Assembly: GCA_964356375.1 (NCBI GenBank)
Contig: CAYHGT010000001.1
Span: forward strand, 9,221 to 73,220
Direction: 5' to 3'
Length of the DNA stretch: 64,000 nucleotides
Source: an uncultured Candidatus Saccharibacteria bacterium
GTDB taxonomy: Bacteria; Patescibacteriota; Minisyncoccia; UBA6257; GWB1-50-10
In this document: positions 1-64,000 of the stretch, piece after piece
How positions within the stretch are numbered: position 1 is the first letter of the stretch
Layout of the letters: every line of letters starts with the position of its first letter
Notes under the pieces: generated by a model
What the model was told of the DNA's origin: nothing
Databases searched by the model: none
What the model saw: the letters and a program-made list of their open reading frames with translations, nothing else
Translations under genes and position numbers: made by a program

Positions 1-1273
1 GTGAATCACCTGGGATTTGCTGACCATAATCAATACAGGATTTAGAGCTCAAAAGGTCACTGATATAAATACCCGTAGCCACAAAGGCATCAGAATTATT
101 CCAAGGATTTGCGGGCACATTTTTAGTAATTGCGGAGATTCTCGCCTCATAGAGTTTCCATGTGGATGGGATAAACTGCGCGGGTCCCATTGCGCCACCA
201 TATGAGCCATGCGTATTTGCGCACGAAACTTTTGCGGCGGCAGATTGAGGGTCTATGCCAAGTTTCGCCAAGAGTTCAAGGAAATAGGGGGTATCACGCG
301 TGGGATGCATCGCGGTTGCGTAGTAGCACCTCCCCACATTTTTTCCGAGAAGCGACTCACGGCTGAGAATTGCGAGAATAAGCGCGGCGCGAACACCCGA
401 CGCACCCTCCGCGAGTTTTGCATAGTTATACGCCTTTTCAAATGTCAGCTCGCCACCACCGATCAATTCAAAAATACGACTCCTAATTTGCGCCGCCGTC
501 TCCCGTGTTTTCTTAAGTATTTTTTGATATTCAGCTTCTTTTCCTTTTGTCTCTTTTAGAATCCGCGCCTTCTGGGATTGAATCTGCTCTTGGCTTTTTT
601 TCTGTGCAAGTTGCGCCACGCGGAGATTTTCTTGGTCCTCTTTTTTTGCGGAGAGTTCATCCTTTGTTGCAATAAGATTTTGGCGAAGGTCGGTTATCTC
701 TCCGAGTTTTGTATTGATTCCCTCGCGAAGCAACATCACATCATTAATGGCGCCGAAATATTCAGAAAGTGTTTTTTTTGCAAGCAATACCATCACCATA
801 TTGGTGCGGTCTAACTCGTCAACTTCTCGGATTGCGGAACCAAGCGCTTCTTTATTTATATCTATCTTGGTTTCGGTTTTGTTAATATTTTTCTGCGTTT
901 CCGCAATTTCTCCATTCAGTTTTGTAAGTGCCAAACCGATTCCTTTTACCTTGAGGTTCAGATTAGTGATTTCAGTGTTTAGTTTTTTGATTTCGGTGGT
1001 GAGGGTTTTACCGCTCTTTTGATATTCCGCAATCGTCTTCTGGTTTGCGTCAATCTGCTTTTCAAGGTCGGCAAGCTGGTTCTCAAGTTCCGCGCGCTGT
1101 TCTCGTTTTATCTCCGCATCGCTTTTTACCGCCACCTGCGGTGGAGTGGACGTTGTAGTTGCGCGTACGAGCGATGTGTCTGGAAACGCGAGAACTACAA
1201 TAATAATAGGAATAAGCATAAATATAGCGTTTTTTGCAATTCCTTTTGCGGTTTTCCTGAATTCAAATATCAT
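1..1273 (-). CDS. Partial (C-terminus runs off window start) membrane-anchored coiled-coil protein with a C-terminal lytic-transglycosylase-like domain
   Basis: Manual minus-strand translation from the ATG whose revcomp is at 1271-1273: MIFEFRKTAKGIAKNAIFMLIPIIIVVLAF (TM anchor), then a long coiled-coil (ELENQLADLEKQIDANQKTIAEYQK...), then ...GSYGGAMGPAQFIPSTWKLYE resembling the MltB/Slt35 motif. It is absent from the ORF track because no stop falls inside the window. The plus-strand ORFs 17-1282 are low-complexity antisense artefacts of it. Confidence 0.5.
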   Translation of the reverse strand, partial: MIFEFRKTAKGIAKNAIFMLIPIIIVVLAFPDTSLVRATTTSTPPQVAVKSDAEIKREQRAELENQLADLEKQIDANQKTIAEYQKSGKTLTTEIKKLNTEITNLNLKVKGIGLALTKLNGEIAETQKNINKTETKIDINKEALGSAIREVDELDRTNMVMVLLAKKTLSEYFGAINDVMLLREGINTKLGEITDLRQNLIATKDELSAKKEDQENLRVAQLAQKKSQEQIQSQKARILKETKGKEAEYQKILKKTRETAAQIRSRIFELIGGGELTFEKAYNYAKLAEGASGVRAALILAILSRESLLGKNVGRCYYATAMHPTRDTPYFLELLAKLGIDPQSAAAKVSCANTHGSYGGAMGPAQFIPSTWKLYEARISAITKNVPANPWNNSDAFVATGIYISDLLSSKSCIDYGQQIPGDS

Positions 1274-1412
1274 TCCACATAATTATACACTGAGTTTTGT
1301 ACTTCGTGTAGTTTTGATATATTAAATGGAGCACCTCTTTATAATCCTTTAATCACGCACTTTCTGCCACAAAGATTCTTGCATTCTACAATGCTACGAA
1401 GTAAATCACTGC

Positions 1413-1504
1413 GGGACATCTCCCAAAGGGAGACAACCAATGTTCCTACGGTCATCCATTCGGGAAATCTACCGTAGGCATGAGACATCCCCCACAGGGG
1501 ACGA
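1413..1504. repeat. Cluster of short GC hairpins (GGGACATCTCCC-AAA-GGGAGAC; CCTACGGT..ACCGTAGG; GAGACATCCCCC-ACA-GGGGACG) in a divergent intergenic region; a partial member of the 31-nt double-hairpin family
   Basis: Read directly: stems TCTCCC/GGGAGA at 1421-1434, CCTACGGT/ACCGTAGG at 1445-1478, TCCCC/GGGGA at 1487-1501. Related copies at 41409-41439 and 53324-53354. Confidence 0.5.
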
Positions 1505-1601
1505 CTAACAACAAAAATGTGCAGAATTAGGACGGCAAACCGGTTATCCGTTGTTGTCAGTTGTAGGTCGTTAGTTAGTTCTGCTATACTTATAGAACAA
1601 T

Positions 1602-1988
1602 ATGGCAGACATGAAAAAACTATTGATAGTGGAAGATGAGCCGTTGCTTGCGAATCTTTTAAAACAGCGCTTTGAAAAGGAGGGTATAGAGGTAATTTTG
1701 GCGCGTGATGGCGAGGAGGCATTGAATTTTCTTCGCACTACTAGACCAGATCTCATTTTGCTGGATATTATTTTGCCGAAAATCTCCGGCTTTGAACTTT
1801 TAGAAACCATGTCCGCAGACCCGAATATTGAAAAGGCGCCAGTCATTATAACCTCAAACCTCGGTCAGGATTCGGATGTAAAGCGCGGACAGTCGCTTGG
1901 CGTGGTTGAGTACTTTGTAAAGGCAAAAATCTCAATAGAGGATCTTGTGGAACACGTGAAAAACGTGTTAGAGGGTAATAAGGTTTAG
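1602..1988 (+). CDS. Stand-alone response-regulator receiver (CheY-like) domain protein
   Basis: 128 aa. LLIVEDEPLL...DLILLDIILPKISGFELL: acidic pocket, phospho-acceptor Asp context and a conserved Lys region typical of REC domains. There is no output domain. Confidence 0.75.
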   Translation: MADMKKLLIVEDEPLLANLLKQRFEKEGIEVILARDGEEALNFLRTTRPDLILLDIILPKISGFELLETMSADPNIEKAPVIITSNLGQDSDVKRGQSLGVVEYFVKAKISIEDLVEHVKNVLEGNKV

Positions 1989-2006
1989 GGTTCAATTATC
2001 CACATG

Positions 2007-2062
2007 TACGGTATACGGTATACGGTATACGGTATACGGTATATGGTATACTGTATACAGTA
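2007..2062. repeat. Tandem heptanucleotide repeat (TACGGTA)x5 followed by three degenerate units (TATGGTA, TACTGTA, TACAGTA), 52 bp upstream of the major pilin start
   Basis: Counted directly: eight contiguous 7-bp units at 2007-2062. The unit contains the palindrome GTATAC. Confidence 0.9.
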
Positions 2063-2113
2063 TTTCATTATAGGAATGAAAGGTCGGTAATAATAGAAAA
2101 AGAAATATTAAAT

Positions 2114-2686
2114 ATGAATAATTTAAAGAAAGGATTTACACTTATTGAATTGCTTATCGTTATCGCAATTCTCGCAATCTTGTCAGTTGCAGTTGTGTTG
2201 GTTTTGAATCCTGCGGAACTTATCAAACAGGCCCGTGATTCTACCCGCATCTCCGACCTGTCAGCAATCAATAGCGCAATCGCATTGTATTTGGTGGATG
2301 TAGCTACCCCGTATTTTGGTAGTGCAACCACCGCGTGCGTGACTACGTCGACTGCTACATTTGCCACAACGACAACAGCGCTCAATCCATGGGCTTCTGG
2401 CGCCGCGCAGTTTGTGAATACGTCATCATCGGTAACTGGGGGCGGTTGGGTTACTGTTAATTTTGGAGCTATTTCTGCGGGCTCGCCAATTGCAAAGCTT
2501 CCTATTGACCCAGTGAACTCCGCGGCATATTGGTATGGTTACGCGTGTAACGGTTTGAACTACAAACTTGCAACCGTATTTGAAAGCACAAAGTATTCAA
2601 GTGCAACAACTGGATATATGAGAAATTCATATGACGGTGGCACGAGCAATGGTTTCTACGAAGTTGGTAACAGCCTTGTCCTCTAA
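2114..2686 (+). CDS. Type IV (major) pilin with a class III signal peptide
   Basis: N-terminus MNNLKKG|FTLIELLIVIAILAILSVAVV: G-1, F+1, E+5 prepilin cleavage/methylation motif. 190 aa, Ser/Thr-rich C-terminal half. Followed by a strong terminator. Confidence 0.8.
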   Translation: MNNLKKGFTLIELLIVIAILAILSVAVVLVLNPAELIKQARDSTRISDLSAINSAIALYLVDVATPYFGSATTACVTTSTATFATTTTALNPWASGAAQFVNTSSSVTGGGWVTVNFGAISAGSPIAKLPIDPVNSAAYWYGYACNGLNYKLATVFESTKYSSATTGYMRNSYDGGTSNGFYEVGNSLVL

Positions 2687-2715
2687 CTAGAGAATCAATT
2701 TAGCAGTTTTAAAAA

Positions 2716-2745
2716 CCCCCCCCGTTTCGAGGGGGATTTTTTTAT
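2716..2745 (+). terminator. Rho-independent terminator after the major pilin
   Basis: CCCCCCCGTTTCGAGGGGG hairpin followed by TTTTTTT. Confidence 0.75.
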
Positions 2746-2806
2746 GACGAGCTAGTAAGCGATAGTGTGCTAAAATGATTAAAGGAAAAGCGGTCATTTT
2801 TTATCA

Positions 2807-4522
2807 ATGATAAATCTACCCCCTGAACGACTTAGAGAATTGCTTTTGAAAGCGGGTATTACAACTCCCGATGTGTTTGCATCTATGTTGGATGAAGCAA
2901 AGCGCAAACAGCAGAATGTGAACGATGTGCTCATCTCACAAGGAATCATCAACAAGGAATACTTGCTGATACTTATCGCACAAAATCTCGGTGTGGAGCG
3001 TGTGAATCTTGGCGTGGTAAAGGTGGACGAGGTGGCACTCAATCTCATTCCAGAGGATGTGGCTCGCCGTAAAAAAATTATTGTATTTGGTAAAGAACTT
3101 GACGGGAAATATAAGGTTGCGATGGATGATCCAAGCGATTTGGAAACGATTGATTACTTGAATTTGAAACTTAGCGGGCAGGTGAAGCCGTACCTTGCAA
3201 CCGAAGAAGATTTGAATCGCGGATTCGTGCTTTATGGAGAAAGATTGACACAGGATTTCCAGCAGATTATTGAGACGAGTGTGCGTGAGTCACTTCGCTC
3301 AAAAGCGCGTGGCGATGCAGAGAAGGATGCGCAAGACCTTCCGATTGTCGCAATTGTGGACAATCTTCTCTCCTACGCAATTTCTTCACGCGCATCCGAT
3401 GCGCATTTTGAGGCGTTGGATGATGTGGTACTGGTTCGCTTTCGTATTGATGGCGTGTTACACGAAATAATCAGAATGCCGAAAGAAATTCAAGCAGCGG
3501 TCGTGGCGCGTATTAAAATTCTCTCAAACCTCCGCGTGGACGAACACACGCATCCACAAGATGGTCGTTTTCGTCACAAGATGGGGAGCACGGCGGTAGA
3601 CATCCGCGTATCTATTATTCCAACATTTTATGGCGAGAAGATTGTTATGCGTCTTTTGACCGCTGCGCAAAAACCGCTTTCGCTTGCGGACCTTGGTATT
3701 TATGAGGACGATATTAAATTGTTGGAAAACGCAATCAAGAAAACATACGGCATGGTGCTTGCTGCGGGTCCTACCGGTTCTGGTAAAACGACTACATTGT
3801 ATTCACTTTTGAATATGATGAATAAGCCGGATGTGAATATTATCACGATTGAAGACCCGATTGAATATGATATGCGGTATGTGAACCAGATGCAGGTGAA
3901 TGTAGCTGCTGGTATTACATTTGCATCCGGGCTTCGTTCTATCCTGCGCCAAGATCCAAATGTGATTATGGTGGGTGAAATCCGTGATGCGGAAACCGCG
4001 AACATTGCGGTGCAAGCGGCGCTCACGGGACACGTCGTGCTTTCAAGCTTGCACACGAACGATGCGCCGACCGCAATCCCGCGCTTTATTGATATGGGCG
4101 TACCTCCGTTTCTCGTGTCTGCGGTTTTGAATACCGTTATTGCACAACGTCTTGTGAGAAAAATTCACGTGGAGTGCATTGAATCATATGCCCCACCAAC
4201 CGCATTTCTTGGGGCAATTAAGCATGAGCTGGAGCAGAGCGGTATTGCAGAAGAAAGTGTGAAGGTTCCCAAAACATTTTATCGCGGGAGAGGGTGCGCG
4301 GCATGCGGGCATACTGGATACTTGGGACGACTTGGTATTTATGAGGTGTTAAATATTACGGAAGAGGTGCGTAAACTCATAATTAGCTCTGATTTTAACC
4401 TTGATACATTGCGCCATTTGGCGCGTAGCGAGGGAATGTCCACTATGTTTGAGGACGGTCTCCGCAAGGTTGAGCGTGGCGTTACTACAATTGAAGAGGT
4501 CCTACGCGTTATTAGGGAATAA
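2807..4522 (+). CDS. pilB: Type IV pilus assembly ATPase PilB (GspE family)
   Basis: 571 aa. N-terminal GspE_N-like region, Walker A GPTGSGKTT, Asp/His boxes, and a C-terminal tetracysteine (CIESY...CAACGHTGY). Confidence 0.9.
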   Translation: MINLPPERLRELLLKAGITTPDVFASMLDEAKRKQQNVNDVLISQGIINKEYLLILIAQNLGVERVNLGVVKVDEVALNLIPEDVARRKKIIVFGKELDGKYKVAMDDPSDLETIDYLNLKLSGQVKPYLATEEDLNRGFVLYGERLTQDFQQIIETSVRESLRSKARGDAEKDAQDLPIVAIVDNLLSYAISSRASDAHFEALDDVVLVRFRIDGVLHEIIRMPKEIQAAVVARIKILSNLRVDEHTHPQDGRFRHKMGSTAVDIRVSIIPTFYGEKIVMRLLTAAQKPLSLADLGIYEDDIKLLENAIKKTYGMVLAAGPTGSGKTTTLYSLLNMMNKPDVNIITIEDPIEYDMRYVNQMQVNVAAGITFASGLRSILRQDPNVIMVGEIRDAETANIAVQAALTGHVVLSSLHTNDAPTAIPRFIDMGVPPFLVSAVLNTVIAQRLVRKIHVECIESYAPPTAFLGAIKHELEQSGIAEESVKVPKTFYRGRGCAACGHTGYLGRLGIYEVLNITEEVRKLIISSDFNLDTLRHLARSEGMSTMFEDGLRKVERGVTTIEEVLRVIRE

Positions 4523-4574
4523 AGAGTTTGTCTAAAATTCGAAGCTGAAAGTGAACGAATTTTAGCTACAAAGT

Positions 4575-4680
4575 CTTTACCGAGCACTCAGCATCAAAAA
4601 ATGACATTTTTCGTCCGTTTTCAAGCACGAGCGATTTTTCAAATAATATGAACAGTCGCGTTGAGTGCTCGGTGCTTGAA
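4575..4680. promoter_or_regulatory. Conserved inverted-repeat element, copy 1, in the pilB-pilC intergenic region: CTTTACCGAGCACTCA ... TGAGTGCTCGGTGCTTGAAT
   Basis: Perfect 12-bp inverted repeat ACCGAGCACTCA (4579-4590) / TGAGTGCTCGGT (4663-4674) with a 72-nt spacer. The arms share CTTTACCGAGCAC and GTGCTCGGTGCTYGAWT with copy 2 at 8745-8855. Confidence 0.45.
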
Positions 4681-4736
4681 TGTATGCTAAAATTTATATG
4701 CATGAGTAATCGCAAAAAAATTTTAATACATTCAGC

Positions 4737-5936
4737 ATGAAATTTAGATACATTGCATCACAGGCGGATGGGCGAGTGGTAGAGGGCGACATTGACGTAC
4801 AAAATGTACAAGACGTTTTGTCGTTTTTGGCAAAAAATAATTTAAAGCCAGTCAGTGTAAAATCAAGCGAAGAAGAGAAAGGCGGACTTTTCAAGGGTTC
4901 CATTACGATTACCGACGAAATCTTCCTTACAAAGTATTTAGCGCTAATGCTCCGAATTGGTACGGGTCTCTTGGAGGCAATCAACATTCTTATTGCTGAT
5001 TTCAAAAAGCCCGCAATTCGCGACCTCCTTTTTGAGGTGCGCGCCACACTTGAACAGGGGCAGCCATTTTATTCAGCATTTGCAAAACATCCGAAGGTTT
5101 TTGATGCGGTCTATATAAACCTTGTGCGTGCGGGCGAAGAATCGGGAAATTTAGATAAAATACTCACCGACCTCACAGAGTCGCTTTCCAAGAAAAAAGA
5201 TTTGCAGGATACGGTGCGCGGCGCTTTGATCTATCCGATAATTCTCTTCATCGGTTCGTTCGGCATTCTCTTTTTTCTTGTAATGTTTGCGCTCCCGAAG
5301 GTCGCGAATGTGTTTATGGAGGGAGGGTTCAAAACGCCACCTTTTTCACAAGTAGTGTTTACAGTTGGATTATTTTTCAACAACTATGGATTTTATATTA
5401 TCGGATTTTTTGGACTGCTCGTGGTAACAGCAATCATTCTTCGCGCGCGAGTACCCCTGTTTAGAAAATTTTTGTCCAATGTTTTTGTGAACCTCCCACT
5501 TATAAGCGGAGTATTGAAAAAAATGGCGCTACAGCGATTTGCATCAACATTGGCCGCGCTTATAAAAGCTGGTATGCCACTTACGAGAGCGCTGGATATT
5601 ACAGCTGACGCGGTTGCGCACGCGGAATTACGCGATGCGCTTATAAACATTTCCAAAGAAGGTCTTGCAAAGGGACTCACAATCGGCGAGGCGTTTCGTC
5701 GCGAATCAGCATTCCCGTCCACCATCACAAATCTCGTGGCAATTTCAGAAAAAGCGGGACACTTGGACGAAGTGCTAACAACCGTGAGCGAATTTTATAC
5801 GAAGGAAATTGACGCATCGGTGAAAGAGCTTGTTTCCTTTTTGGAGCCGGCGCTCCTTGTCTTCATCGGTGCTATTGTTGCAGTAATTGCGCTCGCCATC
5901 ATTGTTCCTATTTATCAACTCACTACCCAATTCTAA
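4737..5936 (+). CDS. pilC: Type IV pilus inner-membrane platform protein PilC (GspF family)
   Basis: 399 aa. Two T2SSF-like repeats and three TM segments; downstream of pilB. Confidence 0.9.
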   Translation: MKFRYIASQADGRVVEGDIDVQNVQDVLSFLAKNNLKPVSVKSSEEEKGGLFKGSITITDEIFLTKYLALMLRIGTGLLEAINILIADFKKPAIRDLLFEVRATLEQGQPFYSAFAKHPKVFDAVYINLVRAGEESGNLDKILTDLTESLSKKKDLQDTVRGALIYPIILFIGSFGILFFLVMFALPKVANVFMEGGFKTPPFSQVVFTVGLFFNNYGFYIIGFFGLLVVTAIILRARVPLFRKFLSNVFVNLPLISGVLKKMALQRFASTLAALIKAGMPLTRALDITADAVAHAELRDALINISKEGLAKGLTIGEAFRRESAFPSTITNLVAISEKAGHLDEVLTTVSEFYTKEIDASVKELVSFLEPALLVFIGAIVAVIALAIIVPIYQLTTQF

Positions 5937-5970
5937 AGAATGGAATAATTGAATATTAAAGATTGAAGGA

Positions 5971-6382
5971 TTGAACATTATGAAGATAGAACGATTTGAA
6001 GAATTACCAATTTGGAAAGATGCGCGAATCATTTCTTCGGAAGTATATAAAAAAACAAGGTCATTTAAGGATTTTTCGTTGCGAGATCAGATGAGGAGAG
6101 CAGCCGTTTCCATTGTTTCAAACATTGCCGAAGGGTTTGAGCGTTGGTCAAATAAAGAATTTATTCAATTTCTCTATATTGCGAAAGGATCGGTCGGTGA
6201 ATTGCGTGCGCAATTGTATGTTGCATATGACGCTGAAATTTTTAAGTAACGAGCACTTGATTGCGATGATTAAGCAATGCGAAGAGATTTCGGGTGGAAT
6301 AAGTAAATTTGCTAATTATTTGAGAAAATCACCGATTATCAAGGAAAGATATAATACAAAAGCAAGCTTATTGAACAATTGA
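5971..6382 (+). pseudogene. Four-helix-bundle protein (23S rRNA intervening-sequence-protein family) interrupted by a 1-nt frameshift in a T5 run
   Basis: ORF 5971-6249 (...IAEGFERWSNKEFIQFLYIAKGSVGELRAQLYVAYDAEIFK*) continues in the +1 frame (LSNEHLIAMIKQCEEISGGISKFANYLRKS...). Removing one T from the T5 run at 6239-6243 gives a continuous protein of about 136 aa with family-typical motifs. Confidence 0.5.
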
Positions 6383-6403
6383 AAAATTAAATGATTTAAA
6401 ATT

Positions 6404-7531
6404 ATGAAAAAGAAATTATTCAATCCTTCAATTATTCAATCCTTCAATTTTCGGGGTGGTTTTACAATGCTTGAGCTTGTGATTGTGATAGCGATTACGG
6501 CAGTTCTTTCAACGGTAGGTTTTGTATCGCTTAGCGGGTATCGTGGAAAACAAAATCTTAATAAAACAATGGATGAGTTAGTTGCTGTAATTGTTGGTAC
6601 GCAAAAGCGCTCAATTTCACAGGACACGGGGAAACAATGGAACATAAGATTTTCAAATACCGCGAGCTCTGGAAGCCAATACATAATTTTTTCCGGCTCG
6701 GCATACAGCACGAGTTCAATAGATAGAATATATGGACTTGGACGCGGTGTGCAATTTGCAGAGCCATATTTAAATAGTGCATTTGATGCATTTTTTACGC
6801 CGATAACAGGAACACTCCCTTCAAAGAAAATCATCTCGCTCGTTACAGGTAAAAAAGACGGTCTGGTTGGCGATATTATTTTAAATACCGCGGGTCGCGT
6901 AATTACGCGACTTGAAAGCGGTCTTGTCGGATATTGGCATTTTGATGAAAATGCATCTTCAACGGCACACGATTCGGCGGGTATGGATAATGATGCAATT
7001 CTTTCCGATGGACCTGTGTGGAAGGAGCATAAAAATTGCAGAGAAGGAAATTGCCTAAGCTTTAAGGGCGGAAGCGACCAGGCGGCTACCGCGTCCATAG
7101 ATATCAACGGCAAGCCGGATTTTACAATCAGTGATTGGCAATATATCACAAGCTTATCCTCGGGTAGCTGGGTATTGAATTATACATTTGGAGAAACCTC
7201 ATTTTACTCATATCACGGCGGACAGTTTAGAGTTGTGGACGGGCCATTGGAGTGCCAAGATTCCGGATTCGGCTCAATATCTTCCAGCGAATATCTTAAT
7301 AAGTGGACACACACAGTGTTTGTAAAAACTGGCGATGTTATAAATGTATATGTTAATGGAGTGTTTCGCGCGTTCTGTGTTTCCAAAAACGGAGTGCTGG
7401 CTAATCCGATATTTAAAATAGGAAATATTTTTGTAGGAAGAAACATGATAGGCATTGTTGATGAGGTCCGTATCTACAACCGCGCCCTTTCTGCGACCGA
7501 GATTTTGAATATGTATAATGACTTTAAGTAA
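6404..7531 (+). CDS. Type IV pilin-like protein with a C-terminal LamG/concanavalin-A-like lectin domain (paralog 1)
   Basis: Prepilin signal MKKKLFNPSIIQSFNFRGG|FTMLELVIVIAI. C-terminal LVGYWHFDE...CREGNC...DEVRIYNRALSATEILNMY matches Laminin_G_3-type motifs. Confidence 0.8.
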   Translation: MKKKLFNPSIIQSFNFRGGFTMLELVIVIAITAVLSTVGFVSLSGYRGKQNLNKTMDELVAVIVGTQKRSISQDTGKQWNIRFSNTASSGSQYIIFSGSAYSTSSIDRIYGLGRGVQFAEPYLNSAFDAFFTPITGTLPSKKIISLVTGKKDGLVGDIILNTAGRVITRLESGLVGYWHFDENASSTAHDSAGMDNDAILSDGPVWKEHKNCREGNCLSFKGGSDQAATASIDINGKPDFTISDWQYITSLSSGSWVLNYTFGETSFYSYHGGQFRVVDGPLECQDSGFGSISSSEYLNKWTHTVFVKTGDVINVYVNGVFRAFCVSKNGVLANPIFKIGNIFVGRNMIGIVDEVRIYNRALSATEILNMYNDFK

Positions 7532-7544
7532 GTTATTGAAAATT

Positions 7545-8693
7545 ATGAAAAAGAAATTATTCAATCCTTCAATTATTCAATCCTTCAATTTTCGGGGTGG
7601 TTTTACAATGCTTGAGCTTGTGATTGTGATTGCTATCATGGCTGTTCTTTCTACGGTCGGATTTGTATCGCTTAGCGGGTTTCGTGGTAAACAAAATCTT
7701 AAGAAAACCACGGACGAACTGGTGGCGGCAATCGTGGGAACGCAGAAACGCTCAATCTCACAAGATGCGGGAAGTAGGTGGAATGTACGCTTTTCAAATA
7801 CCACAAGTTCAGGAAGTCAATATATTGTGTTTTCGGGTACGAGTTATGCGACAAGCGCGATTGATAAAATATACGGCCTGAATCGCAATATTCAGTTTTC
7901 AGAACCATATTCCGGCAGTACATCTAATGCGTTTTTTGCTCCATTTACGGGCACGCTCCCCTCAAAAAAAATAATTTCAATGGTAACAGGTCGGCAGGAC
8001 GGATTTGTGGGGGACATTATTATGAATACAGCGGGGCTCGTGACTGGGCGCAATGAGAGTGGTCTTGTGGGATATTGGCATTTGGATGAAAACACATCCA
8101 CAACTGCGTATGACGCGTCTGGTATGGGGAATACTGGCGCTCTTGTGGGCACTTCTACGTGGCAGACGGGAATGAGTTGCGTATCAGGAAGTTGCTTGAG
8201 TTTTAATGGAAGTGGACAATATATAGATTCCGGGGCGAATTCCATTTTGGGTACTAAGCCTTTTACACTCACTGTGTGGATTAATACAAACAGTGTCGCG
8301 GGTTATAGTGGAGCAGTTTCAATTGGAACATCTGCGAGTGGTCAATCAGCATATATCGGAACCGTTGCGGTTGCACAGGTTGGCACGAGCAACTCTATTG
8401 GTGGTGGCTTCTATGGCGCAAATTATGGTTCGGGTATTACCACCACAGGTCAATGGGTTCACGTTGCCATGACATTTGCGGGCGGGTCAAATGGGGCTGC
8501 GATAATTTATGTAAATGGGCAAGTTCTTGTAAATACTACATACACACCGAATTTAGGAAGCGCGGTGAAAAGAATTGGCAGAATCGGGACCGACTCTACG
8601 TACGACTTTAACGGTTCAATTGATGAAGCTCGCATTTACAACCGCGCGCTTTCCGCGACTGAGATTTTGAATATGTATAATGACCTCAAATAA
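7545..8693 (+). CDS. Type IV pilin-like protein with a C-terminal LamG-like domain (paralog 2, tandem duplicate)
   Basis: The track ORF starts at 7518, but the in-frame ATG at 7545 reproduces the identical leader MKKKLFNPSIIQSFNFRGGFTMLELVIVIAI. The 93 bp 7539-7631 are identical to 6397-6489. C-terminus LVGYWHLDE...CVSGSC...DEARIYNRALSATEILNMY. Confidence 0.8.
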   Translation: MKKKLFNPSIIQSFNFRGGFTMLELVIVIAIMAVLSTVGFVSLSGFRGKQNLKKTTDELVAAIVGTQKRSISQDAGSRWNVRFSNTTSSGSQYIVFSGTSYATSAIDKIYGLNRNIQFSEPYSGSTSNAFFAPFTGTLPSKKIISMVTGRQDGFVGDIIMNTAGLVTGRNESGLVGYWHLDENTSTTAYDASGMGNTGALVGTSTWQTGMSCVSGSCLSFNGSGQYIDSGANSILGTKPFTLTVWINTNSVAGYSGAVSIGTSASGQSAYIGTVAVAQVGTSNSIGGGFYGANYGSGITTTGQWVHVAMTFAGGSNGAAIIYVNGQVLVNTTYTPNLGSAVKRIGRIGTDSTYDFNGSIDEARIYNRALSATEILNMYNDLK

Positions 8694-8744
8694 AGGCTTG
8701 GTGTAAATTTGTAAGATGAAATCGCGACAAATTTACGAACCAAA

Positions 8745-8855
8745 CTTTACCGAGCACATAAATTAACACGCAAAGCATTAATCAATTCTCTTATTTATTT
8801 CCGATGAAAAAGAAAAATTATAAACCAAAGTTTTCAATTTATGTGCTCGGTGCTC
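8745..8855. promoter_or_regulatory. Conserved inverted-repeat element, copy 2, spanning the promoter, RBS, start codon and first leader codons of the third pilin-LamG gene
   Basis: Perfect 15-bp inverted repeat ACCGAGCACATAAAT (8749-8763) / ATTTATGTGCTCGGT (8837-8851). The start codon at 8804 lies inside the loop. The flanks CTTTACCGAGCAC and GTGCTCGGTGCTCGATT match copy 1. Confidence 0.45.
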
Positions 8856-10168
8856 GATTCTTTAGCCACGCGCTTCGCGCGTGGAAAGAATCGGCAGGCC
8901 AGTCCCTCGTTGAAATTATTATCGGCCTCGCAATTGGCGCAATTTTGATAGGTGCGTCAGCGCTTGCAATCGCAGCGATGTTGAATTCAAACGTGACGAC
9001 ACAAAAATGGAAGGCGGCAACCGTGCTCTCACAAAGCTTATTAGATAATGCGCGTGCATACGGCTCTGTAAATTGGCAGAATTTGTACGGGCTTACAAAA
9101 ACGTCTAGTACACAATATTTTTTAAACGCTTCAGGAACCACATATAACGTAATTCAGGGGAAGGAGGGAATGGTTGATAATGATGTGACAAACGGCTTAG
9201 TGGGAGAGTGGAAATTTGATGAGGATGCGGGGACGACCAGCACGCTAACGTATGATGCGTCTGGCAATGGCAACAATGGAACACTTGTGGGTAGTCCTAT
9301 TAGAGCAACGTCTACATGTAAAATAGGAAATTGTTTGAAGTTTAATGGTGCGGACAATTATGTGAGCGTCACTAACTCCGCTACGGTAAAAAGCATTTCT
9401 ACTACTGGCACGATTGCGACATGGATTAATTTAACGGTTGCGCCAACAAGCACCAACCTGCAATTGATTGCCGATGTGGATGGCACAGCCAGTTGTACTG
9501 CGAGAGGTATGATATTTTATATTTCAGCTACGCAATTTAAATTTCAGTATGGTAGCGGTGGTGCTTGTCAGAATGCGAGTTCGGTTACCGTGCCAGCCAC
9601 GAATCAATGGTTTCATATAGTTGCGACGTGGGATGGTCTCGCTGGCGCCAAGATGTATGTGAATGGAACATCCGAGGGCAATAATGTTGCGGTGTCAAAT
9701 GTCAGCATTGCGCAAGCGTCCACTTATATTGCCAGTCAGGCGGGTACCACAAGTTTTATAAACGGTCTCGTTGACGATCTTCGTATCTACAATCGCGCGC
9801 TTTCGGCTGACGAAGTGAAACAACTCTACAACGCCAATATTTTCACGCGATATTTCTATGTGGAAAATACGTGTCGCACAAACGATGCATCAAGCTCCAT
9901 TTCCGGTGTTGCTTCCTGCGCGGGAGGTTCGGCTGACGACCCATCAACGCAGAAAGTAAGCGCGGTCTCGCAGTGGGCAGTCCTCGCTGGCACAAATCAG
10001 CTTTCTCTCGCTGATTATATAACGCGATGGAGAAACACAATTTTTCAGCAGAATGACTGGTCTGGTGGCGCAAGCGCAACGGGCACGTATACGAGTCCCA
10101 CAAACCTTTTTTCAACGTCGTCTAACGCAAACACAGCAGGCAAGTCAATTCGCATTCAAGGCCTGTAA
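8804..10168 (+). CDS. Type IV pilin-like protein with a LamG-like domain and an extra C-terminal region (paralog 3)
   Basis: Long leader then ESAG|QSLVEIIIGLAIGAIL (G-1, E+5). LVGEWKFDE...CKIGNC...DDLRIYNRALSADEVKQLY. 454 aa. Confidence 0.75.
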   Translation: MKKKNYKPKFSIYVLGARFFSHALRAWKESAGQSLVEIIIGLAIGAILIGASALAIAAMLNSNVTTQKWKAATVLSQSLLDNARAYGSVNWQNLYGLTKTSSTQYFLNASGTTYNVIQGKEGMVDNDVTNGLVGEWKFDEDAGTTSTLTYDASGNGNNGTLVGSPIRATSTCKIGNCLKFNGADNYVSVTNSATVKSISTTGTIATWINLTVAPTSTNLQLIADVDGTASCTARGMIFYISATQFKFQYGSGGACQNASSVTVPATNQWFHIVATWDGLAGAKMYVNGTSEGNNVAVSNVSIAQASTYIASQAGTTSFINGLVDDLRIYNRALSADEVKQLYNANIFTRYFYVENTCRTNDASSSISGVASCAGGSADDPSTQKVSAVSQWAVLAGTNQLSLADYITRWRNTIFQQNDWSGGASATGTYTSPTNLFSTSSNANTAGKSIRIQGL

Positions 10169-10278
10169 TAACCAGCGACTAACGACAAACAACTAGAAAC
10201 GGACGGACCTTTTTCCATTTTTTTCCTGTCGTGGGTTGTTAGTTGTGAGTTGTAGGTTGTGAGTTATAATAAAAGCAT

Positions 10279-10719
10279 ATGGTTGAAGTAAAGAATTTCA
10301 GTGAATCGCTTGATACTCATTTGGAGCGCCTAGGTGCACATATTAACGTAGAACGCGAAAGGCCAAGTTCCGAGCTTTCATCTCCGCGCGAGATTGTAAA
10401 AAACTCACTCAAAAATTATGCAGAAGACCTTACTCAGATTCGGAACGTGAGCGTGGCTGAGGCACAGGCTGGTCTTGTGTCGCAAGCAACGCCAGCGTCC
10501 GATATGTCTGGGTCCTTGCCAAACTACCTTTTTAACAGCGACATTTCTGAGGGTATTAAGCAGGAGGTAAAAGAGCTTGTGGATTTTGTATTTTCAGACA
10601 ATCTTGAATCCGCAATAAAAGAGTCGCGCAAACGTTCTGCGTTCGTGCAGGACGCATTTCACGATGCGCTGGTTGATAAGTTGATGCCAGAACTCGTAAA
10701 ACGAGGAATTTTCAAATAA
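10279..10719 (+). CDS. Hypothetical protein (146 aa), upstream partner of the large ATPase
   Basis: Intact ORF with good coding periodicity and no recognisable motif. It is separated from the next gene by 8 bp. Confidence 0.45.
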   Translation: MVEVKNFSESLDTHLERLGAHINVERERPSSELSSPREIVKNSLKNYAEDLTQIRNVSVAEAQAGLVSQATPASDMSGSLPNYLFNSDISEGIKQEVKELVDFVFSDNLESAIKESRKRSAFVQDAFHDALVDKLMPELVKRGIFK

Positions 10720-10727
10720 CCCACATA

Positions 10728-13079
10728 ATGGTTTATTTAATAATCTTTTTAACATTCTTTTTCACCTTTCTTTTTGGCATCCTCGCATTTTTTGTGTGGC
10801 GAAAAAAGATACGCGAATTATTGAAGAATAGTTTGGAAATGAAGCTTTTCCTTGTGCGTATGCCACACATGAATAAGGAGGGTAAGGATTTGAAAAAAGA
10901 AATAAGTATTTCCGAACAATTTTTGAGTGCCTTAGCATCGCTCGGGGGTCCCTTCGCGCTTGAAGTTGCCGTCCCACACATTGGCGAGGAAATCCATTTT
11001 TATGTGGCGGTTCCCGGCAAATCACGCGAATCAATCGTGCGTCAGATTCACGCATTGTGGGCTGATGCGAGTGTGAGCGAGGTAGACGACTACAATATTT
11101 TTAACTACACGGGCGTGGTCGCGGGTATTTCTATTCGCCAAAAAGAGAAATCAATCCTTCCAATTCGCACGTATCAGGAATTGGAGGCGGATTCGTTTTT
11201 GCCGGTACTTGGTGGATTTTCAAAAATAAACGAGGTGGGTGAGGGTTGCGCGATCCAGTATGTGGCGCGTCCCGCATCTTCCAAGGAGAAAAAAAATATT
11301 CAATATGCGGTAGACCTCTTGAAAAAAGGCGTAAAAGCAAAGGACGTATTTGGCGGTACATGGCTTGTGCTTAAAGATTTTGATGAAGCGCTTGGTGCGG
11401 GAAAGAAAAAAGAAACGGAAGAAAAAATAGTAGACGAGGGGGCCTTGGAAGCATTGAAGGCAAAAGTGGGAAAACAACTTTTTGATGTGAATGTGCGTGT
11501 AATTGCGTCAGCCCCGAGTCAGTTTCAAGCAGACGCTATTATTGATGGAGTAATTGCTGGCTTTTCGCAATTCTCGGCACCAGAGCGCAATGAATTTAAA
11601 ATTGTGAAGCCGAGAAAACTTCAGGATTTTATACATTCATTTTCATACCGCGACTTCAATGAGTCCGAAGCGATGTTAATGAATACGGAAGAATTTGCGA
11701 GTATCTTTCATTTTCCGACGCCGTTTACAGATGTGCCGAGAATTAAGTATCTGAAATCGCGCGAGGCGCCCCCGCCATCCGACCTACCAAAGGAGGGAAT
11801 CTTGCTTGGCGAAAGTATTTATAGAGGAACTCATATTCCTGTGCGGCTTACGCGCGAGGACAGGCGAAGACACTTGTATGTAATCGGTCAGACGGGTACT
11901 GGTAAGTCCGTATTTATCAATAATTTGTCGGGTCAGGATGTCGTTAATGGCGAAGGAGTATGTGTAATTGACCCGAATGGAGATCTTTTTGAAGATGTAC
12001 TGAGTCGTATTCCCAAAAACAGATTAAATGATGTGATTGTGTTTGACCCGAGTGATGTCTTGCATCCCTTGGGCATCAATATGCTGGAATATGATCTAAA
12101 CTTCCCGGAGCAGAAAACATTCCTCATAAATGAACTGATGCAGATTTTTGACACGCTCTATGACCTGAAGACCACGGGTGGTCCAATGTTTGAGCAGTAT
12201 ACGCGCAACGCTCTTCTTCTATTGATGGATGACCCCACAAACGGATTTACTATTCTTGAAATTCCGCGTGTGATGTCGGATGTAGAATTTCGAGAAGCGC
12301 TTCTTGCAAAATGCAAAAACGCAATTGCGAAAGATTTTTGGGAGAAGGAGGCGAATAAGGCGGGAGGGGATGCGTCACTTGCAAACATGGTTCCGTATAT
12401 TACGTCCAAGTTCAATACATTTATTGCAAATGATTTTATGCGCCCCATCGTCGCGCAATCAAAAAGTTCCATTGATTTTAGAAAAGTGATGGATGAGGGC
12501 AAGATTCTTTTGGTGAACCTCTCAAAGGGAAAGCTTGGCGAATTAAATGCGTCGTTACTCGGCATGATAATTGTGGGTAAGCTTACGATTGCCGCGTTCT
12601 CGCGCGCGGATATGGCACCCGAAAAGCGCAGGGATTTCTATCTCTATATGGATGAGTTCCAGAATTTCACAACACCAAGTATCTCCACGATTCTTTCTGA
12701 GGCAAGAAAATACCGACTATGTATTATTGCCGCACATCAGTTTATTGCGCAGTTAAAGGAGCCGATTCGTAATGCGATATTTGGCAATGTGGGCTCGCTT
12801 GTGGCATTTCGCGTAGGTGCTGATGACGCGGAGTTTTTGGAAAAGCAATTTACGCCCGTATTTTCCGAAAGCGATCTTATTAACATTGATAATTTAAATG
12901 CACACGTAAAAATTGCCATTAATAATCAGGTTTATCCGGCGTTCAATATGTTTGTACCGTTTCCGCCAAAGGGCGATAGAACCACTGTGGACGAGGCACA
13001 CGCGCTTTCCAGGCAGAAATATGGGCGCCCACGCGAAGACGTTGAGGCCGAAATTTATAAGCGAATAAAGGCGGTCTAA
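10728..13079 (+). CDS. Membrane-anchored P-loop ATPase of the FtsK/HerA/TraG-VirD4 (T4SS coupling-protein-like, DNA-translocase) superfamily
   Basis: 783 aa. N-terminal TM helix (LIIFLTFFFTFLFGILAFFVW). Walker A HLYVIGQTGTGKSVF. Walker-B-like FYLYMDEFQNF (the DEF motif seen in FtsK/TraG families). Downstream RLCIIAAHQ. Family assignment is from motifs only. Confidence 0.55.
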   Translation: MVYLIIFLTFFFTFLFGILAFFVWRKKIRELLKNSLEMKLFLVRMPHMNKEGKDLKKEISISEQFLSALASLGGPFALEVAVPHIGEEIHFYVAVPGKSRESIVRQIHALWADASVSEVDDYNIFNYTGVVAGISIRQKEKSILPIRTYQELEADSFLPVLGGFSKINEVGEGCAIQYVARPASSKEKKNIQYAVDLLKKGVKAKDVFGGTWLVLKDFDEALGAGKKKETEEKIVDEGALEALKAKVGKQLFDVNVRVIASAPSQFQADAIIDGVIAGFSQFSAPERNEFKIVKPRKLQDFIHSFSYRDFNESEAMLMNTEEFASIFHFPTPFTDVPRIKYLKSREAPPPSDLPKEGILLGESIYRGTHIPVRLTREDRRRHLYVIGQTGTGKSVFINNLSGQDVVNGEGVCVIDPNGDLFEDVLSRIPKNRLNDVIVFDPSDVLHPLGINMLEYDLNFPEQKTFLINELMQIFDTLYDLKTTGGPMFEQYTRNALLLLMDDPTNGFTILEIPRVMSDVEFREALLAKCKNAIAKDFWEKEANKAGGDASLANMVPYITSKFNTFIANDFMRPIVAQSKSSIDFRKVMDEGKILLVNLSKGKLGELNASLLGMIIVGKLTIAAFSRADMAPEKRRDFYLYMDEFQNFTTPSISTILSEARKYRLCIIAAHQFIAQLKEPIRNAIFGNVGSLVAFRVGADDAEFLEKQFTPVFSESDLINIDNLNAHVKIAINNQVYPAFNMFVPFPPKGDRTTVDEAHALSRQKYGRPREDVEAEIYKRIKAV

Positions 13080-13086
13080 TCCATTC

Positions 13087-13830
13087 ATGTCAAAACCGTA
13101 TCTATCTCTCATTATCCCTGTTCGCGACGAAGAGAAGACCGTGTTGCAGACACTTCTTTCCGTGGACTACGCGCTTTCTATTTCCGAATTTTCTTCGGAA
13201 GTAATTGTTGTGGATGATGGTTCACGCGATACCACGGCGCATATCGTACGGCAGTATGAAAAAGTTCTAAAACCTCTGAAATGCATTGAGGGTAAGAGTA
13301 AGAGGGGATTTGGTTCCGCAATTAAGGACGGTATGGCAGATGCAAATGGGAACGTGCAAATGATTCTCTATCCATCGTGCGTTGGATTTTTAGATAAACG
13401 GGAAGAAATTTTAACCGCATTTAAGGACGGGTATGATATTGTAGTTGGTTCGCGGAATATCGCCGTAGAACGGCTCTCGCTCTCATGTTCCGTGAAGCGC
13501 GCATTCAGAAAACTTGGCAATCGGCTTTTGTGTGGCAAATCGCTTTTCGGGGTATCCGATGTACGGTTTGGCGCGGTCTGTATGACGGAAGAAATGGCGG
13601 AGTGGCTCTCCTCGTTCTCGGAACTCACAAATAGCAACAACATTTTCTTTGAAATGTATATGCTTACTACCGCAAATGGTGGGCGAATCAAGGAGATTGC
13701 ATATGGAGAAAGCGATGAATGTGTCTGTGGAAAAGGCGCGTGGAACTGGATTCGCGCATATTTTCACTCGCTTAAGGTGAGGCATTTGGCAAAGAAGAAA
13801 AAGAAGCACGAAGGGCTTGTGTTGGAGTAA
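13087..13830 (+). CDS. Family 2 glycosyltransferase (dolichyl-phosphate-sugar-transferase-like)
   Basis: LSLIIPVRDEE...VIVVDDGSRD: GT-A fold DXD context. 247 aa. Confidence 0.7.
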   Translation: MSKPYLSLIIPVRDEEKTVLQTLLSVDYALSISEFSSEVIVVDDGSRDTTAHIVRQYEKVLKPLKCIEGKSKRGFGSAIKDGMADANGNVQMILYPSCVGFLDKREEILTAFKDGYDIVVGSRNIAVERLSLSCSVKRAFRKLGNRLLCGKSLFGVSDVRFGAVCMTEEMAEWLSSFSELTNSNNIFFEMYMLTTANGGRIKEIAYGESDECVCGKGAWNWIRAYFHSLKVRHLAKKKKKHEGLVLE

Positions 13831-13865
13831 CCCGTCGACTCGGTGTATTATAGAAGGCATAAGAT

Positions 13866-14267
13866 ATGAAAATAGCGATTTGTGGGAGCATGGTATTTTC
13901 AAAGGAGATGATGGAAATCAAGGAAAAGCTGGAGCAATTTGGTCACGGAGTTATTCTTCCCGCAAATACGGAGAGGTATGCGAATGGGGGTAAGATGTTG
14001 GAAAGCAAATGGGCGAAGATTGAGGGCGACCTTATTAGGGATTATTACAATAAAATTAAAGAATGTGACGCGGTGCTCGTTGCGAATATAACTAAAAATG
14101 GTATAGAGAATTATGTGGGCGGGAATGCATTCATTGAATTAGCATTTGGACACGTACTTAATAAAAAGGTTTACTTGATTAACTCAGTCCCAGAAATGAA
14201 TTACAAAGATGAAATAGAAGCGATGGGGCCAGTGATACTTAATGGAGATTTGTCAAAAATTATATGA
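13866..14267 (+). CDS. Small nucleoside 2-deoxyribosyltransferase-like / DUF4406-like protein
   Basis: MKIAICGSMVFSKEM...ECDAVLVANI: a flavodoxin-like fold pattern typical of this family. Low-confidence motif call. Confidence 0.35.
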   Translation: MKIAICGSMVFSKEMMEIKEKLEQFGHGVILPANTERYANGGKMLESKWAKIEGDLIRDYYNKIKECDAVLVANITKNGIENYVGGNAFIELAFGHVLNKKVYLINSVPEMNYKDEIEAMGPVILNGDLSKII

Positions 14268-15001
14268 CCAAATTACTTATTGCAAACTGGAAGATGAAAC
14301 CAGCGACCGTCGTGGAGGCAATAAAACTTGCCAAGGCGAGCGATGTAAAGGGCGTGTTTATTGCGCCATCATTTGCATTTCTGTCACTTGTAAAAAGTGT
14401 ATTGAAAAATGCGACGCTCGGAAGCCAGGACATGTTTTATGAGAATCCGAAAAATGGAGGAGCATTTACAGGGGCGGTTTCGGTATCAATGCTTAAATCG
14501 CTTGGCACGAAGTTCGCAATTATTGGACATTCGGAACGGCGGGCGTATTTTGGTGAAACCGACGAGCAGATTACAAAAAAAATCCCACTCGCATATGAGA
14601 ATGGGCTTCTCCCCGTATTGTGTGTAGGAGAATCGTGGTCGGTTAGACAGCGTGGTATTACGGAGGCAAAGGCGTTTGTCGCCCTGCAACTCGCAAAAGA
14701 TCTCTCACGAATTCCACCAACGGCAAAAAAAATCGTGATTGCGTATGAGCCAATCTGGGCAATAGGAACGGGTAATAATGATACGCCTGAAAATGCAGGA
14801 GATATGGCGCGCCATATAAGAAGCGCGGTGGCGAAGGGGAATAGCGGGCTAAGTGCGCAAGTGCTCTATGGTGGTTCTGTGAACGCAAAGAATATCGCGT
14901 CGTTTGCCAAAGAAAAAAATATTGATGGATTTCTAGTTGGTGGCGCAAGTGCCGATGCAAAAGAATGGAAGGCGATAGTAAAAATCGTAGCAAAGCTATA
15001 G
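14264..15001 (+). CDS. tpiA: Triosephosphate isomerase
   Basis: ANWKMK, IGHSERR and YEPIWAIGTG signature motifs. Its start overlaps the upstream stop (ATGA). Confidence 0.9.
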   Translation: MTKLLIANWKMKPATVVEAIKLAKASDVKGVFIAPSFAFLSLVKSVLKNATLGSQDMFYENPKNGGAFTGAVSVSMLKSLGTKFAIIGHSERRAYFGETDEQITKKIPLAYENGLLPVLCVGESWSVRQRGITEAKAFVALQLAKDLSRIPPTAKKIVIAYEPIWAIGTGNNDTPENAGDMARHIRSAVAKGNSGLSAQVLYGGSVNAKNIASFAKEKNIDGFLVGGASADAKEWKAIVKIVAKL

Positions 15002-15006
15002 TGCAA

Positions 15007-15774
15007 ATGAATAGGGGAACAAAAAAATTCTTATATGGATTCTTCTACTTCGCGTGCGTTTCGCTCGTGGTGTTTCTGGTCTACAAATCCTATACCACCG
15101 TTCCGCCAAGTTGCTTTGATAATATTCAAAACCAATATGAAACGGGCGTTGATTGTGGTGGTTTATGTGTCGCGTGTGATATAAAAAATCTAATCCCACT
15201 TGGTATGGTTGGAGCACCGCGTCTTTTTACGATTCCGTCGTCGGGCAACGAGACCGCGCTGTTTCAGGTGGAAAACCAAAATACCACGCATCATGCGATG
15301 CAGTTTGGGTATGTGGTGAATGTGCTGGATAAAAATGGCGAGAACGTGGAGACCTTTGGTGGGACTGATACGCTTTTTGCAGGGGAGAAGCGCTATATTT
15401 TTGAGCCGTTAATTACTACACCAATGCGGAATATCGGAACCATCTCACTAGAATTCAAGGACCCAGCGTGGAAACCCGTGGATGAGTATGTTCCACCCGC
15501 ATTAACACTTAGCGATATAAAAACCGATGTTGGGAAGAGCTGGCTCCGCGTGAATGGAACGGTGAAAAATGGAAATACTTTTTCTGCGCGCGAGGTGAAA
15601 ATCATCGCGATACTGCGCGGGAAGTCGGGTATGGAGCTTTTTGTGGCACAGGTAATTCTGACGAGTATTCCAGGATTTGGAAGCGTGTCCTTTACGATTC
15701 CGTTTCCATTTGATAAAACTCTTATTGACGGCCTTGACCCAGGTAAGAGCGAGGTCTTCGTAAGTAGCAAATGA
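15007..15774 (+). CDS. Hypothetical membrane-anchored protein
   Basis: The likely start is ATG at 15007 (MNRGTKKFLYGFFYFACVSLVVFLV TM), just after the tpiA stop. The track ORF from 14965 overlaps tpiA. No family motif was recognised. Confidence 0.5.
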   Translation: MNRGTKKFLYGFFYFACVSLVVFLVYKSYTTVPPSCFDNIQNQYETGVDCGGLCVACDIKNLIPLGMVGAPRLFTIPSSGNETALFQVENQNTTHHAMQFGYVVNVLDKNGENVETFGGTDTLFAGEKRYIFEPLITTPMRNIGTISLEFKDPAWKPVDEYVPPALTLSDIKTDVGKSWLRVNGTVKNGNTFSAREVKIIAILRGKSGMELFVAQVILTSIPGFGSVSFTIPFPFDKTLIDGLDPGKSEVFVSSK

Positions 15775-16847
15775 TATTCGGCTCACGGCATCTAGATTTT
15801 GGGATAATTACAGGTCTTGTCATCATTGCAGCGACAAGCCTTGTTTCTCTTGCGAGTGCAAACATCGCATTTTTTTGGCGCCAGCTTATTTGGTATGCAC
15901 TTGGATTTTTTATCATTGTGGTTGGTAGCCGGTTTGATTGGCGGTGGATGGGGGGACAGAGGTGGTTCCGGTACGGACTTTATTGGATTAGCATTGCGTT
16001 CATCATATATTCCAATCTTCAGACGGGTACGGTGCGTGGCGTGAAAAGCTGGATATCTATCGCTGGAATTCAATTTGAGCCGGGTGAACTGGTAAAGCTC
16101 GCGCTCATTTTCATATTCGCTGATTTTTTCGCGAAGCGACATATTCATGCGTGGCAGGCAAAGAATATTCTCATTTCCTTCTTTTATGCTGCACTGCCCG
16201 CAACACTCATTGCAATTCACCCAGACCTTGGCACGGCATTTATCGTAATGACACTCTGGTTCGGGTATATGTTGATGAGTGGCGTACACGTGAAACGATT
16301 CCTTTTTGGTATTGGCGTATTTATTTGTTCGGTACTGCTTATGTGGTCGTTCTTCTTGATGCCATATCAGAAAGCACGCATTACGTCGTTCGCGTTTCCA
16401 GAACGCGACCCATTAGGCGCAAGTTATAATGTGATTCAAGCGAAAGTCGCGATAGGTTCTGCGGGATTTTGGGGGAAGGGTTTCAAAATGGGGACGCAAA
16501 CCCAGCTCCATTTCTTGCCAGAGTCCAAAACCGACTTTATTTTTGCCGCTTTCGTAGAGGAATGGGGACTCGTGGGCGGAATAGTGCTCCTATTGACATT
16601 TTTATACATTGTGTATAGGGTTATTCTAATTGGACAAAGAGCCCACGATAACTATTTCAAGCTGATAAGTTTGGGAGGGGGATTGTTTTTTATTGTCCAT
16701 TTTTTTGTAAACGTAGGGTCGAATCTAGGGCTATTGCCCGTGACTGGCGTCACATTTCCATTCTTGAGCTATGGAGGCTCAAATCTTCTGACGTCGTCAA
16801 TAATTTTAAGCGTAATCCAACACATTAAACTTGAATCCAGTGCATAA
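15771..16847 (+). CDS. SEDS-family peptidoglycan glycosyltransferase (FtsW/RodA)
   Basis: A protein with about 10 TM segments and the C-terminal LPVTGVTFPFLSYGGSNLLTSSIILSVI signature. Confidence 0.85.
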   Translation: MIFGSRHLDFGIITGLVIIAATSLVSLASANIAFFWRQLIWYALGFFIIVVGSRFDWRWMGGQRWFRYGLYWISIAFIIYSNLQTGTVRGVKSWISIAGIQFEPGELVKLALIFIFADFFAKRHIHAWQAKNILISFFYAALPATLIAIHPDLGTAFIVMTLWFGYMLMSGVHVKRFLFGIGVFICSVLLMWSFFLMPYQKARITSFAFPERDPLGASYNVIQAKVAIGSAGFWGKGFKMGTQTQLHFLPESKTDFIFAAFVEEWGLVGGIVLLLTFLYIVYRVILIGQRAHDNYFKLISLGGGLFFIVHFFVNVGSNLGLLPVTGVTFPFLSYGGSNLLTSSIILSVIQHIKLESSA

Positions 16848-17874
16848 AGAACACGGGAATCTGAGCGTGCGACTCCTTAGCATATTAGGCCTTGTTTTAC
16901 TTTGTATTATTTTTGTTGCGTACTTTTTCTACGGGCTTCAATCCGCGACGATGAATAACCGTGAAGATGGGAGCGCTACAAGCACCGCAAAAGAAATAAA
17001 ATTAAAGATTGAAAAAGGCGAGGGGGTGCGCGAGATTGCAAAAACACTTTCTAAACAATCACTTATCAGGTCCATTACTGTATTCAAATTATATACACTC
17101 GTAAGTGGGAAAGCGCAACGATTCCAGCCGGGCATTTATGATTTATCAACCGCGATGAGTGTGCCTGAGCTTGTGAGAGCGCTCACAACCATGGGAAGTA
17201 ATGAAGTACAAATTACGATAACAGAGGGCATGACCGCGAAAGATGCACGCGAAATTTTAATTTCTGCGGGTGCGTTGAAGCGCGAACAGCCATTCGCACT
17301 TGATATGCAAAAATTGCGAAGCGAGTACCCGTTCCTTAGTGCTTCGGATTCGCTTGAGGGCTTCATTTTTCCTGACACATATCGTATCGCTCTTGATGCG
17401 ACGCCAGACGAGATGGTTAGAGTATTCCTAAATAATTTTAAGGCAAAGGCGTGGCCACTTCTTGAGGGCAAAAGCGACTGGTATCACCCAATTGTTCTCG
17501 CTTCACTCCTAGAACGCGAAGTGCCAAAATTTATTGATAGACAGATTGTCGCTGGCATTATTTTAAAAAGAATAAGAATAAAAATGCCGATTCAGATTGA
17601 TGCGACACTTGGATATGCCAAGTGCGATGGGCTTCTCCTCGGGTGTGACGCGAGAATTGTAAGATCTGATACAGCACTTGTTTCTCCCTATAATTCATAC
17701 ACGCAATTAGGTTGGCCACCGACGCCAATATCAAATCCGGGAGAAGACGCGATACGCGCGGCGCTTGCTCCTAAGGATTCCCCCTATCTTTACTACCTAT
17801 CAGCGAAATCAGGAGAGACAATCTTCTCTAAGACGCTGGAAGAACACAATATAAAGCGAGCGAAATATTTATAA
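16831..17874 (+). CDS. mltG: Endolytic murein transglycosylase MltG (YceG family)
   Basis: N-terminal TM, then a YceG-like region with ...IDATLGYAK... motifs. 347 aa. Confidence 0.75.
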   Translation: MNPVHKEHGNLSVRLLSILGLVLLCIIFVAYFFYGLQSATMNNREDGSATSTAKEIKLKIEKGEGVREIAKTLSKQSLIRSITVFKLYTLVSGKAQRFQPGIYDLSTAMSVPELVRALTTMGSNEVQITITEGMTAKDAREILISAGALKREQPFALDMQKLRSEYPFLSASDSLEGFIFPDTYRIALDATPDEMVRVFLNNFKAKAWPLLEGKSDWYHPIVLASLLEREVPKFIDRQIVAGIILKRIRIKMPIQIDATLGYAKCDGLLLGCDARIVRSDTALVSPYNSYTQLGWPPTPISNPGEDAIRAALAPKDSPYLYYLSAKSGETIFSKTLEEHNIKRAKYL

Positions 17875-17906
17875 AAAGGCGAATAACTAACCATTAAAAA
17901 AATCCT

Positions 17907-20900
17907 ATGTACCAAAAAACAAAAATCTTCACCTCATATAACGGTCCAAAATTCGCACAGCCGAACCTTATAGAGATTCAGCGCAACTCGTTTGATTGGT
18001 TTATTAAAAAAGGTCTTCGCGAATTGTTTGACGAGATTTCTCCCATTCGCGACCACACAGGAAAGGAACTTGAGTTGAGTTTTCAGGATTACAAATTTGA
18101 TTCGCCTAAATATACAGAGGAACAGGCAAAGGAAAAAGACCTCTCATTTGAGGCATCGCTTCGTGTAAATTTGAAGCTCGCAAATCGCGTGACGAAAGAG
18201 ACAAATGTGCAGGAGGTGTATCTTGGTGACTTCCCAATGATGACGCGCCGTGGCACATTTATCATTAGTGGGGTGGAGCGCGTAGTTATCTCACAGCTCG
18301 TTCGTTCGCCCGGTGCCTATTTTACAGAAAACATTTATCGTGGAAAGAAATTATTTGGTGCAAAAGTTATTCCAAATCGTGGCGCGTGGCTTGAGTTTGA
18401 AACCGAGTCCGATGGATATATAGGTGTACGCATTGATCGCAAGAGAAAGGTACCGGTTACGCAACTATTGCGTATATTTGGCTTTACCTCAAACGAGGAA
18501 ATACTCAAGGCCTTTAAGGACATAGATACGGGGGATGTGCGGTGCATTGAGGCAACACTCAAAAAAGACGACGCAGAGGGAGTTGATGATTCGTTCCTTA
18601 ATGTTCACCACCGACTTCGTCCGGGCGATTTGACGACAGTGGATAACGCAAAATCTCTTATTGAGGGAATGTTTTTTCGTTTTGACCGCTATGATTTGAG
18701 CCCCGTGGGTCGTTTCAAATTCAATCAGCGTCTTAATGAAACGAAAAAGGATGGTGGCCTTCTGGATAAAGAGGACGCCGTAGCGCTTGTGAAAGAAATT
18801 ATTCGCATGAATAACGACCAGAGCGCCGAGCCCGATGATATTGATCACTTGGGAAATCGTCGCGTACGCGCTGTGGGCGAGCTTATTCAGTTGCGTTTGC
18901 GTATCGGGTTTGCGCGCTTGCGTCGTGGTGTGCAGGACAGAATGTCCACGCTTGATAGGCGCTTGCTCCAACCCGTACAGCTTATTAACTACAAATTACT
19001 TACCGCCGTGGTTCGTGATTTCTTCCAGGCATCACAACTTTCGCAATTCATGGACCAGGTAAACCCTCTCGCAGAACTTGAACACAAGCGTCGTCTTTCG
19101 GCTATGGGTCCTGGCGGTTTAACGCGCGAACGAGCGGGCTTTGAGGTCCGCGACGTGCATTCATCATTTTATGGACGTATCTGTCCGATTCAGACTCCTG
19201 AAGGCGCAAACGCAGGTCTTGTAAGCTATCTCGCAAACTATGCGCGTTTGAATGAATTCGGATTTATTGAGTCACCACATTTTAAAGTTAAAAATGGAAC
19301 GGTAACCTCTAGCGTAGTCTGGCTGGACGCTATTGAAGAGGAGAGGCACAATATTGCACAGGCAGACGTTGAAACAAATGAGAAGGGTTTCATTGCGGAG
19401 GAATTAGTTCCCGCGCGTTTGAAGGGAGAGCCTGGCACGTGCAAACGCGATGAAGTGGATTTCATTGATGTATCCGCAAACCAATTTACATCCGTTGCAA
19501 CTTCACTCATTCCGTTTTTGGAACACGACGATGCAAACCGCGCGCTTATGGGTTCAAACATGCAACGTCAGGGCGTGCCATCTATTGTGCCGAACGCTCC
19601 GCTCGTGGGTACTGGTCAGGAAGATCGCGCTGCACATGACTCGGAACAGGTCATTCTTGCAGAAGAGGATGGTGTGGTAACCGAGGCTGATGGACACGCA
19701 GTATCCGTAAAAGGTGTGAGCGTGAAGAAATATCCTATTTTGAAATTTGTGCGCTCTAACCAATCTACTTGTCTTTCACAACGCCCAATTGTGGCGGTGG
19801 GTGACAAGGTAAAGAAGGGTGATGTGTTAGCCGACGGTCCCGCGACCGATAACGGCGTGTTGAGTTTGGGACAAAATTTGCTTGTGGCATTTGTGCCGTG
19901 GCGTGGAGGCAACTTTGAAGACGCAATTATTCTTTCGGAGCGTGTAGCGCGCGATGACCGTTTTACCTCAATTCACATTGAGACATTTGTCTGCGCAGTG
20001 CGCGATACAAAACTTGGTCCTGAGATAACAACTCCTGATATTCCGAACGTTTCGGAAGATAAACTTCGCAACCTGGACGAAGAGGGTATTGTCCGCATCG
20101 GCGCAGAAGTGCGCGCGAGCGACATCCTCGTCGGAAAGATTTCTCCGAAAGGTGAGTCGGAACTTAGTTCAGAGGAGCGCTTGCTTCGCGCAATTTTTGG
20201 TGAAAAGGCGCGAGATGTGAAAGACACCTCGCTCACACTCCCGCACGGAAAGAATGGACGCATTATCGGTATTAAGATTTTCTCGCGCGACAAGGGAGAT
20301 AAACTTGAGCCGGGGATTATTAAAAAAATTCAAGTTGAGGTGGCACAGCTTCGTAAGGTGCGTGCGGGTGATAAGCTCGCAGGACGTCACGGAAACAAAG
20401 GTGTTATTTCGTCAATTCGTCCGATGGAAGATATGCCGTATCTCGCAGATGGTAGACCAGTTGATATTGTGTTGAATCCACTTGGTGTCGCATCTCGTAT
20501 GAACCTTGGTCAGATTTTGGAAACACACTTGGGATTCGCCGCAGAAAAACTTGGCTATCGCGCCGTGGTGCCAAACTTTGTGGGAGGCAACGAGGCGGAA
20601 ATTCGCGAGGAATTGAAAAAAGCGGAACTTCCGGAAACGGGAAAAGTGACGGTCTATGACGGCGTAACAGGTCAGCCTTTCCGCGATCCAATTACAGTTG
20701 GCTACATCTATATGATGAAGCTGAACCATCATGTGGAAGACAAGATTCACATGCGTTCAACCGGTCCATACTCGCTTATCACACAACAACCACTTGGAGG
20801 AAAGGCGCAGTTAGGAGGTCAGCGTTTTGGAGAAATGGAAGTGTGGGCGCTTGAGGGATATGGCGCCGCGCATACTTTGCAGGAAATGTTGACGATTAAA

Positions 20901-21116
20901 TCAGATGATGTACTCGGGCGTTCGGCTGCGTTTGAAGCGATTATCCGCGGTACGGAAATCAAGAAGCCAAACGTGCCGGCATCATTCAATGTGTTGGTCT
21001 CTGAACTTAAATCACTTTGTCTCAATGTAAAACACGATGGCGTGTCCGACGAGGGAGGCGGAGGGGGAGGGAAGAAGGTCGTGATTGAGAATGAATATGA
21101 GTCAACCGAAGAATAA
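17907..21116 (+). CDS. rpoB: DNA-directed RNA polymerase subunit beta
   Basis: 1069 aa, with unmistakable conserved blocks (e.g. GDKLAGRHGNKGVIS, NMQRQ). Confidence 0.97.
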   Translation: MYQKTKIFTSYNGPKFAQPNLIEIQRNSFDWFIKKGLRELFDEISPIRDHTGKELELSFQDYKFDSPKYTEEQAKEKDLSFEASLRVNLKLANRVTKETNVQEVYLGDFPMMTRRGTFIISGVERVVISQLVRSPGAYFTENIYRGKKLFGAKVIPNRGAWLEFETESDGYIGVRIDRKRKVPVTQLLRIFGFTSNEEILKAFKDIDTGDVRCIEATLKKDDAEGVDDSFLNVHHRLRPGDLTTVDNAKSLIEGMFFRFDRYDLSPVGRFKFNQRLNETKKDGGLLDKEDAVALVKEIIRMNNDQSAEPDDIDHLGNRRVRAVGELIQLRLRIGFARLRRGVQDRMSTLDRRLLQPVQLINYKLLTAVVRDFFQASQLSQFMDQVNPLAELEHKRRLSAMGPGGLTRERAGFEVRDVHSSFYGRICPIQTPEGANAGLVSYLANYARLNEFGFIESPHFKVKNGTVTSSVVWLDAIEEERHNIAQADVETNEKGFIAEELVPARLKGEPGTCKRDEVDFIDVSANQFTSVATSLIPFLEHDDANRALMGSNMQRQGVPSIVPNAPLVGTGQEDRAAHDSEQVILAEEDGVVTEADGHAVSVKGVSVKKYPILKFVRSNQSTCLSQRPIVAVGDKVKKGDVLADGPATDNGVLSLGQNLLVAFVPWRGGNFEDAIILSERVARDDRFTSIHIETFVCAVRDTKLGPEITTPDIPNVSEDKLRNLDEEGIVRIGAEVRASDILVGKISPKGESELSSEERLLRAIFGEKARDVKDTSLTLPHGKNGRIIGIKIFSRDKGDKLEPGIIKKIQVEVAQLRKVRAGDKLAGRHGNKGVISSIRPMEDMPYLADGRPVDIVLNPLGVASRMNLGQILETHLGFAAEKLGYRAVVPNFVGGNEAEIREELKKAELPETGKVTVYDGVTGQPFRDPITVGYIYMMKLNHHVEDKIHMRSTGPYSLITQQPLGGKAQLGGQRFGEMEVWALEGYGAAHTLQEMLTIKSDDVLGRSAAFEAIIRGTEIKKPNVPASFNVLVSELKSLCLNVKHDGVSDEGGGGGGKKVVIENEYESTEE

Positions 21117-21124
21117 TTGAACAT

Positions 21125-24100
21125 ATGGAAAAAAACTTAGAAATAACAAATATTTCGGTACACCTCGCATCTCCCGAACAAATAATTAAGTGGTCGTACG
21201 GCGAGGTTATAAAGCCAGAAACATTGAATTATAGAACACAGCGTCCTGAAAAAGACGGTCTGTTTTCCGAGCGTATTTTCGGTCCGACGAAAGATTACGA
21301 GTGTTATTGCGGAAAGTACAAGAAGGTTCGTTATAAGAATATTACATGTGAAAAATGTGGAGTGGAAGTGACGCGCGCAATTGTGCGTCGTGAACGCATG
21401 GGTCACATCACGCTTGCAACGCCTGTCGCGCACATTTGGTTTTTGCGCACAGTGCCATCAAAGCTCGGCTTGCTCTTGGACATTTCCGTCTCAAAACTTG
21501 AAAAAGTTGTGTACTACGCGGCGTTTATCGTAACGGCGGTAAATGATGATAATAGAAAACGCGCATTGGAAACATTGCATGGCGAGTTGAAGTCAATAAA
21601 GGGTGAGAAGGGTTCAACAAAAACAATTGAAGCAACTGCAGAAAATTTGAAGCAGGTCTTGCTAGCCTTGAAGCCCGGACTCATTTTGACCGAAAACGAA
21701 TACTTTTCTCTCGCAGAACGCTTTGGCGATGTGTTTGAAGCGGATAGGGGCGCGGGCGCGTTGCGGAAGATTTTGGTGCACATTGATTTGAAAACATTGT
21801 TGCGTCACTTGAGAAAGGAACTCACTGAAGTAAACGATGAAAACCGCTTGAAAAGAATTTTACGCCGTTTGAAACTCGCGCAGTCATTAATTGATTCTGG
21901 GGTACGTCCCGAGTGGATGGTCTTAACAGTTCTTCCTGTGCTTCCTCCTGAACTTCGTCCGATGGTTGCGTTGGAGGGTGGACGTTATGCGACCGCGGAT
22001 TTGAATGATCTGTATCGTCGCGTCATCAATCGCAATAATCGTTTGAAGAAGCTTATTGAACTTCGTTCGCCTGAGGTTATTTTGACGAACGAAAAACGCA
22101 TGCTTCAGGAAGCGGTGGATGCCTTGATTGATAACACCGCACGCGCAGGAAGTCAGCTGCTTTCAACGCGCAGAAGGCCACTTCGCTCGCTTGCGGATAT
22201 GTTGAAGGGTAAGCAAGGGCGTTTCCGTCAGAACTTGCTTGGAAAGCGCGTGGACTATTCAGCGCGCTCCGTAATCGTGGTGGGTCCGGAACTAAAACTT
22301 GATGAGTGCGGACTTCCGAAAAACATGGCGCTTGAACTTTTCAGGCACTTTGTGATTAACAAAATTATTGAACGCGGACTCGCATTTAACATTAAGCAGG
22401 CAAACCGATTTATAGAACAAGGTTCACCAGAAATCTGGGCAATTTTGGAAGAGGTGATTCAGAATAAGCGCGTACTCTTGAACCGCGCACCGACATTGCA
22501 CCGTCTTGGTATTCAGGCATTCCGCGTGCTCTTGATTGAGGATTTGGCAATTCGTATTCCACCACTTGTGTGTAGCGCATTTAACGCCGACTTTGACGGA
22601 GACCAGATGGCGGTCCACCTGCCACTCACTGCGGAAGCGCAGTATGAAGCGAAGGAACTTATGAGTGCATCGCGCAATCTTTTGAAGCCCGCAAACGGCG
22701 ATCCGATTGTGACTCCGACACAGGATATGGTACTTGGCATATACTTTTTGACACGCATCATTGATGGCGCGAAGGGTGAGGGGAAGGCACTTTCCAGCCA
22801 ATCCGAAGCAATGTTCGCATACGAAAGTGGGTTTATTGATATCAACGCAAAGATTAAGGTGGTGATTGATGGAGTGATGACAGACACATCACTTGGCCGT
22901 TTGATATTTAATGGTGTGTTACCGCCCGATTTCGGATTTGTGAACGAACAGATGAATAAGAAAAAGCTTCCGAAGCTTGTTGCAAAAATTATTGAAAAGT
23001 ACGGATTGCTTGAAGCAAGTAATTATCTTGATGCAATCAAGAATCTTGGCTATGAATATTCAACCGTCTCCTCTATTACGTGGAGCGCGGGCGACATGGT
23101 AATTCCTACTGGGAAGTACAAAGTATTGGACGAGGCGGAGGAGCAAGTTGCTGTAATTGAATCGCAATTCAGCGATGGATTGTTGACTGAGAGGGAACGC
23201 CGCGGAAGAGTTATTGATATTTGGAACGAGACACGCGAGAATGTGGCGAAACTTATTCCGGCTTCATTCCAGCCGACAAACCCCGTGTATGCAATTATTG
23301 ATTCTGGCGCGCGTGGTAGTTGGGCACAGCCAATGCAAATGATGGGTATGAAGGGTCTCGTGATTAATCCGCAGGGTCAGACGATTGAGCTTCCTGTGAA
23401 GTCATCTTACAAAGAAGGGTTGCGTGTGATTGAATATTTCATTTCTACGCACGGAGCTCGCAAGGGTACGACTGATACCGCTTTAAAGACCGCAACTGCA
23501 GGGTATCTTACGCGTCGTTTAGTTGATGTATCTCAAGATTTGATTGTTGAAGAGAGCGATTGCGAAACCGATGAGGGTATTTCCATTGTGCGCGCCGAAG
23601 GCGACGCATATGGCTACGCATTTGGTGATCGCGTATATTCGCGCGTGGCAGTTGAGGATATTAAGGATGTGCGCAAAACCATCGTGAAAGCAGGTGAAAT
23701 AATTGACCGCGATGCGATAAAACTGATTCAGGATTCAAAGATTGAAGTGGTGAAAGTATTTTCTCCAATCACGTGTCGCGCCACAAATGGCGTGTGTGCA
23801 AAGTGTTATGGATACGACCTTACAAAAAATAAGCTCGTGGAATCTGGAACTGCGGTGGGTATCATTGCCGCGCAATCAATCGGTGAACCGGGAACACAGC
23901 TCACGATGAGAACCTTCCATATTGGAGGTATCGCGGGTGTTGACATCACACACGGTCTCCCTCGTGTGGAAGAACTTTTTGAGGCACGACCTCCAAAAGG
24001 TAAGGCCCCACTCGCGAAAGAAGATGGATTGGTTGATATCATTGAAGAAAAGGGACTTGCGCGTATCATTAAGATTAAAAAAGCAAAAGGCAAAATTAAA

Positions 24101-24835
24101 AAAGGTGATACGGCGTCCTACGATGAGTATCTCGTGCCGAGCAACATAAATGTGCTCGTGAAGGAAGGCGAGAAGGTGAAGAAAGGAGATGCGTTAACCG
24201 AGGGTCCACTTGATCTCCGTGAATTGCTCGCATTCCGCGGACTTGAAGCGGTGGAGCACTACATCATTAACGAGGTGCAAAGAATTTACATTCCGGAAGG
24301 CGCGTCAATCAACGACAAGCACATTGAAATAATTGTGCGTCAGATGCTTTCGCGCGTAGTGGTGATGGAGCAAGGCGATGGAGAATTTATGCCCGGCGAT
24401 ATTGTAGAGAAAAATATCTTTATTACTGCAAACAGGGGACTTAAGAAAGAGAAGAAATCAATTTCAAAGGGTCTCTTGAAAGTACTTGGCATCACGCGTG
24501 TAGCGCTCAGTTCTGCAAGCTTCCTTTCCGCGGCATCTTTCCAGGAGACAACACGCACACTTGTGAATGCCGCTGTGGAGGGAAAGGTAGACCCGCTCCG
24601 TGGTCTTAAGGAAAACGTAATTATTGGTAAGCTTATTCCTGCAGGAACGGGAATGCATGGAATTTCGGCTGAGGCATTAAAACCGTGGAAATTGGAGCAT
24701 GCGGCGATAGCGCCAGAGGACATTGCGGAAGCGAAGGCGGAAATGGTGCCAGAGCCCGTTGTAGTGCTTGAGGAAGTGTCGGCTGAGGGTGAGGTCGCAA
24801 TGCATGAGGAAACAGAAGAGGGGAAAGAAGAATAA
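21125..24835 (+). CDS. rpoC: DNA-directed RNA polymerase subunit beta-prime
   Basis: 1236 aa. Zn-binding [21 protein letters not shown] and the catalytic [12 protein letters not shown]. Confidence 0.97.
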
Positions 24836-24945
24836 CTAACAACCTACGGGAAAAGACCCCCATCCGATTAGTTGTGGGTCGTTAGTCAGCAGATTTGACT
24901 CAATCCCGCATACTTGTTACTCTCTAAGACGTATCTAATATACAC

Positions 24946-25368
24946 ATGGAACAAGAAATGAACGAATTGAAAAACCGCTATGAGCTCTCGTTTGTAACGC
25001 AGAGCGAAGATGCTGCGTCCGTAAAGGCGTTGCTTGCGAAAAATAACGCGCAGATCGTAAACGACCGCCCGATTTCCAAAATCCAGCTCGCATATAAGAT
25101 TGCAAAACAAGGATATGGATTTATGGGAACGAGCGAGTTTTTGGCAGACGCTGAATCAGCGGTTGCGCTTCGCAAGGATATCCAGCTTGAGAAGGATATT
25201 TTGCGCGGAATTGTGATAAAGTTGAAAGAGCCAAAAGTGAGCGAGACGGGAACGGAAGAAAGGATGGTTGGAAAGGGCCCAACCGCTCCACAGCGTCTTC
25301 GCAATATGTTTGGCGGAGCACTCTCAAACGAAGCACTTGAGAAGAAGATAGAGGAAATATTACAATAA
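24946..25368 (+). CDS. rpsF: 30S ribosomal protein S6
   Basis: RYELSFVTQSED...IQLAYKIAKQGYGF pattern of S6. It sits in the canonical rpsF-ssb-rpsR order. Confidence 0.75.
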   Translation: MEQEMNELKNRYELSFVTQSEDAASVKALLAKNNAQIVNDRPISKIQLAYKIAKQGYGFMGTSEFLADAESAVALRKDIQLEKDILRGIVIKLKEPKVSETGTEERMVGKGPTAPQRLRNMFGGALSNEALEKKIEEILQ

Positions 25369-25375
25369 GAGTATA

Positions 25376-25528
25376 TGAATCCCGTTAGAGTTTTACACAT
25401 TAACAACAAACAAGAGGGATGAATCCCGTTAGAAAATTACAAACAATGTTTTTAAGTAAATACAAAGTTAATAACGCTTATATTATTAGTCGAAAAACAA
25501 AGACCTTAATTTTCTAACGGGATGAATC
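25376..25528 (+). promoter_or_regulatory. Repeat/hairpin element between rpsF and ssb: two direct copies of ATGAATCCCGTTAGA and one inverted copy that contains the ssb start codon
   Basis: Copy a at 25376-25397, copy b at 25419-25440, inverted copy c at 25507-25528. b and c can pair over 20/22 bp with a 66-nt loop. The ssb ATG (25522) lies inside arm c. Confidence 0.45.
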
Positions 25529-25995
25529 TGAACAAAGTTTTTCTTATTGGCCGTCTTACGAATGATCCTCAATTGAGGAGTACTCCTGGTGGACAGTCAG
25601 TTGCTTCATTTTCAATTGCGACAAATCGTAATTGGACGGACAAGCAGGGAGTAAAACAAGTTGATGTTCAATTTCACAATATAGTGGCATGGGGGAGACA
25701 AGCGGAAATTGTAAGCCAGTATATGAAGAAGGGAGGACTCATAATGATTGAAGGCCGTCTTCAGACGCGCAACTGGAAGGATAAGCAAGAGCAGACGCGT
25801 TCTACTACGGAAATTGTGTGCGAATCACTCCAACTTGGTCCTCGTGCCACGGGTGGTGCAGGAGATTTTGGGGGAGGAGCGCCGAGAAGTTCATCGCAAG
25901 AAGCGAAACGCGACGACTACTCACAGGACGCAAAAGAGACGCTTCCGGAAATAGACATTGATGAAGAAATAAAAGCGGAAGATATTCCATTCTAA
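25522..25995 (+). CDS. ssb: Single-stranded DNA-binding protein
   Basis: OB-fold N-terminus (LIGRLTNDPQLRSTPGG...), a Gly-rich linker, and the acidic DIPF tail. Confidence 0.9.
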   Translation: MNLNKVFLIGRLTNDPQLRSTPGGQSVASFSIATNRNWTDKQGVKQVDVQFHNIVAWGRQAEIVSQYMKKGGLIMIEGRLQTRNWKDKQEQTRSTTEIVCESLQLGPRATGGAGDFGGGAPRSSSQEAKRDDYSQDAKETLPEIDIDEEIKAEDIPF

Positions 25996-25996
25996 A

Positions 25997-26206
25997 ATGA
26001 AAAATATGAAACAGTGTTCGTTTTGTTCGCAAAATTCAAAAGAGATTGATTATAAAAACGCAGACCTTTTGAAGCGTTACACTTCAAGTCAGGCGAAAAT
26101 CATTGATCCGCGCCACACCGGCGTATGTGCGAAACACCAACGCGCTCTTGCGAGAGCCATTAAACGCGCGCGTGTTATGGGTTTTTTGCCGTTTGTGAAG
26201 CAATAA
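25997..26206 (+). CDS. rpsR: 30S ribosomal protein S18
   Basis: IDYKNADLLKRYTS...GVCAKHQRALARAIKRARVMGFLPF. Confidence 0.85.
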   Translation: MKNMKQCSFCSQNSKEIDYKNADLLKRYTSSQAKIIDPRHTGVCAKHQRALARAIKRARVMGFLPFVKQ

Positions 26207-26248
26207 CAAAAAAGGTAATATAGTATATACAAGGAATCTTGTATATTT

Positions 26249-26809
26249 ATGGATCTTAAATTATTTCAATTACTTCATGGATTAATGGGACGCTCTTCTG
26301 TCGTAGACTGGTTTGCGATTTTTACCGCAAAATATTTGCCGTACGCGCTTGCGCTTGCGGCAATTATTGTTATATTTCGCAATAAGAATTGGAGGCACAA
26401 GATGTGGGTACTGCTCACGCTCACGTTCTCCCTTCTCGTTTCCTACGGATTTTTGAGCACCATTATTCACTATTTCTATAATAGACCACGCCCCTTTACT
26501 TTACTTCAATTTACGCCACCATTCATCCCAGATACAGTAAGCGCATTTCCCTCAAATCACGCGACGATTTTTTTCACAATTGCATATGTGATGTTTTTGA
26601 TAAACAAAAAGACGGGATATTGGTTCTTGGGGTTGGCACTTTTGAACGGCGTTGCGCGCGTTATGGTTGGCGTGCACTGGCCATTTGATATTTCTGGCGG
26701 TGCCGTGGTCGCACTTATCGGATTCCTTGTGGCGCAAAAAATATTTCCTGAACACGATTTTATAGAGACATCAACAGAATCTAAAGAAGTTACGACGAAC
26801 AATGATTAA
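26249..26809 (+). CDS. PAP2-family membrane phosphatase (undecaprenyl-diphosphatase-like)
   Basis: PSNHAT and GVHWPFD motifs in a multi-TM protein. Confidence 0.7.
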   Translation: MDLKLFQLLHGLMGRSSVVDWFAIFTAKYLPYALALAAIIVIFRNKNWRHKMWVLLTLTFSLLVSYGFLSTIIHYFYNRPRPFTLLQFTPPFIPDTVSAFPSNHATIFFTIAYVMFLINKKTGYWFLGLALLNGVARVMVGVHWPFDISGGAVVALIGFLVAQKIFPEHDFIETSTESKEVTTNND

Positions 26810-27074
26810 TTGGGACGATGTTGAAAATTTGCTGAGTGAGCAAAACATCTTCGTGATGGATATTTTGTTTGTTAAGGAATTTGTGCGTACACTTCCGTTT
26901 GAGGACAGGCAGGCCGTAATGCTGGCAATGCTGGTGTTCCCCGAACGATTGCCCTTTATGTTGGACATTCTTAAAAAGAAGCGCGCGCTTGCAGGCGAGT
27001 ATGACCCAGCGCTCGCAATCGCGATTCTTTCGTCCGAAGCAAAGGAGCTAGAAATCGCGCAGCAAAACGGCTAA
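26802..27074 (+). CDS. Hypothetical protein (90 aa)
   Basis: An ORF with coding-like composition and no recognised motif. Confidence 0.35.
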   Translation: MINWDDVENLLSEQNIFVMDILFVKEFVRTLPFEDRQAVMLAMLVFPERLPFMLDILKKKRALAGEYDPALAIAILSSEAKELEIAQQNG

Positions 27075-27078
27075 AAAT

Positions 27079-29088
27079 ATGGAATCACACGATTTTCCTA
27101 AAGAACAAATAATACCGCGAGAAGGTGGCAAATTGCCTAAAAAGCCAATTGATGTGGCAGTTGAAATTCTGGAGAGTTCGGAAATTTCCGCGGAACAAAA
27201 AAAGAAGCCAGAAAATTTTACCGAGTTTAAGCAAGAAGAAAATGTGGTAGTAGATAGATTTTTCAAAAAAACAGGAAAGGCGCTTTCCCGCGCAACACTC
27301 GCACTCTCACTTTTTATTGGTGCCTCATCCGCATATGGGCAGGATTTGGAAAAGGACGCTAAGAGCGATGAAGCAATTGTGCAAAAAGCAGAAGATGGTT
27401 CCACCTCAACTATTGAAAGATTAATGAGCCGAATGACTATAACGCTCGGTGGGACTCACGAACAACAAACCCCATTCAATGGCGAAACATTTAATGAGGT
27501 TTATAATTACAAACCACTCACTGAAACAAAATTTTATAATAAGCTTTCACAAGAGCAGTTTAGGGAGGTGGATGAGTCGTATTTTTCCGCCATAGCATCT
27601 AAAGACGCGGATGCATATTTTAGCACAATACGAGCGTTCAATGAGAGAACAGATAAAACACCTTTAGACGGTATGCAAAAAGCTTTGTTGTTACAGCGGA
27701 TAGGTGCAGAGCTTTATTTTAAATACAATGCCGACATGCTTGCGAGGGGTGAGCGCGTGAAAATATCCGAGAATGATATGCTCAATTCTTTAAAAAATAA
27801 GGATGATAAGAGTGGAATATGCGGTAATATTGCCACCTTTGTCACGAAGACGGCGAGGAGCTTGGGGTATGATGCGTGGCTTCAAAGCACAATGCATAAA
27901 AGTGGCGGACATGCGGTGACTGGCTTGGTTTTGGATAATGGGAACTTAGCTTTTTTTGACGGCAGTCATTTTTTGGACACGGATACAAAAAATTATAAAA
28001 AAGCATTGGGAGTGCTTGATAAGATGAACGAGAGAGTTTCTTTGTGGTCATACACACAACTTAGCGGAGGGAATATGGTGCAAGTAGACAGCGATGCAGG
28101 ATTGGTTACAAAGAAATTTGCCGGCATTCGCGCAACACAAAATGAATTAGATGCAATGCTTGGGGCTGGGGCAGTGAGGAAAAATCTTGGGGGTGTTGAT
28201 GTTGCCATCGGTCCCGAAGAGAAGACGCTCAGTCTTACTGACAATTATGTAAGTCTCACGTTTTCAAATTATGAAAATACGCCGATAGGTGGAATTGCAA
28301 ATCCATATCAAGCACTTCATTCGCTCAATTCGGTTCGCCTTGGCACCAATTTTGCAGGAGAGCGCCTTGGGTTGGATATGAACGTGTCCTATATGAATTT
28401 TTCGTTGGATGATATGCAAAAAGGGAAGGTTAATAATTATGATGCGGCTATTTTCCAAATATTTGGAAGTTATCTTGGTAAAAAACACGAATTAACAAAA
28501 GGTGAGCTCGGGACGCTGAGCGCTCAACTTGGCGCGACACTGCAAGCAGCAATCAATGTTCCATTTAGTAATGAAGATAAATCACAGCCAACACTGAATC
28601 GCGTTCGCGTTATGGGCGAGGTGGCTATGGGCGCAAAGGTAATCTATATTGATCCAAGTGAAGCCAATACATTCTATATTGAGGCGTCAACACGTGCAGA
28701 TGAAATAGCTAGTGATGTGGAGCGACAAAAACCAAGTTTAATAAGTGGCGCAAGTCGTTTCGGTGTAGGCGCAGAGATAAGGGCGCACAAAGGAATAGTG
28801 CTTGGATTTAACGCGGCAAAAACAAAAGAGGTTTGGGGCAACAGCACGAAAGCAAAATTACACATTAAGACGCCAACTATTGGCCTTGAGATTATCCACG
28901 AAGATGCAAAATCCAATGAGAAGCAGATCATTCCCTCAACAACAAAGACAAGCGCCAACCTTTCTTATAAGTGGAATCCAAAATACGAAGTGCGCGTGAC
29001 TGGATTTAAATCAAGCGAACAATACAAAGGTGCGAAATCTACAAATGAGGTTGGAGCAAACGTTACATTAGTGATGCGATTCTTTTAA
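27079..29088 (+). CDS. Large type-II-membrane / secreted protein with a transglutaminase-like Cys-His-Asp core and a beta-rich C-terminus ending in Phe
   Basis: 669 aa. A 65-aa N-terminal segment, then the hydrophobic anchor ALSRATLALSLFIGASSAYG. GICGNIATFV...GGHAVTGLV...FFDGSHF matches the order of the transglutaminase/papain-like catalytic triad. The C-terminus reads ...ANVTLVMRFF. Confidence 0.45.
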   Translation: MESHDFPKEQIIPREGGKLPKKPIDVAVEILESSEISAEQKKKPENFTEFKQEENVVVDRFFKKTGKALSRATLALSLFIGASSAYGQDLEKDAKSDEAIVQKAEDGSTSTIERLMSRMTITLGGTHEQQTPFNGETFNEVYNYKPLTETKFYNKLSQEQFREVDESYFSAIASKDADAYFSTIRAFNERTDKTPLDGMQKALLLQRIGAELYFKYNADMLARGERVKISENDMLNSLKNKDDKSGICGNIATFVTKTARSLGYDAWLQSTMHKSGGHAVTGLVLDNGNLAFFDGSHFLDTDTKNYKKALGVLDKMNERVSLWSYTQLSGGNMVQVDSDAGLVTKKFAGIRATQNELDAMLGAGAVRKNLGGVDVAIGPEEKTLSLTDNYVSLTFSNYENTPIGGIANPYQALHSLNSVRLGTNFAGERLGLDMNVSYMNFSLDDMQKGKVNNYDAAIFQIFGSYLGKKHELTKGELGTLSAQLGATLQAAINVPFSNEDKSQPTLNRVRVMGEVAMGAKVIYIDPSEANTFYIEASTRADEIASDVERQKPSLISGASRFGVGAEIRAHKGIVLGFNAAKTKEVWGNSTKAKLHIKTPTIGLEIIHEDAKSNEKQIIPSTTKTSANLSYKWNPKYEVRVTGFKSSEQYKGAKSTNEVGANVTLVMRFF

Positions 29089-29157
29089 GTAACCCAACCA
29101 ATCTGGTTTACGAAACGAGCTGTAGCGGTTCCCTTTTGATTGTAACTTTGCTCGTAG

Positions 29158-30198
29158 ATGATACTATGCGTATATATGGGTGAAAAAATGCCAATGGGTG
29201 AGCGTCCAGAGCCGGTAGTGGTTGGTTCGGCCTCCCCCGAAAGAAAAAAAGCAGCGCAACAGGATCTTATGGATAAATTTGGAGAGGCTCACTATGAGCA
29301 ACTTTCTGAAGAAGCGATAAAAATATTGGAGGCAAACGAAAAACAAAAGGACCCCTACGAAATAGAGGCTATCAAAGGGGCAAACAAAATTACCAATGAA
29401 TTTCTTGCTGAGTTTGGATGTACCGAGTTTGATATTCCCGAGCAAAACGTCCATATTATTCCACCCAATCTATTTAGGGAGCTGGGAAGTAATCCGACAA
29501 CAGTTGCGCTTGCGATGGTTGAAAAGCAGGCAATCGCGCTTGATAGTGATGCAACGCGACAACCATTTGTAAAACTATGCACCATTCTTCACGAGATGAC
29601 TCACCTAAAAGGATTTCTTTCGTTTGAGATGCGCGTTGGTGAAAGCGAACGGTTTCGCCGTGGTGGACTTACTGTGTTTGCTTCTCCGGAAAAGGCAAAA
29701 AATGGACAATCATTTGAGGCGTTTCGGGGAATGGATGAGGGTGTTGTTGCAGAAATTGAAAAAAGATACACACCTCGACTTGTGCGGGAAAACCCATATT
29801 TAAAAGGTGAGCGAGAAAGACAGATGTCCGATGAGTCTGTTGCATTGAAGGAAGAGATTGCAACGAGAGAGGGCTTGGATACAAGTGAAATTTTTCTAGT
29901 AAACAAAGAGGCAAAAAGCTATGCAACATTTCCTTATAAACCACAGCGGAAGGCATTGAATTATATTGTGGATGCGCTATACGAAGGTAATAGCGAGAAA
30001 TTTAAATCAAGAGATGATGCAATGAAATTATTTTTCAAAGCGCATTTTGACGGAAATATAGTTCCAATCGCGCGCTTAATCGAAAAAGCATTCGGCAAGG
30101 GCTCGTTCCGCACAATCGGGATGATGGATGAAAAGGGTGGCAATTCCGCCGCAATGGTTATGGATTATTTGATAAAGCATAAGAAGAGGGGGGAATAA
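29158..30198 (+). CDS. Hypothetical HExxH (zinc-metallopeptidase-like) protein
   Basis: CTILHEMTHLKGF motif. The true start may be an internal Met at 29176, 29188 or 29194. Confidence 0.45.
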   Translation: MILCVYMGEKMPMGERPEPVVVGSASPERKKAAQQDLMDKFGEAHYEQLSEEAIKILEANEKQKDPYEIEAIKGANKITNEFLAEFGCTEFDIPEQNVHIIPPNLFRELGSNPTTVALAMVEKQAIALDSDATRQPFVKLCTILHEMTHLKGFLSFEMRVGESERFRRGGLTVFASPEKAKNGQSFEAFRGMDEGVVAEIEKRYTPRLVRENPYLKGERERQMSDESVALKEEIATREGLDTSEIFLVNKEAKSYATFPYKPQRKALNYIVDALYEGNSEKFKSRDDAMKLFFKAHFDGNIVPIARLIEKAFGKGSFRTIGMMDEKGGNSAAMVMDYLIKHKKRGE

Positions 30199-30224
30199 CG
30201 GATAGATTGGACTCTTTTTAACAA

Positions 30225-30510
30225 AAAACGGAACCGCGGGGACTTCGGTGGAAATTGAACATTGTTCGCATGCAACATTGCTCACTCCTTGGAACCCAGC
30301 GGTTCCTTGTGCCACGTCCCGCCGTTGGCGGGGCGACCCCCTTCTTTGTTCGATTTCCACAACTGGGTGTGACTCTTTTTAATAAAAACTCGCCGTCGCT
30401 CGTTTTCATTAAAAACCGGGGCTCACTGTGTGGCGGCGCTCGCCACACAACGCTGCGCCCTTCGAGTCCCAACGCGAGATGAGTAGTCGTCTCGCTCCTC
30501 AGGCAATCAA
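30225..30510. ncRNA. GC-rich ~290-nt non-coding region with several perfect hairpins; candidate structured RNA of unknown class
   Basis: GGAACCGC (30230-30237) pairs with GCGGTTCC (30299-30306). CCCGCC-GTTG-GGCGGG is at 30317-30333. TGTGTGGCG-GCGCT-CGCCACACA is at 30428-30450. The ORFs in the track here are low complexity. No tmRNA, SRP or RNase P signatures were found by eye. Confidence 0.25.
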
Positions 30511-30536
30511 AAAAGCGCTTTCGCGCTTTTTTTATG
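30511..30536. terminator. Bidirectional rho-independent terminator (AAAAAGCGC-TTTC-GCGCTTTTTTT)
   Basis: The perfect GCGC hairpin is flanked by an A-run and a T-run. It would terminate the minus-strand tRNA-Leu transcript and plus-strand readthrough. Confidence 0.65.
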
Positions 30537-30619
30537 TGCCTGAGGTGGGACTCGAACCCACACAGGGATTACCTACACGATTTTGAGTCGTGCGCGTATA
30601 CCAGTTCCGCCACTCAGGC
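30537..30619 (-). tRNA. tRNA-Leu (anticodon CAA), type II with a long variable arm
   Basis: Revcomp GCCTGAG TG GCGG..CGC G CACGA CTCAAAA TCGTG (variable arm AGG..CCT) GTGGG TTCGAGT CCCAC CTCAGGC A. All stems pair. CCA is not encoded. Confidence 0.85.
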
Positions 30620-30633
30620 TTTGTTTTCAAACA

Positions 30634-30879
30634 TCATTTTACTACAAACTCTGCCTTTATCCAGTCTTTGCCAACCCCCGATTTCAAGTATTTTTCTCGT
30701 TTTCTTGCTTCGGGTCTAGTTGTAAACGTCTCAGCGCACAGAAGCTCAAATGGTCGATAGGGGGCGGTGGTATGCCCCTTGCCTTTCTGGTGTTCGTTCA
30801 CTCTTCGCTCCAGATTGTTTGTAAGCCCAACGTAGATATAATTCTTTGTCGTGCTTTTTAGTACGTACACGAAAAACAT
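30634..30879 (-). CDS. Small GIY-YIG nuclease-family protein
   Basis: 81 aa: MFFVYVLKSTTKNYIYVGLTNNLERRVNEHQKG...REKYLK, a GIY-YIG core (YVYVL...YIGxT...R...H...E). Confidence 0.7.
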   Translation of the reverse strand: MFFVYVLKSTTKNYIYVGLTNNLERRVNEHQKGKGHTTAPYRPFELLCAETFTTRPEARKREKYLKSGVGKDWIKAEFVVK

Positions 30880-30891
30880 ATTTTAATATGA

Positions 30892-30960
30892 CGTGCGCGC
30901 CTACCTTCGGTAGGCAGGTATACCAGTGGAGTTTATCCGCCGCAGGCGGGCCACTCAGGC
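30892..30960 (-). other. Partial tRNA-Leu-like fragment (acceptor 5' strand + D-arm + anticodon-stem 5' strand) with two inserted GC hairpins, abutting the GIY-YIG start
   Basis: Revcomp GCCTGAGTGGC[CCGCCTGCGGCGGATAAACTCCA]CTGGTATAC[CTGCCTACCGAAGGTAGG]CGCGCACG. Its parts align to GCCTGAGTGGC-GGAA-CTGGTATAC-GCGCACG of the intact tRNA 270 bp away. Confidence 0.5.
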
Positions 30961-31018
30961 TTATTTTCAATTTCTATGCACATTGAGAATGCCATAGAAA
31001 TACGATAGAGTAAAGAGA

Positions 31019-32005
31019 ATGGCGAGAGTAATTGTAGTATATAACCAAAAAGGTGGCGTCGGAAAAACGACGACTGCTATGAATTTGGCTGCCTATCTTG
31101 CAATACACGGCTATCGCACGTTGCTTATTGATTTTGATCCACAATTCAATGCAACGTCTGGTCTTGGTGTGCGTCACGAACCAGACGAAACTATTTACCA
31201 CGCACTTCTTGCAGGTCAGCATCCGCAACGCGTGATAAAACCGACACATCTTGCGAATCTGCATCTTACACCCTCATCGGGTGATTTGGCGGGTGCCCTT
31301 GTTGAGTTGGTTAATTTGCCGGAACGCGAATATTATTTGAAAAATTTTGTGACGCACGTACGCCCGCAATATGACTTCATTTTTATTGACCTTCCTCCAA
31401 GCTTAAATCTTTTGACGGTGAATGGTCTCTTGGCGTCTGACGAAATAATCGTGCCCGTGCAGTGCGAATACTATAGTTTGGAAGGGCTCGCACAATTGTT
31501 GCAAACCATAGATTTGATTCGCAATAACGCAGGGCATCCGATTAAGGTTGGTGGCGCATTGCTTACGATGTACGATAAGCGCGAACGACTCTCCCGCGAG
31601 ATTGCGCGAGAAGTGCGAAGGCGTTTTCCGCATCATGTGTACGAGGTTGAGATTCCGCGTTCGGTGAGTTTGGCAGAAGCGCCCAGTTTTCAAAAACCGG
31701 TCGCGTTGCACGCACCACACAGCTCGGGCGCAGAGGCATACGAAAAATTAGCGCGCGAGGTTGCGATGCAATTTGCGACGAGTATTCCGGAAATGCCCGG
31801 CGCGAGTATTGTAGGATTGCAGAATGTCATTCCGACTATTGAAACCGTACGACAAGAAGCAATTGTTGAAAATTTAATGCAGAGCGTGGAAGATATCCCT
31901 ATCCGTTCCGCGTATTTTGAAGAACTCACAGAGCCCTTCATGCTTTTCTCGTTTGATGAGGCGCATGAAAATAACGAAGAAATATCCACAAGCGGTCAAG
32001 TTTGA
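31019..32005 (+). CDS. parA: ParA/Soj-family partition ATPase with a ~70-aa C-terminal extension
   Basis: Deviant Walker A NQKGGVGKTTTAMNLAAYLA; 328 aa. Confidence 0.85.
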   Translation: MARVIVVYNQKGGVGKTTTAMNLAAYLAIHGYRTLLIDFDPQFNATSGLGVRHEPDETIYHALLAGQHPQRVIKPTHLANLHLTPSSGDLAGALVELVNLPEREYYLKNFVTHVRPQYDFIFIDLPPSLNLLTVNGLLASDEIIVPVQCEYYSLEGLAQLLQTIDLIRNNAGHPIKVGGALLTMYDKRERLSREIAREVRRRFPHHVYEVEIPRSVSLAEAPSFQKPVALHAPHSSGAEAYEKLAREVAMQFATSIPEMPGASIVGLQNVIPTIETVRQEAIVENLMQSVEDIPIRSAYFEELTEPFMLFSFDEAHENNEEISTSGQV

Positions 32006-32463
32006 TACCACATTTCTACAGTAATATTATTGCAACTGGTTCTCATCACATTGAACTATATGATGGGTGTGTGAGGTATCGGCCGGTACTCTCACGTATC
32101 AGGATTGTGGCGAGGTATGATGTTGGGCTAGCGTATACGTTTTTAAAACAGAGGTAGGTTGTGTGGACGACTGACAACGCAATATTTTCGGATTTCAAGT
32201 TGTTCTTTCTTTAATTATTTTCACTTGAAATCATACGAATGCGTAGTATCAGTGGTTCACAACACCCCTCTGTTTTATTACGTCTAGAGAGGAGCGAAAT
32301 AAAAACGTATTCGTTTTCATTTAGTCCGAACGACGACGGAACAAAAGTATTGAATCACGCGGGTTGCCCAACGATTCAATACTTTTTATTTTGTCTAGAA
32401 TTTTTTGACAAAATGTCGCAACAAGTGCATTCTGTTTTTAGTAACTACCAAAAGGAGGACACT

Positions 32464-32688
32464 ATGTCCAAAATCCCAGAAGGTTATGTGAAACCACTGT
32501 GTCAGCCTAGCACAGAATGTGCATGTAGTTTTTTAATTTTTGGCGAAGAATTTGAGTGTGCTAAGGGAACGCCCTTTGCTGCGCTCATTGAAGAGAGGCG
32601 CCGAGCGGGCACCATGAACGCGAAGGGCGATAATTGTTCGGGCCCGCCCGATTTCATTCTCCCCGATGTGCTAGGAGGTATGCAATGA
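32464..32688 (+). CDS. Small hypothetical Cys-containing protein (74 aa)
   Basis: A strong SD (AAAAGGAGG, 7 nt before ATG 32464) defines the start inside the longer track ORF 32239-32688. Confidence 0.4.
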   Translation: MSKIPEGYVKPLCQPSTECACSFLIFGEEFECAKGTPFAALIEERRRAGTMNAKGDNCSGPPDFILPDVLGGMQ

Positions 32689-32942
32689 AGGAACGAGAAA
32701 TACATTGCGCAATTTGTAACAAAGTTACTGTGCATACGCAGGCGTTTGAAGCGTCATCGGTATTTCGCACGGAGGCATCCCCGTGGATGTGTATACACGA
32801 GCACCTCAGTGATGGTGCCAGCTGTCATTGTTGCGGCGCACCACTAAGCGAACAATCCATAAAGCTTAGTCGTGCCCTTGGGGTGACAAAAGTCGCTTGT
32901 GGCAAATGCAACAAGAACTCCAAGCCAAAATTCTGCTCTTAG
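32686..32942 (+). CDS. Small zinc-ribbon-like Cys/His-rich protein (85 aa)
   Basis: SD TAGGAGG, 8 nt before ATG 32686. CAICNK...CIHEH...CHCCG...CGKC. The start overlaps the upstream stop. Confidence 0.45.
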
Positions 32943-32955
32943 AAGAATTCATTTA

Positions 32956-32995
32956 CCCGCCCTTCGATAAACTCAGGGCGGTTTTTTATTTTTTG
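32956..32995 (+). terminator. Rho-independent terminator after the small Cys-rich ORFs
   Basis: CCCGCCC-ttcgataaactca-GGGCGG followed by TTTTTTATTTTTT. Confidence 0.7.
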
Positions 32996-33019
32996 TGTTT
33001 AGTATAGAATGAAATAACT

Positions 33020-34024
33020 ATGTTAGGGCGAGGACTTGAATCTCTTATTCCAAATAATAAGCAGGGAGGTAACAACGGAAATGTGGTTCCGCTGGTTTCG
33101 ATACCACAACACTCGGATGCGTGGCCACACGTGGCACCCATGCAACCGATGCCACCACTTCACAATCCTGCAATTCCGGCGCGCCCACCGCAACAAATTC
33201 ACGAGGATACAAGAGCACGAGAAGCATCCCGAGAGAAAGTGCCACACGAGTCCGTATTTTTAATTGAGGTGGATAAGATAAAAGCGAACCCCTATCAACC
33301 ACGTCACGAATTTGAGGCGGAGGCGTTGCAAGAGCTCGCGCAATCCATTCGCGAATTTGGCATCATTCAACCGCTCACAGTTTCCAAAGTAATGAAGGAG
33401 GCGGAGACGGGGGCTGACGTGGAATACCAGCTTATTGCGGGCGAACGCCGTTTGCGTGCGGCAAAAATGGCGGGCCTGGAACGTGTCCCCGCAATTATAA
33501 GGAAGGTGGACGGAAGCAAGGCAAAATTGGAAATCGCGCTTATTGAAAATATTCAGCGTAGTAATTTGAATGCATTGGAGTCGGCAAAAGCATATGCGCG
33601 TCTGCAAGACGAGTTTGGGCTTACTCAGCGCGAGATAGCCGTACGAGTGGGGAAGAGTCGCGAATCGGTCGCAAATACGATTCGTCTTTTAAGCTTGCCC
33701 ACGCAAATTCAGGATGCAATCTCACAATCCAAGCTTTCAGAATCACAGGGACGCGCGTTACTTGCAATGCAAGACCCAAATGAGCAAATAAAGATGTTTG
33801 AGGAATTGCTCCATAAGCGAACGAGTGTACGCGAAATAAAAGAAAAGATGATTCTGCACATAGATCCACAACAGAAATTCTGGGAGCAGAAACTTGAAGA
33901 AAAGTTTGGCGCGCCAGTAAAAATAAAGAAACTTGGTGTAGGCGGTATGATTGGCATTCAGTATTATTCAAACGAAGAGCTCCAAGGGATTTTGGAGCGT
34001 CTGATTGGCAATAGTGATTTGTAG
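33020..34024 (+). CDS. parB: ParB/Spo0J-family partition protein with a Pro-rich N-terminal insert
   Basis: LGRGLESLIP N-terminal box, a ~50-aa Pro-rich insert, then ParB box IAGERRLRAAKMAGLERVPAII and an HTH. Confidence 0.85.
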   Translation: MLGRGLESLIPNNKQGGNNGNVVPLVSIPQHSDAWPHVAPMQPMPPLHNPAIPARPPQQIHEDTRAREASREKVPHESVFLIEVDKIKANPYQPRHEFEAEALQELAQSIREFGIIQPLTVSKVMKEAETGADVEYQLIAGERRLRAAKMAGLERVPAIIRKVDGSKAKLEIALIENIQRSNLNALESAKAYARLQDEFGLTQREIAVRVGKSRESVANTIRLLSLPTQIQDAISQSKLSESQGRALLAMQDPNEQIKMFEELLHKRTSVREIKEKMILHIDPQQKFWEQKLEEKFGAPVKIKKLGVGGMIGIQYYSNEELQGILERLIGNSDL

Positions 34025-34039
34025 GAGTGGGTTAGGGCA

Positions 34040-35743
34040 CTAACTAAATCGGTGAGTCACTTCACGCGTGCCGCGAATTTTTTTTAATTGCACTAGTAGT
34101 TTTGTTGCTTTCTGTTCTGGAAGCGCATCGCACTTGATAACCACGGTTGCGAAGGTCTTGCGCGCATCCGAGTTCCCGTTTATTGAGTTGATTGTGATTT
34201 TATGTTCCGCAAATACGCCCGCGATATCCTTGAGATATCCCTGACGTACCTGTCCAATTACTTTGAATTCCACGTGGAGCGGTCCAGCTCTTTCACGCAA
34301 CGAGTTTGTTTTTTCACGTAACGCACTTCGTATGTGTCCTTTCGCTTGCTCGGTTTTTACAAAGCGCAACCAATCCTCGGTCGGTTTTTTCCCTTTGTGT
34401 GTGATAATTTCCACCATATCACCTGATTGCAGTTCATAATCAAGGGGCACTATTTTTTGGTTTACTTTGGCGCCCGTGCACTGATCCCCCACGTCCGAGT
34501 GAATTCGATATGCGAAGTCCACTGGTGTAGCGCCACTTGGAAGATCAATCACATCATTACCTGGTGTAACCACAAAGATGCGCTCCTTAAAGAAATCAAC
34601 TTTGAGTGACTGAATAAATTTTTCTTGGTCGGTAAAATTTTCCTGCCAATTGCGAAGTTGTTCCACCCACATTAGCTCGCCTCTGTTTTTCACACCCGTC
34701 CAATTTTGTGTGTTGTACCCCTTTTTATTGCGCGCTTGCTGATATGCCCAATGTGCCGCAATACCCATTTCGCCCTCTTCGTGCATTTCCTCCGTGCGTA
34801 TTTGAATCTCGGTTATCTTATTGTCTACACAAAACACGGTTGTATGTAAACTGCGATACCCATTTGGCTTTGGACGGGCGATGTAGTCCTTGAAACGCCC
34901 TGGAAGCGGAGTCCACAGATGGTGTACTACGCCAAGCACCGAATAACACTCCCCAATTGTTTTCACAATAATACGAATAGCGACGAGGTCATGAATCTTT
35001 TCCAAGTCCATATCGTATCGCTGAAGTTTTTTATACAAACTTGAATAACGCTTTGCGCGCGAGTCAACTTCAAGTGGACGAATATTGTGTTCGCCGAGTG
35101 CGCGCAATAATATTGGTTTTACTTTTTCCGCATAGCGAATACGCGCATTATAAGAATCTTTTACCGTTTCAATCAGCCATTTATATTCTTCGGGGTGGAT
35201 ATAGGGGAATGCGAGATCTTCAAGTTCACCGGAGAGTTTTTGCATACCGAGCCGATAGGCGAGCGGGGCATAAATTTCGGACGTTTCCCATGCAAAGCGT
35301 TCTTGTCGCACTTTTGGAAGATGCTTTAGTGTGCGCATATTGTGCAGGCGATCTGCAAGTTTAATAATTACGACGCGCAAATCTTTGGTGAACGAGACCA
35401 CAAATTTGCGCAAACTCTCTACTTCGGTGTGTCTCGTGTCATCGGGATACTCAAGTGTTTGAAGTTTTGTCAGACCATCCACAAGAAATGCGACTTCGTG
35501 TCCAAACTGTTTTTCAAGTTCTGGTAGCGTCGCCTTGGTGTCTTCAATCACATCGTGCAAGAGTGCAGCCGCAATTGATGCTTCGTCTAGATGCCACTCG
35601 TATACGGATTCCGCCACTTGTTCGCAATGAGTAAAATATGGCTCTCCGCTTTCGCGAAGAATGCCCTTATGCGCATGTTCTGCAAACTCGTAGGCCCTGC
35701 CTATCAGGGTTTGCGGTCCGAATTGTTTTAAGAGGGCGGACAT
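34040..35743 (-). CDS. rel: Bifunctional (p)ppGpp synthetase/hydrolase (RelA/SpoT homolog), short form
   Basis: HD-domain HDVIEDT, synthetase-domain motifs (YRSLHTTV), TGS and a C-terminal ACT-like region. 567 aa. Confidence 0.9.
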   Translation of the reverse strand: MSALLKQFGPQTLIGRAYEFAEHAHKGILRESGEPYFTHCEQVAESVYEWHLDEASIAAALLHDVIEDTKATLPELEKQFGHEVAFLVDGLTKLQTLEYPDDTRHTEVESLRKFVVSFTKDLRVVIIKLADRLHNMRTLKHLPKVRQERFAWETSEIYAPLAYRLGMQKLSGELEDLAFPYIHPEEYKWLIETVKDSYNARIRYAEKVKPILLRALGEHNIRPLEVDSRAKRYSSLYKKLQRYDMDLEKIHDLVAIRIIVKTIGECYSVLGVVHHLWTPLPGRFKDYIARPKPNGYRSLHTTVFCVDNKITEIQIRTEEMHEEGEMGIAAHWAYQQARNKKGYNTQNWTGVKNRGELMWVEQLRNWQENFTDQEKFIQSLKVDFFKERIFVVTPGNDVIDLPSGATPVDFAYRIHSDVGDQCTGAKVNQKIVPLDYELQSGDMVEIITHKGKKPTEDWLRFVKTEQAKGHIRSALREKTNSLRERAGPLHVEFKVIGQVRQGYLKDIAGVFAEHKITINSINGNSDARKTFATVVIKCDALPEQKATKLLVQLKKIRGTREVTHRFS

Positions 35744-35808
35744 GTCTTTTCTTAATGATAGTAAAATTCGTGGAATTGTGCGAACAAGCCATCTATCGGT
35801 GAACAGGT

Positions 35809-35860
35809 TTGACTCCGACGGTACCGTCGGAGTTGACTTAGGTCATTTCACGCATATACT
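35809..35860 (+). promoter_or_regulatory. Candidate groESL promoter: tandem TTGACT hexamers flanking a 22-bp perfect palindrome, then -10 TATACT
   Basis: TTGACT 35809-35814; palindrome ACTCCGACGGTACCGTCGGAGT 35812-35833; TTGACT 35833-35838; 16-nt spacer; TATACT 35855-35860. No CIRCE was found upstream of groES. Confidence 0.5.
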
Positions 35861-35917
35861 TAGCTATGCATTAGCAATGAATAGTCACCATTGCCAAGAA
35901 TTACACTTATTTAATAT

Positions 35918-36220
35918 ATGAAACTTAAACCACTATCTAATAGAGTTCTTATTGAGGCGGTCGCGGAAGAGGCAAAAGCAACAAAGTCAGGGATTGTATT
36001 GCCTGATAGTGCCGACAAGAAAAAACAGAGTAAGGGCGTGGTAGTTGCGGTAGGTGACGGACGAGTAAATGATAAGGGCGAACGTCAGCCGATGAGTGTG
36101 AAAATCGGCGACAAAGTACTTTTCAAGGAACCGTGGTCCGACGAGAGCAAGATTGAGGAAGACGGAAAAAAACTTTTTTTGGTTGAGGAAGATGATGTAT
36201 TAGCAACAATAATTGATTAA
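35918..36220 (+). CDS. groES: Co-chaperonin GroES
   Basis: 100 aa, KPLSNRVLIE...GIVLPD... Confidence 0.95.
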   Translation: MKLKPLSNRVLIEAVAEEAKATKSGIVLPDSADKKKQSKGVVVAVGDGRVNDKGERQPMSVKIGDKVLFKEPWSDESKIEEDGKKLFLVEEDDVLATIID

Positions 36221-36226
36221 GAATTT

Positions 36227-37864
36227 ATGGCAAAACAAATTTTATTTAATGAGGAGGCGCGCGTCGCAATGAAAAAGGGTATTGATAAGCTTGCGCAGGC
36301 AGTCAAAATGACACTCGGTCCTCGCGGAAGAGCGGTGGTTATTGAAAAAGGATATGGAGCGCCACAAGTTACATTTGATGGTGTGACGGTTGCAAAAGAG
36401 ATTGAGCTTGAAGACAAGTATGAAAATCTTGGCGCGGAATTTATCAAGCAGGCCGCGGACAAGACAAACGACAATGTGGGTGATGGCACGACGACGTCGG
36501 TCGTGTTGGCGCACGCAATGATTGAAGAGGGCGAAAAAGCAATTCGCGAAAAAGGATTCAATGTCATTAGCCTTGCCGAAGAATTGAGGAGGGGTAGTGA
36601 GGAGGTTATCAGGGCACTTGAATCACAAAAAGAAGAAATTGATGACAATAAGAAAATTCGCGAAGTAGCCACACTTTCTGCGAAGGACGCCGAGATAGGC
36701 GTACTTATTGCTGAGGTAATGGATAAGGTTGGGCGCGAGGGCGTGGTCACCGTTGAGGATTCAAATACCGTGGGTAATTCGTACGAGCTTGTGGAGGGTA
36801 TGCAGTTCAATAACGGCTACATCTCGCAGTATATGGTGACGAATCAGGAACGCATGGAGGCGTCGCTTGATGAGCCGTATGTGCTCATAACTGATAAGAA
36901 AATCTCCTCAATTCAAGAAATTTTGCCTGTGTTGGAAAAGATTGTGGCGAGCGGAAAGAAGGAGCTCGTAATTATTGCTGAAGAAATTGATGGCGAGGCG
37001 CTTGCGACGCTTGTGGTGAATAAGATTCGCGGAATTTTCAATGTGCTTGGCGTAAAGGCCCCTGGGTATGGCGATCGCAAGAAGGAGATGTTGCAAGATA
37101 TCGCGGTCGTGACAGGCGCATCGCTTATTACCGAGAGCTTGGGTAGGAAATTTGAGAGCATTGAGCTTTCAGATTTGGGTCACGCACATCGCGTGGTGTC
37201 GGGTAAAGATAAAACGACAATCGTGGGTGGTTCGGGTGATAAGAAAGCGATTGATGAGCGGGTAAAACAACTGAAGGCCCAGCTCAAGAATGTAGAGACG
37301 GATTATGATAAGGAAAAATTGCAGGAACGCCTCGGCAAACTTGCGGGTGGCGTTGCGGTAATTAAAGTTGGCGCGCCTACTGAGTCAGCTCAGAAAGAAT
37401 TAAAACAGCGTGTGGATGACGCAGTATTTGCGACCAAAGCAGCAATGGAAGAGGGTATTATTCCTGGTGGAGGCATCGCGCTCTTTAATGTGTTTTCGCT
37501 TATCGTGAAACCAGGAAAACATCCGAGTCCGGCGGCCGAGGCGGCATATACGATTTTGAAAGTTGCAACAGAAGCACCACTTATTGCAATCGTCACGAAT
37601 AGTGGTGAGAATTCGGAAAAAGTTCTTGGCGAGCTTCGCGCGCGTTCCGAGAAAGACGCATGGAAGGGATTTAACGCATTCAAAAACGAGATTGAGGATT
37701 TGAAAGTAGCGGGTATTATTGACCCTCTGAAGGTCTCAAAGACCGCATTTATGAATGCCATTTCGGTAGCGGCAAATTATCTTACGATTGGCGCGGCAGT
37801 CACGGACATTCCCGAAAAGAAGGAAAAGATGTCAGGTGGAATGCCCAGAATGGGGGAGTACTAA
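36227..37864 (+). CDS. groEL: Chaperonin GroEL
   Basis: 545 aa, with AVKMTLGPRGR, GDGTTTS and a C-terminal GGM-like tail. Confidence 0.97.
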   Translation: MAKQILFNEEARVAMKKGIDKLAQAVKMTLGPRGRAVVIEKGYGAPQVTFDGVTVAKEIELEDKYENLGAEFIKQAADKTNDNVGDGTTTSVVLAHAMIEEGEKAIREKGFNVISLAEELRRGSEEVIRALESQKEEIDDNKKIREVATLSAKDAEIGVLIAEVMDKVGREGVVTVEDSNTVGNSYELVEGMQFNNGYISQYMVTNQERMEASLDEPYVLITDKKISSIQEILPVLEKIVASGKKELVIIAEEIDGEALATLVVNKIRGIFNVLGVKAPGYGDRKKEMLQDIAVVTGASLITESLGRKFESIELSDLGHAHRVVSGKDKTTIVGGSGDKKAIDERVKQLKAQLKNVETDYDKEKLQERLGKLAGGVAVIKVGAPTESAQKELKQRVDDAVFATKAAMEEGIIPGGGIALFNVFSLIVKPGKHPSPAAEAAYTILKVATEAPLIAIVTNSGENSEKVLGELRARSEKDAWKGFNAFKNEIEDLKVAGIIDPLKVSKTAFMNAISVAANYLTIGAAVTDIPEKKEKMSGGMPRMGEY

Positions 37865-37875
37865 AAAGTAATAAA

Positions 37876-37904
37876 ACACCCAGCCGATGGACGGGGTGTT
37901 TTTG
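37876..37904 (+). terminator. Terminator after groEL
   Basis: ACACCC-(12-nt loop)-GGGTGT followed by TTTTTG. Confidence 0.55.
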
Positions 37905-37951
37905 TATATAATTTGAATTTTTGAGGATTCAGAGGTAAGGTGTAAGGGCAT

Positions 37952-38956
37952 ATGTTTATACGAAAAATTGGCATTGATTTAGGCACCACAAATACGCTTG
38001 TATTCCTGCCCGAAAAGGGCATCGTGATTAATGAGCCAACGGTCGTGGCGCTTCGCAAACCAGACAACACAGTGCTTGCGGTTGGTACAGAAGCAAAAGA
38101 AATGGTTGGTCGCACGCCAGACGACATCGTCACCTACCGACCACTGAAGGATGGTGTGATTGCGGAATATTATATTACACAGGCGATGCTCAAATATTTT
38201 ATTTCAAAGAGCATTGGTTCGTTTAATATTATTCGTCCCGAAGTTGTTATTTCAGTTCCTGCGGGAATTACGTCAACAGAGCATCGTGCGGTTATGAATG
38301 CGGCCAAGGAAGCGGGCGCGAAAGAAGTATATCTCGTGAAGGAACCACTTTTGGCGTCGCTTGGCGCTGGCATTCCGATTCACTCCGCAGAAGGAAACAT
38401 GATTGTAAATATTGGTGGTGGTACGACTGAGGTCGCGGTAATTTCCTTAGGTGGCATCGTCACGTGGTCTAGTTTGCGTGTCGCAGGAAACCGCCTTGAC
38501 AATGCAATAAGCGAATATATCAAGAAAAAATATAACTTGGCGATAGGTGAGAATACCGCAGAAAACATCAAGATTACCATAGGTACCGCGATGCAAAATC
38601 GTAATAAATTGGAGATGAAGATTCGCGGACGCGACCTCCATTCTGGGCTTCCGAAGGATATGATAATCAACTCAAATGAGGTTGCTGAAGCGATTAACGG
38701 CCATTTGGTAGATATTATGAATTCCGTGCAATCCGTCTTCAATGTGACACCTCCGGAACTCGCAGCCGACATTATGGAGAAGGGAATCATCTTGTCTGGT
38801 GGTAGTGCGCAGTTGCGCGACCTGGAGGAATTCTTTAAACGCTCGCTTGGCGTATCTGCATATGTTGCAGAGGAACCACTACTTTGTGTTGCAAAAGGTA
38901 CCGCAACTATTTTGAATCACTTAGACGTCTATAAGAGGACATTGTTAAGACGATAA
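37952..38956 (+). CDS. mreB: Actin-like rod-shape protein MreB
   Basis: [10 protein letters not shown]..., an actin-fold phosphate loop; 334 aa. Confidence 0.9.
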   Translation: MFIRKIGIDLGTTNTLVFLPEKGIVINEPTVVALRKPDNTVLAVGTEAKEMVGRTPDDIVTYRPLKDGVIAEYYITQAMLKYFISKSIGSFNIIRPEVVISVPAGITSTEHRAVMNAAKEAGAKEVYLVKEPLLASLGAGIPIHSAEGNMIVNIGGGTTEVAVISLGGIVTWSSLRVAGNRLDNAISEYIKKKYNLAIGENTAENIKITIGTAMQNRNKLEMKIRGRDLHSGLPKDMIINSNEVAEAINGHLVDIMNSVQSVFNVTPPELAADIMEKGIILSGGSAQLRDLEEFFKRSLGVSAYVAEEPLLCVAKGTATILNHLDVYKRTLLRR

Positions 38957-39720
38957 TGATTGGTCACGAAGCAATACAAAAGGCGTTTGAAAAACTTGTG
39001 CGCGAGCGCGCCTTAGGTCACGCATATCTTTTTTTTGGTGATGCGCAAATAGGAAAAGCATCGTTTGCGGAATGTATAGCATCACTCATTGAGCGCAGCA
39101 TATTTGAGAAATCTTCAGTACAGCTTCTTGATGCCACAACTTTCATTCAGAACGAGAAGGGAAATATTGGCATTGACGAGGTGCGCGATATAAAGCGATT
39201 TTTATGGCAGACGCCGTTTGTATCAACAAAACGTATTGTAATTATTGATGGCGCGGAAGCTCTCACTCCCGAAGCACAGGGGGCAATGCTAAAAATTGTT
39301 GAGGAGCCACCCGTGCACGGACTTATTATTTTTGTGACACATGACCCAAGCGCCATTCTTCCGCCACTTGTTTCGCGATGCGCAAAGATTTATTTTTCAC
39401 GCTTGAGCGCAGAACGAATTGAGGAATATTTGGTTCGTGAGCAGAAGATTCCTGTTGCCCGCGCACATATTATTGCAATAAAATCACACGGAAGAATCGG
39501 ACGAGCACTCCAACTTTTGAATAAGGATAGTGCGCCATCAGAAAATGTATCGGACAAGATTGCATACCGTATCCTAGCGCTTTGGGAAGATGGGGTGTTG
39601 AAGAATAGTGCAAAATTAGCATGGCTTTTGGAGCGGGAGTCGCTTGTGGCTCGCTATAACGTGAATCCGAATATACAGAAGAAAGCAGTTGAATATATCG
39701 CAGGTCGTTCCTATAATTAA
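38956..39720 (+). CDS. holB: DNA polymerase III delta-prime-like clamp-loader subunit
   Basis: ALGHAYLFFGDAQIGKASFAECIASLIE pattern of delta-prime; 254 aa. Confidence 0.6.
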   Translation: MIGHEAIQKAFEKLVRERALGHAYLFFGDAQIGKASFAECIASLIERSIFEKSSVQLLDATTFIQNEKGNIGIDEVRDIKRFLWQTPFVSTKRIVIIDGAEALTPEAQGAMLKIVEEPPVHGLIIFVTHDPSAILPPLVSRCAKIYFSRLSAERIEEYLVREQKIPVARAHIIAIKSHGRIGRALQLLNKDSAPSENVSDKIAYRILALWEDGVLKNSAKLAWLLERESLVARYNVNPNIQKKAVEYIAGRSYN

Positions 39721-39745
39721 GTGGCAATCTATAAATTTTAACGGG

Positions 39746-40294
39746 ATGAATCCATTAGAAGAATTTAAAACAGGCATTGCGGGAGCAATACAGGAACTCA
39801 AAAAAGAAGTGGGTGGCGTTCGCGCAAACCGTCCATCCGCCGTCATTTTGGAAGATATTAAAGTAAATTATTATGGCGAACAAACGCCGATGAAACATCT
39901 TGGTTCCATCTCGGTACAGCCCCCTCGAGAACTTATCATTCAAATTTGGGACGCAAGCGCGGTAGCGCCCGCGGCAAAAGCAATTGAAAGCGCATCGCTC
40001 GGGCTCACGCCGAATACCGAAGGAAATACCATTCGCATTTTTCTTCCAGAGCTAAGCTCGGAGCGCCGCGAGGAGCTTAAAAAATATGTAAAAAAGATTG
40101 CGGAACAATTTCGTATTCAGGTGCGCCAGTTGAGGGATGTTGCGAACAAGCAAATTGAATCGCAGTTTGATGAGGGGGAGCTTGGGGAGGACCAAAAATT
40201 TAAATTAAAGGAGGATGTACAGAAGCACACAGAAACGACAAACAAGGAAATTGAGAAGATGGTAGATGCGAAGATGGTGGAAATTGATGAATAA
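39746..40294 (+). CDS. frr: Ribosome recycling factor
   Basis: The start was chosen at the internal Met (MNPLEEFKTGIAGAIQELKKE...) of the track ORF 39689. The start context AACGGGATGAATCC resembles that of ssb. Confidence 0.85.
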   Translation: MNPLEEFKTGIAGAIQELKKEVGGVRANRPSAVILEDIKVNYYGEQTPMKHLGSISVQPPRELIIQIWDASAVAPAAKAIESASLGLTPNTEGNTIRIFLPELSSERREELKKYVKKIAEQFRIQVRQLRDVANKQIESQFDEGELGEDQKFKLKEDVQKHTETTNKEIEKMVDAKMVEIDE

Positions 40295-40297
40295 TTT

Positions 40298-41386
40298 ATG
40301 ATAACATTCATAGTCATTATCGGTCTTATAGTATTGATTCTTGCTCACGAGTTTGGGCATTTTATTGTCGCAAAAATATTTGGCGTGAAGGTGGAGGAGT
40401 TCGGTATTGGCTTTCCACCGCGCCTTTTTGGCAAACAAATCGGTGAGACGCTCTATAGCGTAAACCTCTTACCTCTTGGTGGGTTCGTGCGCATTAATGG
40501 TGAGGACGAGAAATTAGAAAAAGAAGAACATGAGAAAGATGATACGACCGATTCGTTGGCTACGAAACGGAGTTTTGCGCATCAAGCAATCTGGAAGCGC
40601 ACCATTATTTTAATCGCGGGCGTCACGATGAATATGCTTGTGGGCTGGATTATTTTCTCGGGCATTCTTATGATAGGGAGTCCCACTCATCTCGCCGTTA
40701 CCGAGGTGGCAAAAGATTCGCCAGCATATGTGGTTGGCATAAAACCAAACGATTTTATTATGAGCGCAAAACTTGGTGCGGTCTCGCTTGCCGACCCGAT
40801 TAAAGGAGATGATTTTATTATTGCAATGAAGCAAGTGGCGGGTGAGAAAGTTTCAATTGAGGTCTTGCGCGATGGAAAGACAACGGCGCTTGAAATAAAT
40901 TCACGTGCGAATCCGCCTGCGGGCGAAGGTTCGCTTGGCATCTCGCTTGCTGATGCGGGTGTCGCAAAGCAATCTTTTTTCAAGGCACTTGGGAATGGCT
41001 TTATGGTAGCGGTCACCATATTCTGGCTTACGCTGAAAGGATTCTTCTCGCTTATTGTGAGTATTTTTACAACGCCTGGAACTGCATTCCAGGGTGTTGC
41101 GGGCCCCGTGGGCCTGTTTGGTATTGCGGCACAGACAGGAAAAATGGGGCTTATTTATTTATTCCAACTTGTTGGGCTCATATCCGTAAATCTCGCAGTT
41201 TTGAATCTGATTCCGTTTCCAGCGTTGGACGGTGGAAGGATTTTCTTTCTCCTTATTGAAAAACTGAAAGGCAGTCCAGTATCCTATAAGATACAGAGAG
41301 TAGTGAATGCCGTAGGGTTTGTGGCGCTCATTCTTCTTATGGTTTTTGTAACCATTAATGACGTAGGAAACATAATGCGTAAGTAA
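40298..41386 (+). CDS. rseP: Site-2 protease RseP (M50 family) with a PDZ domain
   Basis: HEFGHFIVAK HExxH in the first TM, a PDZ-like middle region, and a C-terminal LDGG motif. Confidence 0.8.
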   Translation: MITFIVIIGLIVLILAHEFGHFIVAKIFGVKVEEFGIGFPPRLFGKQIGETLYSVNLLPLGGFVRINGEDEKLEKEEHEKDDTTDSLATKRSFAHQAIWKRTIILIAGVTMNMLVGWIIFSGILMIGSPTHLAVTEVAKDSPAYVVGIKPNDFIMSAKLGAVSLADPIKGDDFIIAMKQVAGEKVSIEVLRDGKTTALEINSRANPPAGEGSLGISLADAGVAKQSFFKALGNGFMVAVTIFWLTLKGFFSLIVSIFTTPGTAFQGVAGPVGLFGIAAQTGKMGLIYLFQLVGLISVNLAVLNLIPFPALDGGRIFFLLIEKLKGSPVSYKIQRVVNAVGFVALILLMVFVTINDVGNIMRK

Positions 41387-41390
41387 TTAT

Positions 41391-41460
41391 GAGTCCCGTT
41401 AAAGTTTTATGTCCCTACGGGACATCTCCCGCAGGGAGACAAACTTGTACAACGGGAGTC
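41391..41460 (+). repeat. Structured element: an outer 10-bp near-inverted repeat enclosing the 31-nt double-hairpin unit (ATGTCCC-TAC-GGGACAT + TCTCCC-GCA-GGGAGA)
   Basis: GAGTCCCGTT (41391-41400) / AACGGGAGTC (41451-41460), 9 of 10 pair. The inner unit at 41409-41439 is 30/31 identical to the reverse complement of 53324-53354. Confidence 0.55.
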
Positions 41461-41519
41461 GTAAAAAAACAAGAAATCATAGATAATAAAAATAACAAAC
41501 CAACAAAAACTCTAACTGG

Positions 41520-43223
41520 ATGAAACAATCAAAATATTTTCTAAAAACAAGCAAGACATTTTCCGAGGAGGACAAAATTGTTTCATCAAAATTATTGAAG
41601 CAAGCGGGATTCATTCAGGAGTCCGTTGCGGGCAGATATTATTTTTTGCCGATTGGCCACAAGGTTCAGCAGAAAATCATGAGCGTTATTAAGGAGGAGA
41701 TGGATGCTGTGGGCGCGCAAGAAATGATTGTGCCAACTCTGCATCCCTTGGAATTGTGGAAGGAGACAAATCGCACGCACACAACAGGGTTTGAGCTTAC
41801 GAAGGTAAAAGACAGGCGAGGTTCGGAATTTGCGCTTGGTGGGACGGCCGAAGAAATGTTTGTGGATTTGGTTCGCAAGTATCAGTTGAGCTACAAGGAT
41901 TTGCCGTTTCAGCTGTATCAATTTTCCAATAAATTTCGCGATGAACTTCGTGCGCGTGGAGGTCTTTTGCGCGTGCGCGAATTTATTATGAAGGACGCCT
42001 ACTCATTCCATAGGAACGAAGAGGATTTTAAGCTTATGTACGAACAAATGAAGAAGACGTACTCGCGCATTTTTGAACGAATGGGTGTGCAGACGATTGC
42101 GGTTGAAGCCGACAATGGGTATATTGGCGGGGAATACAGTCACGAATTTATTGTAGAATCCGAAATCGGCGAGAGCAGATACTTTGTGTCTGAGGACGGT
42201 GCGTATGCGGCGAATGAGGATGTCGCAAAATTCAAACGAAATCCCGCAAATGCAAACGAGGAGCAAAAATCATTTGAAATAATTGAACAACCGATGTGGG
42301 TAGAGACGATGGATGATAATGTAAAGCACTACAAGAAAGACGGGGGCAATTTCTTGAAGAACGTTGTCTATAAAAATAGCAGAACGGGAGAAATCATCAT
42401 CGCGGTTGTAACGGGCGATTTGGAAGTCAATAAAACAAAGCTTGAAAACGTATTGAAGGCAGTGGGCCAGCTTGTCCATGCGGAGGATGCGGATCTCACA
42501 GCGCTTGGCACAAAGAGCGGATATGTGCATTGCTGGGGTCACAAAGGTGCGCGCTACATTGGCGATATTGTATTGAAAGATGCTCGCAATTTGATTGGCG
42601 GTCAGAAAGAAGAAAAGACCGATTCTATAAATGTAAATTACGGCCGTGATTTCACGTGTGAGATGCTTGCCGATATTACAATGGCAAAGCCGGGGGACCT
42701 TTCGGAAGTGGGAAGCGCATTGCAAGAAGGACGCGGTATTGAGGTGGGTAATACGTTCCAACTCGGATTCCACTATACGAATCTTATGAAGGGCGCGAAT
42801 TATCGCGATGAGGATGGCGTAGAGAAGCCCTATTATATGGGATGCTATGGCATTGGCGTGGGTCGCACGATGGCAGCGCTTGTTGAGAAGTTTAATGATG
42901 AGAAAGGCATCATCTGGCCGAAAGTCATCGCACCGTTTGACGCACATCTCATTTTGCTTGGTAATATAACACCTGATTTGAAAAATGCAGCAGAAGGGTT
43001 ATATACTTCGCTTAGGAGTAAGGGGATTGATGTGCTCTATGACGATAGGGATGGCCTGTCTGCGGGAGAGAAGTTTTCTGACGCCGACCTTATCGGAATC
43101 CCAGTAAGAATTGTTATAAGCGCAAAAACGCTTGCGGGAGGAAAGTATGAAGTAAAATTGAGAAATGAGAAGGATGCAAATCTGGTAACGGAAGAGGAAC
43201 TACTGAAACTCATTCAAAAATAA
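41520..43223 (+). CDS. proS: Prolyl-tRNA synthetase (class II)
   Basis: 567 aa. Class II motifs and a C-terminal anticodon-binding region. Confidence 0.88.
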   Translation: MKQSKYFLKTSKTFSEEDKIVSSKLLKQAGFIQESVAGRYYFLPIGHKVQQKIMSVIKEEMDAVGAQEMIVPTLHPLELWKETNRTHTTGFELTKVKDRRGSEFALGGTAEEMFVDLVRKYQLSYKDLPFQLYQFSNKFRDELRARGGLLRVREFIMKDAYSFHRNEEDFKLMYEQMKKTYSRIFERMGVQTIAVEADNGYIGGEYSHEFIVESEIGESRYFVSEDGAYAANEDVAKFKRNPANANEEQKSFEIIEQPMWVETMDDNVKHYKKDGGNFLKNVVYKNSRTGEIIIAVVTGDLEVNKTKLENVLKAVGQLVHAEDADLTALGTKSGYVHCWGHKGARYIGDIVLKDARNLIGGQKEEKTDSINVNYGRDFTCEMLADITMAKPGDLSEVGSALQEGRGIEVGNTFQLGFHYTNLMKGANYRDEDGVEKPYYMGCYGIGVGRTMAALVEKFNDEKGIIWPKVIAPFDAHLILLGNITPDLKNAAEGLYTSLRSKGIDVLYDDRDGLSAGEKFSDADLIGIPVRIVISAKTLAGGKYEVKLRNEKDANLVTEEELLKLIQK

Positions 43224-43228
43224 GAACT

Positions 43229-44251
43229 ATGATATTCAAGAAATTTATTGGAATAGATTTGGGAACTGATACTACGCAGATTTATCTGAAAGGAGTGGGT
43301 GTGGTAGTGAACGAGCCAACCATCGTAGCATTCAATAATAGAACGGACCGCGTGGTGGCAGTAGGTTCAGAGGCGAAGAAAATGCTTTCGCGTACACCTT
43401 CACACATCACTGCGATTCGTCCTATCAGCAATGGTGTGATTGCCGATTTTGATATGGTTAAAGAAATGCTCCAACATTTCTTGAAAAATGAGAAGATTCC
43501 ATGGTCCTGGATGACACATACGATTGTGAGTGTTCCTACCAATCTCACTGAGGTGGAGCGCAAATCAGTGGAGGATTTATTGAAGGAAAGCGGGGCAAAT
43601 ACCGTGCATCTTATTGAACAACCGCTTGCCGCGGCGTTTGGAAGTCGGCTTGATATTAATATGCCATCCGCATTTTTGGTGGTTGATATTGGAGCAGGTA
43701 CGACTGACATGGCAATTATTTCTATGAATGGCGTAGTGGTTTCAAATCGCTTAAAGATAGCGGGCGACTTTTTAAATAACGAGATTATTAAGGGCGTGCG
43801 TGATGAGTTGCGCCTACATATTGGAGAACCGACCGCAGAAGAAATTAAAATTGCGGTAGGTTCCGCAATACCGACGGGGGAGCGGTTAGAACTCGTAATT
43901 CGCGGACGCGATGTGGGAAATGGGTTACCGCGCGAGATTACAATACGCGACACACAGGTACGTATGTGGCTTGTGCGTCCTTTGAAGCTAGTCATTGAAG
44001 CATTGAAAGATTTGATTGAGTCCGCACCGCCGGAACTCGTTGGTGATATTTATAAAAACGGAATGTATTTCTGCGGAGGTGGTAGTTTGTTGCGAGGTAT
44101 TGACCAGGTTGCGGAGAAAGAGATTGGGGTCAATGTGCAGATTGTAGAGGATCCGCTTGCGTGCGTTGCGCGCGGTACAGGTCTTATCTGTGAACAGTTT
44201 GAAGAGCACAAACACCTTTTGAATAATTTCTCCCGTTTAAAACTTAACTAG
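43229..44251 (+). CDS. Second MreB-family actin-like paralog
   Basis: IGIDLGTDTT...; 340 aa; immediately upstream of mreC and mreD. Confidence 0.8.
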   Translation: MIFKKFIGIDLGTDTTQIYLKGVGVVVNEPTIVAFNNRTDRVVAVGSEAKKMLSRTPSHITAIRPISNGVIADFDMVKEMLQHFLKNEKIPWSWMTHTIVSVPTNLTEVERKSVEDLLKESGANTVHLIEQPLAAAFGSRLDINMPSAFLVVDIGAGTTDMAIISMNGVVVSNRLKIAGDFLNNEIIKGVRDELRLHIGEPTAEEIKIAVGSAIPTGERLELVIRGRDVGNGLPREITIRDTQVRMWLVRPLKLVIEALKDLIESAPPELVGDIYKNGMYFCGGGSLLRGIDQVAEKEIGVNVQIVEDPLACVARGTGLICEQFEEHKHLLNNFSRLKLN

Positions 44252-44292
44252 TACGCGGTTTTTTGTATTTTTAGCGAATTTCCATTTGTACA

Positions 44293-44982
44293 ATGAAAAC
44301 ACTCAAGGGTTTTTTCAAAGCATTTGTTCTTATTGCAATCTTTGTGGTTATATTTTTTTTCCGCAACGAGGCGACGAGCGCACTCTCTTGTGTCCGTGGT
44401 TTCTTTGTAAGCTTTTTCCACTCGGCTGATTATCGTACATTTGCGGATATGAAGACCGAAAACATTTCTCTCAAAAAGGAACTTGAAAAACTGCGGGTCC
44501 TTGAGGCAAGAGATAAATCGCAATTTTTAGAGGCGCGCGTATATTCGCGCTATCCATTTAGCGACAAAAATATAATTGTGTTGGATAAGGGCACGGCGGA
44601 TGGAGTGACCGAAGGTATGCCAGTTTTGGTAAAGAAAAACATTCTTTTGGGAAAGATAAAAAGTGTTCGCCAATTTCAGAGTGAGGTGGTAACTATTTTT
44701 GACCCTGATTGGAAATCAACCGTGTCCATTGGGAGTAGTCACGTGAAGGCGGTTTTGCGTGGAGCGAACACGTTGCGCGCGGAGCTTATCCCGAAAGATG
44801 CAAATTTGAAATTGGGTGATGAGGTGCAGAATATTGCGCAAGAATTACCAATTGGATTCTTGGTCGGTGTTATACGCGCAACATCAACGGATGATAAAAA
44901 GATCTGGCAACTCGCAACTATTGAGGCGCCATTCTCCGTGGAAGAAATTGACTCAGTGCTTATTATGACTAATTTCAAGTGA
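44293..44982 (+). CDS. mreC: Rod-shape protein MreC
   Basis: N-terminal TM, coiled coil, and beta-rich C-terminal domains (...VLDKGTADGVTEGMPVL...). The gene order (mreB-mreC-mreD-PBP2) supports the call. Confidence 0.7.
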   Translation: MKTLKGFFKAFVLIAIFVVIFFFRNEATSALSCVRGFFVSFFHSADYRTFADMKTENISLKKELEKLRVLEARDKSQFLEARVYSRYPFSDKNIIVLDKGTADGVTEGMPVLVKKNILLGKIKSVRQFQSEVVTIFDPDWKSTVSIGSSHVKAVLRGANTLRAELIPKDANLKLGDEVQNIAQELPIGFLVGVIRATSTDDKKIWQLATIEAPFSVEEIDSVLIMTNFK

Positions 44983-44986
44983 TTCT

Positions 44987-45439
44987 ATGACATTCTTTAA
45001 TAGATTTTTTATATTTTTTCTCCTTGCAACCTTTGCCATTTTTATTGAGCGAAGCGGTTTTTTAAATATTGGCGGGGTGGTGCCAAATCTTTTGCTGATG
45101 CTTTGCATCGCGCTTATCATATCTCATGAACGAATTGGAATGATGGTGGCGCTTTTTTCTGCCGTACTCCTCTCCGCGTTTTTCGTTGATCCATTTTGGA
45201 TGATAGAATTCGGAATTCTCGGAGTTATTGTATTACTTATTACACTCACTAAAAAAAGATTCACGGGAAATAATACAGCCGATATTTTTATTATGGTGCT
45301 TGTTGGCGAACTCCTTTTTTATGGAACCCTCTCACTTATTCACGGTTCAATGGTTTCTTTGCTTACCATTGCATATGAGTTTGCGTATACTGTGGCAATT
45401 GGAATTCCGTTGTGGTTTGTGGGTAAGCGTTATTTATAA
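44987..45439 (+). CDS. mreD: Probable MreD (small polytopic membrane protein)
   Basis: 150 aa with 4-5 TM segments. The call rests on position between mreC and PBP2. Confidence 0.5.
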   Translation: MTFFNRFFIFFLLATFAIFIERSGFLNIGGVVPNLLLMLCIALIISHERIGMMVALFSAVLLSAFFVDPFWMIEFGILGVIVLLITLTKKRFTGNNTADIFIMVLVGELLFYGTLSLIHGSMVSLLTIAYEFAYTVAIGIPLWFVGKRYL

Positions 45440-47301
45440 TGAAAAAAAGACACATACAAATTGAAGACATCCTAAGCGACAAAGGGGTTGAGGAAAATTT
45501 GCGCGAGGTACCAATACCGCGCGCCTCATTTTTCGGCCTCATTGTGGTCGCGAGTATTGTCATAGCGGTTGCCACTGCGCAACTTTTGAATCTCAATATT
45601 CTTAAAGGCGGTTTTTACACAGAGCGCGCGCTTGATAATGTAAGTGACACAAAGGTGAAAGTGGCTCCGCGCGGCGTGATTGAGGATAGATTTGGAAAGC
45701 CGATTGTTGAGAACGCGCCGTCGTTCAATATATTTTTGTATCCTAGGCTTTTACCACAAGATGTAACCGCAAGAGACACCGCTCTTAGAAAAGTAAGCGT
45801 CATAATGAATGTAAATTTTGACGGGCTGTTTCAAAAACTTGAGGAACGCGATTGGAGTTTGAGCGATAGAATCTTACTCACGAGTGATGTTTCGCAGGAT
45901 GCGCTTGTTGCATTAAGCGCGAAGGATGGGCTCGGAATTCGTATTGAGGAAGGATTTAAGCGCACCACGCCATACGCATTTTCACAGGTTGCTGGTTATA
46001 CGGGACTTGTTGGTAGGGACGACTTGGATGCAAATAAGGCGCTTGCACTTGATGATCAGATAGGACGAAGCGGACTTGAGGCATATTACGATACTTTTTT
46101 GCGTGGCGAGAACGGGAAGGACGTGACATTTAAGAGCGCTGGCGGGGAGGTGAAAGATGAACGCGTAGAAAAAGAATCAAAGGCAGGTAAAAATGTGCGT
46201 ACCTACATAGATAGCGAATTTCAAACCTATTTTTATAATCGTCTTGCGGACCAATTGAAATCTATAGGTCGCGACATAGGACTTGGTATCGCAATAGACC
46301 CAAGGAATGGAGAGATATTGGCACTCGTGAATGTTCCTGGATTTGATATTAACAATGTAGGTCAGGCACTTGTGGACGCGCGTAAACCACTCTTTAATCG
46401 CGTAATCAGTGGCGTTTACAGCCCAGGTTCCACAATTAAACCTCTTGTTGCAATAGCCGCGCTTACTGAAAAGTTAATTGATCCAAAGAAGCAAATTCTT
46501 TCAATTGGATATATTGAACTCCCGAATCCATATAATCCTGACAAGCCAAGCAGATTTCTTGATTGGAAACCACATGGCTGGGTTGATATGTATTCTGCGC
46601 TCGCGCGCTCAAGTGATGTATATTTCTACGCGGTTGGTGGCGGGTTTAAGGACCAGAAAGGACTCGGAATTTATAAATTAAAAGAATGGTGGGATATGTT
46701 CGGGCTTGCGCAAAAAACGAACATAGATCTTCCGGGCGAGAAGGTGGGATTTTTGCCCGATCCAGAATGGAAGCAGAAAAAAACAGGTCAACCATGGCGT
46801 ATTGGTGATACATACAATGTTTCAATTGGACAAGGGGACTTTATGATTACGCCGATTGAGCTCATTAATTACATTGCGGCAATCGCAAATGGCGGGACAT
46901 TTTATAAACCACGCGTGGTGGAATCAATTAGTGATACGAAGGGCAATGAAGTTTTGCGCACCTACCCAAGCACTCTCGCGGACATTCGCGAAAAAATTAA
47001 GGACGCAATTCCTGATGTCCAGCAGGGAATGCGGGACGCGGTTCGCAAGTCCTATGGTACGGCCAATCTACTTTCCACGCTTCCCGTAGAGGTGGCGGGC
47101 AAAACGGGTACTGCGCAGATTGAAAATAATACAAAAACGAACGCATTTTTCGTGGGGTACGAACCCTACGTAAATCCGCAAATAGCTGTGCTTGTGCTTA
47201 TTGAAAACTCTAAGGAAGGAGACTCAAATACGATTCCGGTAGCCAGGGACGTAATGCTGTGGTACTATAATAACCGCTTAAAGGAAGGCATAAAAAACTA
47301 A
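45439..47301 (+). CDS. mrdA: Penicillin-binding protein 2 (transpeptidase)
   Basis: N-terminal TM and dimerisation domain. Transpeptidase motifs STIK, SxN-like and KTGTA. Confidence 0.85.
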   Translation: MKKRHIQIEDILSDKGVEENLREVPIPRASFFGLIVVASIVIAVATAQLLNLNILKGGFYTERALDNVSDTKVKVAPRGVIEDRFGKPIVENAPSFNIFLYPRLLPQDVTARDTALRKVSVIMNVNFDGLFQKLEERDWSLSDRILLTSDVSQDALVALSAKDGLGIRIEEGFKRTTPYAFSQVAGYTGLVGRDDLDANKALALDDQIGRSGLEAYYDTFLRGENGKDVTFKSAGGEVKDERVEKESKAGKNVRTYIDSEFQTYFYNRLADQLKSIGRDIGLGIAIDPRNGEILALVNVPGFDINNVGQALVDARKPLFNRVISGVYSPGSTIKPLVAIAALTEKLIDPKKQILSIGYIELPNPYNPDKPSRFLDWKPHGWVDMYSALARSSDVYFYAVGGGFKDQKGLGIYKLKEWWDMFGLAQKTNIDLPGEKVGFLPDPEWKQKKTGQPWRIGDTYNVSIGQGDFMITPIELINYIAAIANGGTFYKPRVVESISDTKGNEVLRTYPSTLADIREKIKDAIPDVQQGMRDAVRKSYGTANLLSTLPVEVAGKTGTAQIENNTKTNAFFVGYEPYVNPQIAVLVLIENSKEGDSNTIPVARDVMLWYYNNRLKEGIKN

Positions 47302-47303
47302 CT

Positions 47304-47777
47304 ATGATGGCATCACAAAACAAAAACTATCTCACAAAAGAGCGTCGCGACGAAATTGCGGCAGAAGTAACGAAGTTGAAAACCGAGGGGCGTAAAGCCG
47401 TTGCGGAGCGCTTAAAACAAGCAAAAGATTTGGGTGATTTGTCAGAAAATTCCGAATATCAGGAAGCACGTGAGGAACAATCACGCCTTGAGGCGCGCAT
47501 TAACGAGCTTGAAGATATTCTTCGCAATTCCGCCATATTCAAAAAAGAGAGTGGAGGAGGTGGAGTGGTGCGCATTGGTTCCGTGGTGAAGGTAAAAAAA
47601 GGAGCACATGTGACCGCATACACCATTGTGGGTTCAAACGAGGCAAAACCATTACAGGGGTTTGTCTCTAATGAATCTCCGATTGGAAAAGCGTTACTTG
47701 GCAAAAAGGCGGGCGACGCGGTGAGTGTGAATGCGCCGAGTGGCATCATAAAATACGATATTGTAGAGGTAGGATAA
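47304..47777 (+). CDS. greA: Transcription elongation factor GreA
   Basis: N-terminal coiled coil with the acidic tip LGDLSENSEY and an FKBP-like C-terminus. Confidence 0.85.
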   Translation: MMASQNKNYLTKERRDEIAAEVTKLKTEGRKAVAERLKQAKDLGDLSENSEYQEAREEQSRLEARINELEDILRNSAIFKKESGGGGVVRIGSVVKVKKGAHVTAYTIVGSNEAKPLQGFVSNESPIGKALLGKKAGDAVSVNAPSGIIKYDIVEVG

Positions 47778-47785
47778 TTTTTACT

Positions 47786-49234
47786 ATGTTAGACGAAATA
47801 CTTGAGGAACGCCGTAAAAAACTCGAGAAATATAAAGAGACCGCAAATCCATATCCGGCAGAAACGCGACGCGATATGTCGCTTTCTGATTTATCGGAGC
47901 GCTTCGTAGAACTTGAAAAGAAGGGGGGTGCACTTCAAATTGTAGGGCGTGTGAGCGCGTGGCGTGACCAGGGTAAGATTATTTTTTTAAATATTAAAGA
48001 TGAGCGTGGAAAGTTTCAGATTGTACTGAATGAAACGGAGTGTAGGGATTTTTCTCGCGCGCAAGACACGACAGATATCGGTGATTTTGTGGAAGCTTCC
48101 GGAATGCTCTTTACAACAAAGCGCGGTGAACAGAGTTTGCTCGCAAAGAATCTTCGTATCATCGCAAAAAATTTGCGACCATTGCCGTCCGAGTGGTACG
48201 GCATTGAGGACGTTGAGCTCAAATTGCGAAAGCGCTATCTGGATTTGGCATTGAATCCAGAAGTTCGCGAAATGTTTGTGAAGAAAGACATTTTTTGGAG
48301 CACCATCCGTGAGTTTTTGAAAAAAGAACAGTTTCATGAGGTAGAAACATCAGTGTTGGAATCGGTCCCAGGGGGTGCGGAGGCGGAGCCGTTTGTCACG
48401 CATCACAATGCGCTTGACCAGGATTTTTATCTTCGCATCTCGCTTGAGCTCCCATTGAAGCGCCTTCTCGTGGGTGGATTTGAAAAGGTATTTGAGATTG
48501 GTCGCATTTTTAGAAATGAGGGAATAGATCGCGAACATTTACAGGATTACACACAGATGGAATGTTACTCGGCGTACTGGAATTATGATGACATGATGAA
48601 GCTTACGCGTGAGATGTATCAGGCAACTGTTAAGAATATGTTCGGAACTCTTACGACGCACAGGGGTGATTTTGACATTGAGTGGGGTGGCGAGTGGCCG
48701 AAGGTTGATTATTATGAAGCATTTAAGCGCGAGGCGGGAATAGATTTAACTGACGCAACTGTAGATGATTTGAAAAAGAAAGCAAAGGAGCTTGGTATTA
48801 AACTTGAGCCGAAGCTTGGACGCGGGCGTCTTATTGATCTCATATACAAAAAAACAGTGCGTCCATTATTATTACAGCCGTGCTTTTTGGTGAATCCTCC
48901 AGCAGATATTGAGCCACTCGCAAAGCGGTTGGTAAATGACACGCACCGTGTGGCGCGTTTCCAGATAATCGCAGGAGGTACAGAGCTTGGAAAAGGATTT
49001 TCCGAATTGAATGACCCGATTGACCAGCGTGAACGATTTGAAGAACAGATGCAGTTGCGCGAGACGGGTGATCAAGAAGCGCAGATGATTGATGAGGACT
49101 TTGTGGAGGCGCTTGAATACGGTATGCCACCAGCGGCTGGGTTTGGCATGTCAGAGCGTCTTTTCGCGGTCTTAATGGATAAACCCGTCCGCGAAACGGT
49201 AATCTTTCCGCTTATGCGTAAGGAGGAAAAATAA
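47786..49234 (+). CDS. lysS: Lysyl-tRNA synthetase (class II)
   Basis: OB anticodon-binding N-terminus. Class II motifs (FRNEG, GGxGxGxDR-like). Confidence 0.9.
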   Translation: MLDEILEERRKKLEKYKETANPYPAETRRDMSLSDLSERFVELEKKGGALQIVGRVSAWRDQGKIIFLNIKDERGKFQIVLNETECRDFSRAQDTTDIGDFVEASGMLFTTKRGEQSLLAKNLRIIAKNLRPLPSEWYGIEDVELKLRKRYLDLALNPEVREMFVKKDIFWSTIREFLKKEQFHEVETSVLESVPGGAEAEPFVTHHNALDQDFYLRISLELPLKRLLVGGFEKVFEIGRIFRNEGIDREHLQDYTQMECYSAYWNYDDMMKLTREMYQATVKNMFGTLTTHRGDFDIEWGGEWPKVDYYEAFKREAGIDLTDATVDDLKKKAKELGIKLEPKLGRGRLIDLIYKKTVRPLLLQPCFLVNPPADIEPLAKRLVNDTHRVARFQIIAGGTELGKGFSELNDPIDQRERFEEQMQLRETGDQEAQMIDEDFVEALEYGMPPAAGFGMSERLFAVLMDKPVRETVIFPLMRKEEK

Positions 49235-49246
49235 TAAAACAAAATT

Positions 49247-50503
49247 ATGCTGGATATTACATTTATTAGAGAAAACGCGGAAAAGGTTAAAACGGGAATG
49301 GAGAGCAAGCATCAAGACCCCAAAATAGTAGATAAATTTTTGCGTCTTGATGAGGAGTGGCGCGCAAAGACAACCGCATATGACCAGCTGAAGGCCGAAC
49401 AAAATATATTAAGCAAGGAGCTTTCCGCGGGACAGAGCGAGAATCTTTTGAGCAAGGCGCAATTTTTGAAAAAACGTCTTGGGGACATTGAGACCGAACA
49501 GAACGATTTAAAGAAATTGCGTGATGATTTATTGTCACGCATTCCGAACATCCCGTTTGAGGATGTGACGATTGGCAAGGATGAGAGTGAAAACAAGGTG
49601 CTTCGCGAAGTGGGAACAAAGCCCGAGTTTGATTTTGCGCCGAAGGATTATTTGACGCTCGGTGAGAAGCTTGGACTTATTGATGTGAAACGCGCGTCCG
49701 AAGTTTCGGGAAGCCGGTTCGGATATATTTTGCGTGATGCCGCACTTTTAGAATTCGCACTTATTCAGCTCGCATTTGATACATTAACCAAAAAAGGATT
49801 TATTCCAGCCGTCCCGCCCGTAATGATTAAGCCGAAAGTATACGAGGGTATGGGGCGTTTGGCTGCAGACCAGAAAGATGAGCGATATTATTTTGAAAAA
49901 GATGACGTGTATCTCGTAGGAAGTTCGGAACATACGATGGGTCCGATACATATGAATGATGTGTTTGAGGAGGAAGCGCTTCCAAAACGATATGTGGCGT
50001 TCTCAACGTGCTTCAGGCGCGAAGCGGGTTCCTATGGAAAAGACACAAAAGGCATTTTGCGCGTACACCAGTTTGATAAGGTTGAGATGTTCTCGTTCGC
50101 ACATCCCGAACATTCCGAAGAGGAGCACAAGTTTTTGCTCTCGTGTCAGGAAGAATTAATGCAGAAGCTTGAGATTCCGTATCGCGTAGTAGAAATCTGC
50201 ACGGGTGATATGGGTTGGACGGACGCCCGCCAATTTGATGTGGAGACGTGGTTCCCCGGACAGGGAAGTTATCGTGAGACAAACTCATGCTCAAATACGA
50301 CCGATTTCCAATCGCGCGGAATGAATATTAAGTACAAAACAAAAGACGGCAATAAGAAACTTATCCATATGTTGAACGCCACGGGCTTTGCAATCGGCCG
50401 TGTGTTAATCGGAATCATTGAGAACGGCCAGACAAAAGAAGGGAATATTAGAGTTCCAAAAGTGCTTCAGGCGTATGTGGGAAAGGAAGTAATAGGAGAA
50501 TAA
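49247..50503 (+). CDS. serS: Seryl-tRNA synthetase
   Basis: N-terminal coiled-coil arm. Class II core with FRRE and GTG..R motifs. Confidence 0.9.
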   Translation: MLDITFIRENAEKVKTGMESKHQDPKIVDKFLRLDEEWRAKTTAYDQLKAEQNILSKELSAGQSENLLSKAQFLKKRLGDIETEQNDLKKLRDDLLSRIPNIPFEDVTIGKDESENKVLREVGTKPEFDFAPKDYLTLGEKLGLIDVKRASEVSGSRFGYILRDAALLEFALIQLAFDTLTKKGFIPAVPPVMIKPKVYEGMGRLAADQKDERYYFEKDDVYLVGSSEHTMGPIHMNDVFEEEALPKRYVAFSTCFRREAGSYGKDTKGILRVHQFDKVEMFSFAHPEHSEEEHKFLLSCQEELMQKLEIPYRVVEICTGDMGWTDARQFDVETWFPGQGSYRETNSCSNTTDFQSRGMNIKYKTKDGNKKLIHMLNATGFAIGRVLIGIIENGQTKEGNIRVPKVLQAYVGKEVIGE

Positions 50504-50516
50504 TTGGAAATAAAAA

Positions 50517-50543
50517 CTTCGCGAAACGCGGAGTTTTTTGTTT
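50517..50543 (+). terminator. Rho-independent terminator after serS
   Basis: CTTCGCG-AAA-CGCGGAG (one G-U pair) followed by TTTTTTG. Confidence 0.6.
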
Positions 50544-50639
50544 GACTTTCTAATAGGGTTATTGTAAAACAATTAAGTTATCAAATGCGATAACCTCTGT
50601 GGCACTTCTGTTACAGACCAGTCCTTTGAAAGGGGAAAT

Positions 50640-50912
50640 ATGCTATTTGTGCAATCTATTGCTTTGGTTTTGATTGTTGTCGCGGGAGTGGCTGGTGTTT
50701 TAGGGGCGGCCTCCATCTCCACGCTTGGACGTCGAAAGAGTTTCTGTTTTCTAGTGGGAACACTCATCTTCGTAACAACTGTTGTTGTTGCCAATGTGCC
50801 CATTAAGCCGGGAATTGTTAGGCTGAATCTGTCCGACGTTGTCTTTTACGTAGCTTGGACTTCGTGGGGGTTAGTATGGTTTAAGCGCGCAACATGGAAT
50901 GCACCAGAGTAA
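50640..50912 (+). CDS. Possible small membrane protein (90 aa)
   Basis: Two hydrophobic segments. Weak support; it could be non-coding. Confidence 0.3.
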   Translation: MLFVQSIALVLIVVAGVAGVLGAASISTLGRRKSFCFLVGTLIFVTTVVVANVPIKPGIVRLNLSDVVFYVAWTSWGLVWFKRATWNAPE

Positions 50913-50993
50913 CACTCAATATATCCGAGCTCCACACCAATGGGGCTCTTTTATTACAACGATGTGCACAAATCTTGTGCTACAATATGAATA

Positions 50994-51644
50994 ATGGAGT
51001 TTATTAAGAAAGTACTTTGGGCGGGAATTACTATCGCAATTATTTATTTCGGTTATCTTGCGTACATTAATTGGTGGAGTGCTGGTGGTTCGTTTGACCA
51101 AAAAAAACAAGCGGCGGAACAGTATGTCGCGCAAAAAAAAGACGAGGTAGCGAAACAAGTAGGTGCAAAAGCACAAGAATATACGGGTGTGGTAGTTCAG
51201 CAAGCAAAAACCGGCGTACTTGATTATGTAAAGCAAAAAATCTCGGACGGGCTCGCAAATGTGGGCGAGGGTCTTATTCATTCGGCGGAGTCATTGCTCG
51301 GCGCAAGTTCAACCGAAATTTTGCGTCCCGTGACCGTAGCGACTGTTGCGGGGAATAATGCGGGTAGTGTATCCAAGCCCACGGGTTCGGGATTCATAAC
51401 ACCCGCACCGCCCGCAACCATTACGACTAAGGTGGGTGCGCCAATTATATTCTCAATAAATCGTGGCACCACGTATTCAATTGATTGGGGAGATAAGACG
51501 AGCGACAAGGGGAGTGTGGATGTTGAATCGGTAAAGCTTGTAAGTCATGCGTGGGCGAACGGAGGCGACTTCAGTATAAAAATATCTGTGCGAGGCGGTG
51601 GCGTATCACAGGATTACACATTCCCAATTCGCGTATACCCATAA
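50994..51644 (+). CDS. Hypothetical secreted/membrane-anchored protein
   Basis: N-terminal TM/signal (VLWAGITIAIIYFGYLAYINWW); no family motif recognised. Confidence 0.5.
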   Translation: MEFIKKVLWAGITIAIIYFGYLAYINWWSAGGSFDQKKQAAEQYVAQKKDEVAKQVGAKAQEYTGVVVQQAKTGVLDYVKQKISDGLANVGEGLIHSAESLLGASSTEILRPVTVATVAGNNAGSVSKPTGSGFITPAPPATITTKVGAPIIFSINRGTTYSIDWGDKTSDKGSVDVESVKLVSHAWANGGDFSIKISVRGGGVSQDYTFPIRVYP

Positions 51645-51650
51645 TCTTCC

Positions 51651-52451
51651 ATGGCTTCATATTCCGATACAAATGAAATAACGACCCCTTCACGGCGTAG
51701 GATGCGCAGGCGACACGTAATTATATTTTGGTCTACAGCCATTGCGTCAGCCATTTTAATCGGTGGAATTATTTATCTTATTTATTTTTCAAGCATAATT
51801 AAAGTGAAACAATTCTCAATTCAGGGTAACCGCGTGGCGGGGAGTGAGGATTTGCAACAATTGCTTATTAAAAAACTTGATACGCGCGGATGGTTTAGAC
51901 GAGCATTTGGCAGCAGTAATATATTATACTGGGTGGGCGCAGGAGAGGTACGCGATTCAGGAATTCCCGCCGCAAGCGCTATCGTGGTTCACGTAAATAT
52001 TTTGAGTCGCGCGGTATCGGTGGAAATTAAAGAAAGAGAATTTGTGGGTATTTGGTGTGCAAAAACCTGCGTAGGATTTGATTCCGATGGCATCGCGTAT
52101 TTTTTGGCGCCAGACGTTGAGGGCTCACTACTTCTAAAGGTGTTAGACGAGAATGAAAACGAGTTGACACTTGGCAATCCGGTCTTTCCTGACGCTACGG
52201 CGCTCAAAAATATATTTTTGAGTATTGCAATTATAAAGGAAGACGGTATCCCGATTGATAAAGTGATTATTAGGGATATGACACTTCGCGAATGGGAATT
52301 ACAAAGTACGAAAGGTACGGTATTTAAGTTCAGCCTGGATTTTGTTCCTGAAAAACTGAAGAGTGTTCTAAACAATCTAAAAGAAAGAACAAAACCTGAG
52401 GATTTAAGCTATGTGGATTTGCGCGTGCAAAACAGAGTGTATTTCAAGTAA
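51651..52451 (+). CDS. FtsQ/DivIB-like cell-division protein (single N-terminal TM + POTRA-like domain)
   Basis: Arg-rich N-terminus, a TM, then KVKQFSIQGNRVAGSEDL...: a POTRA-like pattern. Moderate confidence. Confidence 0.45.
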   Translation: MASYSDTNEITTPSRRRMRRRHVIIFWSTAIASAILIGGIIYLIYFSSIIKVKQFSIQGNRVAGSEDLQQLLIKKLDTRGWFRRAFGSSNILYWVGAGEVRDSGIPAASAIVVHVNILSRAVSVEIKEREFVGIWCAKTCVGFDSDGIAYFLAPDVEGSLLLKVLDENENELTLGNPVFPDATALKNIFLSIAIIKEDGIPIDKVIIRDMTLREWELQSTKGTVFKFSLDFVPEKLKSVLNNLKERTKPEDLSYVDLRVQNRVYFK

Positions 52452-52467
52452 TTATGACCGATATGAT

Positions 52468-53307
52468 ATGATTAGTATATTGAGGTGGTTTAGAACACAT
52501 ATTAAGGAAGAAAGAAGCGGTTTTACGCTTATTGAACTTCTGCTTTACGCGGTTATTTTTGCGATAAGTTCTGTATTCCTAGTAAATATTTTGACGACCA
52601 TAACGCAAACCGAGGTCCGGCAGAACTCAATTAACGGCGTGAGTCAGCAGGTTTCGTTTGTGGCGGATACCGTGCAGCGCCTTGTGCGTCAAGCAAGTTT
52701 GATTGAAAATCCAGCGGGAGTTGCGAGTACTACTTTAGCGCTTCGCATGACTGCAACCTCTACGGATAAGACAACGATATATACTGATGCATCATCAACT
52801 GGAATATTCTTGAAACAAGTTGATATAAATGGAGTTGCGACCACAATTCCGCTTACGGACAGCAACGTGACGGTCGGCAATTTTACCATAACAAAGTTTG
52901 AAACTGCAGGCGGGCCGGCAATTGTGCAGGTTGACCTTACATTGAATTACAACACGACCATTGAAAGAGCAAAAATCGCGCGCTCATGGCATGGAGCTAT
53001 TACACGTATTTCCGCAGCGACGTTTGATTCCAATCTCGTCCCTAATTCATCAAACTCTTATGACTTGGGCGGTTCGGGTTCTACATGGAAAGATGGATAT
53101 TTTGCGGGTAATGCGTATATCACTGGAAAACTGGGAGTTGCGGGTGCATCGCTTGCTGGCACACTTTCCGCGATTAAATCCGCGGGTGATGTGGGATTTT
53201 CGTCTTCATCCTACGGCGTTGTGCTTGTATCGCCAAATACCACGTGTTATCGCTTGGGTGTGAGCAATGCGGGTCTCATTACCACAACTACGGTAACCTG
53301 TCCGTAA
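52468..53307 (+). CDS. Orphan type IV pilin / pseudopilin-like protein
   Basis: Start at the internal Met (MISILRWFRTHIKEERSG|FTLIELLLYAVIFAI): G-1, F+1, E+5 motif. C-terminal Cys pair (CYRLG...VTCP). Confidence 0.65.
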   Translation: MISILRWFRTHIKEERSGFTLIELLLYAVIFAISSVFLVNILTTITQTEVRQNSINGVSQQVSFVADTVQRLVRQASLIENPAGVASTTLALRMTATSTDKTTIYTDASSTGIFLKQVDINGVATTIPLTDSNVTVGNFTITKFETAGGPAIVQVDLTLNYNTTIERAKIARSWHGAITRISAATFDSNLVPNSSNSYDLGGSGSTWKDGYFAGNAYITGKLGVAGASLAGTLSAIKSAGDVGFSSSSYGVVLVSPNTTCYRLGVSNAGLITTTTVTCP

Positions 53308-53323
53308 TTTTCTAGGAATTTTA

Positions 53324-53354
53324 TCTCCCTCCGGGAGATGTCCCGTAGGGACAT
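53324..53354 (-). repeat. 31-nt double-hairpin repeat unit (TCTCCC-TCC-GGGAGA + ATGTCCC-GTA-GGGACAT), inverted copy of 41409-41439
   Basis: 30/31 identical to the reverse complement of the 41409-41439 unit; only one loop base differs. Confidence 0.6.
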
Positions 53355-53357
53355 ATA

Positions 53358-53383
53358 TAAAAATACCCCCGCATGAGCGGGGG
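53358..53383 (-). terminator. Rho-independent terminator for the minus-strand membrane ORF
   Basis: CCCCCGC-ATGA-GCGGGGG, with an A-run upstream on the plus strand (a T-run on the minus strand). Confidence 0.65.
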
Positions 53384-53391
53384 ATTGATGG

Positions 53392-53778
53392 CTACGAGCG
53401 TTTGTGTCCCCATTCTATGACTTTTATAAGAATAAAAGTGCCAATGGAGGTTAGAGCTCCGTTCACAAATACGACCTTCCATCCGAGTGGGAATACAATG
53501 GACAAAATCGCAATGAATGTGCCATAACAAAGACTAAGAAAGGGCGCGAGAATTGGCACGACCCAATCTTGGTGTGGTTCGCAATATTCGTCATAGAAAG
53601 CATAGAAACATTCCAAAAGATACAGCGCAAATAACGCAGTAAGAACACAACCCGTGAGTGCGGTGGCTTGGCTTACACCATGGGCGCTGATAGAAAACAG
53701 CCAGCATGTAGCTGAAAGGAAGGGGATTGGGATTAAATAACCCATTCTTCCGTTTTGCATAATGCTTAGTGATTGCAT
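53392..53778 (-). CDS. Hypothetical polytopic membrane protein (128 aa)
   Basis: Four predicted TM segments; no motif. Confidence 0.5.
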   Translation of the reverse strand: MQSLSIMQNGRMGYLIPIPFLSATCWLFSISAHGVSQATALTGCVLTALFALYLLECFYAFYDEYCEPHQDWVVPILAPFLSLCYGTFIAILSIVFPLGWKVVFVNGALTSIGTFILIKVIEWGHKRS

Positions 53779-53888
53779 AAATGCCTCCTTGGGGGATATG
53801 CGTCGTTTTTGACGCTGGTTTTTGATTGGTAAAGAACGTAATCATTATATCATTACTAAACAATAGTGTCAACACCATTTAAGCATTT

Positions 53889-53915
53889 TTAGCACTTGAC
53901 TAGGGTGAGTGCTAA
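53889..53915 (+). promoter_or_regulatory. CIRCE operator (HrcA binding site) overlapping the hrcA promoter
   Basis: TTAGCACTT-GACTAGGGT-GAGTGCTAA matches the consensus TTAGCACTC-N9-GAGTGCTAA. The embedded TTGACT lies 17 nt from TATACT (53919-53924). Confidence 0.8.
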
Positions 53916-53932
53916 TCCTATACTTCAATCTG

Positions 53933-54643
53933 ATGAAAGATCGGACGCGAGAGATTCTTGAGATTGCGGTTAAGGATTTCATACGACTCGGGAAGCCAAT
54001 CACCTCCGAGTATCTTTATGAACTTCATGATTTTGGCATTAAGCCTGCGATGATTCGCTGGGAGTTAAACGACCTTTCTGAAAACGGATTTTTTTTCCAG
54101 ACACACCCATCGGGTGGGCGATTTCCAACAAACAAAGCATATCGGTTTTTTGTAAACGAGCTTTTGGCGAATGAGAGCGTGGAGTCCCAAGCAGACACTG
54201 ATGTGACAAATAGCTTTTCTGACCAAGACACTAAAGAAATTGTGCACGGAATGTCCGAGTATTTAAATGGGTTGAGTGTTGGATACGACCTCGCATCCTC
54301 GGCGATATATGGAAGCGGTCTCAGAGATCTCCTCTCTCATTTAGAAACAAGCGCTAAGGAAGAAATTGTTGACGTGGTAAGAGATTTTGAAATGTTGGAA
54401 GAACGATTACTTAAAAAGCGAGATTGGTGGGAGGGAGAGGGTTTGTGGCCACGCGTTTTTATAGGAGAGAGTCCGGTAACGAAAAGTGAACATTTGTCTG
54501 TTGTGGTGGGAAGATATTTTTGCGATGGAAGAGATGTGCTTCTTTTCTCAATTGGACCAAAGAGAATGGACTATCAAAAATCAGTAAATCTTTTTAAAGC
54601 ACTGACAAAGTCGAAGGCAACAAAACAGAAGAAACACATATAA
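53933..54643 (+). CDS. hrcA: Heat-inducible transcription repressor HrcA
   Basis: The start is the internal Met MKDRTREILEIAVKDFIRLGKPITSEYL, a winged-HTH, followed by a ...THPSGGRFPT... region. It sits upstream of grpE-dnaK-dnaJ. Confidence 0.8.
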   Translation: MKDRTREILEIAVKDFIRLGKPITSEYLYELHDFGIKPAMIRWELNDLSENGFFFQTHPSGGRFPTNKAYRFFVNELLANESVESQADTDVTNSFSDQDTKEIVHGMSEYLNGLSVGYDLASSAIYGSGLRDLLSHLETSAKEEIVDVVRDFEMLEERLLKKRDWWEGEGLWPRVFIGESPVTKSEHLSVVVGRYFCDGRDVLLFSIGPKRMDYQKSVNLFKALTKSKATKQKKHI

Positions 54644-54645
54644 CC

Positions 54646-55146
54646 ATGGATGAAGAAATAAAAAAAGAAGAGGCGGGAGAGACAGAAATGGAGCAATTCA
54701 AAAAGGAGCGGGATGAGTATTTGGACGGATGGAAGAGAGCAAAAGCGGACCTTATCAATTTTAAAAAAGATGAAGCGGAGCGACTCACTGGATTCTTGAA
54801 GAGTGGGAACGAGAGTATTATTCGCGATTTGCTTGCAGTATTGGATAGTTTCACGCTTGGTATTATAGCGACTGAAAAGGAAAGCCCGGAGGCGATGAAG
54901 GGAATGGTGCTCATTAAGACCCAGCTTGAGGATACGCTCAGAAGACACGGACTTGAAAGTATATTGGTGGTGAAGGGCGAGATGTTTGACCCCGCAAAAC
55001 ACGAAGCAATCGGGGAGATACATTCGGAATATCCTGACGGCGCAGTAGCGGAAGAGGTAGAGAGTGGGTATACGCTTTATGACAAAGTAATACGGGCAGT
55101 AAAGGTCAGGGTTTCAAAAGGCAAGGATAGCGTTGAAAACAAATAA
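54646..55146 (+). CDS. grpE: Nucleotide exchange factor GrpE
   Basis: A coiled-coil and beta-domain pattern; the DnaK operon context supports the call. Confidence 0.85.
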   Translation: MDEEIKKEEAGETEMEQFKKERDEYLDGWKRAKADLINFKKDEAERLTGFLKSGNESIIRDLLAVLDSFTLGIIATEKESPEAMKGMVLIKTQLEDTLRRHGLESILVVKGEMFDPAKHEAIGEIHSEYPDGAVAEEVESGYTLYDKVIRAVKVRVSKGKDSVENK

Positions 55147-55164
55147 TTAAACAAATATAAATAT

Positions 55165-57063
55165 ATGGCAAAAATTTTAGGAATTGACCTCGGAACCACA
55201 AATTCGGCGATGGCGGTTATGGAAGGCGGAGAACCCACGGTGCTTGAGAATCAGGAAGGAAATCGCACAACTCCTTCAATCGTTGCAATGAGTAAGGCGA
55301 ATGAGCGCCTCTCGGGACTTTTGGCAAAGCGCCAGGCGGTTGTGAATCCAAAAAATACCATTTTTTCGGTGAAACGTTTAATTGGGAGGAAGTGGAGCGA
55401 TGCCGAGGTCCAGCGCGACAGCAAGTGGCTTCCATACGAAATTAAGGAGTCCACATCAGGTGGTGTGGATGTGAAGATGGGTGATAGGTGGTACACACCA
55501 GAAGAAATCTCATCAATGATTTTGCAAAAACTGAAGGCGGATGCTGAGGCAAAATTGGGAGAGAAAATTGATGAGGCGGTTATTACCGTACCCGCATATT
55601 TTGACGATAGTGAGCGCCAGGCAACGAAGAATGCGGGCGAGATTGCTGGATTCAAAGTACGTCGTATTATTAACGAGCCGACCGCGGCTGCATTTGCATA
55701 CGGCATGAACAAAATGAAGAACGAAAAAATCGCCGTATACGATTTTGGCGGTGGCACGTTTGATGTTTCGGTTCTTGAAATTGGCTACGATGCGGAATCA
55801 AAAGAGCAGACAGTCGAAGTTCGCGCAACGGGAGGCGATACACATCTCGGCGGTGATGATTTTGACAAACTCATCATTGATTACCTTGTAGCAGAATATA
55901 AGAAACAGGAGGGTATTGATATCTCAAAGGATCCACTCGCAATTCAGCGTTTGAAGGAGGCGGCGGAGCGTGCAAAGCATGAACTCTCAACCTCAATGGA
56001 AACGGAAATTAATATTCCATATATTACGTCCGATGCGACGGGGCCGAAGCATTTCTTATTAAAGCTTACGCGCGCAAAACTTGAAGATTTGGTTCGTGAT
56101 TTAATTGACCGCTCAATCGCGATTGCGAAAGAGACGGTGACTGCGGTTACGCCAAAGGGCGCAGGAATGAAGATTGAAGACATTAACGAAGTGCTTCTTG
56201 TGGGTGGACAGACAAGAATGCCCGCAATTCAGGAAGCAGTTAAGAAATTATTCGGTAAAGAACCACACAAGGGAATAAACCCAGACGAAGTGGTTGCTAT
56301 TGGCGCATCAATTCAGGCGGGTATTTTGCAAGGTGATGTGAAGGACATTCTTCTGCTTGATGTGACGCCACTTTTGCTTAGTATTGAAACAATGGGTGGC
56401 GTGGCTACGCCGATGATTCAGAAAAATACCACGATGCCGACCGCGAAGACTCAGGTATTTTCAACCGCTGCGGATAATCAAACCTCTGTAGAGATTCATA
56501 TCGGTCAGGGAGAGCGTCCTATGATGGCGGACAACAAAACACTTGCGCGCTTCATTTTGGATGGCATTCCGCCCTCTCCTCGTGGCGTACCGCAGGTTGA
56601 GGTGACATTTGATATTGATGCGAACGGAATACTTAGCGTATCCGCAAAGGATAAGGCATCTGGAAAGTCACAATCTGTGAAAATTGAAGCATCTACAAGC
56701 TTGAATAAGGAAGAGATTGAGCGTTTGAAACAGGAAGCGGCCACACATGCTGTGGAAGATGAGAAGCGTCGCGCGGTTATTGAGGTAAAGAACCAGGCAG
56801 AATCAATGATTTATGTCGCAGAAAAAGGACTTCGTGATGCGGGTGAGAAAGTCCCCCCCGAATTGAAGGAAAGTATTGAGAAAAAAATCGCGACTTTGAA
56901 AGAAGCAAAAGAGAAAGACGATGCTGAGCAAATTAAAAACACGACACAAGAACTTTCAACAGAACTTCAAAAGATAGGCGAAATGATGTATAAAGAGAAT
57001 AAGAGCGGTCCCGAGACAACTGAGCCGACACCGCCATCAAGCGAGCCAAGTCCCACAAGCTAA
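55165..57063 (+). CDS. dnaK: Chaperone DnaK (Hsp70)
   Basis: [18 protein letters not shown] and the Hsp70 signature motifs. Confidence 0.97.
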
Positions 57064-57064
57064 T

Positions 57065-58114
57065 ATGTATGTAAACGAACCATCGGTAGTAAGTCAGTCA
57101 AGGATTGAAGAGACGGATTTTAATATCGCAAAAATTATCATACTCGCCATTTTTTCAATTGGCACAAGTGTGGCAATGATGTATGAGTTTGGTGAGTTTC
57201 TATCCTCGTTTCAATACGCGTTTCTTTGGTTCGGAGTGATAACGCTTCTCATGTTCCTTGTATTGAATATATTGAACACGTTTTTTATAAAACGATTCTC
57301 AATACTCGCGGGCATTGTGTTATTGGAGGCCGGCTTACCAGTGTTGTTTTTCATGGATCGTATTAAAACGGAGGCATGGCCCATTGCAATCGGATTTACA
57401 TTGTTTTTTATTTTCATACTTTGGGGAATGCAGCGAGGGAGAAGCCATTTAGCAAATAGTGTTAAAATTAAGTTTTTCTCTATCGCCAAAACAGTAACTC
57501 CAAAATTGGTTACTGGCGTGCTTATCGGAGTGAGCGTAATCTTCTATATGAACTGTTTTTCTGTGGGAGGTGCGTGCGTTGAGGGACTTGGGCGCGAGGT
57601 TTTGAATCAAACGCTCACCGCTTCAACGCCAATTGTGAATATTTGGGTGCCAAACGTATCGGCGAACCAGACAATTAACGAATTTTTCAAGCAGTTTGCA
57701 CTTTCGGAAATGGCGCGAGTGCAGTCCGAGGGCGGTCTTACTTCTGCAATAAATCTAAAGTCCGGCATTTCGGACCTTCCAATTGAGGTGCGTGAGAAGA
57801 TTGTAAATCAATTTTCTGGAGAGATACGGAAAGCAGCTGAAGAAAAAATTGGCCCCCTGAACTCTAAGGCGAGTGTGCGCAACGAAGCATTTCGTTTAAT
57901 TTCAGAATATATTGGGAAGTTTTCCGATGTAACAAAATCATTAATATCAATTGGCCTAGCAATACTGTTTTTCTTTTCGCTTAAAGGATTTGGATTTTTA
58001 CTGTATTGGTTCATAAATTTTATCGCGTTTCTAATCTATAAATTACTTATTGCGGCAAATTTTGCTGCGGTTGATTACGAAACGCGGAATCGCGAATTCG
58101 TAATTCTGCCGTAA
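57065..58114 (+). CDS. Hypothetical polytopic membrane protein inserted between dnaK and dnaJ
   Basis: 349 aa with several TM segments at both ends and a soluble middle region; no motif. Confidence 0.5.
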
Positions 58115-58121
58115 CAAAATA

Positions 58122-59234
58122 ATGAAGGATTATTATTCAATTTTAGGAGTCGCACGTGGCGCATCCGAGGACGATATAAAAAAAGCATATCGTAAGCTTG
58201 CGCACCAATTTCATCCAGATAAGGCTGGCGGCAATGAGGCAAAATTTAAAGAGATAAATGAGGCATATCAAGTGCTTTCTAATAAAGATAAGCGCGCACA
58301 ATATGACCGTTTTGGCCATGTGGCAGATGGCGCGGATCAGGGCCCGATACCTGGTTGGGAGGGCTTTCAAGGGTTCGGCGGTCAGGGTGGACAGTGGAAT
58401 GTGAATTTTGGCGAGGATATTGGAGACCTCGGTGATATTTTTGAAACATTTTTTGGTGGCGGTGCTGGAGGTGGTAGGGCACAGAAACCCGCGTATAAAC
58501 GTGGAGCAAATATTGAAGCACACGAACGAATCTCGCTTGAGGAGGTATTTAGCGGTGTCACGCGCACGCTTAGATTTGAAACGTATGTAGCGTGTCCTCA
58601 TTGCAAGGGGTTGGGGTATGAAAAAAGCAAAGGTACATCACAATGTGCGAAGTGCAATGGTCGGGGAGAGACGCGCGAAGAACGCAGAACGGTGTTTGGT
58701 AGTTTTGTACAAGCAAAAGCGTGTGCAGATTGTCGCGGTAAGGGCGAGGTGCCAAATGAGAAGTGCCATGAGTGCAATGGTGTGGGAAGAAAAGTGAGTA
58801 CGCGCGAAGTTGATGTAGAAATCGCAAGAGGCATTGAGGACGGTCAGGTGATTAAGATCGCGGGGATGGGTGAGGCGGGAGAGCTTGCGAGTGGCACGGG
58901 CGACCTCTATGTAGTTGTGCGCGTAAAACCACATGCGCAGTTTGAACGTCGCAAGGACGACCTTACAACAGAAAAAGAAATCAAGGTGACGGACGCGCTT
59001 TTAGAAAAAGAAATTGAGATGGTGGATATTAATGGTGCGCGTTATACAATTCAGATTCCCGCGGGATTTAACTTGAATGAGTCACTTAAGATCACGGGGC
59101 GAGGTATGCCAAAGTTTGGTTTGTTTGGCGCCTACTCGCGTGGTAACTTATATGTTCGCTTGAACGCAAAACTTCCAAAATCACTCTCACACAAAGCCAA
59201 AAAACTTTTGGATGATTTGGACAAGGAGCTGTAG
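58122..59234 (+). CDS. dnaJ: Chaperone DnaJ
   Basis: J-domain with HPD, a Gly-rich linker, and four CxxCxGxG zinc-finger repeats. Confidence 0.9.
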
Positions 59235-59426
59235 GGAGATGGCTCTCTTCTTGCCTTTCGGAACCAGAATATTTTTCTGTTGAAAAATTCCTGCCTACCG
59301 GCAGGCAGGTCTTCCCCCTCAGCCACCTTCGTGGCTTGTGGGATGTTCCTCAAGGCAAGAAGAGCGCCAAGCGTGGAGTGAGGGGTGAAGAGGGTGAGGC
59401 TCGCTTCAACAGAAATTTTATAATAC

Positions 59427-59455
59427 TTGCAAACGAGCGAGTGCCATCCTATACT
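59427..59455 (+). promoter_or_regulatory. Sigma-70-like promoter (TTGCAA-N17-TATACT) upstream of the small two-gene module
   Basis: Read directly; flanked by short GC hairpins. Confidence 0.4.
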
Positions 59456-59479
59456 CTGATTAGTTCCAAAGGAGATAAA

Positions 59480-59779
59480 ATGAGTTTAGAATCTCTTGAG
59501 AGGGCATTAGTTGATAAGTCCATTTCCGATGAAGAGTTTTTTGACCTTTTATGGAAATATTGTATTGACCACGATGTAGAAGTTGAGATGTCAAAGTGGG
59601 GTTATGATTCCTCAATTGATTCCCTAGATACTCGAAATCAGTTCGGGGTACGGATGGTAAGCGAGCGCCCCAATATTGTAGCGATTCATAGTAAGCACCG
59701 TTTGGAAGAGCTCTGGCATCGTTGTGGATTCAAAAACGATATTTTTCAAAAGGAGGTATGCGATGGGAAACATGTGTAG
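59480..59779 (+). CDS. Hypothetical small protein (99 aa), first gene of a toxin-antitoxin-like pair
   Basis: The SD AAAGGAG upstream of ATG 59480 defines the start inside the track ORF 59336. No motif was recognised. Confidence 0.4.
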   Translation: MSLESLERALVDKSISDEEFFDLLWKYCIDHDVEVEMSKWGYDSSIDSLDTRNQFGVRMVSERPNIVAIHSKHRLEELWHRCGFKNDIFQKEVCDGKHV

Positions 59780-59977
59780 AGTTACACTGAATCTTCCACA
59801 AGAACTTTTAGACCGAGTGAAGGCAAGGGCAAAAAAGAAGAGCTTACAGCAACGGACATGTTCCGAAGAGCGCTCGAAATGGACCTATTCCTTACAAAAG
59901 AAGAGGATGCTGGCTCCAAGCTATTACTCAAGAGATCTAATAAGAAAAAAATGGTCGAACTTATTCGACCGTGGTAA
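59763..59977 (+). pseudogene. Ribbon-helix-helix (CopG/Arc/MetJ-like) DNA-binding protein gene interrupted by a frameshift at an A6 run
   Basis: SD AAGGAGG then ATG. MGNMCRVTLNLPQELLDRVKARAKK, then an A6 run (59831-59836). The sequence continues in another frame as ELTATDMFRRALEMDLFLTKEEDAGSKLLLKRSNKKKMVELIRPW. One extra A would give an intact RHH protein of about 71 aa. Confidence 0.45.
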
Positions 59978-60003
59978 TAAGCTCAACTGAACCTGATATT
60001 CCA

Positions 60004-60028
60004 CCCCCCGCATTTGCGGGGCTTTTTA
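60004..60028 (+). terminator. Rho-independent terminator
   Basis: CCCCCGC-ATTT-GCGGGG followed by CTTTTT. Confidence 0.7.
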
Positions 60029-60072
60029 AATACCAGGAAACCCCGCAGGAACTGCGTGGAGGAGGTCATTAT

Positions 60073-60284
60073 TGACTCCATTGTAACGTCGGAGTTGACT
60101 TTCACACGGGATTCGCTATTATATACAGGCAATCCGTAGAAAGTAGGCATCCCGAAAAAGGGAATAAGCTTGCCCGTCCGTAGTTCGCCAAAGGCGAACG
60201 AAGGAGGGTCCTACCGAGGAGTAGCCCAAGTTTGGGCAAATCTTTCTGCGGCAAAGGTCGCGGTTTTTTGTAGGATAAACTGAA
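60073..60284 (+). promoter_or_regulatory. rplJ promoter module (tandem TTGACT + TATTAT) followed by a ~180-nt structured leader; candidate L10 autoregulatory leader
   Basis: TTGACT 60073-60078 and 60095-60100; a 16-nt spacer; TATTAT 60117-60122. This is the same architecture as the groES promoter. A long untranslated leader precedes rplJ, as in known L10 leaders. Confidence 0.35.
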
Positions 60285-60776
60285 ATGAAAACAAAAGCAC
60301 AAAAAGTTACACAGATAGAAGAAGGCGCAAAAGAACTGAAGACCAGTCAGACAGTGGTTATCACCGATTTTACGGGTCTTACTGCGAACGAATTAAATGC
60401 GTTCCGTAAAGAAGTGTTTATGCTTGGTGGTACTATGAGCGTTATTAAAAAGCGTCTCTTGAAATATGTGTTTGAGAAAGAGGGAATTGATTTTGATCCC
60501 AAACAATTTGAAGGCCAGACGGGTGTCGTGTTCTCACCGAAAGATATGGTGGAAACTGCGGGTACCACGTACCGATTTACAAAGCAGAGTAAGCTTTTGA
60601 AAATTCTTGGCGGATATGAAGTGGGGGAGAAGAAATTCATTGCAGCAGCGGATGTGGCTCGCATCGGACAGTTGCCATCAAAAGAAGTTCTTTTGGGTCA
60701 ATTGGTCTATATGCTTGGTTCACCGATTCGTTCGCTCCTCATTGTATTGAATGAAAAGTCGAAGAAAACTAATTAA
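60285..60776 (+). CDS. rplJ: 50S ribosomal protein L10
   Basis: 163 aa with the L10 N-terminal domain pattern; immediately upstream of rplL. Confidence 0.9.
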   Translation: MKTKAQKVTQIEEGAKELKTSQTVVITDFTGLTANELNAFRKEVFMLGGTMSVIKKRLLKYVFEKEGIDFDPKQFEGQTGVVFSPKDMVETAGTTYRFTKQSKLLKILGGYEVGEKKFIAAADVARIGQLPSKEVLLGQLVYMLGSPIRSLLIVLNEKSKKTN

Positions 60777-60783
60777 TTAAACT

Positions 60784-61149
60784 ATGGAAAAATTTAACGA
60801 TATTATCACGAAAGTTGAATCAATGTCCGTATTGGAACTCTCGGAGCTTGTAAAGGCTTTGGAGGAAAAATTCGGAGTATCAGCAGCCGCGATGGCGTCA
60901 GCAGGACCTGCGGCGGGAGGCGCAGCAGCTGAAGAGAAGACCGCGTGGGATGTAATGCTCACGAGCAGTGGCGAACAGAAAATCAACGTCATCAAGATTG
61001 TGAAAGAAGCGACGGGCCTCGGCTTGAAAGAAGCGAAGGACCTCGTGGACGGCGCACCGAAGGAGGTGAAGAAAGGATTGAAGAAAGAAGAGGCAGAAGA
61101 GTTGAAGAAGAAACTCGAAGAAGCCGGCGCAGTAGTGGAGTTGAAATAA
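60784..61149 (+). CDS. rplL: 50S ribosomal protein L7/L12
   Basis: An Ala/Gly-rich hinge; the C-terminal domain reads ...[28 protein letters not shown]... Confidence 0.92.
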
Positions 61150-61159
61150 TCCACATCAA

Positions 61160-61190
61160 AACACCCCCGCGTTGCGGGGGTGTTTTGTAT
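61160..61190 (+). terminator. Strong rho-independent terminator after rplL
   Basis: AACACCCCCGC-GTT-GCGGGGGTGTT followed by TTGTATTT. Confidence 0.8.
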
Positions 61191-61335
61191 TTCTGTTCTC
61201 GCTCGTTTTCTCCGCCACCGGATGTCGCTTTGCTCCTGCGGCAAAGCGCATCGCTACCCTCTCGGCGAAAAAATCCTTCGGATGCCAAGCTTTTTCACCT
61301 CCGAGAGTTGTCGGAAAAAACGAGCGAGAACAGAA
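61191..61335. repeat. 145-bp element bounded by 19-bp perfect terminal inverted repeats (MITE-like, or a structured small RNA) upstream of tRNA-Val
   Basis: TTCTGTTCTCGCTCGTTTT (61191-61209) and AAAACGAGCGAGAACAGAA (61317-61335). Nested internal hairpins GCTTTGC/GCAAAGC (61227-61247) and CTCTCGG/CCGAGAG (61257-61304). Confidence 0.45.
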
Positions 61336-61417
61336 ATGAATGGTGATTGGGTGAAGCCAAGCAGATAAGAAAGACACAATTGCCTTTTTGCACTCCGACT
61401 GCTATAAATATTCCTAT

Positions 61418-61494
61418 GGGCAATTAGCTCAGCTGGTTAGAGCGTTGCATTCACATTGCAAAGGTCACTGGTTCGAGTCCAGTATTGCCCACCA
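61418..61494 (+). tRNA. tRNA-Val (anticodon CAC), CCA encoded
   Basis: GGGCAAT TA GCTC AGCTGGTTA GAGC G TTGCA TTCACAT TGCAA AGGTC ACTGG TTCGAGT CCAGT ATTGCCC A CCA. All stems pair. Confidence 0.85.
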
Positions 61495-61495
61495 C

Positions 61496-61590
61496 TTCGA
61501 CTCGTAAGGCCTCGCTCAGTGCGGGCACCAGGAGTCAGCGTGCGAGGCGAAGCGCCCTGAGCGAACGACAGTGAGTCGAATGGCCACTTT
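61496..61590 (+). other. Structured ~95-nt trailer immediately 3' of tRNA-Val (long imperfect hairpin)
   Basis: TTCGACTC (61496-61503) pairs with GAGTCGAA (61580-61587). CTCGCTCAG pairs with CTGAGCGAA. Internal GGGC/GCCC pairing. Confidence 0.3.
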
Positions 61591-61628
61591 GAGATAGGTT
61601 CGGAGTCCGAGGAGCTATAATAGTTTAT

Positions 61629-62252
61629 ATGAAAAATATTATCTTTGATTGGTCTGGTGTAGTAAGGGATACTGTTACGGGTCAACTCTGGATTGTTAAC
61701 AAAATATTTGAAAAATATAATGTTAGCAAAATAGGCCTAGAGGAATTCAGAGAAAATTGGAAACAGCCACCCGCTTTTTTTTATCAAAAATATTTACCTG
61801 AAGGTTATAGCGAAGAGGAGCGAGTCAAATTTTTTTCAGGAATTCAACTAGATAAAGACTGCCCGAAATCCGCCCCATTTTCGGAAGTGGTAGAACTCAT
61901 ATGCAAATGTAAGGAAAGTGGTTATTTTCTTGCTGTCGTAAGTTCCGATTTCCCAGAGACATTACTTCCTGAGGTAAAAGAGTATGGACTGGAAAATATT
62001 TTTAATGAAATAGTTACCGATGCAGACGATAAATTAGAAGCTGTTCAAAGAATAATCGAAGAGAATGATTTAGATCCGCAAAATACATTTTTTGTCGGGG
62101 ATAGTAATCATGAGATAGATGTGGCCAAGAAAGTAGGAATCAGAAGCGTTGCAGTTACCTGGGGTTTCACTAGCGAGCAAAAATTAAGATCAAGAAATCC
62201 GGATTACGTTACTCATAATCCTCACGAACTAGAGAGTGTGATTTTTACTTAA
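61629..62252 (+). CDS. HAD-superfamily hydrolase (phosphatase-like), AT-rich gene
   Basis: Motif I IIFDWSGVV; motif IV FVGDSNHEIDVAKKVG; 207 aa. Its base composition is visibly more AT-rich than the flanking genes. Confidence 0.55.
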   Translation: MKNIIFDWSGVVRDTVTGQLWIVNKIFEKYNVSKIGLEEFRENWKQPPAFFYQKYLPEGYSEEERVKFFSGIQLDKDCPKSAPFSEVVELICKCKESGYFLAVVSSDFPETLLPEVKEYGLENIFNEIVTDADDKLEAVQRIIEENDLDPQNTFFVGDSNHEIDVAKKVGIRSVAVTWGFTSEQKLRSRNPDYVTHNPHELESVIFT

Positions 62253-62356
62253 AATAGATCATTCCGAGGAGGGTCGAAATGATAGAATAAGGGAACCTCA
62301 AAAAAGCCTTTGGTGGTCTCGCCTTTTAAATATCCGAGCCCGAACTGTCCACCAAT

Positions 62357-62392
62357 ACAAAAACAGAGCACCTTCGAGTGTTCTGTTTTTGT
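62357..62392 (+). terminator. Rho-independent terminator after the HAD hydrolase gene
   Basis: CAAAAACAGAGCAC-CTTCGA-GTGTTCTGTTTTTG. Confidence 0.75.
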
Positions 62393-62480
62393 ATCAAGGG
62401 TTCTGATTCCGTATGGGTATATGGACAACTCTCCATTCTAGGAGAAACCGACATATGTGTGTGCACATTACCCGAGATGC

Positions 62481-62649
62481 TTGACAATTTTGACGGGGTA
62501 TGCTAGCATATATTTAGCTGAAAAGGCGGGGTGGCGGCTCAGTGAGACTCTGTCTCCTTGGAACAGCACCCTTCCTGTGCAAAATCCGCTTGAGATTGGG
62601 CGCAGGAAGTATGGGCACTCCCCTGGGTTGAACACCCAGGGTTTTCTTT
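62481..62649 (+). ncRNA. Candidate small RNA transcription unit: promoter-like TTGACA-N17-TAGCAT, a ~130-nt hairpin-rich segment, and an intrinsic terminator
   Basis: TTGACA 62481-62486; TAGCAT 62504-62509; hairpins GAGAC-TCT-GTCTC and CCTGTGC..GCGCAGG; terminator CCCTGGGT-TGAACA-CCCAGGG-TTTTCTTTT (62621-62649). The overlapping track ORF 62457-62708 has no coding support. Confidence 0.3.
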
Positions 62650-62685
62650 TACACCACAAAGGTTTGAGCGGGAAGGATGAGTCGT

Positions 62686-63966
62686 TTACATCCCTCTGCC
62701 GAGCGTGACGAAGAGAAGAATTGCCGAGAGTGCCATAAGCGCAAACGTTGCCCAGACAAACGTATTGGAGAGTGCGCCACTTCTATACTCTCCCATAATC
62801 TTTTTATTGCGCGCCACAAGCGCGATTACGAAGATGAGGGGGACGGCAGCAATACCATTGAAGACGGCGGTGAAGACAAGTGCTTTCATTGGGTCAATGC
62901 CGATGAAATTAATAGCGAGACCAACAATGGTCGCGATAGTAATAATACCGTAGAAGCCATGCGCTTTTTTGAGTTTCATATTCAACCCCTCCTTGAGATT
63001 CAGTGTTTCCGAGAGTGCGTACGAAGCGGAAGCGGAAAGGACGGGAACTCCGAGAAGTCCAAGTCCAATGATGCCGGTTGAGAAAATTATTTTCGCGAGC
63101 AGTCCCGCATTCGGGAATGTATGCACCAAAGGCTCAAGCGCTTTTGCGGCATCTGCTGCGGTACGAATATCAAAGACGCCGCTTGTGTGCAGTACGGTGG
63201 CGGCAACGACGATGATGCACCACGTCGCAACTTCGGATGACAACATTCCAAAAAATGTATCCAGGCGCATGCGATGCATAAATTGCTTTGTCATGCTCGG
63301 TTTGCCGTCATGAATCATGTGTTTTTCTTTTTCTTCCTCTACTTCTTCGGATGCTTGCCAGAAAAACATATACGGCGAGATAGTAGTGCCAAACACCCCC
63401 GTAATAATAAAAAGGAATGCAAAATTAAATTCAACGTGTGGAATAAACGTTGCCTTCAGCAATTCTCCCCATGGCTGATGCACGAGGAAGACCGTGAGCG
63501 GATACGCAATTAAAGAGAGTGCAAACCACTTGAGAATTTTTGAGTACGTCCTATATGATACAAAGATTTCCAATATCAAAATAAGCGCGGCAAAGAAGAG
63601 TATGAGTACGCCGAAGGGGAGCGGGATGATAAGTTGCGCGGCCGCACCCATTGCGCCCAAGTCCGCGCCGATGTTGATGGTGTTCGCAACGACAATTAAC
63701 AAAACCATCGCGTAGAGAATCTTCTTGCTGTAATTTTCTTTAACTACCGCCGCAAGTCCTTTTCCTGTCACCGCGCCGATGCGCGCGCACGCTTCTTGTA
63801 TCGCAACCATGAACGGAAGAAGTGCCGCCGCGGTCCAGAGTTGCGCATATCCAAACTGCGCGCCCGTTTGCGAATAGGTCGCGATGCCTGAGGGATCATC
63901 ATCCGCAGCGCCGGTTATGATTCCGGGTCCTGCTTTTTTAAATAAATTTCTTGCGCCTTTAAACAT
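62686..63966 (-). CDS. mntH: NRAMP-family divalent metal (Mn2+/Fe2+) transporter
   Basis: GPGIITGAADDDPSGIATYSQ... NRAMP consensus motif 1, ~11 TM segments, 426 aa. Confidence 0.85.
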   Translation of the reverse strand: MFKGARNLFKKAGPGIITGAADDDPSGIATYSQTGAQFGYAQLWTAAALLPFMVAIQEACARIGAVTGKGLAAVVKENYSKKILYAMVLLIVVANTINIGADLGAMGAAAQLIIPLPFGVLILFFAALILILEIFVSYRTYSKILKWFALSLIAYPLTVFLVHQPWGELLKATFIPHVEFNFAFLFIITGVFGTTISPYMFFWQASEEVEEEKEKHMIHDGKPSMTKQFMHRMRLDTFFGMLSSEVATWCIIVVAATVLHTSGVFDIRTAADAAKALEPLVHTFPNAGLLAKIIFSTGIIGLGLLGVPVLSASASYALSETLNLKEGLNMKLKKAHGFYGIITIATIVGLAINFIGIDPMKALVFTAVFNGIAAVPLIFVIALVARNKKIMGEYRSGALSNTFVWATFALMALSAILLFVTLGRGM

Positions 63967-64000
63967 AAGTGATAAATATTTTCAATTATATCAGTAGTTC

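Follow-up and report, generated by a model that had tools for sequence, protein, structure and literature searches.

A Type IV Pilus Operon With LamG-Type Modular Pilins Lies Next to a VirD4-Like ATPase Module in a Member of the Patescibacteria

Organization of the Type IV Pilus Operon

The analyzed stretch of 64,000 nucleotides, here called the window, harbors at positions 1602–10168 a type IV pilus operon of the typical kind, from an ultra-small member of the Patescibacteria living in groundwater. All window genes described in the following, as well as the terminator- and promoter-like elements, lie on the + strand. The head of the operon is formed by a gene for a receiver-only, CheY/PilH-like response regulator (1602–1988; Pfam Response_reg, 1.5e-23), which is absent from the initial annotation. 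It is followed by the gene of the major type IV pilin (2114–2686; N_methyl 2e-9, TIGR02532 4e-9), a protein of 190 aa with G-1, F+1, and E+5 in the predicted cleavage motif KKG/FTLIE, by a gene for a PilB/GspE-family pilus assembly ATPase with an N-terminal MshEN domain (2807–4522; T2SSE 7e-123, MshEN 9e-14; TIGR02538 2e-160, which is under the equivalog cut-off), and by a gene for the PilC/GspF platform protein (4737–5936; T2SSF 3.5e-49 in two stretches, GspF 1.5e-84). These Pfam and NCBIfam matches bear out the initially proposed type IV pilus locus with major pilin, pilB, and pilC; the main genes had been placed correctly and the matches are far beyond chance. The order response regulator-pilA-pilB-pilC also occurs in the related loci L006, L029, L087, L088, L089, and L091. 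The gap between regulator gene and pilA contains a tandem array of about eight copies of the heptamer TACGGTA (2007–2063; period 7, 8.1 copies, 92% matches in Tandem Repeats Finder), which was not found in the equivalent gap of the relatives. Downstream of pilA, a consensus scan yielded a GC-rich hairpin with a T-run (2718–2735), which is terminator- or attenuator-like as a pattern match only.

Between pilC and the modular pilin genes there is a gene whose 92-aa product is a four-helix-bundle member of the 23S_rRNA_IVP family (5971–6249; PF05635, 1.3e-28), which the initial annotation likewise does not contain and which has an equally placed homologue in L029. The window contains no reverse transcriptase. 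PilD, PilT, and PilM/N/O gave no match in the window plus 10 kb of contig on each side (84 kb), whereby the window ORFs were searched partly through Pfam and the remainder was judged by eye to be housekeeping. The earlier statement that these genes are missing from the window agrees with this result, which also covers the flanks; if the genome has them, they would lie in another part of it. The missing PilD match on these 84 kb counts against a lectin-pilus reading.

Three Pilin-Type Proteins Carry LamG Domains

The distal part of the operon encodes three pilin-type proteins with a LamG domain. Modular minor pilin 1 (6404–7531; Laminin_G_3 5e-15) consists of a class III signal peptide (N_methyl 5e-5), a GspH/FimT-like domain (weak GspH match, 8.5e-6), and a C-terminal LamG domain. 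Modular minor pilin 2 (7545–8693; Laminin_G_3 1.5e-22, N_methyl 2e-5) is its tandem paralogue with 54% identity; judged by the identity that it shares with the beginning of gene 1, its true start is probably 7545 rather than 7518. The third protein (8804–10168; Laminin_G_3 1.4e-24) has the N-terminal motif G/QSLVE, an alpha-1 helix, a LamG domain flanked by beta strands, and a conserved QxDWSGG...GSIRIQGL tail. The Laminin_G_3 matches agree with the lectin domains initially assigned to all three proteins. Of the three prepilin N-termini assigned at the same time, those of genes 1 and 2 are confirmed by N_methyl, whereas that of gene 3 scores 18.2 bits and thus stays below the Pfam cut-off of 21.2 bits, although 50 homologues keep its G-Q-S-L-x-E motif with a conservation of at least 90%. 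Precomputed N_methyl matches are present in about a third to 40% of the homologues listed for this protein. The Q at +1 and the sub-threshold signal peptide of the third protein count against a lectin-pilus reading.

AlphaFold2 models of the pilin-LamG proteins gave a combination of a long alpha-1 helix and a LamG beta-sandwich, which for modular pilin 2 (pLDDT 87) comprises a helix at residues 22–72, a beta domain at 79–171, and the beta-sandwich at 174–382. Structural matches included carbohydrate-binding modules, neurotoxin HcN lectin-like domains, CBM40, and Streptococcus sanguinis PilC; with Foldseek, modular pilin 2 matched 5hon (TM 0.76) and 7oa7, i.e., PilC (E 2.8e-7). The initial annotation had described the stems as conserved and the lectin domains as diverged. 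This applies to genes 1 and 2, where residues 1–180 are about 67–100% identical and the LamG cores only 17–40%, but not to gene 3, which has only the LamG domain in common with them (34% identity). Each of the two pilin-LamG families comprises more than 100 homologous clusters of the same architecture from Paceibacterota and Jorgensenbacteria, and in both families the mean pairwise identity is 21% in the LamG core versus 43–64% elsewhere. Sequence comparison thus supports the LamG core as the hypervariable part, both between the paralogues and across the two families.

The 146-aa ORF and the VirD4-Like ATPase Form a Conserved Pair

The next gene (10279–10719) encodes a soluble protein of 146 aa with the conserved C-terminal helical motif LDAFHDAL.DKL, which had rightly been listed as an unknown ORF and has no match in Pfam, NCBIfam, or PDB. 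Behind it lies the gene of a 783-aa membrane-anchored ATPase of the VirD4/TrwB coupling-protein superfamily (10728–13079; Pfam) with an N-terminal DUF8128 domain (PF26449 by precomputed annotation), a single N-terminal hydrophobic helix, Walker A GQTGTGKS, and Walker B YMDEF. With these catalytic motifs intact, the protein most likely works as a hexameric NTPase of the translocase type. TrwB_AAD_bind (35.7 bits), T4SS-DNA_transf (30.4), TraG-D_C (28.3), and DUF87 (26.8) all scored above their Pfam cut-offs. The earlier description as a membrane-anchored FtsK/HerA/TraG-VirD4-like ATPase agrees with the coupling-protein families and the one transmembrane helix; FtsK_SpoIIIE is not matched.

In 61 of the 62 loci with enough upstream sequence, the 146-aa ORF is located directly 5' of the ATPase gene, mostly with a gap of -4 to +60 nt, whereby stop and start codons often overlap. 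Its family contains 298 cluster representatives, and the best 150 listed are 64–176 aa long without extra domains; the ATPase has more than 7800 homologues, and all taxon-named ones belong to the Patescibacteria. A promoter-like sequence pattern, TTGTGA-16-TATAAT (10243–10270), lies within a (GTGAGTT)x5 array and ends 8 nt short of where the 146-aa ORF begins. TATAAT is found 7–12 nt before the start of this ORF or its orthologue in the window and in L004, L006, L009, L012, L088, and L089, and is a candidate for a conserved -10 promoter element of the module itself.

DotL-type coupling proteins work together with small adaptor proteins. It is conceivable, though rather unlikely in our view, that the ATPase acts as a true coupling protein of type IV secretion, which feeds an MPF-FATA-type VirB4 system encoded elsewhere (VirB4 systems exist in many Patescibacteria) and uses the 146-aa protein as adaptor or chaperone. 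The coupling-protein families above the Pfam cut-offs would fit, as would the closest solved relatives, TrwB (2e-8 in PDB sequence matches) and DotL (2e-4). The ATPase shares with TrwB/VirD4 (PDB 1E9R) the P-loop NTPase core, the all-alpha-domain region, TraG-D_C, and the N-terminal membrane anchor. However, only the P-loop region aligns with solved structures, the NCBIfam scores are 27–42 bits versus cut-offs of 250–650 and are far under every equivalog cut-off, and the protein has one transmembrane helix instead of the two of classical coupling proteins as well as DUF8128 at the N-terminus, with about 300 aa of additional domain compared with TrwB/VirD4. Moreover, the context includes neither a relaxase nor mating-pair formation, and no VirB4/VirB6-like gene was recognized in the window or among the recurrent ATPase neighbors. 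According to one report (PMC12102498), coupling-protein genes are frequently distant from virB4, but only 148 of 5,713 homologues lie near virB4, and the homologue of S. epibionticum is non-essential whereas the secretion system genes are essential. The same source reports an orphan VirD4-like coupling-protein homologue from thousands of Patescibacteria genomes, which by description resembles the ATPase (VirD4-type HMM matches, chromosomal location, no virB4 or relaxase nearby), whereby a 146-aa partner, DUF8128, and recurrent glycosylation neighbors are not among the properties described in its available part (PMC12102498).

Adjacency of Pilus Genes and ATPase Module Is Confined to One Clade

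Counting the loci whose upstream sequence spans 8 kb or more, pilB/pilC were found near the ATPase module in only 2 of 42, and a LamG-pilin lies upstream of the module in 6 of 62. L090 and L091 are pilus-LamG loci without the ATPase. The adjacency of pilus and ATPase genes is thus a synteny confined to one clade, within which pilin genes, 146-aa ORF, and ATPase gene always stand next to one another. This single-clade block continues to TIM, RodA, YceG, and rpoB, and therefore the adjacency is no evidence of shared function. On the other hand, the clade-wide adjacency, the trio of pilin, 146-aa ORF, and ATPase in L009 (where pilB/pilC are not nearby), and a 1248-aa pilin-LamG protein encoded downstream of the ATPase in L044 mean that a clade-specific functional link between the pilins and the module may exist. 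In general, the ATPase does not appear to be specifically a pilus component, and the synteny check did not bear out its proposed role in the pilus system.

The initial annotation had also considered a DNA uptake or transfer system. In such a joint machine, the lectin-tipped pilus would contact cells or capture DNA, and the ATPase with its small partner would pump the DNA through the membrane, by analogy with the Ups pili and Ced importer of Sulfolobales or with Com pili and ComFA. The ATPase superfamily handles DNA in conjugation, CedB and CedD (NCBIfam) are matched weakly, and the adjacency recurs in every recovered locus of the third-pilin family (about 41% identity; L087–L089) as well as in L004, L006, and L029, with the L009 trio pointing in the same direction. 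Nevertheless, we consider this machine very improbable. Most lineages encode no pilus genes in the vicinity of the module, an opposite-strand PMT_2 gene stands between it and the pilins in L087, and the CedB score is 23 bits versus a cut-off of 700. In addition, transformation of Saccharibacteria needs ComEC (PMC10633639), TM7x pilin mutants are normally competent (PMC11623550), and the coupling-protein homologue was reported to be dispensable for epibiotic growth (PMC12102498). Since the ATPase forms a separate pair with its own 146-aa partner and candidate -10 box, and adjacency to the pilus is found in one clade only, the DNA-transfer reading is not supported.

Glycosylation Genes Neighbor the ATPase

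A GT2 glycosyltransferase gene (13087–13830; PgfS-like 9e-13) begins 7 nt past the ATPase stop codon, and its earlier assignment agrees with the Glycos_transf_2 match (1.5e-15). Many relatives have GT2 or GtrA genes following the ATPase. Among the neighbors of the ATPase, PMT_2 (a GT-C glycosyltransferase, encoded divergently on the upstream side) recurs most, in 26 loci, followed by GtrA (15) and GT2 (10), and 41 of 80 loci have at least one PMT_2, GtrA, GT2, or GalT gene within 5 kb. Such glycosylation genes are near the ATPase more often than pilB/pilC. This neighborhood, together with the proximity of RodA and YceG, would fit a module that serves the cell envelope or division, either as FtsK-like translocase or as motor for lipid-carrier-based glycosylation, but we regard this as very doubtful given the missing FtsK_SpoIIIE match and a neighborhood that may just be conserved core gene order. 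We know of no precedent for a coupling-protein-like ATPase in glycosylation. The ORF downstream of the GT2 gene (13866–14267, 133 aa) has no Pfam or NCBIfam match, even at permissive thresholds, and for this reason its earlier label as nucleoside-deoxyribosyltransferase-like is unsupported.

Proposed Function of the Two Units

Altogether, it is quite likely that two separate units lie side by side, a lectin-tipped pilus operon and a Patescibacteria-wide ATPase module. Unit 1 (1602–10168), from a Paceibacterota-type Patescibacterium, would comprise the CheY-like regulator, the major pilin, PilB, PilC, and the three modular minor pilins. Unit 2 (10279–13079, probably through GT2) would be a two-gene module found across the sampled Patescibacteria lineages, made up of the small helical protein and the membrane-anchored VirD4-like ATPase with DUF8128. 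The minor pilins with their lectin-like domains probably serve for sticking to sugars of the host surface, in line with the initially proposed lectin-tipped adhesive pilus, whereby we infer the glycan-binding step itself. They would be held in the filament via the N-terminal alpha-1 helix and, given their bulk, most probably occupy its tip, forming a priming or tip complex. The LamG/ConA-like beta-sandwich modules would be displayed at this site and could bind glycans of host cells or surfaces. Alternatively, LamG domains may interact with proteins or serve as spacers. The binding part would evolve fast and thereby yield differing specificities, and the tandem duplicate (genes 1 and 2) would represent a lineage-specific extra copy.

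Saccharibacteria cannot grow epibiotically without type IV pili (PMC10633639), and lectin-like minor pilins, PilX1 and PilX2, have been reported from Nanosynbacter lyticus TM7x, whereby their lectin-like domain was proposed to bind host glycans (PMC11623550). These are likewise large minor pilins from type IV pili of a member of the Patescibacteria, and their lectin-like domain, a beta-jelly-roll, is C-terminal; the likeness is one of description. The PilX1 domain was unrecognizable by sequence whereas the domains described here are clear PF13385 members, and according to our analysis the lineages differ at the phylum level, with TM7x belonging to the Saccharibacteria. The lectin module of S. 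sanguinis PilC (PDB 7OA7), a modular minor pilin with a ConA-like fold, binds glycans and is part of a tip complex (PMC9934059). Identity to it is only 12–13%. The pilin moiety of PilC is very short and is accompanied by an additional Ig-like module; genes 1 and 2, in contrast, encode a full GspH/FimT-like beta domain, and gene 3 has its LamG between beta strands instead of at the C-terminus. The fusion of pilin and PF13385 as such is of a known kind, being among the commonest modular pilin architectures with examples from the CPR (Raynaud et al., 2021; PMC8179133), and is thus less novel than initially assumed. That catalogue has the same N_methyl-PF13385 architecture but does not cover these two families, their position after pilC, or the hypervariable LamG core.

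Gene Content and Type IV Pilus Machinery of the Locus

The window lies on a contig of 121.7 kb that originates from Hainich groundwater (ENA ERZ1292616, Hain_H52_01um_R1_39). The genes listed next are all located on the plus strand. A receiver-only response regulator gene identified by profile matches (1602–1988) precedes the major pilin gene pilA (2114–2686), pilB, which encodes an assembly ATPase with an MshEN domain (2807–4522), pilC (4737–5936), and a gene for a 92-aa four-helix-bundle protein of the 23S_rRNA_IVP family (5971–6249). These are followed by the tandem pilin-LamG genes 1 (6404–7531) and 2 (7545–8693), gene 3, which encodes a third and larger LamG protein (8804–10168), a 146-aa ORF (10279–10719), the gene of a 783-aa ATPase matching coupling-protein Pfam families (10728–13079), a GT2 glycosyltransferase gene (13087–13830), and a 133-aa ORF (13866–14267), downstream of which lie the genes for TIM, RodA, YceG, and RpoB. 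The same contig also carries rpoB/C, groEL, dnaK, two mreB genes, and small ORFs, and judged by gene content and homologues the nearest affinity within the Patescibacteria is to Paceibacterota and Jorgensenbacteria. With two exceptions, the family assignments proposed in the initial annotation were confirmed. For the 133-aa ORF, previously regarded as nucleoside-deoxyribosyltransferase-like, Pfam and NCBIfam gave no match, which leaves this assignment unsupported, and gene 3 scored below the cut-off of the prepilin motif family N_methyl (18.2 versus 21.2 bits).

PilA shows a class III signal peptide with G-1, a hydrophobic residue at +1, E+5, and a hydrophobic helix (N_methyl 2e-9), and genes 1 and 2 each encode the motif G|FTxxE (N_methyl 5e-5 and 2e-5). 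Both the assembly ATPase and the platform protein of a type IV pilus are encoded, as PilB matches T2SSE (7e-123) and PilC matches T2SSF (3.5e-49); both scores fall short of the NCBIfam equivalog thresholds of PilB and GspF. As noted in the initial annotation, the 64 kb window yielded neither a prepilin peptidase (PilD, Peptidase_A24) nor PilT or PilM/N/O, and the same applies to the 10 kb on each side. CPR genomes usually carry the genes for PilM/N/O and PilT in a locus of their own (PMC6744442). At its N-terminus (2807–2970), PilB has the MshEN domain and weakly matches the NCBIfam model of the c-di-GMP-binding motif of MshE type (E 0.006), which hints at a possible control by a nucleotide second messenger in addition to the CheY-like regulator.

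Pilins With Predicted Lectin-Like Modules

Modular pilins are defined by an N-terminal IPR012902/N_methyl motif and an additional domain without specific ties to pilus biology (Raynaud et al. 2021). The products of genes 1 and 2 belong to this group, since both N_methyl and PF13385 (Laminin_G_3, here LamG) score above their cut-offs. The PF13385 scores are 56.3, 80.8, and 87.4 bits for genes 1, 2, and 3, respectively, with a cut-off of 27.6 bits. Despite its low N_methyl score, the gene 3 product nonetheless appears to be pilin-like from its sequence. Across 50 homologues, its motif G-Q-S-L-x-E, which is followed by a hydrophobic helix, shows a conservation of at least 90%. The motif also occurs in 9/9 gene 3 orthologues recovered from genomes, and between about one third and 40% of the gene 3 homologues listed have a precomputed N_methyl match. 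When the family profiles were compared with the PDB, the gene 3 profile yielded only LamG-type structures among the 60 best matches shown, whereas the gene 1/2 profile matched pilins as well. Thus, the signal peptide of gene 3 is atypical.

AlphaFold2 yielded confident models from input alignments of 47 and 50 sequences. The gene 2 model (pLDDT 87, pTM 0.84) consists of an alpha-1 helix (residues 22–72), a beta domain (79–171), and a beta-sandwich (174–382). In the gene 3 model (pLDDT 78), a helix (35–89) and strands (105–124) precede the LamG domain (132–342), to which four long strands (346–407) and a low-confidence tail are added. The models thus predict a pilin fold, made up of a long alpha-1 helix and a beta sheet, joined to a separate module, and they place the lectin fold beyond the alpha-1 helix; in gene 3, the LamG module may be inserted into the pilin sheet. 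The modelled modules show the beta-sandwich jelly-roll fold of LamG/ConA-like lectin domains and match the HcN domains of clostridial neurotoxins, CBM40 sialic-acid-binding modules, and pentraxins; for gene 3, the results of the structure searches are dominated by the LamG domain. Because these beta-sandwiches match known folds, neither fold nor family speaks against the lectin fold postulated in the initial annotation, and the claim of this fold stands with PF13385 scores above cut-off in all three proteins, beta-sandwich models, and lectin-like structural matches.

The tail of gene 3 (residues 409–454, window 10028–10165) contains a near-invariant QxDWSGG and a conserved end, GSIRIQGL, and has an AlphaFold2 confidence of about 40. 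Its motif is present in 9/9 orthologues from the fetched loci and absent elsewhere in the window. It could be that the tail serves as an interaction or strand-donation peptide. In a Jorgensenbacteria locus (L044, 4198–7944), a 1248-aa protein with the canonical class III signal peptide RRGFTLIE and similarity to LamG is encoded directly after the ATPase gene.

Diversification of the LamG Modules

Genes 1 and 2 encode proteins with an overall identity of 54%, which is unevenly distributed: the first 30 codons show 98% nucleotide identity, the remaining stem 67–87% protein identity, the LamG core 17–40%, and the last 28 residues 79%. Gene 3 has the LamG domain alone in common with genes 1 and 2 (34%). 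Hence, the pattern of conserved stems and diverged lectin domains that had been described for all three genes applies to genes 1 and 2 and does not extend to gene 3. Among the orthologues of both families, the central ~130 LamG residues have a mean pairwise identity of 21%, and the helix, the pilin strands, and the LamG termini one of 43–64%. A fast-evolving center on a conserved scaffold would be compatible with a changing ligand specificity, without proving it. In relatives, the gene 1/2 family and the gene 3 family are each represented by a single gene, and the tandem pair in the window therefore constitutes a lineage-specific duplication. Comparison of 6385–6684 with 7526–7825 yielded 98% identity of the paralogues over the first 90 nt and 32–82% over the remainder of the genes, and the repeat sets in 19 nt ahead of both start codons. 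The near-identical 5′ ends look like the outcome of gene conversion, or of a constraint acting on this part of the sequence.

The 23S_rRNA_IVP gene, which encodes an Avd-like four-helix bundle, is located between pilC and the LamG pilin genes in the window (5971–6249) and in the relative's locus L029 (6411–6794), and in three homologous proteins (P0170, P0197, and P0299) the IVP domain was called as fused to a LamG pilin. The Avd-like gene raised the question of whether the LamG pilins are targets of a diversity-generating retroelement. We rejected this idea because the window lacks a reverse transcriptase, with no [YF]xDD motif in any window ORF of more than 200 aa, as well as a template/variable repeat pair, the sole repeats found being the ends of the paralogues.

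The ATPase and Its Small Partner

The 783-aa ATPase exceeds the cut-offs of the coupling-protein families PF10412 (35.7 versus 20.5 bits), PF02534 (30.4 versus 20.1 bits), and PF12696 (28.3 versus 22 bits). Its Walker motifs, GQTGTGKS and DEF, show no variation among 12 homologues, and the coupling proteins TrwB and DotL are the closest solved sequences. None of the curated equivalog models (TraD, VirD4-like, and CD1115) was reached (best 42 bits versus a cut-off of 250), and the protein falls far short of membership in CedB, the ATPase family of the Ced DNA import system (NF041017, 23.2 bits versus a cut-off of 700). VirB4 mating-pair-formation genes or a relaxase gene were recognized neither in the window nor among the recurrent neighbor clusters of 80 loci. 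The N-terminus, as read from the sequence, has one hydrophobic helix followed by basic residues, and therefore most of the ATPase should be cytoplasmic. A DUF8128 region of ~300 aa is assigned by precomputed Pfam alone. The family has more than 7,800 matches, of which the top 120 are all 54–100% identical. A survey from 2025 counts 5,713 VirD4-like homologues in 2,918 Patescibacteria genomes, only 148 of them near virB4, and describes the homologue of S. epibionticum as non-essential, whereby the authors consider that it may have been exapted (PMC12102498). In two loci of relatives (L069, 522–3354; L058, 4–861), extra ATPase-like ORFs precede the main ATPase gene at a distance of a few kb; they are apparently split or truncated paralogues and fit the literature figure of about two copies per genome.

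The 146-aa protein is soluble; its N-terminal half is variable, and the helical motif at its C-terminus is conserved. It gave no match in Pfam, NCBIfam, or PDB, even with a profile of 30 sequences, and no domain fusions were found among the best 150 of 298 cluster representatives. In the window and in six relatives, the small ORF starts 7–12 nt after a TATAAT box, which indicates a putative promoter of its own with a very short leader.

Gene Order of the Pilus Genes and the ATPase Module

For comparison, 80 loci were retrieved from genomes of relatives, and their genes were assigned by means of purpose-built profiles. A homologue of the small ORF is located directly upstream of the ATPase gene in 61/62 loci that extend 2.5 kb or more upstream, mostly with a gap of −4 to +60 nt. 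A LamG-pilin gene occurs within 3.5 kb upstream of the ATPase gene in only 6/62 loci, and pilB/pilC are near it in only 2/42 loci that extend 8 kb or more upstream. The most recurrent neighbors of the module of small ORF and ATPase gene are glycosylation genes, namely a divergent PMT_2 (GT-C) gene upstream (26 loci) and GtrA (15 loci) or GT2 (10 loci) genes downstream; at least one of PMT_2, GtrA, GT2, or GalT is found within 5 kb of the module in 41/80 loci. Examples of such neighbors are present in locus L087 (10345–11841 and 14868–16325).

Three loci (L087–L089) were reached from distant gene 3-family members and not from the ATPase. They share the order regulator, pilA, pilB, pilC, LamG, LamG, small ORF, ATPase, TIM, unnamed gene, RodA, YceG, and rpoB, and this block is a long synteny with housekeeping genes. 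A PMT_2 gene on the opposite strand is located between the pilin genes and the module in L087, and loci L090 and L091 contain pilus-LamG genes without the ATPase gene. Taken together, the gene orders, the intervening PMT_2 gene, and the TATAAT box show that the pilus genes can be separated from the module and vice versa. Their adjacency is best explained by a conserved gene order within one clade.

The initial annotation had also considered a DNA translocase coupled to the pilus. With pilB/pilC so rarely near the ATPase gene, and with pilus-LamG loci that lack it, this reading was not upheld. It might still apply in a narrower form to the Jorgensenbacteria-like clade, where gene 3, the 146-aa protein, and the DUF8128 ATPase would be one unit coupling a lectin-tipped pilus to DNA or macromolecule translocation. 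Such a unit, which we consider very improbable, would represent in bacteria what the Ups-pilus/Ced arrangement is in archaea, and it would be built from an exapted coupling protein.

Two period-7 tandem arrays, (TACGGTA)x8 before pilA (2007–2063) and (GTGAGTT)x5 before the 146-aa ORF (10231–10265), are the sole ones in the 64 kb window, and both are situated in promoter-like gaps. A 25-nt motif, for which 0 matches are expected by chance, is present only upstream of the regulator gene (1553–1577) and the 146-aa ORF, inside imperfect inverted repeats. A shared operator co-regulating the pilus genes and the module was not adopted as an explanation, since the motif belongs to the heptamer arrays and neither it nor the arrays are conserved at these positions in relatives.

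Relation to Known Pilus Systems

Patescibacteria live attached to other microbes, and in the few species in culture this way of life requires type IV pili. It is plausible that minor pilins with a lectin module and a fast-evolving binding region determine to which host a cell can attach, and the lectin-tipped adhesive pilus proposed in the initial annotation is supported as the probable reading. Architectures combining a pilin with PF13385 have been reported for several representative proteins from CPR genomes (PMC8179133), and experiments on PilC of S. sanguinis have established a module of this kind as a lectin that is presented within a tip complex (PMC9934059). In Saccharibacteria, lectin-like minor pilins have been implicated in host binding (PMC11623550), and epibiotic growth requires type IV pili, while transformation depends on ComEC (PMC10633639). 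The locus therefore fits already known systems, and the additions made here are modest. They comprise two conserved pilin-LamG families, defined here, whose core is hypervariable and, for the orphan ATPase, a constant pairing with a small partner and a putative promoter element of its own. With their conserved operon position and scaffold and their hypervariable core, the two families are candidates for glycan binding in uncultivated Paceibacterota. The partner and the conserved -10 box narrow what needs to be explained for one of the most widespread ATPases of the group. Current concepts are changed neither by the pilin families nor by the ATPase pairing.

Elsewhere in the window, two adjoining large ORFs of 669 and 346 aa (27079–30198) have zero Pfam matches. 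A second pilin-like ORF of 298 aa (N_methyl 21.8 bits, weak HpsC/ComGF-like matches) is preceded by two single-pass membrane ORFs of 216 and 266 aa without a Pfam match, and this region (50994–53307) might represent a small second pilus-related cluster.

Follow-up and report, generated by a model that had tools for sequence, protein, structure and literature searches.

A tract of eight tandem 7-bp units lies directly before a type IV pilin gene in an uncultivated groundwater bacterium of the Patescibacteria/Paceibacterota, from the Hainich well H52, and the sequence comparison identifies it as a lineage-specific, slippage-born promoter microsatellite. Judged by its position among conserved elements, the tract probably constitutes the core promoter of the pilin gene, with its perfect units forming the spacer between a conserved upstream box, TTATCCACA, and the -10. 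This arrangement could act as a repeat-length switch on pilin expression, in which an extended -10 core is combined with a spacer of variable length to TTATCCACA; we hold this proposal tentatively, as just short of an even call. For attachment to their partners and for the uptake of DNA, these tiny and host-dependent bacteria are thought to rely chiefly on type IV pili, and regulation in Patescibacteria is largely obscure, with few transcription factors and no growth alone. A switching role, if true, would offer these bacteria a cheap and heritable diversity of piliation, either on/off or high/low; if the tract is static, it would represent just a recent microsatellite in a tolerant promoter.

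The repeat tract and the pilin locus

The 56 bases of the tract (window positions 2007-2062, the window being the whole 64-kb stretch of DNA that was analysed) are made up of five copies of TACGGTA followed by TATGGTA, TACTGTA and TACAGTA. Tandem Repeats Finder reports a period-7 repeat at 2007-2063, with 8.1 copies, 92% matches and the consensus TACGGTA, and the eight-unit tract of five perfect copies and three variants that had been described originally is confirmed by this program as well as by direct reading. A two-unit probe with up to two mismatches gave 12 overlapping matches in the 64-kb window, all of them within the tract, against 0.13 expected from shuffles, and the TACGGTA tract is a single locus there. 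It starts 18 nt past the stop codon of a response-regulator gene and ends before the pilin ATG, as predicted, with 51 nt in between (last base 2062, ATG at 2114). The features of the locus are collected in Table 1.

Table 1. Features of the pilin promoter region, in window coordinates, and TACGGTA arrays in other pilus loci, in the coordinates of the locus named.
Feature	Position	Strand	Basis or remark
Receiver-only (CheY-like) response-regulator gene	1602..1988	+	PF00072, E = 1.5e-23; without output domain
Conserved upstream box TTATCCACA, candidate protein-binding site	1996..2004	+	Identical to consensus DnaA box
Five perfect TACGGTA units, lineage-specific expansion (putative variable-length spacer)	2007..2041	+	Tandem Repeats Finder, probe, box distance in relatives
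Three variant units TATGGTA, TACTGTA, TACAGTA	2042..2062	+	Candidate extended -10; probable start-site region
Candidate extended -10, TATG-g-TATACT = TATGGTATACT	2042..2052 (hexamer 2047-2052)	+	TRTGNTANAMT match
Alternative candidate -10, TG-TATACA	2052-2059	+	MAFFT pairs the relatives' GTGTATACT with CTGTATACA, 2051-2059
Conserved block AATGAAAGGTCGG	2075..2087	+	Identical in L012, L014-16, L176-181
Type IV pilin gene, 190 aa	2114..2686	+	PF07963 N_methyl (prepilin N-terminal methylation), E = 2e-9
Canonical intrinsic terminator after pilin gene	2716..2745	+	G+C-rich stem, then T run
TACGGTA array, pilus locus L030	1577-1597
TACGGTA array, pilus locus L034	3497-3517
TACGGTA array, pilus locus L038	576-596
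TACGGTA array, pilus locus L045	3758-3778
TACGGTA array, pilus locus L068	5082-5102

The tract sits in a spacer of 125 nt, with the response-regulator gene upstream and the prepilin gene downstream. Relatives always have a regulator gene of 85-93% identity directly upstream of the pilin gene. Leaving identical copies aside, the pilin is 82% identical to the closest of its 3122 homologues, most of which come from Patescibacteria/Paceibacterota. The gene that would be controlled belongs to a surface structure, since the type IV pilin gene is followed on its 3' side by pilB, pilC, a 23S-IVP gene and then minor pilins with LamG domains. The label of major pilin that had been given to the gene is a reasonable one, in view of the PF07963 match and the pilB, pilC and minor pilin genes that follow, and falls short of proof. 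The gene between pilC and the minor pilin genes (window 5971-6249) encodes a four-helix bundle of the 23S rRNA-intervening-sequence type, and a gene of this type takes the same place in a Wolfebacteria genome (L038, 620-991).

Some variation of the pilin itself can be seen among relatives. Two tandem major-pilin paralogues stand between the regulator gene and pilB in L013, L017, L020 and L176, and the window has one (2114-2806). Across lineages the pilin is 65-82% identical versus 85-93% for the regulator, a difference that would agree with a diversifying pressure acting on the pilin. In a Jorgensenbacteria relative, represented by L180, L181 and four siblings of these contigs, several independent contigs, each about 11.1 kb long, stop no more than 50 nt into the pilin coding sequence, and the contigs L176-179 carry one and the same regulator gene with different pilin genes downstream. 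Together, these contig ends and differing pilins suggest a strain-level replacement of the pilin that breaks assemblies.

The hexamer GTATAC is a palindrome, as had been pointed out, and six copies of it recur in the tract at a regular spacing of 7 bp; units 7 and 8 even form a perfect 14-bp palindrome, TACTGTATACAGTA, at 2049-2062. Both features would suit an array of binding sites at which a protein, for example a repressor that coats the promoter, recognises GTATAC or the heptamer. However, the genes nearby offer no candidate for a DNA-binding protein, the product of the neighbouring regulator gene being receiver-only, while GTATAC is neither avoided nor clustered at the other promoters of the window (12 other sites) and the relatives keep a single copy of it, inside the -10. 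We regard such binding sites as highly improbable. A reading of GTATAC as a restriction site was rejected, given that the 12 sites outside the tract compare with about 6 expected and the motif is hence not avoided.

The tract could also act through nucleic-acid structure, either as a long and imperfect hairpin, which would terminate or insulate transcripts coming in from the response-regulator gene, or as a cruciform. The RNA of the 125-nt spacer folds at -34.9 kcal/mol versus a shuffle mean of -20.1 (z = -5.4), and a terminator scan gives a stem of 13 pairs at 2025-2058 behind a response-regulator gene that is without any other terminator. This stem is nevertheless A+T-rich, carries a G-G mismatch in each unit and ends in the tail AGTATTTCAT instead of a T run, whereas real terminators of the genome, such as that at 2716-2745, combine a G+C-rich stem with a T run, and it has no counterpart at this place in relatives. 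An intrinsic (Rho-independent) terminator was rejected for the A+T-rich, mismatched stem, for its tail and for its absence from relatives. As DNA the fold is weak (-13.1 kcal/mol, z = -2.5), and the cruciform and iterated-site ideas of the original prediction, possible as they are, received nothing specific in their favour. In Rfam, positions 1400-2800 gave sub-threshold microRNA-hairpin and ylbH matches only, and no known RNA family. On balance, a role through structure appears improbable.

The promoter and its orthologues

Orthologous loci were reached through homologues of the pilin and of the regulator, and the promoter was aligned with nine orthologous promoters using MAFFT. The order of regulator and then pilin is constant across the orthologous loci, and the repeat is absent from all the orthologous regulator-pilin spacers examined, which are 20 to 113 nt long. 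The tract is therefore no conserved regulatory device, as no relative has a repeat at its pilin promoter. A common layout is shared by four lineages (L012, L014-16, L165-171 and L176-181) amid otherwise diverged sequence. It consists of the TTATCCACA box, 23 nt, a -10 of the form (R)TG-TATA(A/C)T, a further 6-7 nt and the block AATGAAAGGTCGG; L165-171 have no exact copy of this final block. Between the box and AATGAAAGG lie 70 nt in the window (2005-2074), compared with 35-36 nt in L012, L014-16 and L176-181, and the excess of 35 nt equals five units, which is the number of perfect units. The spacers of the relatives hold GTAT-rich proto-repeats, such as ACGTATGTGTATTGGTGTATAC in L012, which makes the tract look like the product of slippage that set out from the GTATAC(T) of the -10 region.

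The TTATCCACA box, just past the stop codon of the response-regulator gene, is the sole perfect copy in the 64-kb window. It is kept in L012, L013-16, L165-171, L173-175 and L176-181, at least five diverged lineages, despite the diverged spacer that flanks it, and in four lineages it stands 23 nt upstream of the pilin -10. A replication origin, or a cluster of DnaA boxes, was considered at this place and rejected: there is only one perfect box, boxes with one mismatch are no more frequent than by chance (21 versus 15 expected), the cumulative GC skew climbs monotonically over the window, and the neighbouring genes are those of the response regulator and the pilin. Conservation of a single copy in a region that is no origin suggests that DnaA or another protein regulates the pilin promoter. 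The block AATGAAAGGTCGG starts, in relatives, 6-7 nt past the -10, where the transcript would be expected to begin. The same block can be read as a possible leaderless mini-ORF (ATG AAA GGT CGG), which gives MKGR-stop here and 8-11 codons in relatives. The comparison as a whole provides a first footprint of a Patescibacteria pilin promoter, in which an extended -10 is framed by a conserved site resembling a DnaA box and by a conserved block at the expected start of the transcript.

By this comparison the tract fills the interval from the TTATCCACA box to the conserved transcript-start block, and it holds the best -10 of the region. The three variant units had been described as single-substitution variants of the repeat, which they are; they do not represent decay, as they carry this -10, TATGgTATACT, at 2042-2052. 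The TRTG arises from a C-to-T substitution in unit 6, and TATACT owes its last base to a G-to-T substitution in unit 7; neither feature is present in a perfect unit. The motif TRTGNTANAMT occurs 6 times in the window versus 1.8 expected, a number reached by 0 of 100 shuffles, and its matches on the + strand precede the pilin gene, pilB, pilC and a gene at 50994. The clearest promoters have the form TRTGnTAnAAT and comprise TGTGCTAAAAT before pilB (2766-2776), TATGCTAAAAT before pilC (4683-4693) and TGTGCTACAAT before the gene at 50994 (50976-50986); this set gives a first view of promoter form in the source organism. No -35-like hexamer is present 16-18 nt upstream of 2047, and the relatives have no conserved -35 either, which fits a promoter of the extended -10 type. 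The working -10 would lie in the 3' variant units under either choice of hexamer, the candidate TATACT or the alternative favoured by the alignment (Table 1); the start would be expected at about 2059-2060 with TATACT and at about 2066 with TATACA.

The placement of the tract needs a corresponding correction. It had been located at or just upstream of the -35 region, and if the start is near 2059 this roughly holds for the perfect units, which would then span about -53 to -18. It does not hold for the tract as a whole, which the alignment shows to extend from the -35 position through the -10. The prediction of a promoter-associated simple-sequence repeat adjoining the pilin gene is borne out, and an altered number of units would be expected to alter the geometry of this promoter.

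Two further period-7 tracts of the window, imperfect and G/T-rich, were observed at other promoters. One (1553-1590) reads GTTGTCA GTTGTAG GTCGTTA GTTAGTT and runs into the TGC-TATACT of the response-regulator gene, and the other (10231-10270) reads GTGGGTT GTTAGTT GTGAGTT GTAGGTT GTGAGTT and runs into a TATAAT before an ORF that starts at 10279. Both have a complementary C/A-rich arm 40-60 nt upstream, at 1500-1512 and at about 10173-10190, respectively.

Unit number and the proposed switch

In the proposed mechanism, the sequence that now forms the pilin promoter would have arisen from its -10 region, which provided the seed for a slipped-strand expansion of the 7-bp unit GTATACN. The 3' variant units would supply the extended -10, which is -35-independent, with a start expected near 2059, and the five perfect units would serve as a spacer of changeable length between the core promoter and TTATCCACA. 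Replication slippage would gain or lose units without altering the core promoter, given that an extended -10 leaves the core the same whatever the number of perfect units. Each unit would shift TTATCCACA by 7 bp, about 240 degrees round the helix. The box, in turn, would bind an activator or a repressor, for which DnaA is the obvious candidate, and the box-dependent share of pilin transcription would rise or fall in heritable, reversible steps, provided that units are gained and lost often enough to be useful and that expression responds to their number. The distance from the box to TATACT is 42 nt here versus 23 nt in relatives; as the difference between the two is no whole multiple of the unit, this simple picture of a spacer is approximate.

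The number of units was followed in contigs found by exact-protein look-ups of the pilin and the regulator in ENA and Logan assemblies. Seven loci from six assemblies span the tract (L001/L007, L002/L008, L004, L005, L006 and L011), and each has exactly eight units and an identical 125 nt. Since the identical tract comes from different assemblers, it is no assembly artefact. Three Logan contigs stop short of spanning it: L009 and L010 end with a G and 30 nt of perfect repeat, and L003 begins with 30 nt of perfect repeat and a T, so that their ends are the exact two borders of the 37-nt perfect run. The Logan assemblies of L002 and L004, in comparison, run through the tract. Logan is built from Cuttlefish2 unitigs at k=31, for which k+1-mers are recorded and k-mers seen once are dropped, followed by Minia3 (PMC12424806). 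An edge-centric graph at k=31 was simulated for alleles that differ in the number of perfect units. With the observed allele alone, the simulation gave one unbroken unitig; the contig ends were reproduced only when an allele of 4, 6 or 7 perfect units was added, or with at least six perfect units alone. Read through this model, the contig ends may be taken as a hint, and an indirect one, of length heterogeneity in ERR3858112 and ERR3654040. They could also stem from a different organism of the sample that carries a TACGGTA run of 31 nt or more, or from an undocumented detail of the pipeline. A scan of the JGI metagenome collection with a 28-mer of the 3' boundary of the tract gave no match and no copy of the locus. 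When the response-regulator alignment was used as a metagenome query, generic regulators of at most 50% identity dominated, and a known JGI orthologue was missed. The phase variation originally put forward is not seen directly in these contigs, with eight units in every one that spans the tract and the k=31 contig ends as the sole, indirect hint of heterogeneity.

The main rival to a switch is a fixed and essentially neutral microsatellite, which arose by one or a few slippage events, has a count that is now stable and does no switching; it would be tolerated because an extended -10 needs no -35. The constant eight units of the spanning contigs agree with this, as does the absence of the tract from every relative. 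Interruptions, such as those in the three 3' units, stabilise arrays. Period-7 arrays are, moreover, the commonest short-period repeats in the sampled sequence, at about one per 40 kb, as counted over the window and the fetched loci (roughly 400 kb, or about 300 kb without duplicate copies of the pilin locus). Heptanucleotide repeats are cited as the most abundant class of 5-11 nt in many genomes (PMC4679880). With five perfect units against about 13-24 in proven switches such as hmw1A, the rate of slippage may be low. On the other side, five identical units with zero substitutions imply a recent or ongoing process, and a strongly conserved box displaced by 35 nt is unlikely to be without effect on expression. 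A second allele is suggested by the contigs that break off exactly where the perfect run begins or ends, and TACGGTA recurs at other pilus genes. A static microsatellite is a serious possibility, about which we are somewhat doubtful.

Heptamers at other loci and in known systems

The array (TACGGTA)3 was found in 59 stretches of a species-representative genome collection, versus roughly 0.3 by chance as estimated from the size of the collection. Some genomes outside the Patescibacteria have many such arrays, and 17 of the arrays are in Patescibacteria, at 16 loci, one of which has two. The Patescibacteria arrays are mostly 10-70 nt before start codons, among them those of aspS, pyk, mraZ, carB and ftsX. 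A TACGGTA array is also present in L044 (Hainich H52-bin063_1), which has no similarity to the window and a higher G+C content and probably belongs to a different organism.

In pilus loci, TACGGTA is present in three to four copies in Saccharibacteria, Wolfebacteria and Paceibacterota (Table 1). The array lies inside the leader-coding sequence of a prepilin in L030, with N_methyl at residues 21-44, and likewise in L038, where the leader reads MNSGTQFARGIRYTVYGIRS|FTVVE. Pilin genes of L045 have heptamers related to TACGGTA in their leaders, the array of L034 is near pilin-like genes, and that of L068 is 13 nt before a gene for a TraG/VirD4-like ATPase. A second, roughly complementary heptamer array of the GTATTCA type was noted upstream in L030 and L034, and the two could pair round the start codon. 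The occurrence of TACGGTA at several pilus loci may raise the prior for a link between the repeat and pilus genes in Patescibacteria. A 7-bp unit inside a cleaved leader would shift the reading frame with each unit gained or lost, and would in this way be a switch. Patescibacteria may conceivably use heptanucleotide repeats, in promoters or in prepilin leaders, as contingency loci for the pilus, a generalisation that we consider unlikely on the present sequences; if true, phase variation based on repeats would be described for the first time in the Patescibacteria radiation, for which no publication on the subject was found.

A repeat of another kind was observed in the leaders of both tandem LamG minor-pilin genes of the window. 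At 6414-6449 and 7555-7590, a 16-bp direct repeat, AATTATTCAATCCTTC, is present in 2.2 copies with a sub-period of 8 bp, in the part that encodes the leader MKKKLFNPSIIQSFNFRG|GFT. The length of its unit is not a multiple of three, so that a change of one unit would shift the frame. A shorter, 354-aa database form (P0241) seemed to be a frameshifted variant; the leader in its contig, L182, proved to be identical, the difference being one of start call only.

The heptamers may alternatively form a general class of direct repeats near gene starts in Patescibacteria, similar to the STRR repeats of cyanobacteria or the TAACTGA repeats of Beggiatoaceae, with a role that is independent of length and acts possibly at the RNA level or through protein binding. 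The excess of (TACGGTA)3 and its 17 Patescibacteria arrays, mostly before start codons or inside prepilin leader-coding segments, favour such a class, as do the two further imperfect tracts of the window that end at -10 boxes. However, TACGGTA occurs at one locus of the window only, and is not dispersed as are TAACTGA or the repeats of STRR genomes; a start near 2059 would place the perfect units outside the pilin mRNA, and the tract is missing from the orthologous promoters. We find membership of such a class very doubtful.

Several known systems can be compared with the tract. In Haemophilus influenzae hif (TA repeats), Bordetella fim and the Neisseria poly-C/G tracts, repeats lie between the -35 and the -10. 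As in the present case, the repeat is inside the core promoter of a fimbrial or pilin gene. Those repeats change a spacer of 16-18 bp by 1-2 bp, whereas a 7-bp step cannot fine-tune the distance between -35 and -10, and the present pilin promoter is apparently -35-independent. The TAACTGA repeats of Beggiatoaceae, Cyanobacteria and Bacteroidetes, considered together with the long simple-sequence repeats of prokaryotes, are likewise intergenic 7-nt direct repeats near gene starts, and close strains differ in them by indels in 7-nt steps (PMC4679880). They form tens to hundreds of sets per genome, mostly a few nucleotides from the start codon. The window, in contrast, has a single locus of this kind, which overlaps a -10 and is separated from the ATG by 51 nt; in the 64-kb window, neither the dispersal of an STRR or TAACTGA family nor an overlap with the ribosome-binding site was found. 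The GAA repeats of Mycoplasma gallisepticum vlhA also form a tract before a surface-protein gene, about 40 nt upstream of its promoter (PMC6258824), and they differ in the trinucleotide unit, the large gene family and a dependence on number that was shown experimentally.

A heptanucleotide parallel is that with Haemophilus influenzae hmw1A/hmw2A, where a surface adhesin gene has tandem 7-bp units, (ATCTTTC)n, in its promoter region and the ends of the repeat share bases with promoter hexamers (PMC8262952). The number of units in hmw1A sets the level of transcript, and proven heptanucleotide switches have about 13-24 units (PMC8262952). Two promoters flank the hmw tract, which is part of the transcript from P2, has 13-24 or more units and is of proven variability. 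The present unit, unlike these, is TACGGTA and not ATCTTTC, there are eight units (five of them perfect) and not more than 12, no second promoter is evident upstream, and the tract is probably upstream of the start site. The likeness to hmw1A/hmw2A is, by analogy, one of mechanism only. In Neisseria meningitidis nadA, a tract upstream of the core promoter (TAAA) sets the distance and phase of distal protein-binding sites relative to it (PMC2791445); its tetranucleotide unit, a known binding protein, NadR, and switching shown experimentally are features in which it differs from the pilin tract. The proposal made here for TTATCCACA follows the logic of nadA, namely an upstream repeat that sets the position of a distal site relative to the promoter.

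What the first reader, a model, noticed from the sequence alone, without database searches (positions are those of the whole stretch)
4575..4680. Two-copy conserved inverted-repeat element with compensatory arm changes, in front of pilC and of the third pilin-LamG gene
Copy 1 is CTTTACCGAGCAC-TCA ...72 nt... TGA-GTGCTCGGTGCTTGAAT. Copy 2 (8745-8855) is CTTTACCGAGCAC-ATAAAT ...67 nt... ATTTAT-GTGCTCGGTGCTCGATT. The outer constant parts are near-identical between copies. The inner variable bases differ, yet remain perfectly complementary within each copy. Compensatory change that preserves pairing argues for a selected hairpin or a dimeric-protein operator rather than chance. Both copies sit at the 5' side of pilus genes. 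This suggests a dedicated regulatory motif of the pilus regulon, acting by RNA attenuation or translational control, or as a repressor site.
Basis: seen in the sequence. Interest (0 to 1): 0.72.

Follow-up and report, generated by a model that had tools for sequence, protein, structure and literature searches.

The report
Hairpin slot of a mini-nuclease element
The two inverted repeats are real and truly complementary, but they are not a pilus regulator: they are gene-less copies of a palindromic element found between many housekeeping genes of Patescibacteria, and in other genomes its loop carries a tiny GIY-YIG nuclease gene.

Summary
Both copies exist with perfectly paired arms of 12 and 16 nt, each 71 nt apart. 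The interpretation as a pilus-regulon motif is not supported.

Each repeat is the middle hairpin (H2) of a three-hairpin module. The module fills the whole spacer from the upstream stop codon to the next start codon. Exact-arm scans found 186 copies (about 140 non-redundant). Apart from three chance hits, the genome-collection copies are all in Patescibacteria records. The downstream genes include ribosomal proteins, EF-G, GroEL, DnaJ and SecY, and only 23 of 134 loci adjoin a pilus gene.

Complementarity covaries in the inner stem and in the "constant" core. However, G·U pairs are no commoner than A·C mismatches (37 vs 43 in about 8,200 pairs), which is DNA-like rather than RNA-like.

In 11 of 11 loci holding a 74-76-residue GIY-YIG nuclease gene, the gene sits exactly in the H2 loop. 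Loops range from 6 nt to about 235 nt. Gene-less interiors are shared between different loci of one genome, sometimes inverted.

Best reading: a homing-type palindromic selfish element. Both window copies lack the nuclease gene. Copy 1 carries a 30-codon uORF overlapping the pilC start, and copy 2 supplies the start codon and leader of a pilin. A host RNA role for the module is not excluded.

The parts
4520..4579 (+). Copy 1, hairpin H1. It starts on the pilB stop codon TAA (4520-4522); TAAAGA pairs with TCTTTA (4574-4579), and the inner stem is CTAAAATTCG/CGAATTTTAG.
   Evidence: Folds. It aligns with copy 2 and with about 130 relatives with compensatory changes. It is 92% identical to the orthologous locus L058.
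4579..4590 (+). Copy 1, H2 left arm ACCGAGCAC+TCA.
   Evidence: It is 100% conserved in ortholog L058.
4591..4661 (+). Copy 1, H2 interior (71 nt; 77 nt between the constant 9-mers). It holds no nuclease gene.
   Evidence: It is unrelated in sequence to the interior of ortholog L058, although the flanks are about 85-94% identical. It shows no homology to the GIY-YIG gene. The only promoter-like match, 4618-4647, scores 9/12, which is at chance level.
4662..4673 (+). Copy 1, H2 right arm TGA+GTGCTCGGT.
4648..4740 (+). Copy 1, 30-codon uORF (MNSRVECSVLECMLKFICMSNRKKILIHSA). It starts in the H2 loop, reads through the right arm and H3, and its TGA overlaps the pilC ATG (ATGA).
   Evidence: Family-wide, such ORFs that end within 20 nt of the main ATG are enriched: 65 of 132 copies, against 48.2 +/- 3.6 with permuted interiors and 24 with reverse-complemented interiors.
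4674..4736 (+). Copy 1, hairpin H3 (GC T TGAATGTATGC ... ATACATTCA GC). It ends directly at the pilC start codon, 4737.
   Evidence: Fold. It is 94% identical to L058. The H3 alignment of relatives shows a covarying outer stem.
8691..8749 (+). Copy 2, hairpin H1. It starts on the stop codon (8691-8693) of the second pilin-LamG gene; the inner stem is GTAAATTTG/CAAATTTAC.
8749..8764 (+). Copy 2, H2 left arm ACCGAGCAC+ATAAATT.
8765..8835 (+). Copy 2, H2 interior. It contains the start codon (8804) of the third pilin-LamG gene.
   Evidence: The interior is homologous to that of L013 (score 19.5 against a null 99th percentile of 11). The ORF 8804-10168 is identical to NCBI protein MEK7089417.1.
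8836..8851 (+). Copy 2, H2 right arm AATTTAT+GTGCTCGGT. It is translated as ..S-I-Y-V-L-G.. of the pilin leader.
   Evidence: The same in-frame arrangement is seen in L013 and L042..IYVLGARFFSHxLRxWKxSAG, followed by the mature end QSL(V/I)E or FTLTE.
8852..8895 (+). Copy 2, hairpin H3 (GC TCGATTCTTT AGCCACGCG CTT CGCGTGG AAAGAATCG GC), lying inside the leader-peptide coding region. The Gly(-1) codon is at 8897-8899.
   Evidence: (pair I12). A compensatory change in L042 (TCGATTTTTT/AAAAAATCG) keeps the stem.

Best explanation
What the repeat is. The inverted repeat is the stem of the middle hairpin (H2) of a three-hairpin palindromic module, about 210-250 nt long, that is repeated many times in Patescibacteria genomes. 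The module sits between co-directional genes and fills the spacer from stop codon to start codon.

Shown:
- The H2 stem is a cargo slot. In 11 independent loci it encloses, codon-tight, a 74-76-residue GIY-YIG nuclease gene that consists of the catalytic domain only.
- In most other copies, including both window copies, the loop is a gene-less stretch of 70-99 nt. A few copies have a loop of only 6 nt.
- Gene-less interiors are shared between unrelated loci of one genome, sometimes in inverted orientation.
- The stems evolve with strict Watson-Crick symmetry, not with RNA-style G·U tolerance.

Inferred mechanism:
- An uninterrupted H2 is a near-perfect palindrome of about 30 bp in duplex DNA.
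- The small nuclease, acting as a dimer or as a structure-specific enzyme, cuts this palindrome or the cruciform it can extrude.
- Repair from a filled copy then installs the cargo at the centre, so the two half-sites become the inverted arms.
- Because the arms are symmetric, cargo can be copied in either orientation.
- Cargo that has lost the gene persists because it keeps the site split and the stem intact.

In this window. Both copies are gene-less passengers in the pilus operon, with side effects on expression. In copy 1 a loop-initiated uORF ends on the pilC start codon, which would couple translation. In copy 2 the loop, right arm and H3 have become the start codon and leader peptide of a pilin.
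For: 1. Family size and distribution.
- A scan of one genome per species gave 56 loci. All are in Patescibacteria-type MAGs except three chance hits in GC-rich coding DNA, and up to 5 exact copies were seen per genome.
- In total there are 186 exact copies, about 140 non-redundant.
- There are none in 2.9 million viral contigs.

2. Not pilus-specific.

3. Link to the nuclease.
- A tblastn search of all fetched DNA found 8 close family members, and all 8 are flanked by the arms.
- Loci fetched by protein identity alone also carry the arms: L177, L178, L179, L181, L183, L191, L199, L200 and L202. The ATG abuts CACATAAnn and the stop codon abuts nnTTATGTG.
- L012 and L164 were found as by-catch.
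- The protein matches Pfam GIY-YIG at E about 1e-11. The family has 876 clusters, nearly all 74-76 residues long.
- L191 has arms plus gene but no H1 or H3, after murB, so this unit can occur on its own.

4. Size series of the loop in by-catch copies, which were not selected for loop size: 6 nt (L027, L046), 26-29 nt, 45 nt, 70-99 nt (the commonest), 119 nt (L121, the N-terminal half of the gene, inverted) and about 235 nt. Gene remnants occur in L049 (E = 1e-6) and L029.

5. Copying between loci.
- The interiors of L003, L036 and L050, and those of L002, L039 and L056, are about 90% identical at different loci of one genome.
- The two copies in L054 share H1 and H3 but have different interiors.
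- Of 110 similar pairs, 10 are inverted relative to the flanks.

6. DNA-type symmetry. Isolated G·U against A·C mismatches number 15/20 in H1, 14/11 in H2 and 8/12 in H3, among about 8,200 Watson-Crick pairs.

7. Covariation of both arms.
Against: - No nuclease of this family lies in the 64 kb window. The only GIY-YIG gene there (30634-30879) belongs to a different subfamily and has no arms.
- Most gene-less interiors, including both window copies, show no detectable homology to the nuclease gene at the protein or DNA level. They also have a narrow size range rather than a broad decay spectrum. They may therefore not derive from the gene.
- No empty/filled or forward/inverted polymorphism was found at one and the same locus.
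- No target-site duplication is seen.
- The module is strictly co-oriented with the flanking genes, abuts the stop and start codons, and H1, the arms and H3 are 92-100% conserved between orthologs while the loop drifts. This fits a host function as well.
- H2 stems of quite different sequence follow the same H1. The hairpin platform is therefore broader than the nuclease-associated subfamily.
- A 75-residue GIY-YIG domain has no DNA-binding domain, and its specificity is untested.
Confidence: 0.55

Rival explanations
1. Host cis-acting intercistronic RNA module. H1, H2 and H3 fold in the polycistronic mRNA and serve the host. They could mark processing sites, for example for RNase III on the long H2 duplex, leaving H1 as a 3' protective hairpin and H3 as a 5' protective hairpin. 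They could also bring the stop and start codons together so that translation of the downstream gene stays coupled, helped by a loop-initiated uORF. The GIY-YIG genes would then be secondary parasites that exploit a conserved, repeated hairpin whose loop tolerates insertions.
For: - The module is always co-oriented with the flanking genes. It begins on the stop codon and ends on the start codon, with every nucleotide in a helix.
- H1, the arms and H3 are 92-100% conserved between orthologs whose synonymous sites are near saturation, while the loop is free to drift.
- The interior is strand-asymmetric: A 40% against T 31%, GGAG 17 against 1, GTCG 35 against 11.
- Loop-initiated ORFs that stay open through H3 to within 20 nt of the main ATG are enriched: 65 of 132, against 48.2 +/- 3.6.
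- The same H1 platform carries H2 stems of many different sequences with perfect compensation.
- The module lies in operons for ribosomal proteins, elongation factors and chaperones.
Against: - G·U pairs make up about 0.45% of stem positions and are no commoner than A·C mismatches. This is unlike known structured RNAs.
- There is no Rfam match even at E = 10.
- Interiors are exchanged between loci and inverted.
- The uORF is present in only about half of the copies.
- The arms-plus-gene unit occurs without H1 and H3 (L191), and H1 occurs without H2 and H3 (L039:1409).
- No transcript data are available.
Confidence: 0.3
2. Invertible DNA switch (inverton). The arms are recombinase sites and the interior is a promoter or start-codon segment that flips to phase-vary pilus genes and other genes.
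For: - Homologous interiors occur in opposite orientation relative to conserved flanks in several pairs of loci: L007 and L045, L021 and L051, L016 against L040 and L048, L045b and L049, and L149 against L158.
- The interior is A/T-rich, with -10-like boxes near its 3' end in some copies.
- Copy 1 has one weak promoter-like match.
Against: - All inverted pairs are at different loci. None of 37 same-locus pairs differs in orientation.
- By my inspection of the sequences, the arms have no internal dyad symmetry of the kind seen in recombinase core sites.
- The segment, at 71-90 bp, is very short for site-specific inversion (general knowledge).
- No recombinase gene was looked for or seen next to the element.
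- The promoter scan is at chance level: 10 matches against 10.2 expected.
- Many targets are essential ribosomal genes.
Confidence: 0.04
3. Pilus-regulon-specific hairpin or operator: an attenuator or repressor site dedicated to pilus genes.
For: - Both window copies lie in the pilus gene cluster.
- Pilus junctions (pilB/pilT/pilC, pilins) are over-represented among hosts, at 23 of 134 loci.
Against: - 111 of 134 loci have no pilus gene on either side. Downstream genes include L17, S10, S14, S8, L6, EF-G, GroEL, DnaJ and SecY.
- The orthologous pilB-pilC spacer of L013 lacks the constant arms.
- There is no terminator-like U-tract.
Confidence: 0.02

Closest known systems
Free-standing and intron-encoded GIY-YIG homing endonucleases (phage T4 Seg proteins, I-TevI) and the homing cycle of gain, decay and loss
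   Same: - A GIY-YIG nuclease gene is wedged between conserved, co-directional genes.
- Full, truncated and gene-less forms coexist with uninterrupted sites.
- The cargo is flanked by the two halves of what would be a continuous site.
- The PHROG matches are annotated 'homing endonuclease'.
   Different: - The protein is only 74-76 residues, the catalytic domain alone, with no DNA-binding domain. Its nearest solved relatives are UPF0213 BH0048 and SLX1, at weak E-values of 0.03-0.35.
- The site is a palindrome or hairpin repeated many times per genome, rather than a unique gene sequence.
- Cleavage and homing are untested.
REP/BIME and REPIN-RAYT systems (repetitive extragenic palindromes mobilised by a single-copy nuclease)
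   Same: - Short hairpin-forming intergenic repeats occur in many copies.
- The conserved arms stand about 71 nt apart, as in the REPINs of Pseudomonas fluorescens SBW25 (Bertels and Rainey 2011, PMC3116915; the 71-nt spacing is from my memory of that paper).
- Non-autonomous units are associated with a small nuclease gene.
   Different: - The nuclease here is GIY-YIG, not an HUH/Y1 RAYT, and it is encoded inside the hairpin loop.
- Each arm is not itself a palindrome.
- The elements are strictly co-oriented with genes, abut stop and start codons, and share the same arms across many lineages of a superphylum rather than being species-specific.
Bacterial MITEs that are co-transcribed with genes (Neisseria Correia elements, ERIC, Rickettsia palindromic elements)
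   Same: - Units of about 100-150 bp flanked by inverted repeats lie between or within genes.
- They fold into long hairpins in mRNA.
- They can donate coding sequence, as Rickettsia palindromic elements do. Here copy 2 supplies a pilin start codon and leader.
   Different: - No target-site duplication and no IS-type transposase are seen.
- The interior is hypervariable while the arms are near-invariant.
- The element is embedded in a larger three-hairpin module.
rRNA intervening sequences of CPR bacteria that carry small ORFs
   Same: - An ORF sits in the loop of an extended stem.
- GIY-YIG ORFs have been reported in non-intron insertions in CPR rRNA genes, mostly at the tops or bases of stem-loops (PMC11270868).
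- The window also holds a 23S_rRNA_IVP ORF.
   Different: - The element here lies between protein-coding genes, not in rRNA.
- Whether the rRNA insertions carry the same arms was not checked.
Integron attC sites
   Same: They are imperfect palindromes with conserved outer parts and variable inner parts, and they function as folded DNA.
   Different: - The RYYYAAC / GTTRRRY core sites are absent.
- The cargo lies inside the hairpin, not between successive sites.
- No integrase is known for this element.

Membership tests
   23 of 134 non-redundant loci adjoin a pilus gene. Other downstream genes are L17, S10, S14, S8, L6, EF-G, GroEL, DnaJ and SecY.
Structured regulatory RNA (riboswitch, attenuator or leader) | Match to a curated RNA family | tested here: not met
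   The window reaches no family's gathering score except for two tRNAs. Across 4300-9200 only chance-level hits appear at E up to 10.
Structured regulatory RNA (riboswitch, attenuator or leader) | Covarying base pairs | tested here: met
   The inner stem is Watson-Crick in 71-99% of copies, against 36-57% with permuted partners (95% at one near-invariant position). Core triplet variants always have the exact complement on the other arm. H1 and H3 stems covary.
Structured regulatory RNA (riboswitch, attenuator or leader) | RNA-type substitution pattern (G·U tolerated far more than A·C) | tested here: not met
   37 G·U against 43 A·C isolated mismatches in about 8,200 pairs (smaller set).
Intrinsic terminator / attenuator | G+C-rich hairpin followed by a U-tract | tested here: not met
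   No terminator-like site at either copy. H1 is followed by TTACC, not by a run of T.
Inverton (invertible promoter) | Inverted repeats flanking a short segment | tested here: met
Inverton (invertible promoter) | Both orientations at one and the same locus | tested here: not met
   0 of 37 same-locus pairs differ in orientation. This is a weak test, because most pairs are near-identical assemblies.
Inverton (invertible promoter) | Promoter inside the segment | tested here: inconclusive
   There is one 9/12 match in copy 1 and none in copy 2. The regional count equals the shuffle expectation.
Inverton (invertible promoter) | Cognate recombinase | not tested
   Only the ORFs in 2114-13830, plus those at 5980-6249, 10279-10719 and 30634-30879, were scanned against Pfam. 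None is a recombinase.
GIY-YIG homing-endonuclease element | Nuclease ORF with a GIY-YIG domain inside the element | tested here: met
   Met in 11 related loci. NOT met in the two window copies, which have no such ORF.
GIY-YIG homing-endonuclease element | Uninterrupted (empty) target sites exist | tested here: met
   L027:1025 and L046:1610 have the same stem with a 6-nt loop inside the same H1/H3 context.
GIY-YIG homing-endonuclease element | Presence/absence polymorphism at one locus | tested here: not met
   No pair with similar distal flanks differs as empty against filled. One pair has loops of 83 and 72 nt.
GIY-YIG homing-endonuclease element | The nuclease cleaves the empty site and spares the filled one | not testable with these tools
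   This needs biochemistry.
MITE / REP-like palindromic repeat | Many intergenic copies per genome with hairpin-forming ends | tested here: met
   Up to 5 exact copies per draft genome. There are 130 distinct H1-like starts in 1.24 Mb of fetched DNA, a sample biased towards the element.
MITE / REP-like palindromic repeat | Near-identical copies at unrelated loci of one genome | tested here: met
   The trios L003/L036/L050 and L002/L039/L056.
MITE / REP-like palindromic repeat | Target-site duplication, or a RAYT or IS transposase | tested here: not met
   No direct repeat flanks the arms (..CCTT|ACC...GGT|GCTC..). The associated gene is GIY-YIG.
Integron attC | R''/R' core sites RYYYAAC / GTTRRRY | tested here: not met
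   The arms read TTACCGAGCAC / GTGCTCGGTGC.

The most novel reading that the evidence does not exclude
Patescibacteria harbour a previously undescribed class of autonomous palindromic mobile element. A 75-residue GIY-YIG nuclease, consisting of the catalytic domain only, is encoded in the loop of its own hairpin or palindrome target. Gene-less derivatives have colonised a large share of intra-operon junctions, including those of ribosomal-protein, elongation-factor, chaperone and pilus operons. They fold so compactly between stop and start codons that operon expression survives. They are occasionally exapted, here as the start codon and leader peptide of a type IV pilin.
Probability: 0.4. Interest if true: 0.8.

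Novelty: new variant of a known kind. Interest (0 to 1): 0.66.

Why it matters
- It would add a new, very compact type of selfish element (hairpin plus mini-nuclease) to the catalogue. It would also explain a conspicuous, apparently unannotated repeat that occupies many intergenic junctions in the streamlined genomes of Patescibacteria, where every non-coding base is unexpected.
- It gives a concrete, testable substrate for a large orphan protein family: at least 876 clusters of GIY-YIG proteins of about 75 residues.
- It warns annotators that start codons and leader peptides, such as that of the third pilin here, can be supplied by such elements.
- It offers a natural design for insulating inserts inside operons.
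- For the pilus locus itself, the practical message is that the repeat is not evidence of a pilus regulon.

Tried and rejected
- Rfam: no family matched.
- Promoter and terminator scans: at chance level.
- Pilin-only context: only 3 of 59 copies run into a pilin.
- Large-scale dyad symmetry, with H3 as the reverse complement of H1: mean local score 7.5 against 6.3 for shuffles, so rejected.
- IS608-like ends (TTAC ... TCAA): rejected. TTAC varies (TAAC, TCAC), and TCAA is part of the covarying H3 stem.
- Hypermutation of the interior: rejected. The window and L058 differ at about half of the third codon positions (my count on the alignment), so a neutral loop is expected to look unrelated.
- Gene-less interiors as internal-deletion derivatives of the nuclease gene. 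A protein HMM gave 1 hit at E < 0.01 among 1,116 frames. DNA ends score like shuffles. This is not supported in general; there are only three clear remnants.
- RNAalifold on the gappy MAFFT alignment of H1 gave no consensus, so covariation was counted on anchored positions instead.
- Same-locus orientation or occupancy polymorphism: none found.
- Identical nuclease proteins on many contigs (P0079, P0064) turned out to be the same locus in many samples, not multiple insertions.
- Viral contigs: no copy.
- Literature searches: no description of this element. The nearest statements are GIY-YIG ORFs in non-intron insertions of CPR rRNA genes (PMC11270868) and GIY-YIG genes among predicted transfers from Patescibacteria (PMC12455944).
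Full report
OBSERVATION

Both copies are present as described. Copy 1 has arms 4579-4590 and 4662-4673 (ACCGAGCACTCA / TGAGTGCTCGGT). Copy 2 has arms 8749-8764 and 8836-8851 (ACCGAGCACATAAATT / AATTTATGTGCTCGGT). Each pair is perfectly complementary and 71 nt apart. The constant 12-mers occur exactly only at these two places in the window. Folding energies are far below those of shuffles: z = -7.2 and -3.8 for the hairpin with short flanks.

- A hairpin (H1) starts on the stop codon of the upstream gene and has its own compensatory differences between the copies.
- The constant CTTTA is the 3' strand of H1 and pairs with the stop codon TAAAG.
- A third hairpin (H3) runs from the right arm to the next start codon.
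- The complete stop-to-start spacers fold as three abutting hairpins, with z = -7.4 and -8.5.

GENE CONTEXT IN THE WINDOW

Pfam assignments come:
- 2807-4522: PilB-type ATPase
- 4737-5936: PilC (T2SSF)
- 6404-7531, 7518-8693 and 8804-10168: three pilin-LamG proteins

Copy 1 fills the pilB-pilC spacer. In copy 2 the start codon of the third pilin (8804) lies inside the loop, so the right arm and H3 are translated. The leader reads MKKKNYKPKFSIYVLGARFFSHALRAWKESAG and is followed by the mature end QSLVE. NCBI annotates the same ORF as MEK7089417.1, in a 'Patescibacteria group bacterium' MAG.

HOW WIDESPREAD IT IS

I scanned for TTACCGAGCAC-N65-95-GTGCTCGGTGC.
- The one-genome-per-species collection gave 56 loci. 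All are in Patescibacteria-type MAGs, labelled Saccharibacteria, Paceibacterota, Niyogi-, Jorgensen-, Colwell-, Harrison-, Portnoy-, Taga- or Brennerbacteria, except three chance hits in GC-rich coding DNA.
- Together these give 186 exact copies, about 140 of them non-redundant.
- There are none in viral contigs.

Rfam has no matching family, and the literature searches found no description.

WHERE THE COPIES SIT

- Upstream genes end, usually in TAA, directly at H1.
- The commonest distance from the right arm to the downstream ATG is 61 nt.
- Downstream genes include ribosomal proteins L17, S10, S14, S8 and L6, EF-G, GroEL, DnaJ, SecY and PilT, all confirmed by Pfam.
- Only 23 of 134 non-redundant loci have a pilus gene on either side.

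Pilus junctions are therefore recurrent hosts, but the element is not pilus-specific.

STRUCTURE AND ITS MODE OF EVOLUTION

Pairing is clearly maintained.
- The seven positions inside the constant 9-mer are Watson-Crick in 95, 98, 99, 97, 79, 76 and 71% of 141 non-redundant copies. With permuted partners the values are 44, 53, 95, 57, 36, 39 and 50%.
- The 'constant' core also covaries: ACC-GAG-CAC becomes ACC-CAG-, -CCG-, -CCC- or -CCT-CAC, each with the exact complement on the other arm. No such hairpin is found in shuffled sequence.
- Behind the same H1, other copies carry H2 stems of quite different sequence (ACCCCGCCC, ACCCAGCCC, ACCCCCACAC, ATCCCTCAC and others). These are always fully paired, and only the base TTACC...GGTGC is kept.
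- H1 and H3 stems covary as well.

The substitution pattern, however, is not RNA-like. Isolated G·U-type and A·C-type mismatches number 15/20 in H1, 14/11 in H2 and 8/12 in H3, among about 8,200 Watson-Crick pairs (smaller set). A strand-specific RNA constraint should favour G·U strongly. The observed symmetry fits a constraint on duplex or foldback DNA, or frequent re-copying.

THE INTERIOR

- Between the window and the orthologous pilB-pilC spacer of L058, the coding flanks are about 85% identical, H1 92%, H3 94% and the arms 100%. The 77-nt interior is unrelated.
- About half of the third codon positions differ in the flanks (my count on the alignment). That is what a neutral loop should look like, so no hypermutation needs to be invoked.
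- Within single genomes, interiors are shared at about 90% identity between different loci (L003/L036/L050; L002/L039/L056). Conversely, the two copies in L054 share H1 and H3 but not the interior.
- Of 110 pairs with similar interiors, 10 are inverted relative to the flanks.
- All inverted pairs are at different loci. None of 37 same-locus pairs differs in orientation.
- The interior is strand-asymmetric: A 40% against T 31%, GGAG 17 against 1, GTCG 35 against 11.
- ATG-initiated ORFs that start in the loop and stay open through the right arm and H3 to within 20 nt of the main ATG occur in 65 of 132 copies. The figure is 48.2 +/- 3.6 with interiors permuted among copies and 24 with reverse-complemented interiors.
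- Copy 1 has such a uORF (4648-4740), whose TGA overlaps the pilC ATG.
- In the largest interior family, the differences between members preserve a small peptide, roughly MKIFLNKNQSN..KFMCSVL.

THE NUCLEASE LINK

Scanning the flanks of fetched loci for the same stem with any loop size gave the following series:
- 6 nt (L027:1025, L046:1610), in the normal H1/H3 context
- 26-29 nt
- 45 nt
- 70-99 nt, the commonest
- 119 nt
- about 235 nt

The 235-nt loops of L012 and L164 are filled exactly by a 72-75-codon ORF with a GIY-YIG domain. The 119-nt loop of L121 holds the N-terminal half of such a gene in inverted orientation.

The protein family has at least 876 clusters, almost all 74-76 residues long. 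The source names are mostly Patescibacteria, including Sungbacteria, Yanofskybacteria, Microgenomates and Parcubacteria.

I fetched loci by protein identity alone, that is, without reference to the arms. Every one has the arms, with the ATG next to CACATAAnn and the stop codon next to nnTTATGTG:
- L177, L178, L179, L181, L200 and L202 have arms ending in the constant CCGAGCAC core.
- L183 has arms ACCCCTCAC/GTGAGGGGT.
- L199 has the ACCCAGCAC variant.
- L191 lies after murB and has no H1 or H3.

A tblastn search over all fetched DNA agrees. The 8 close homologues are all flanked by arms. More distant GIY-YIG genes, including the one in the window at 30634-30879, are not.

The closest solved relatives are the UPF0213 protein BH0048 and the structure-specific nuclease SLX1, at weak E-values. 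The PHROG matches are annotated as homing endonucleases.

A caveat applies. Apart from three remnants (L049, L029, L121), the gene-less interiors, including both window copies, show no detectable similarity to the nuclease gene. Their descent from it is therefore not shown.

INTERPRETATION

Shown:
- The window repeats belong to a large family of three-hairpin intercistronic modules in Patescibacteria.
- The middle stem encloses a variable cargo.
- One cargo is a mini GIY-YIG nuclease gene.
- Cargo is exchanged between loci and can be inverted.
- The stems keep strict Watson-Crick symmetry.

Inferred:
- An uninterrupted H2 is a palindrome of about 30 bp that the nuclease cuts, as a dimer or as a cruciform- or hairpin-specific enzyme.
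- Repair from a filled copy installs the cargo at the centre, which turns the two half-sites into inverted arms.
- The symmetry of the arms allows either orientation.
- Gene-less cargo persists because it keeps the site split while the stem stays intact.
- The tight folding between stop and start codon, and the loop-initiated uORF, would keep the downstream gene expressed and so make the insert tolerable.

I give this selfish-element reading 0.55.

The main rival, at 0.30, is that the module is a host RNA device for processing, stability or translational coupling, and that the nuclease genes merely parasitise its loop. In its favour are the strict orientation, the exact abutment to stop and start codons, the strong conservation of H1, the arms and H3 between orthologs, and the many unrelated H2 stem sequences on the same platform. 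Against it are the lack of G·U usage, the exchange and inversion of interiors, and the fact that the parts occur separately.

An inverton (0.04) and a pilus-specific regulator (0.02) are poorly supported.

FOR THE WINDOW ITSELF

Both copies lack the nuclease gene, and no nuclease of the arm-associated family lies within the 64 kb. Their likely present-day effects are local:
- Copy 1 would couple pilC translation to a 30-codon uORF.
- Copy 2 provides the start codon and about 30 leader residues of the third pilin. This arrangement is conserved in frame in L013 and L042, with a compensatory change that keeps the H3 stem inside the coding sequence.

LIMITS

- The collections were searched with exact arms and a fixed loop range, so the counts are biased towards this subfamily and loop size.
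- There are no transcript or biochemical data.
- No empty/filled polymorphism at a single locus was found.
- Taxon labels are those of the records.

Noticed in passing
window 5980-6249 (+): An 89-residue ORF between pilC and the first pilin-LamG gene matches Pfam 23S_rRNA_IVP (23S rRNA-intervening sequence protein) at E = 1e-28. It is another small gene of a type usually found inside rRNA stem-loop insertions, and here it sits in a pilus operon spacer.
   Followed up: partly
window 30634-30879 (-), tRNA-Leu(CAA) 30536-30619 (-), and 30890-30960: An 81-residue GIY-YIG gene of a different subfamily, without the arms, lies directly upstream of tRNA-Leu on the minus strand. It is preceded by a sequence that repeats parts of the tRNA 5' half (AAGCCTGAGTGGC..CTGGTATAC..GCGCGCACG), as if a mobile gene had been inserted at the tRNA.
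   Followed up: partly
window 2008-2056: A tandem heptamer repeat (CGGTATA, about 5 copies, then degenerate) lies just upstream of the small pilin gene at 2114-2686.
   Followed up: no
window 61189-61337, 59240-59369, 32144-32277, 25418-25528: There are four further long-range inverted repeats in intergenic DNA, with arms of 20-36 nt separated by 39-94 nt. Their arm sequences are unrelated to the finding. One precedes the tRNA at 61418 and one precedes an SSB-like ORF. They may be other palindromic element families in the same genome.
   Followed up: no
L012:3468-3533: A truncated copy. H1, the left arm and the first half of an interior (the same interior as in L012:5969) run straight into the start of a 96-residue ORF, with no right arm and no H3.
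   Followed up: partly
Interiors of L040, L048, L074, L087, L119, L124, L161 and L166 (and L016, inverted): The largest interior family encodes a small ORF (about MKIFLNKNQSN.IND(I/V)(T/V)LDNYH(I/V)KFMCSVL..). Differences between genomes are often synonymous, which suggests a conserved peptide that continues through the right arm and H3.
   Followed up: partly
L039:1409-1470: An H1 hairpin is followed directly by ..ATTGGCATG and the next gene, with no H2 and no H3. This shows that the parts of the module can occur separately.
   Followed up: no
L181:1501-3231: The arm-flanked GIY-YIG gene sits between a TraC-like gene and a TraG-like gene that itself carries an intein with a LAGLIDADG domain. 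That makes two different selfish nuclease elements side by side.
   Followed up: no
window 8843-8857: The right arm of copy 2 is a tandem heptamer (GTGCTCG GTGCTCG A), and copy 1 has GTGCTCG GTGCTTG A. The left arm could therefore pair in a second register shifted by 7 nt.
   Followed up: no
window 10728-13079 (+): A 783-residue TraG/VirD4-like coupling protein (TrwB_AAD_bind, T4SS-DNA_transf) lies directly downstream of the pilin genes.
   Followed up: no
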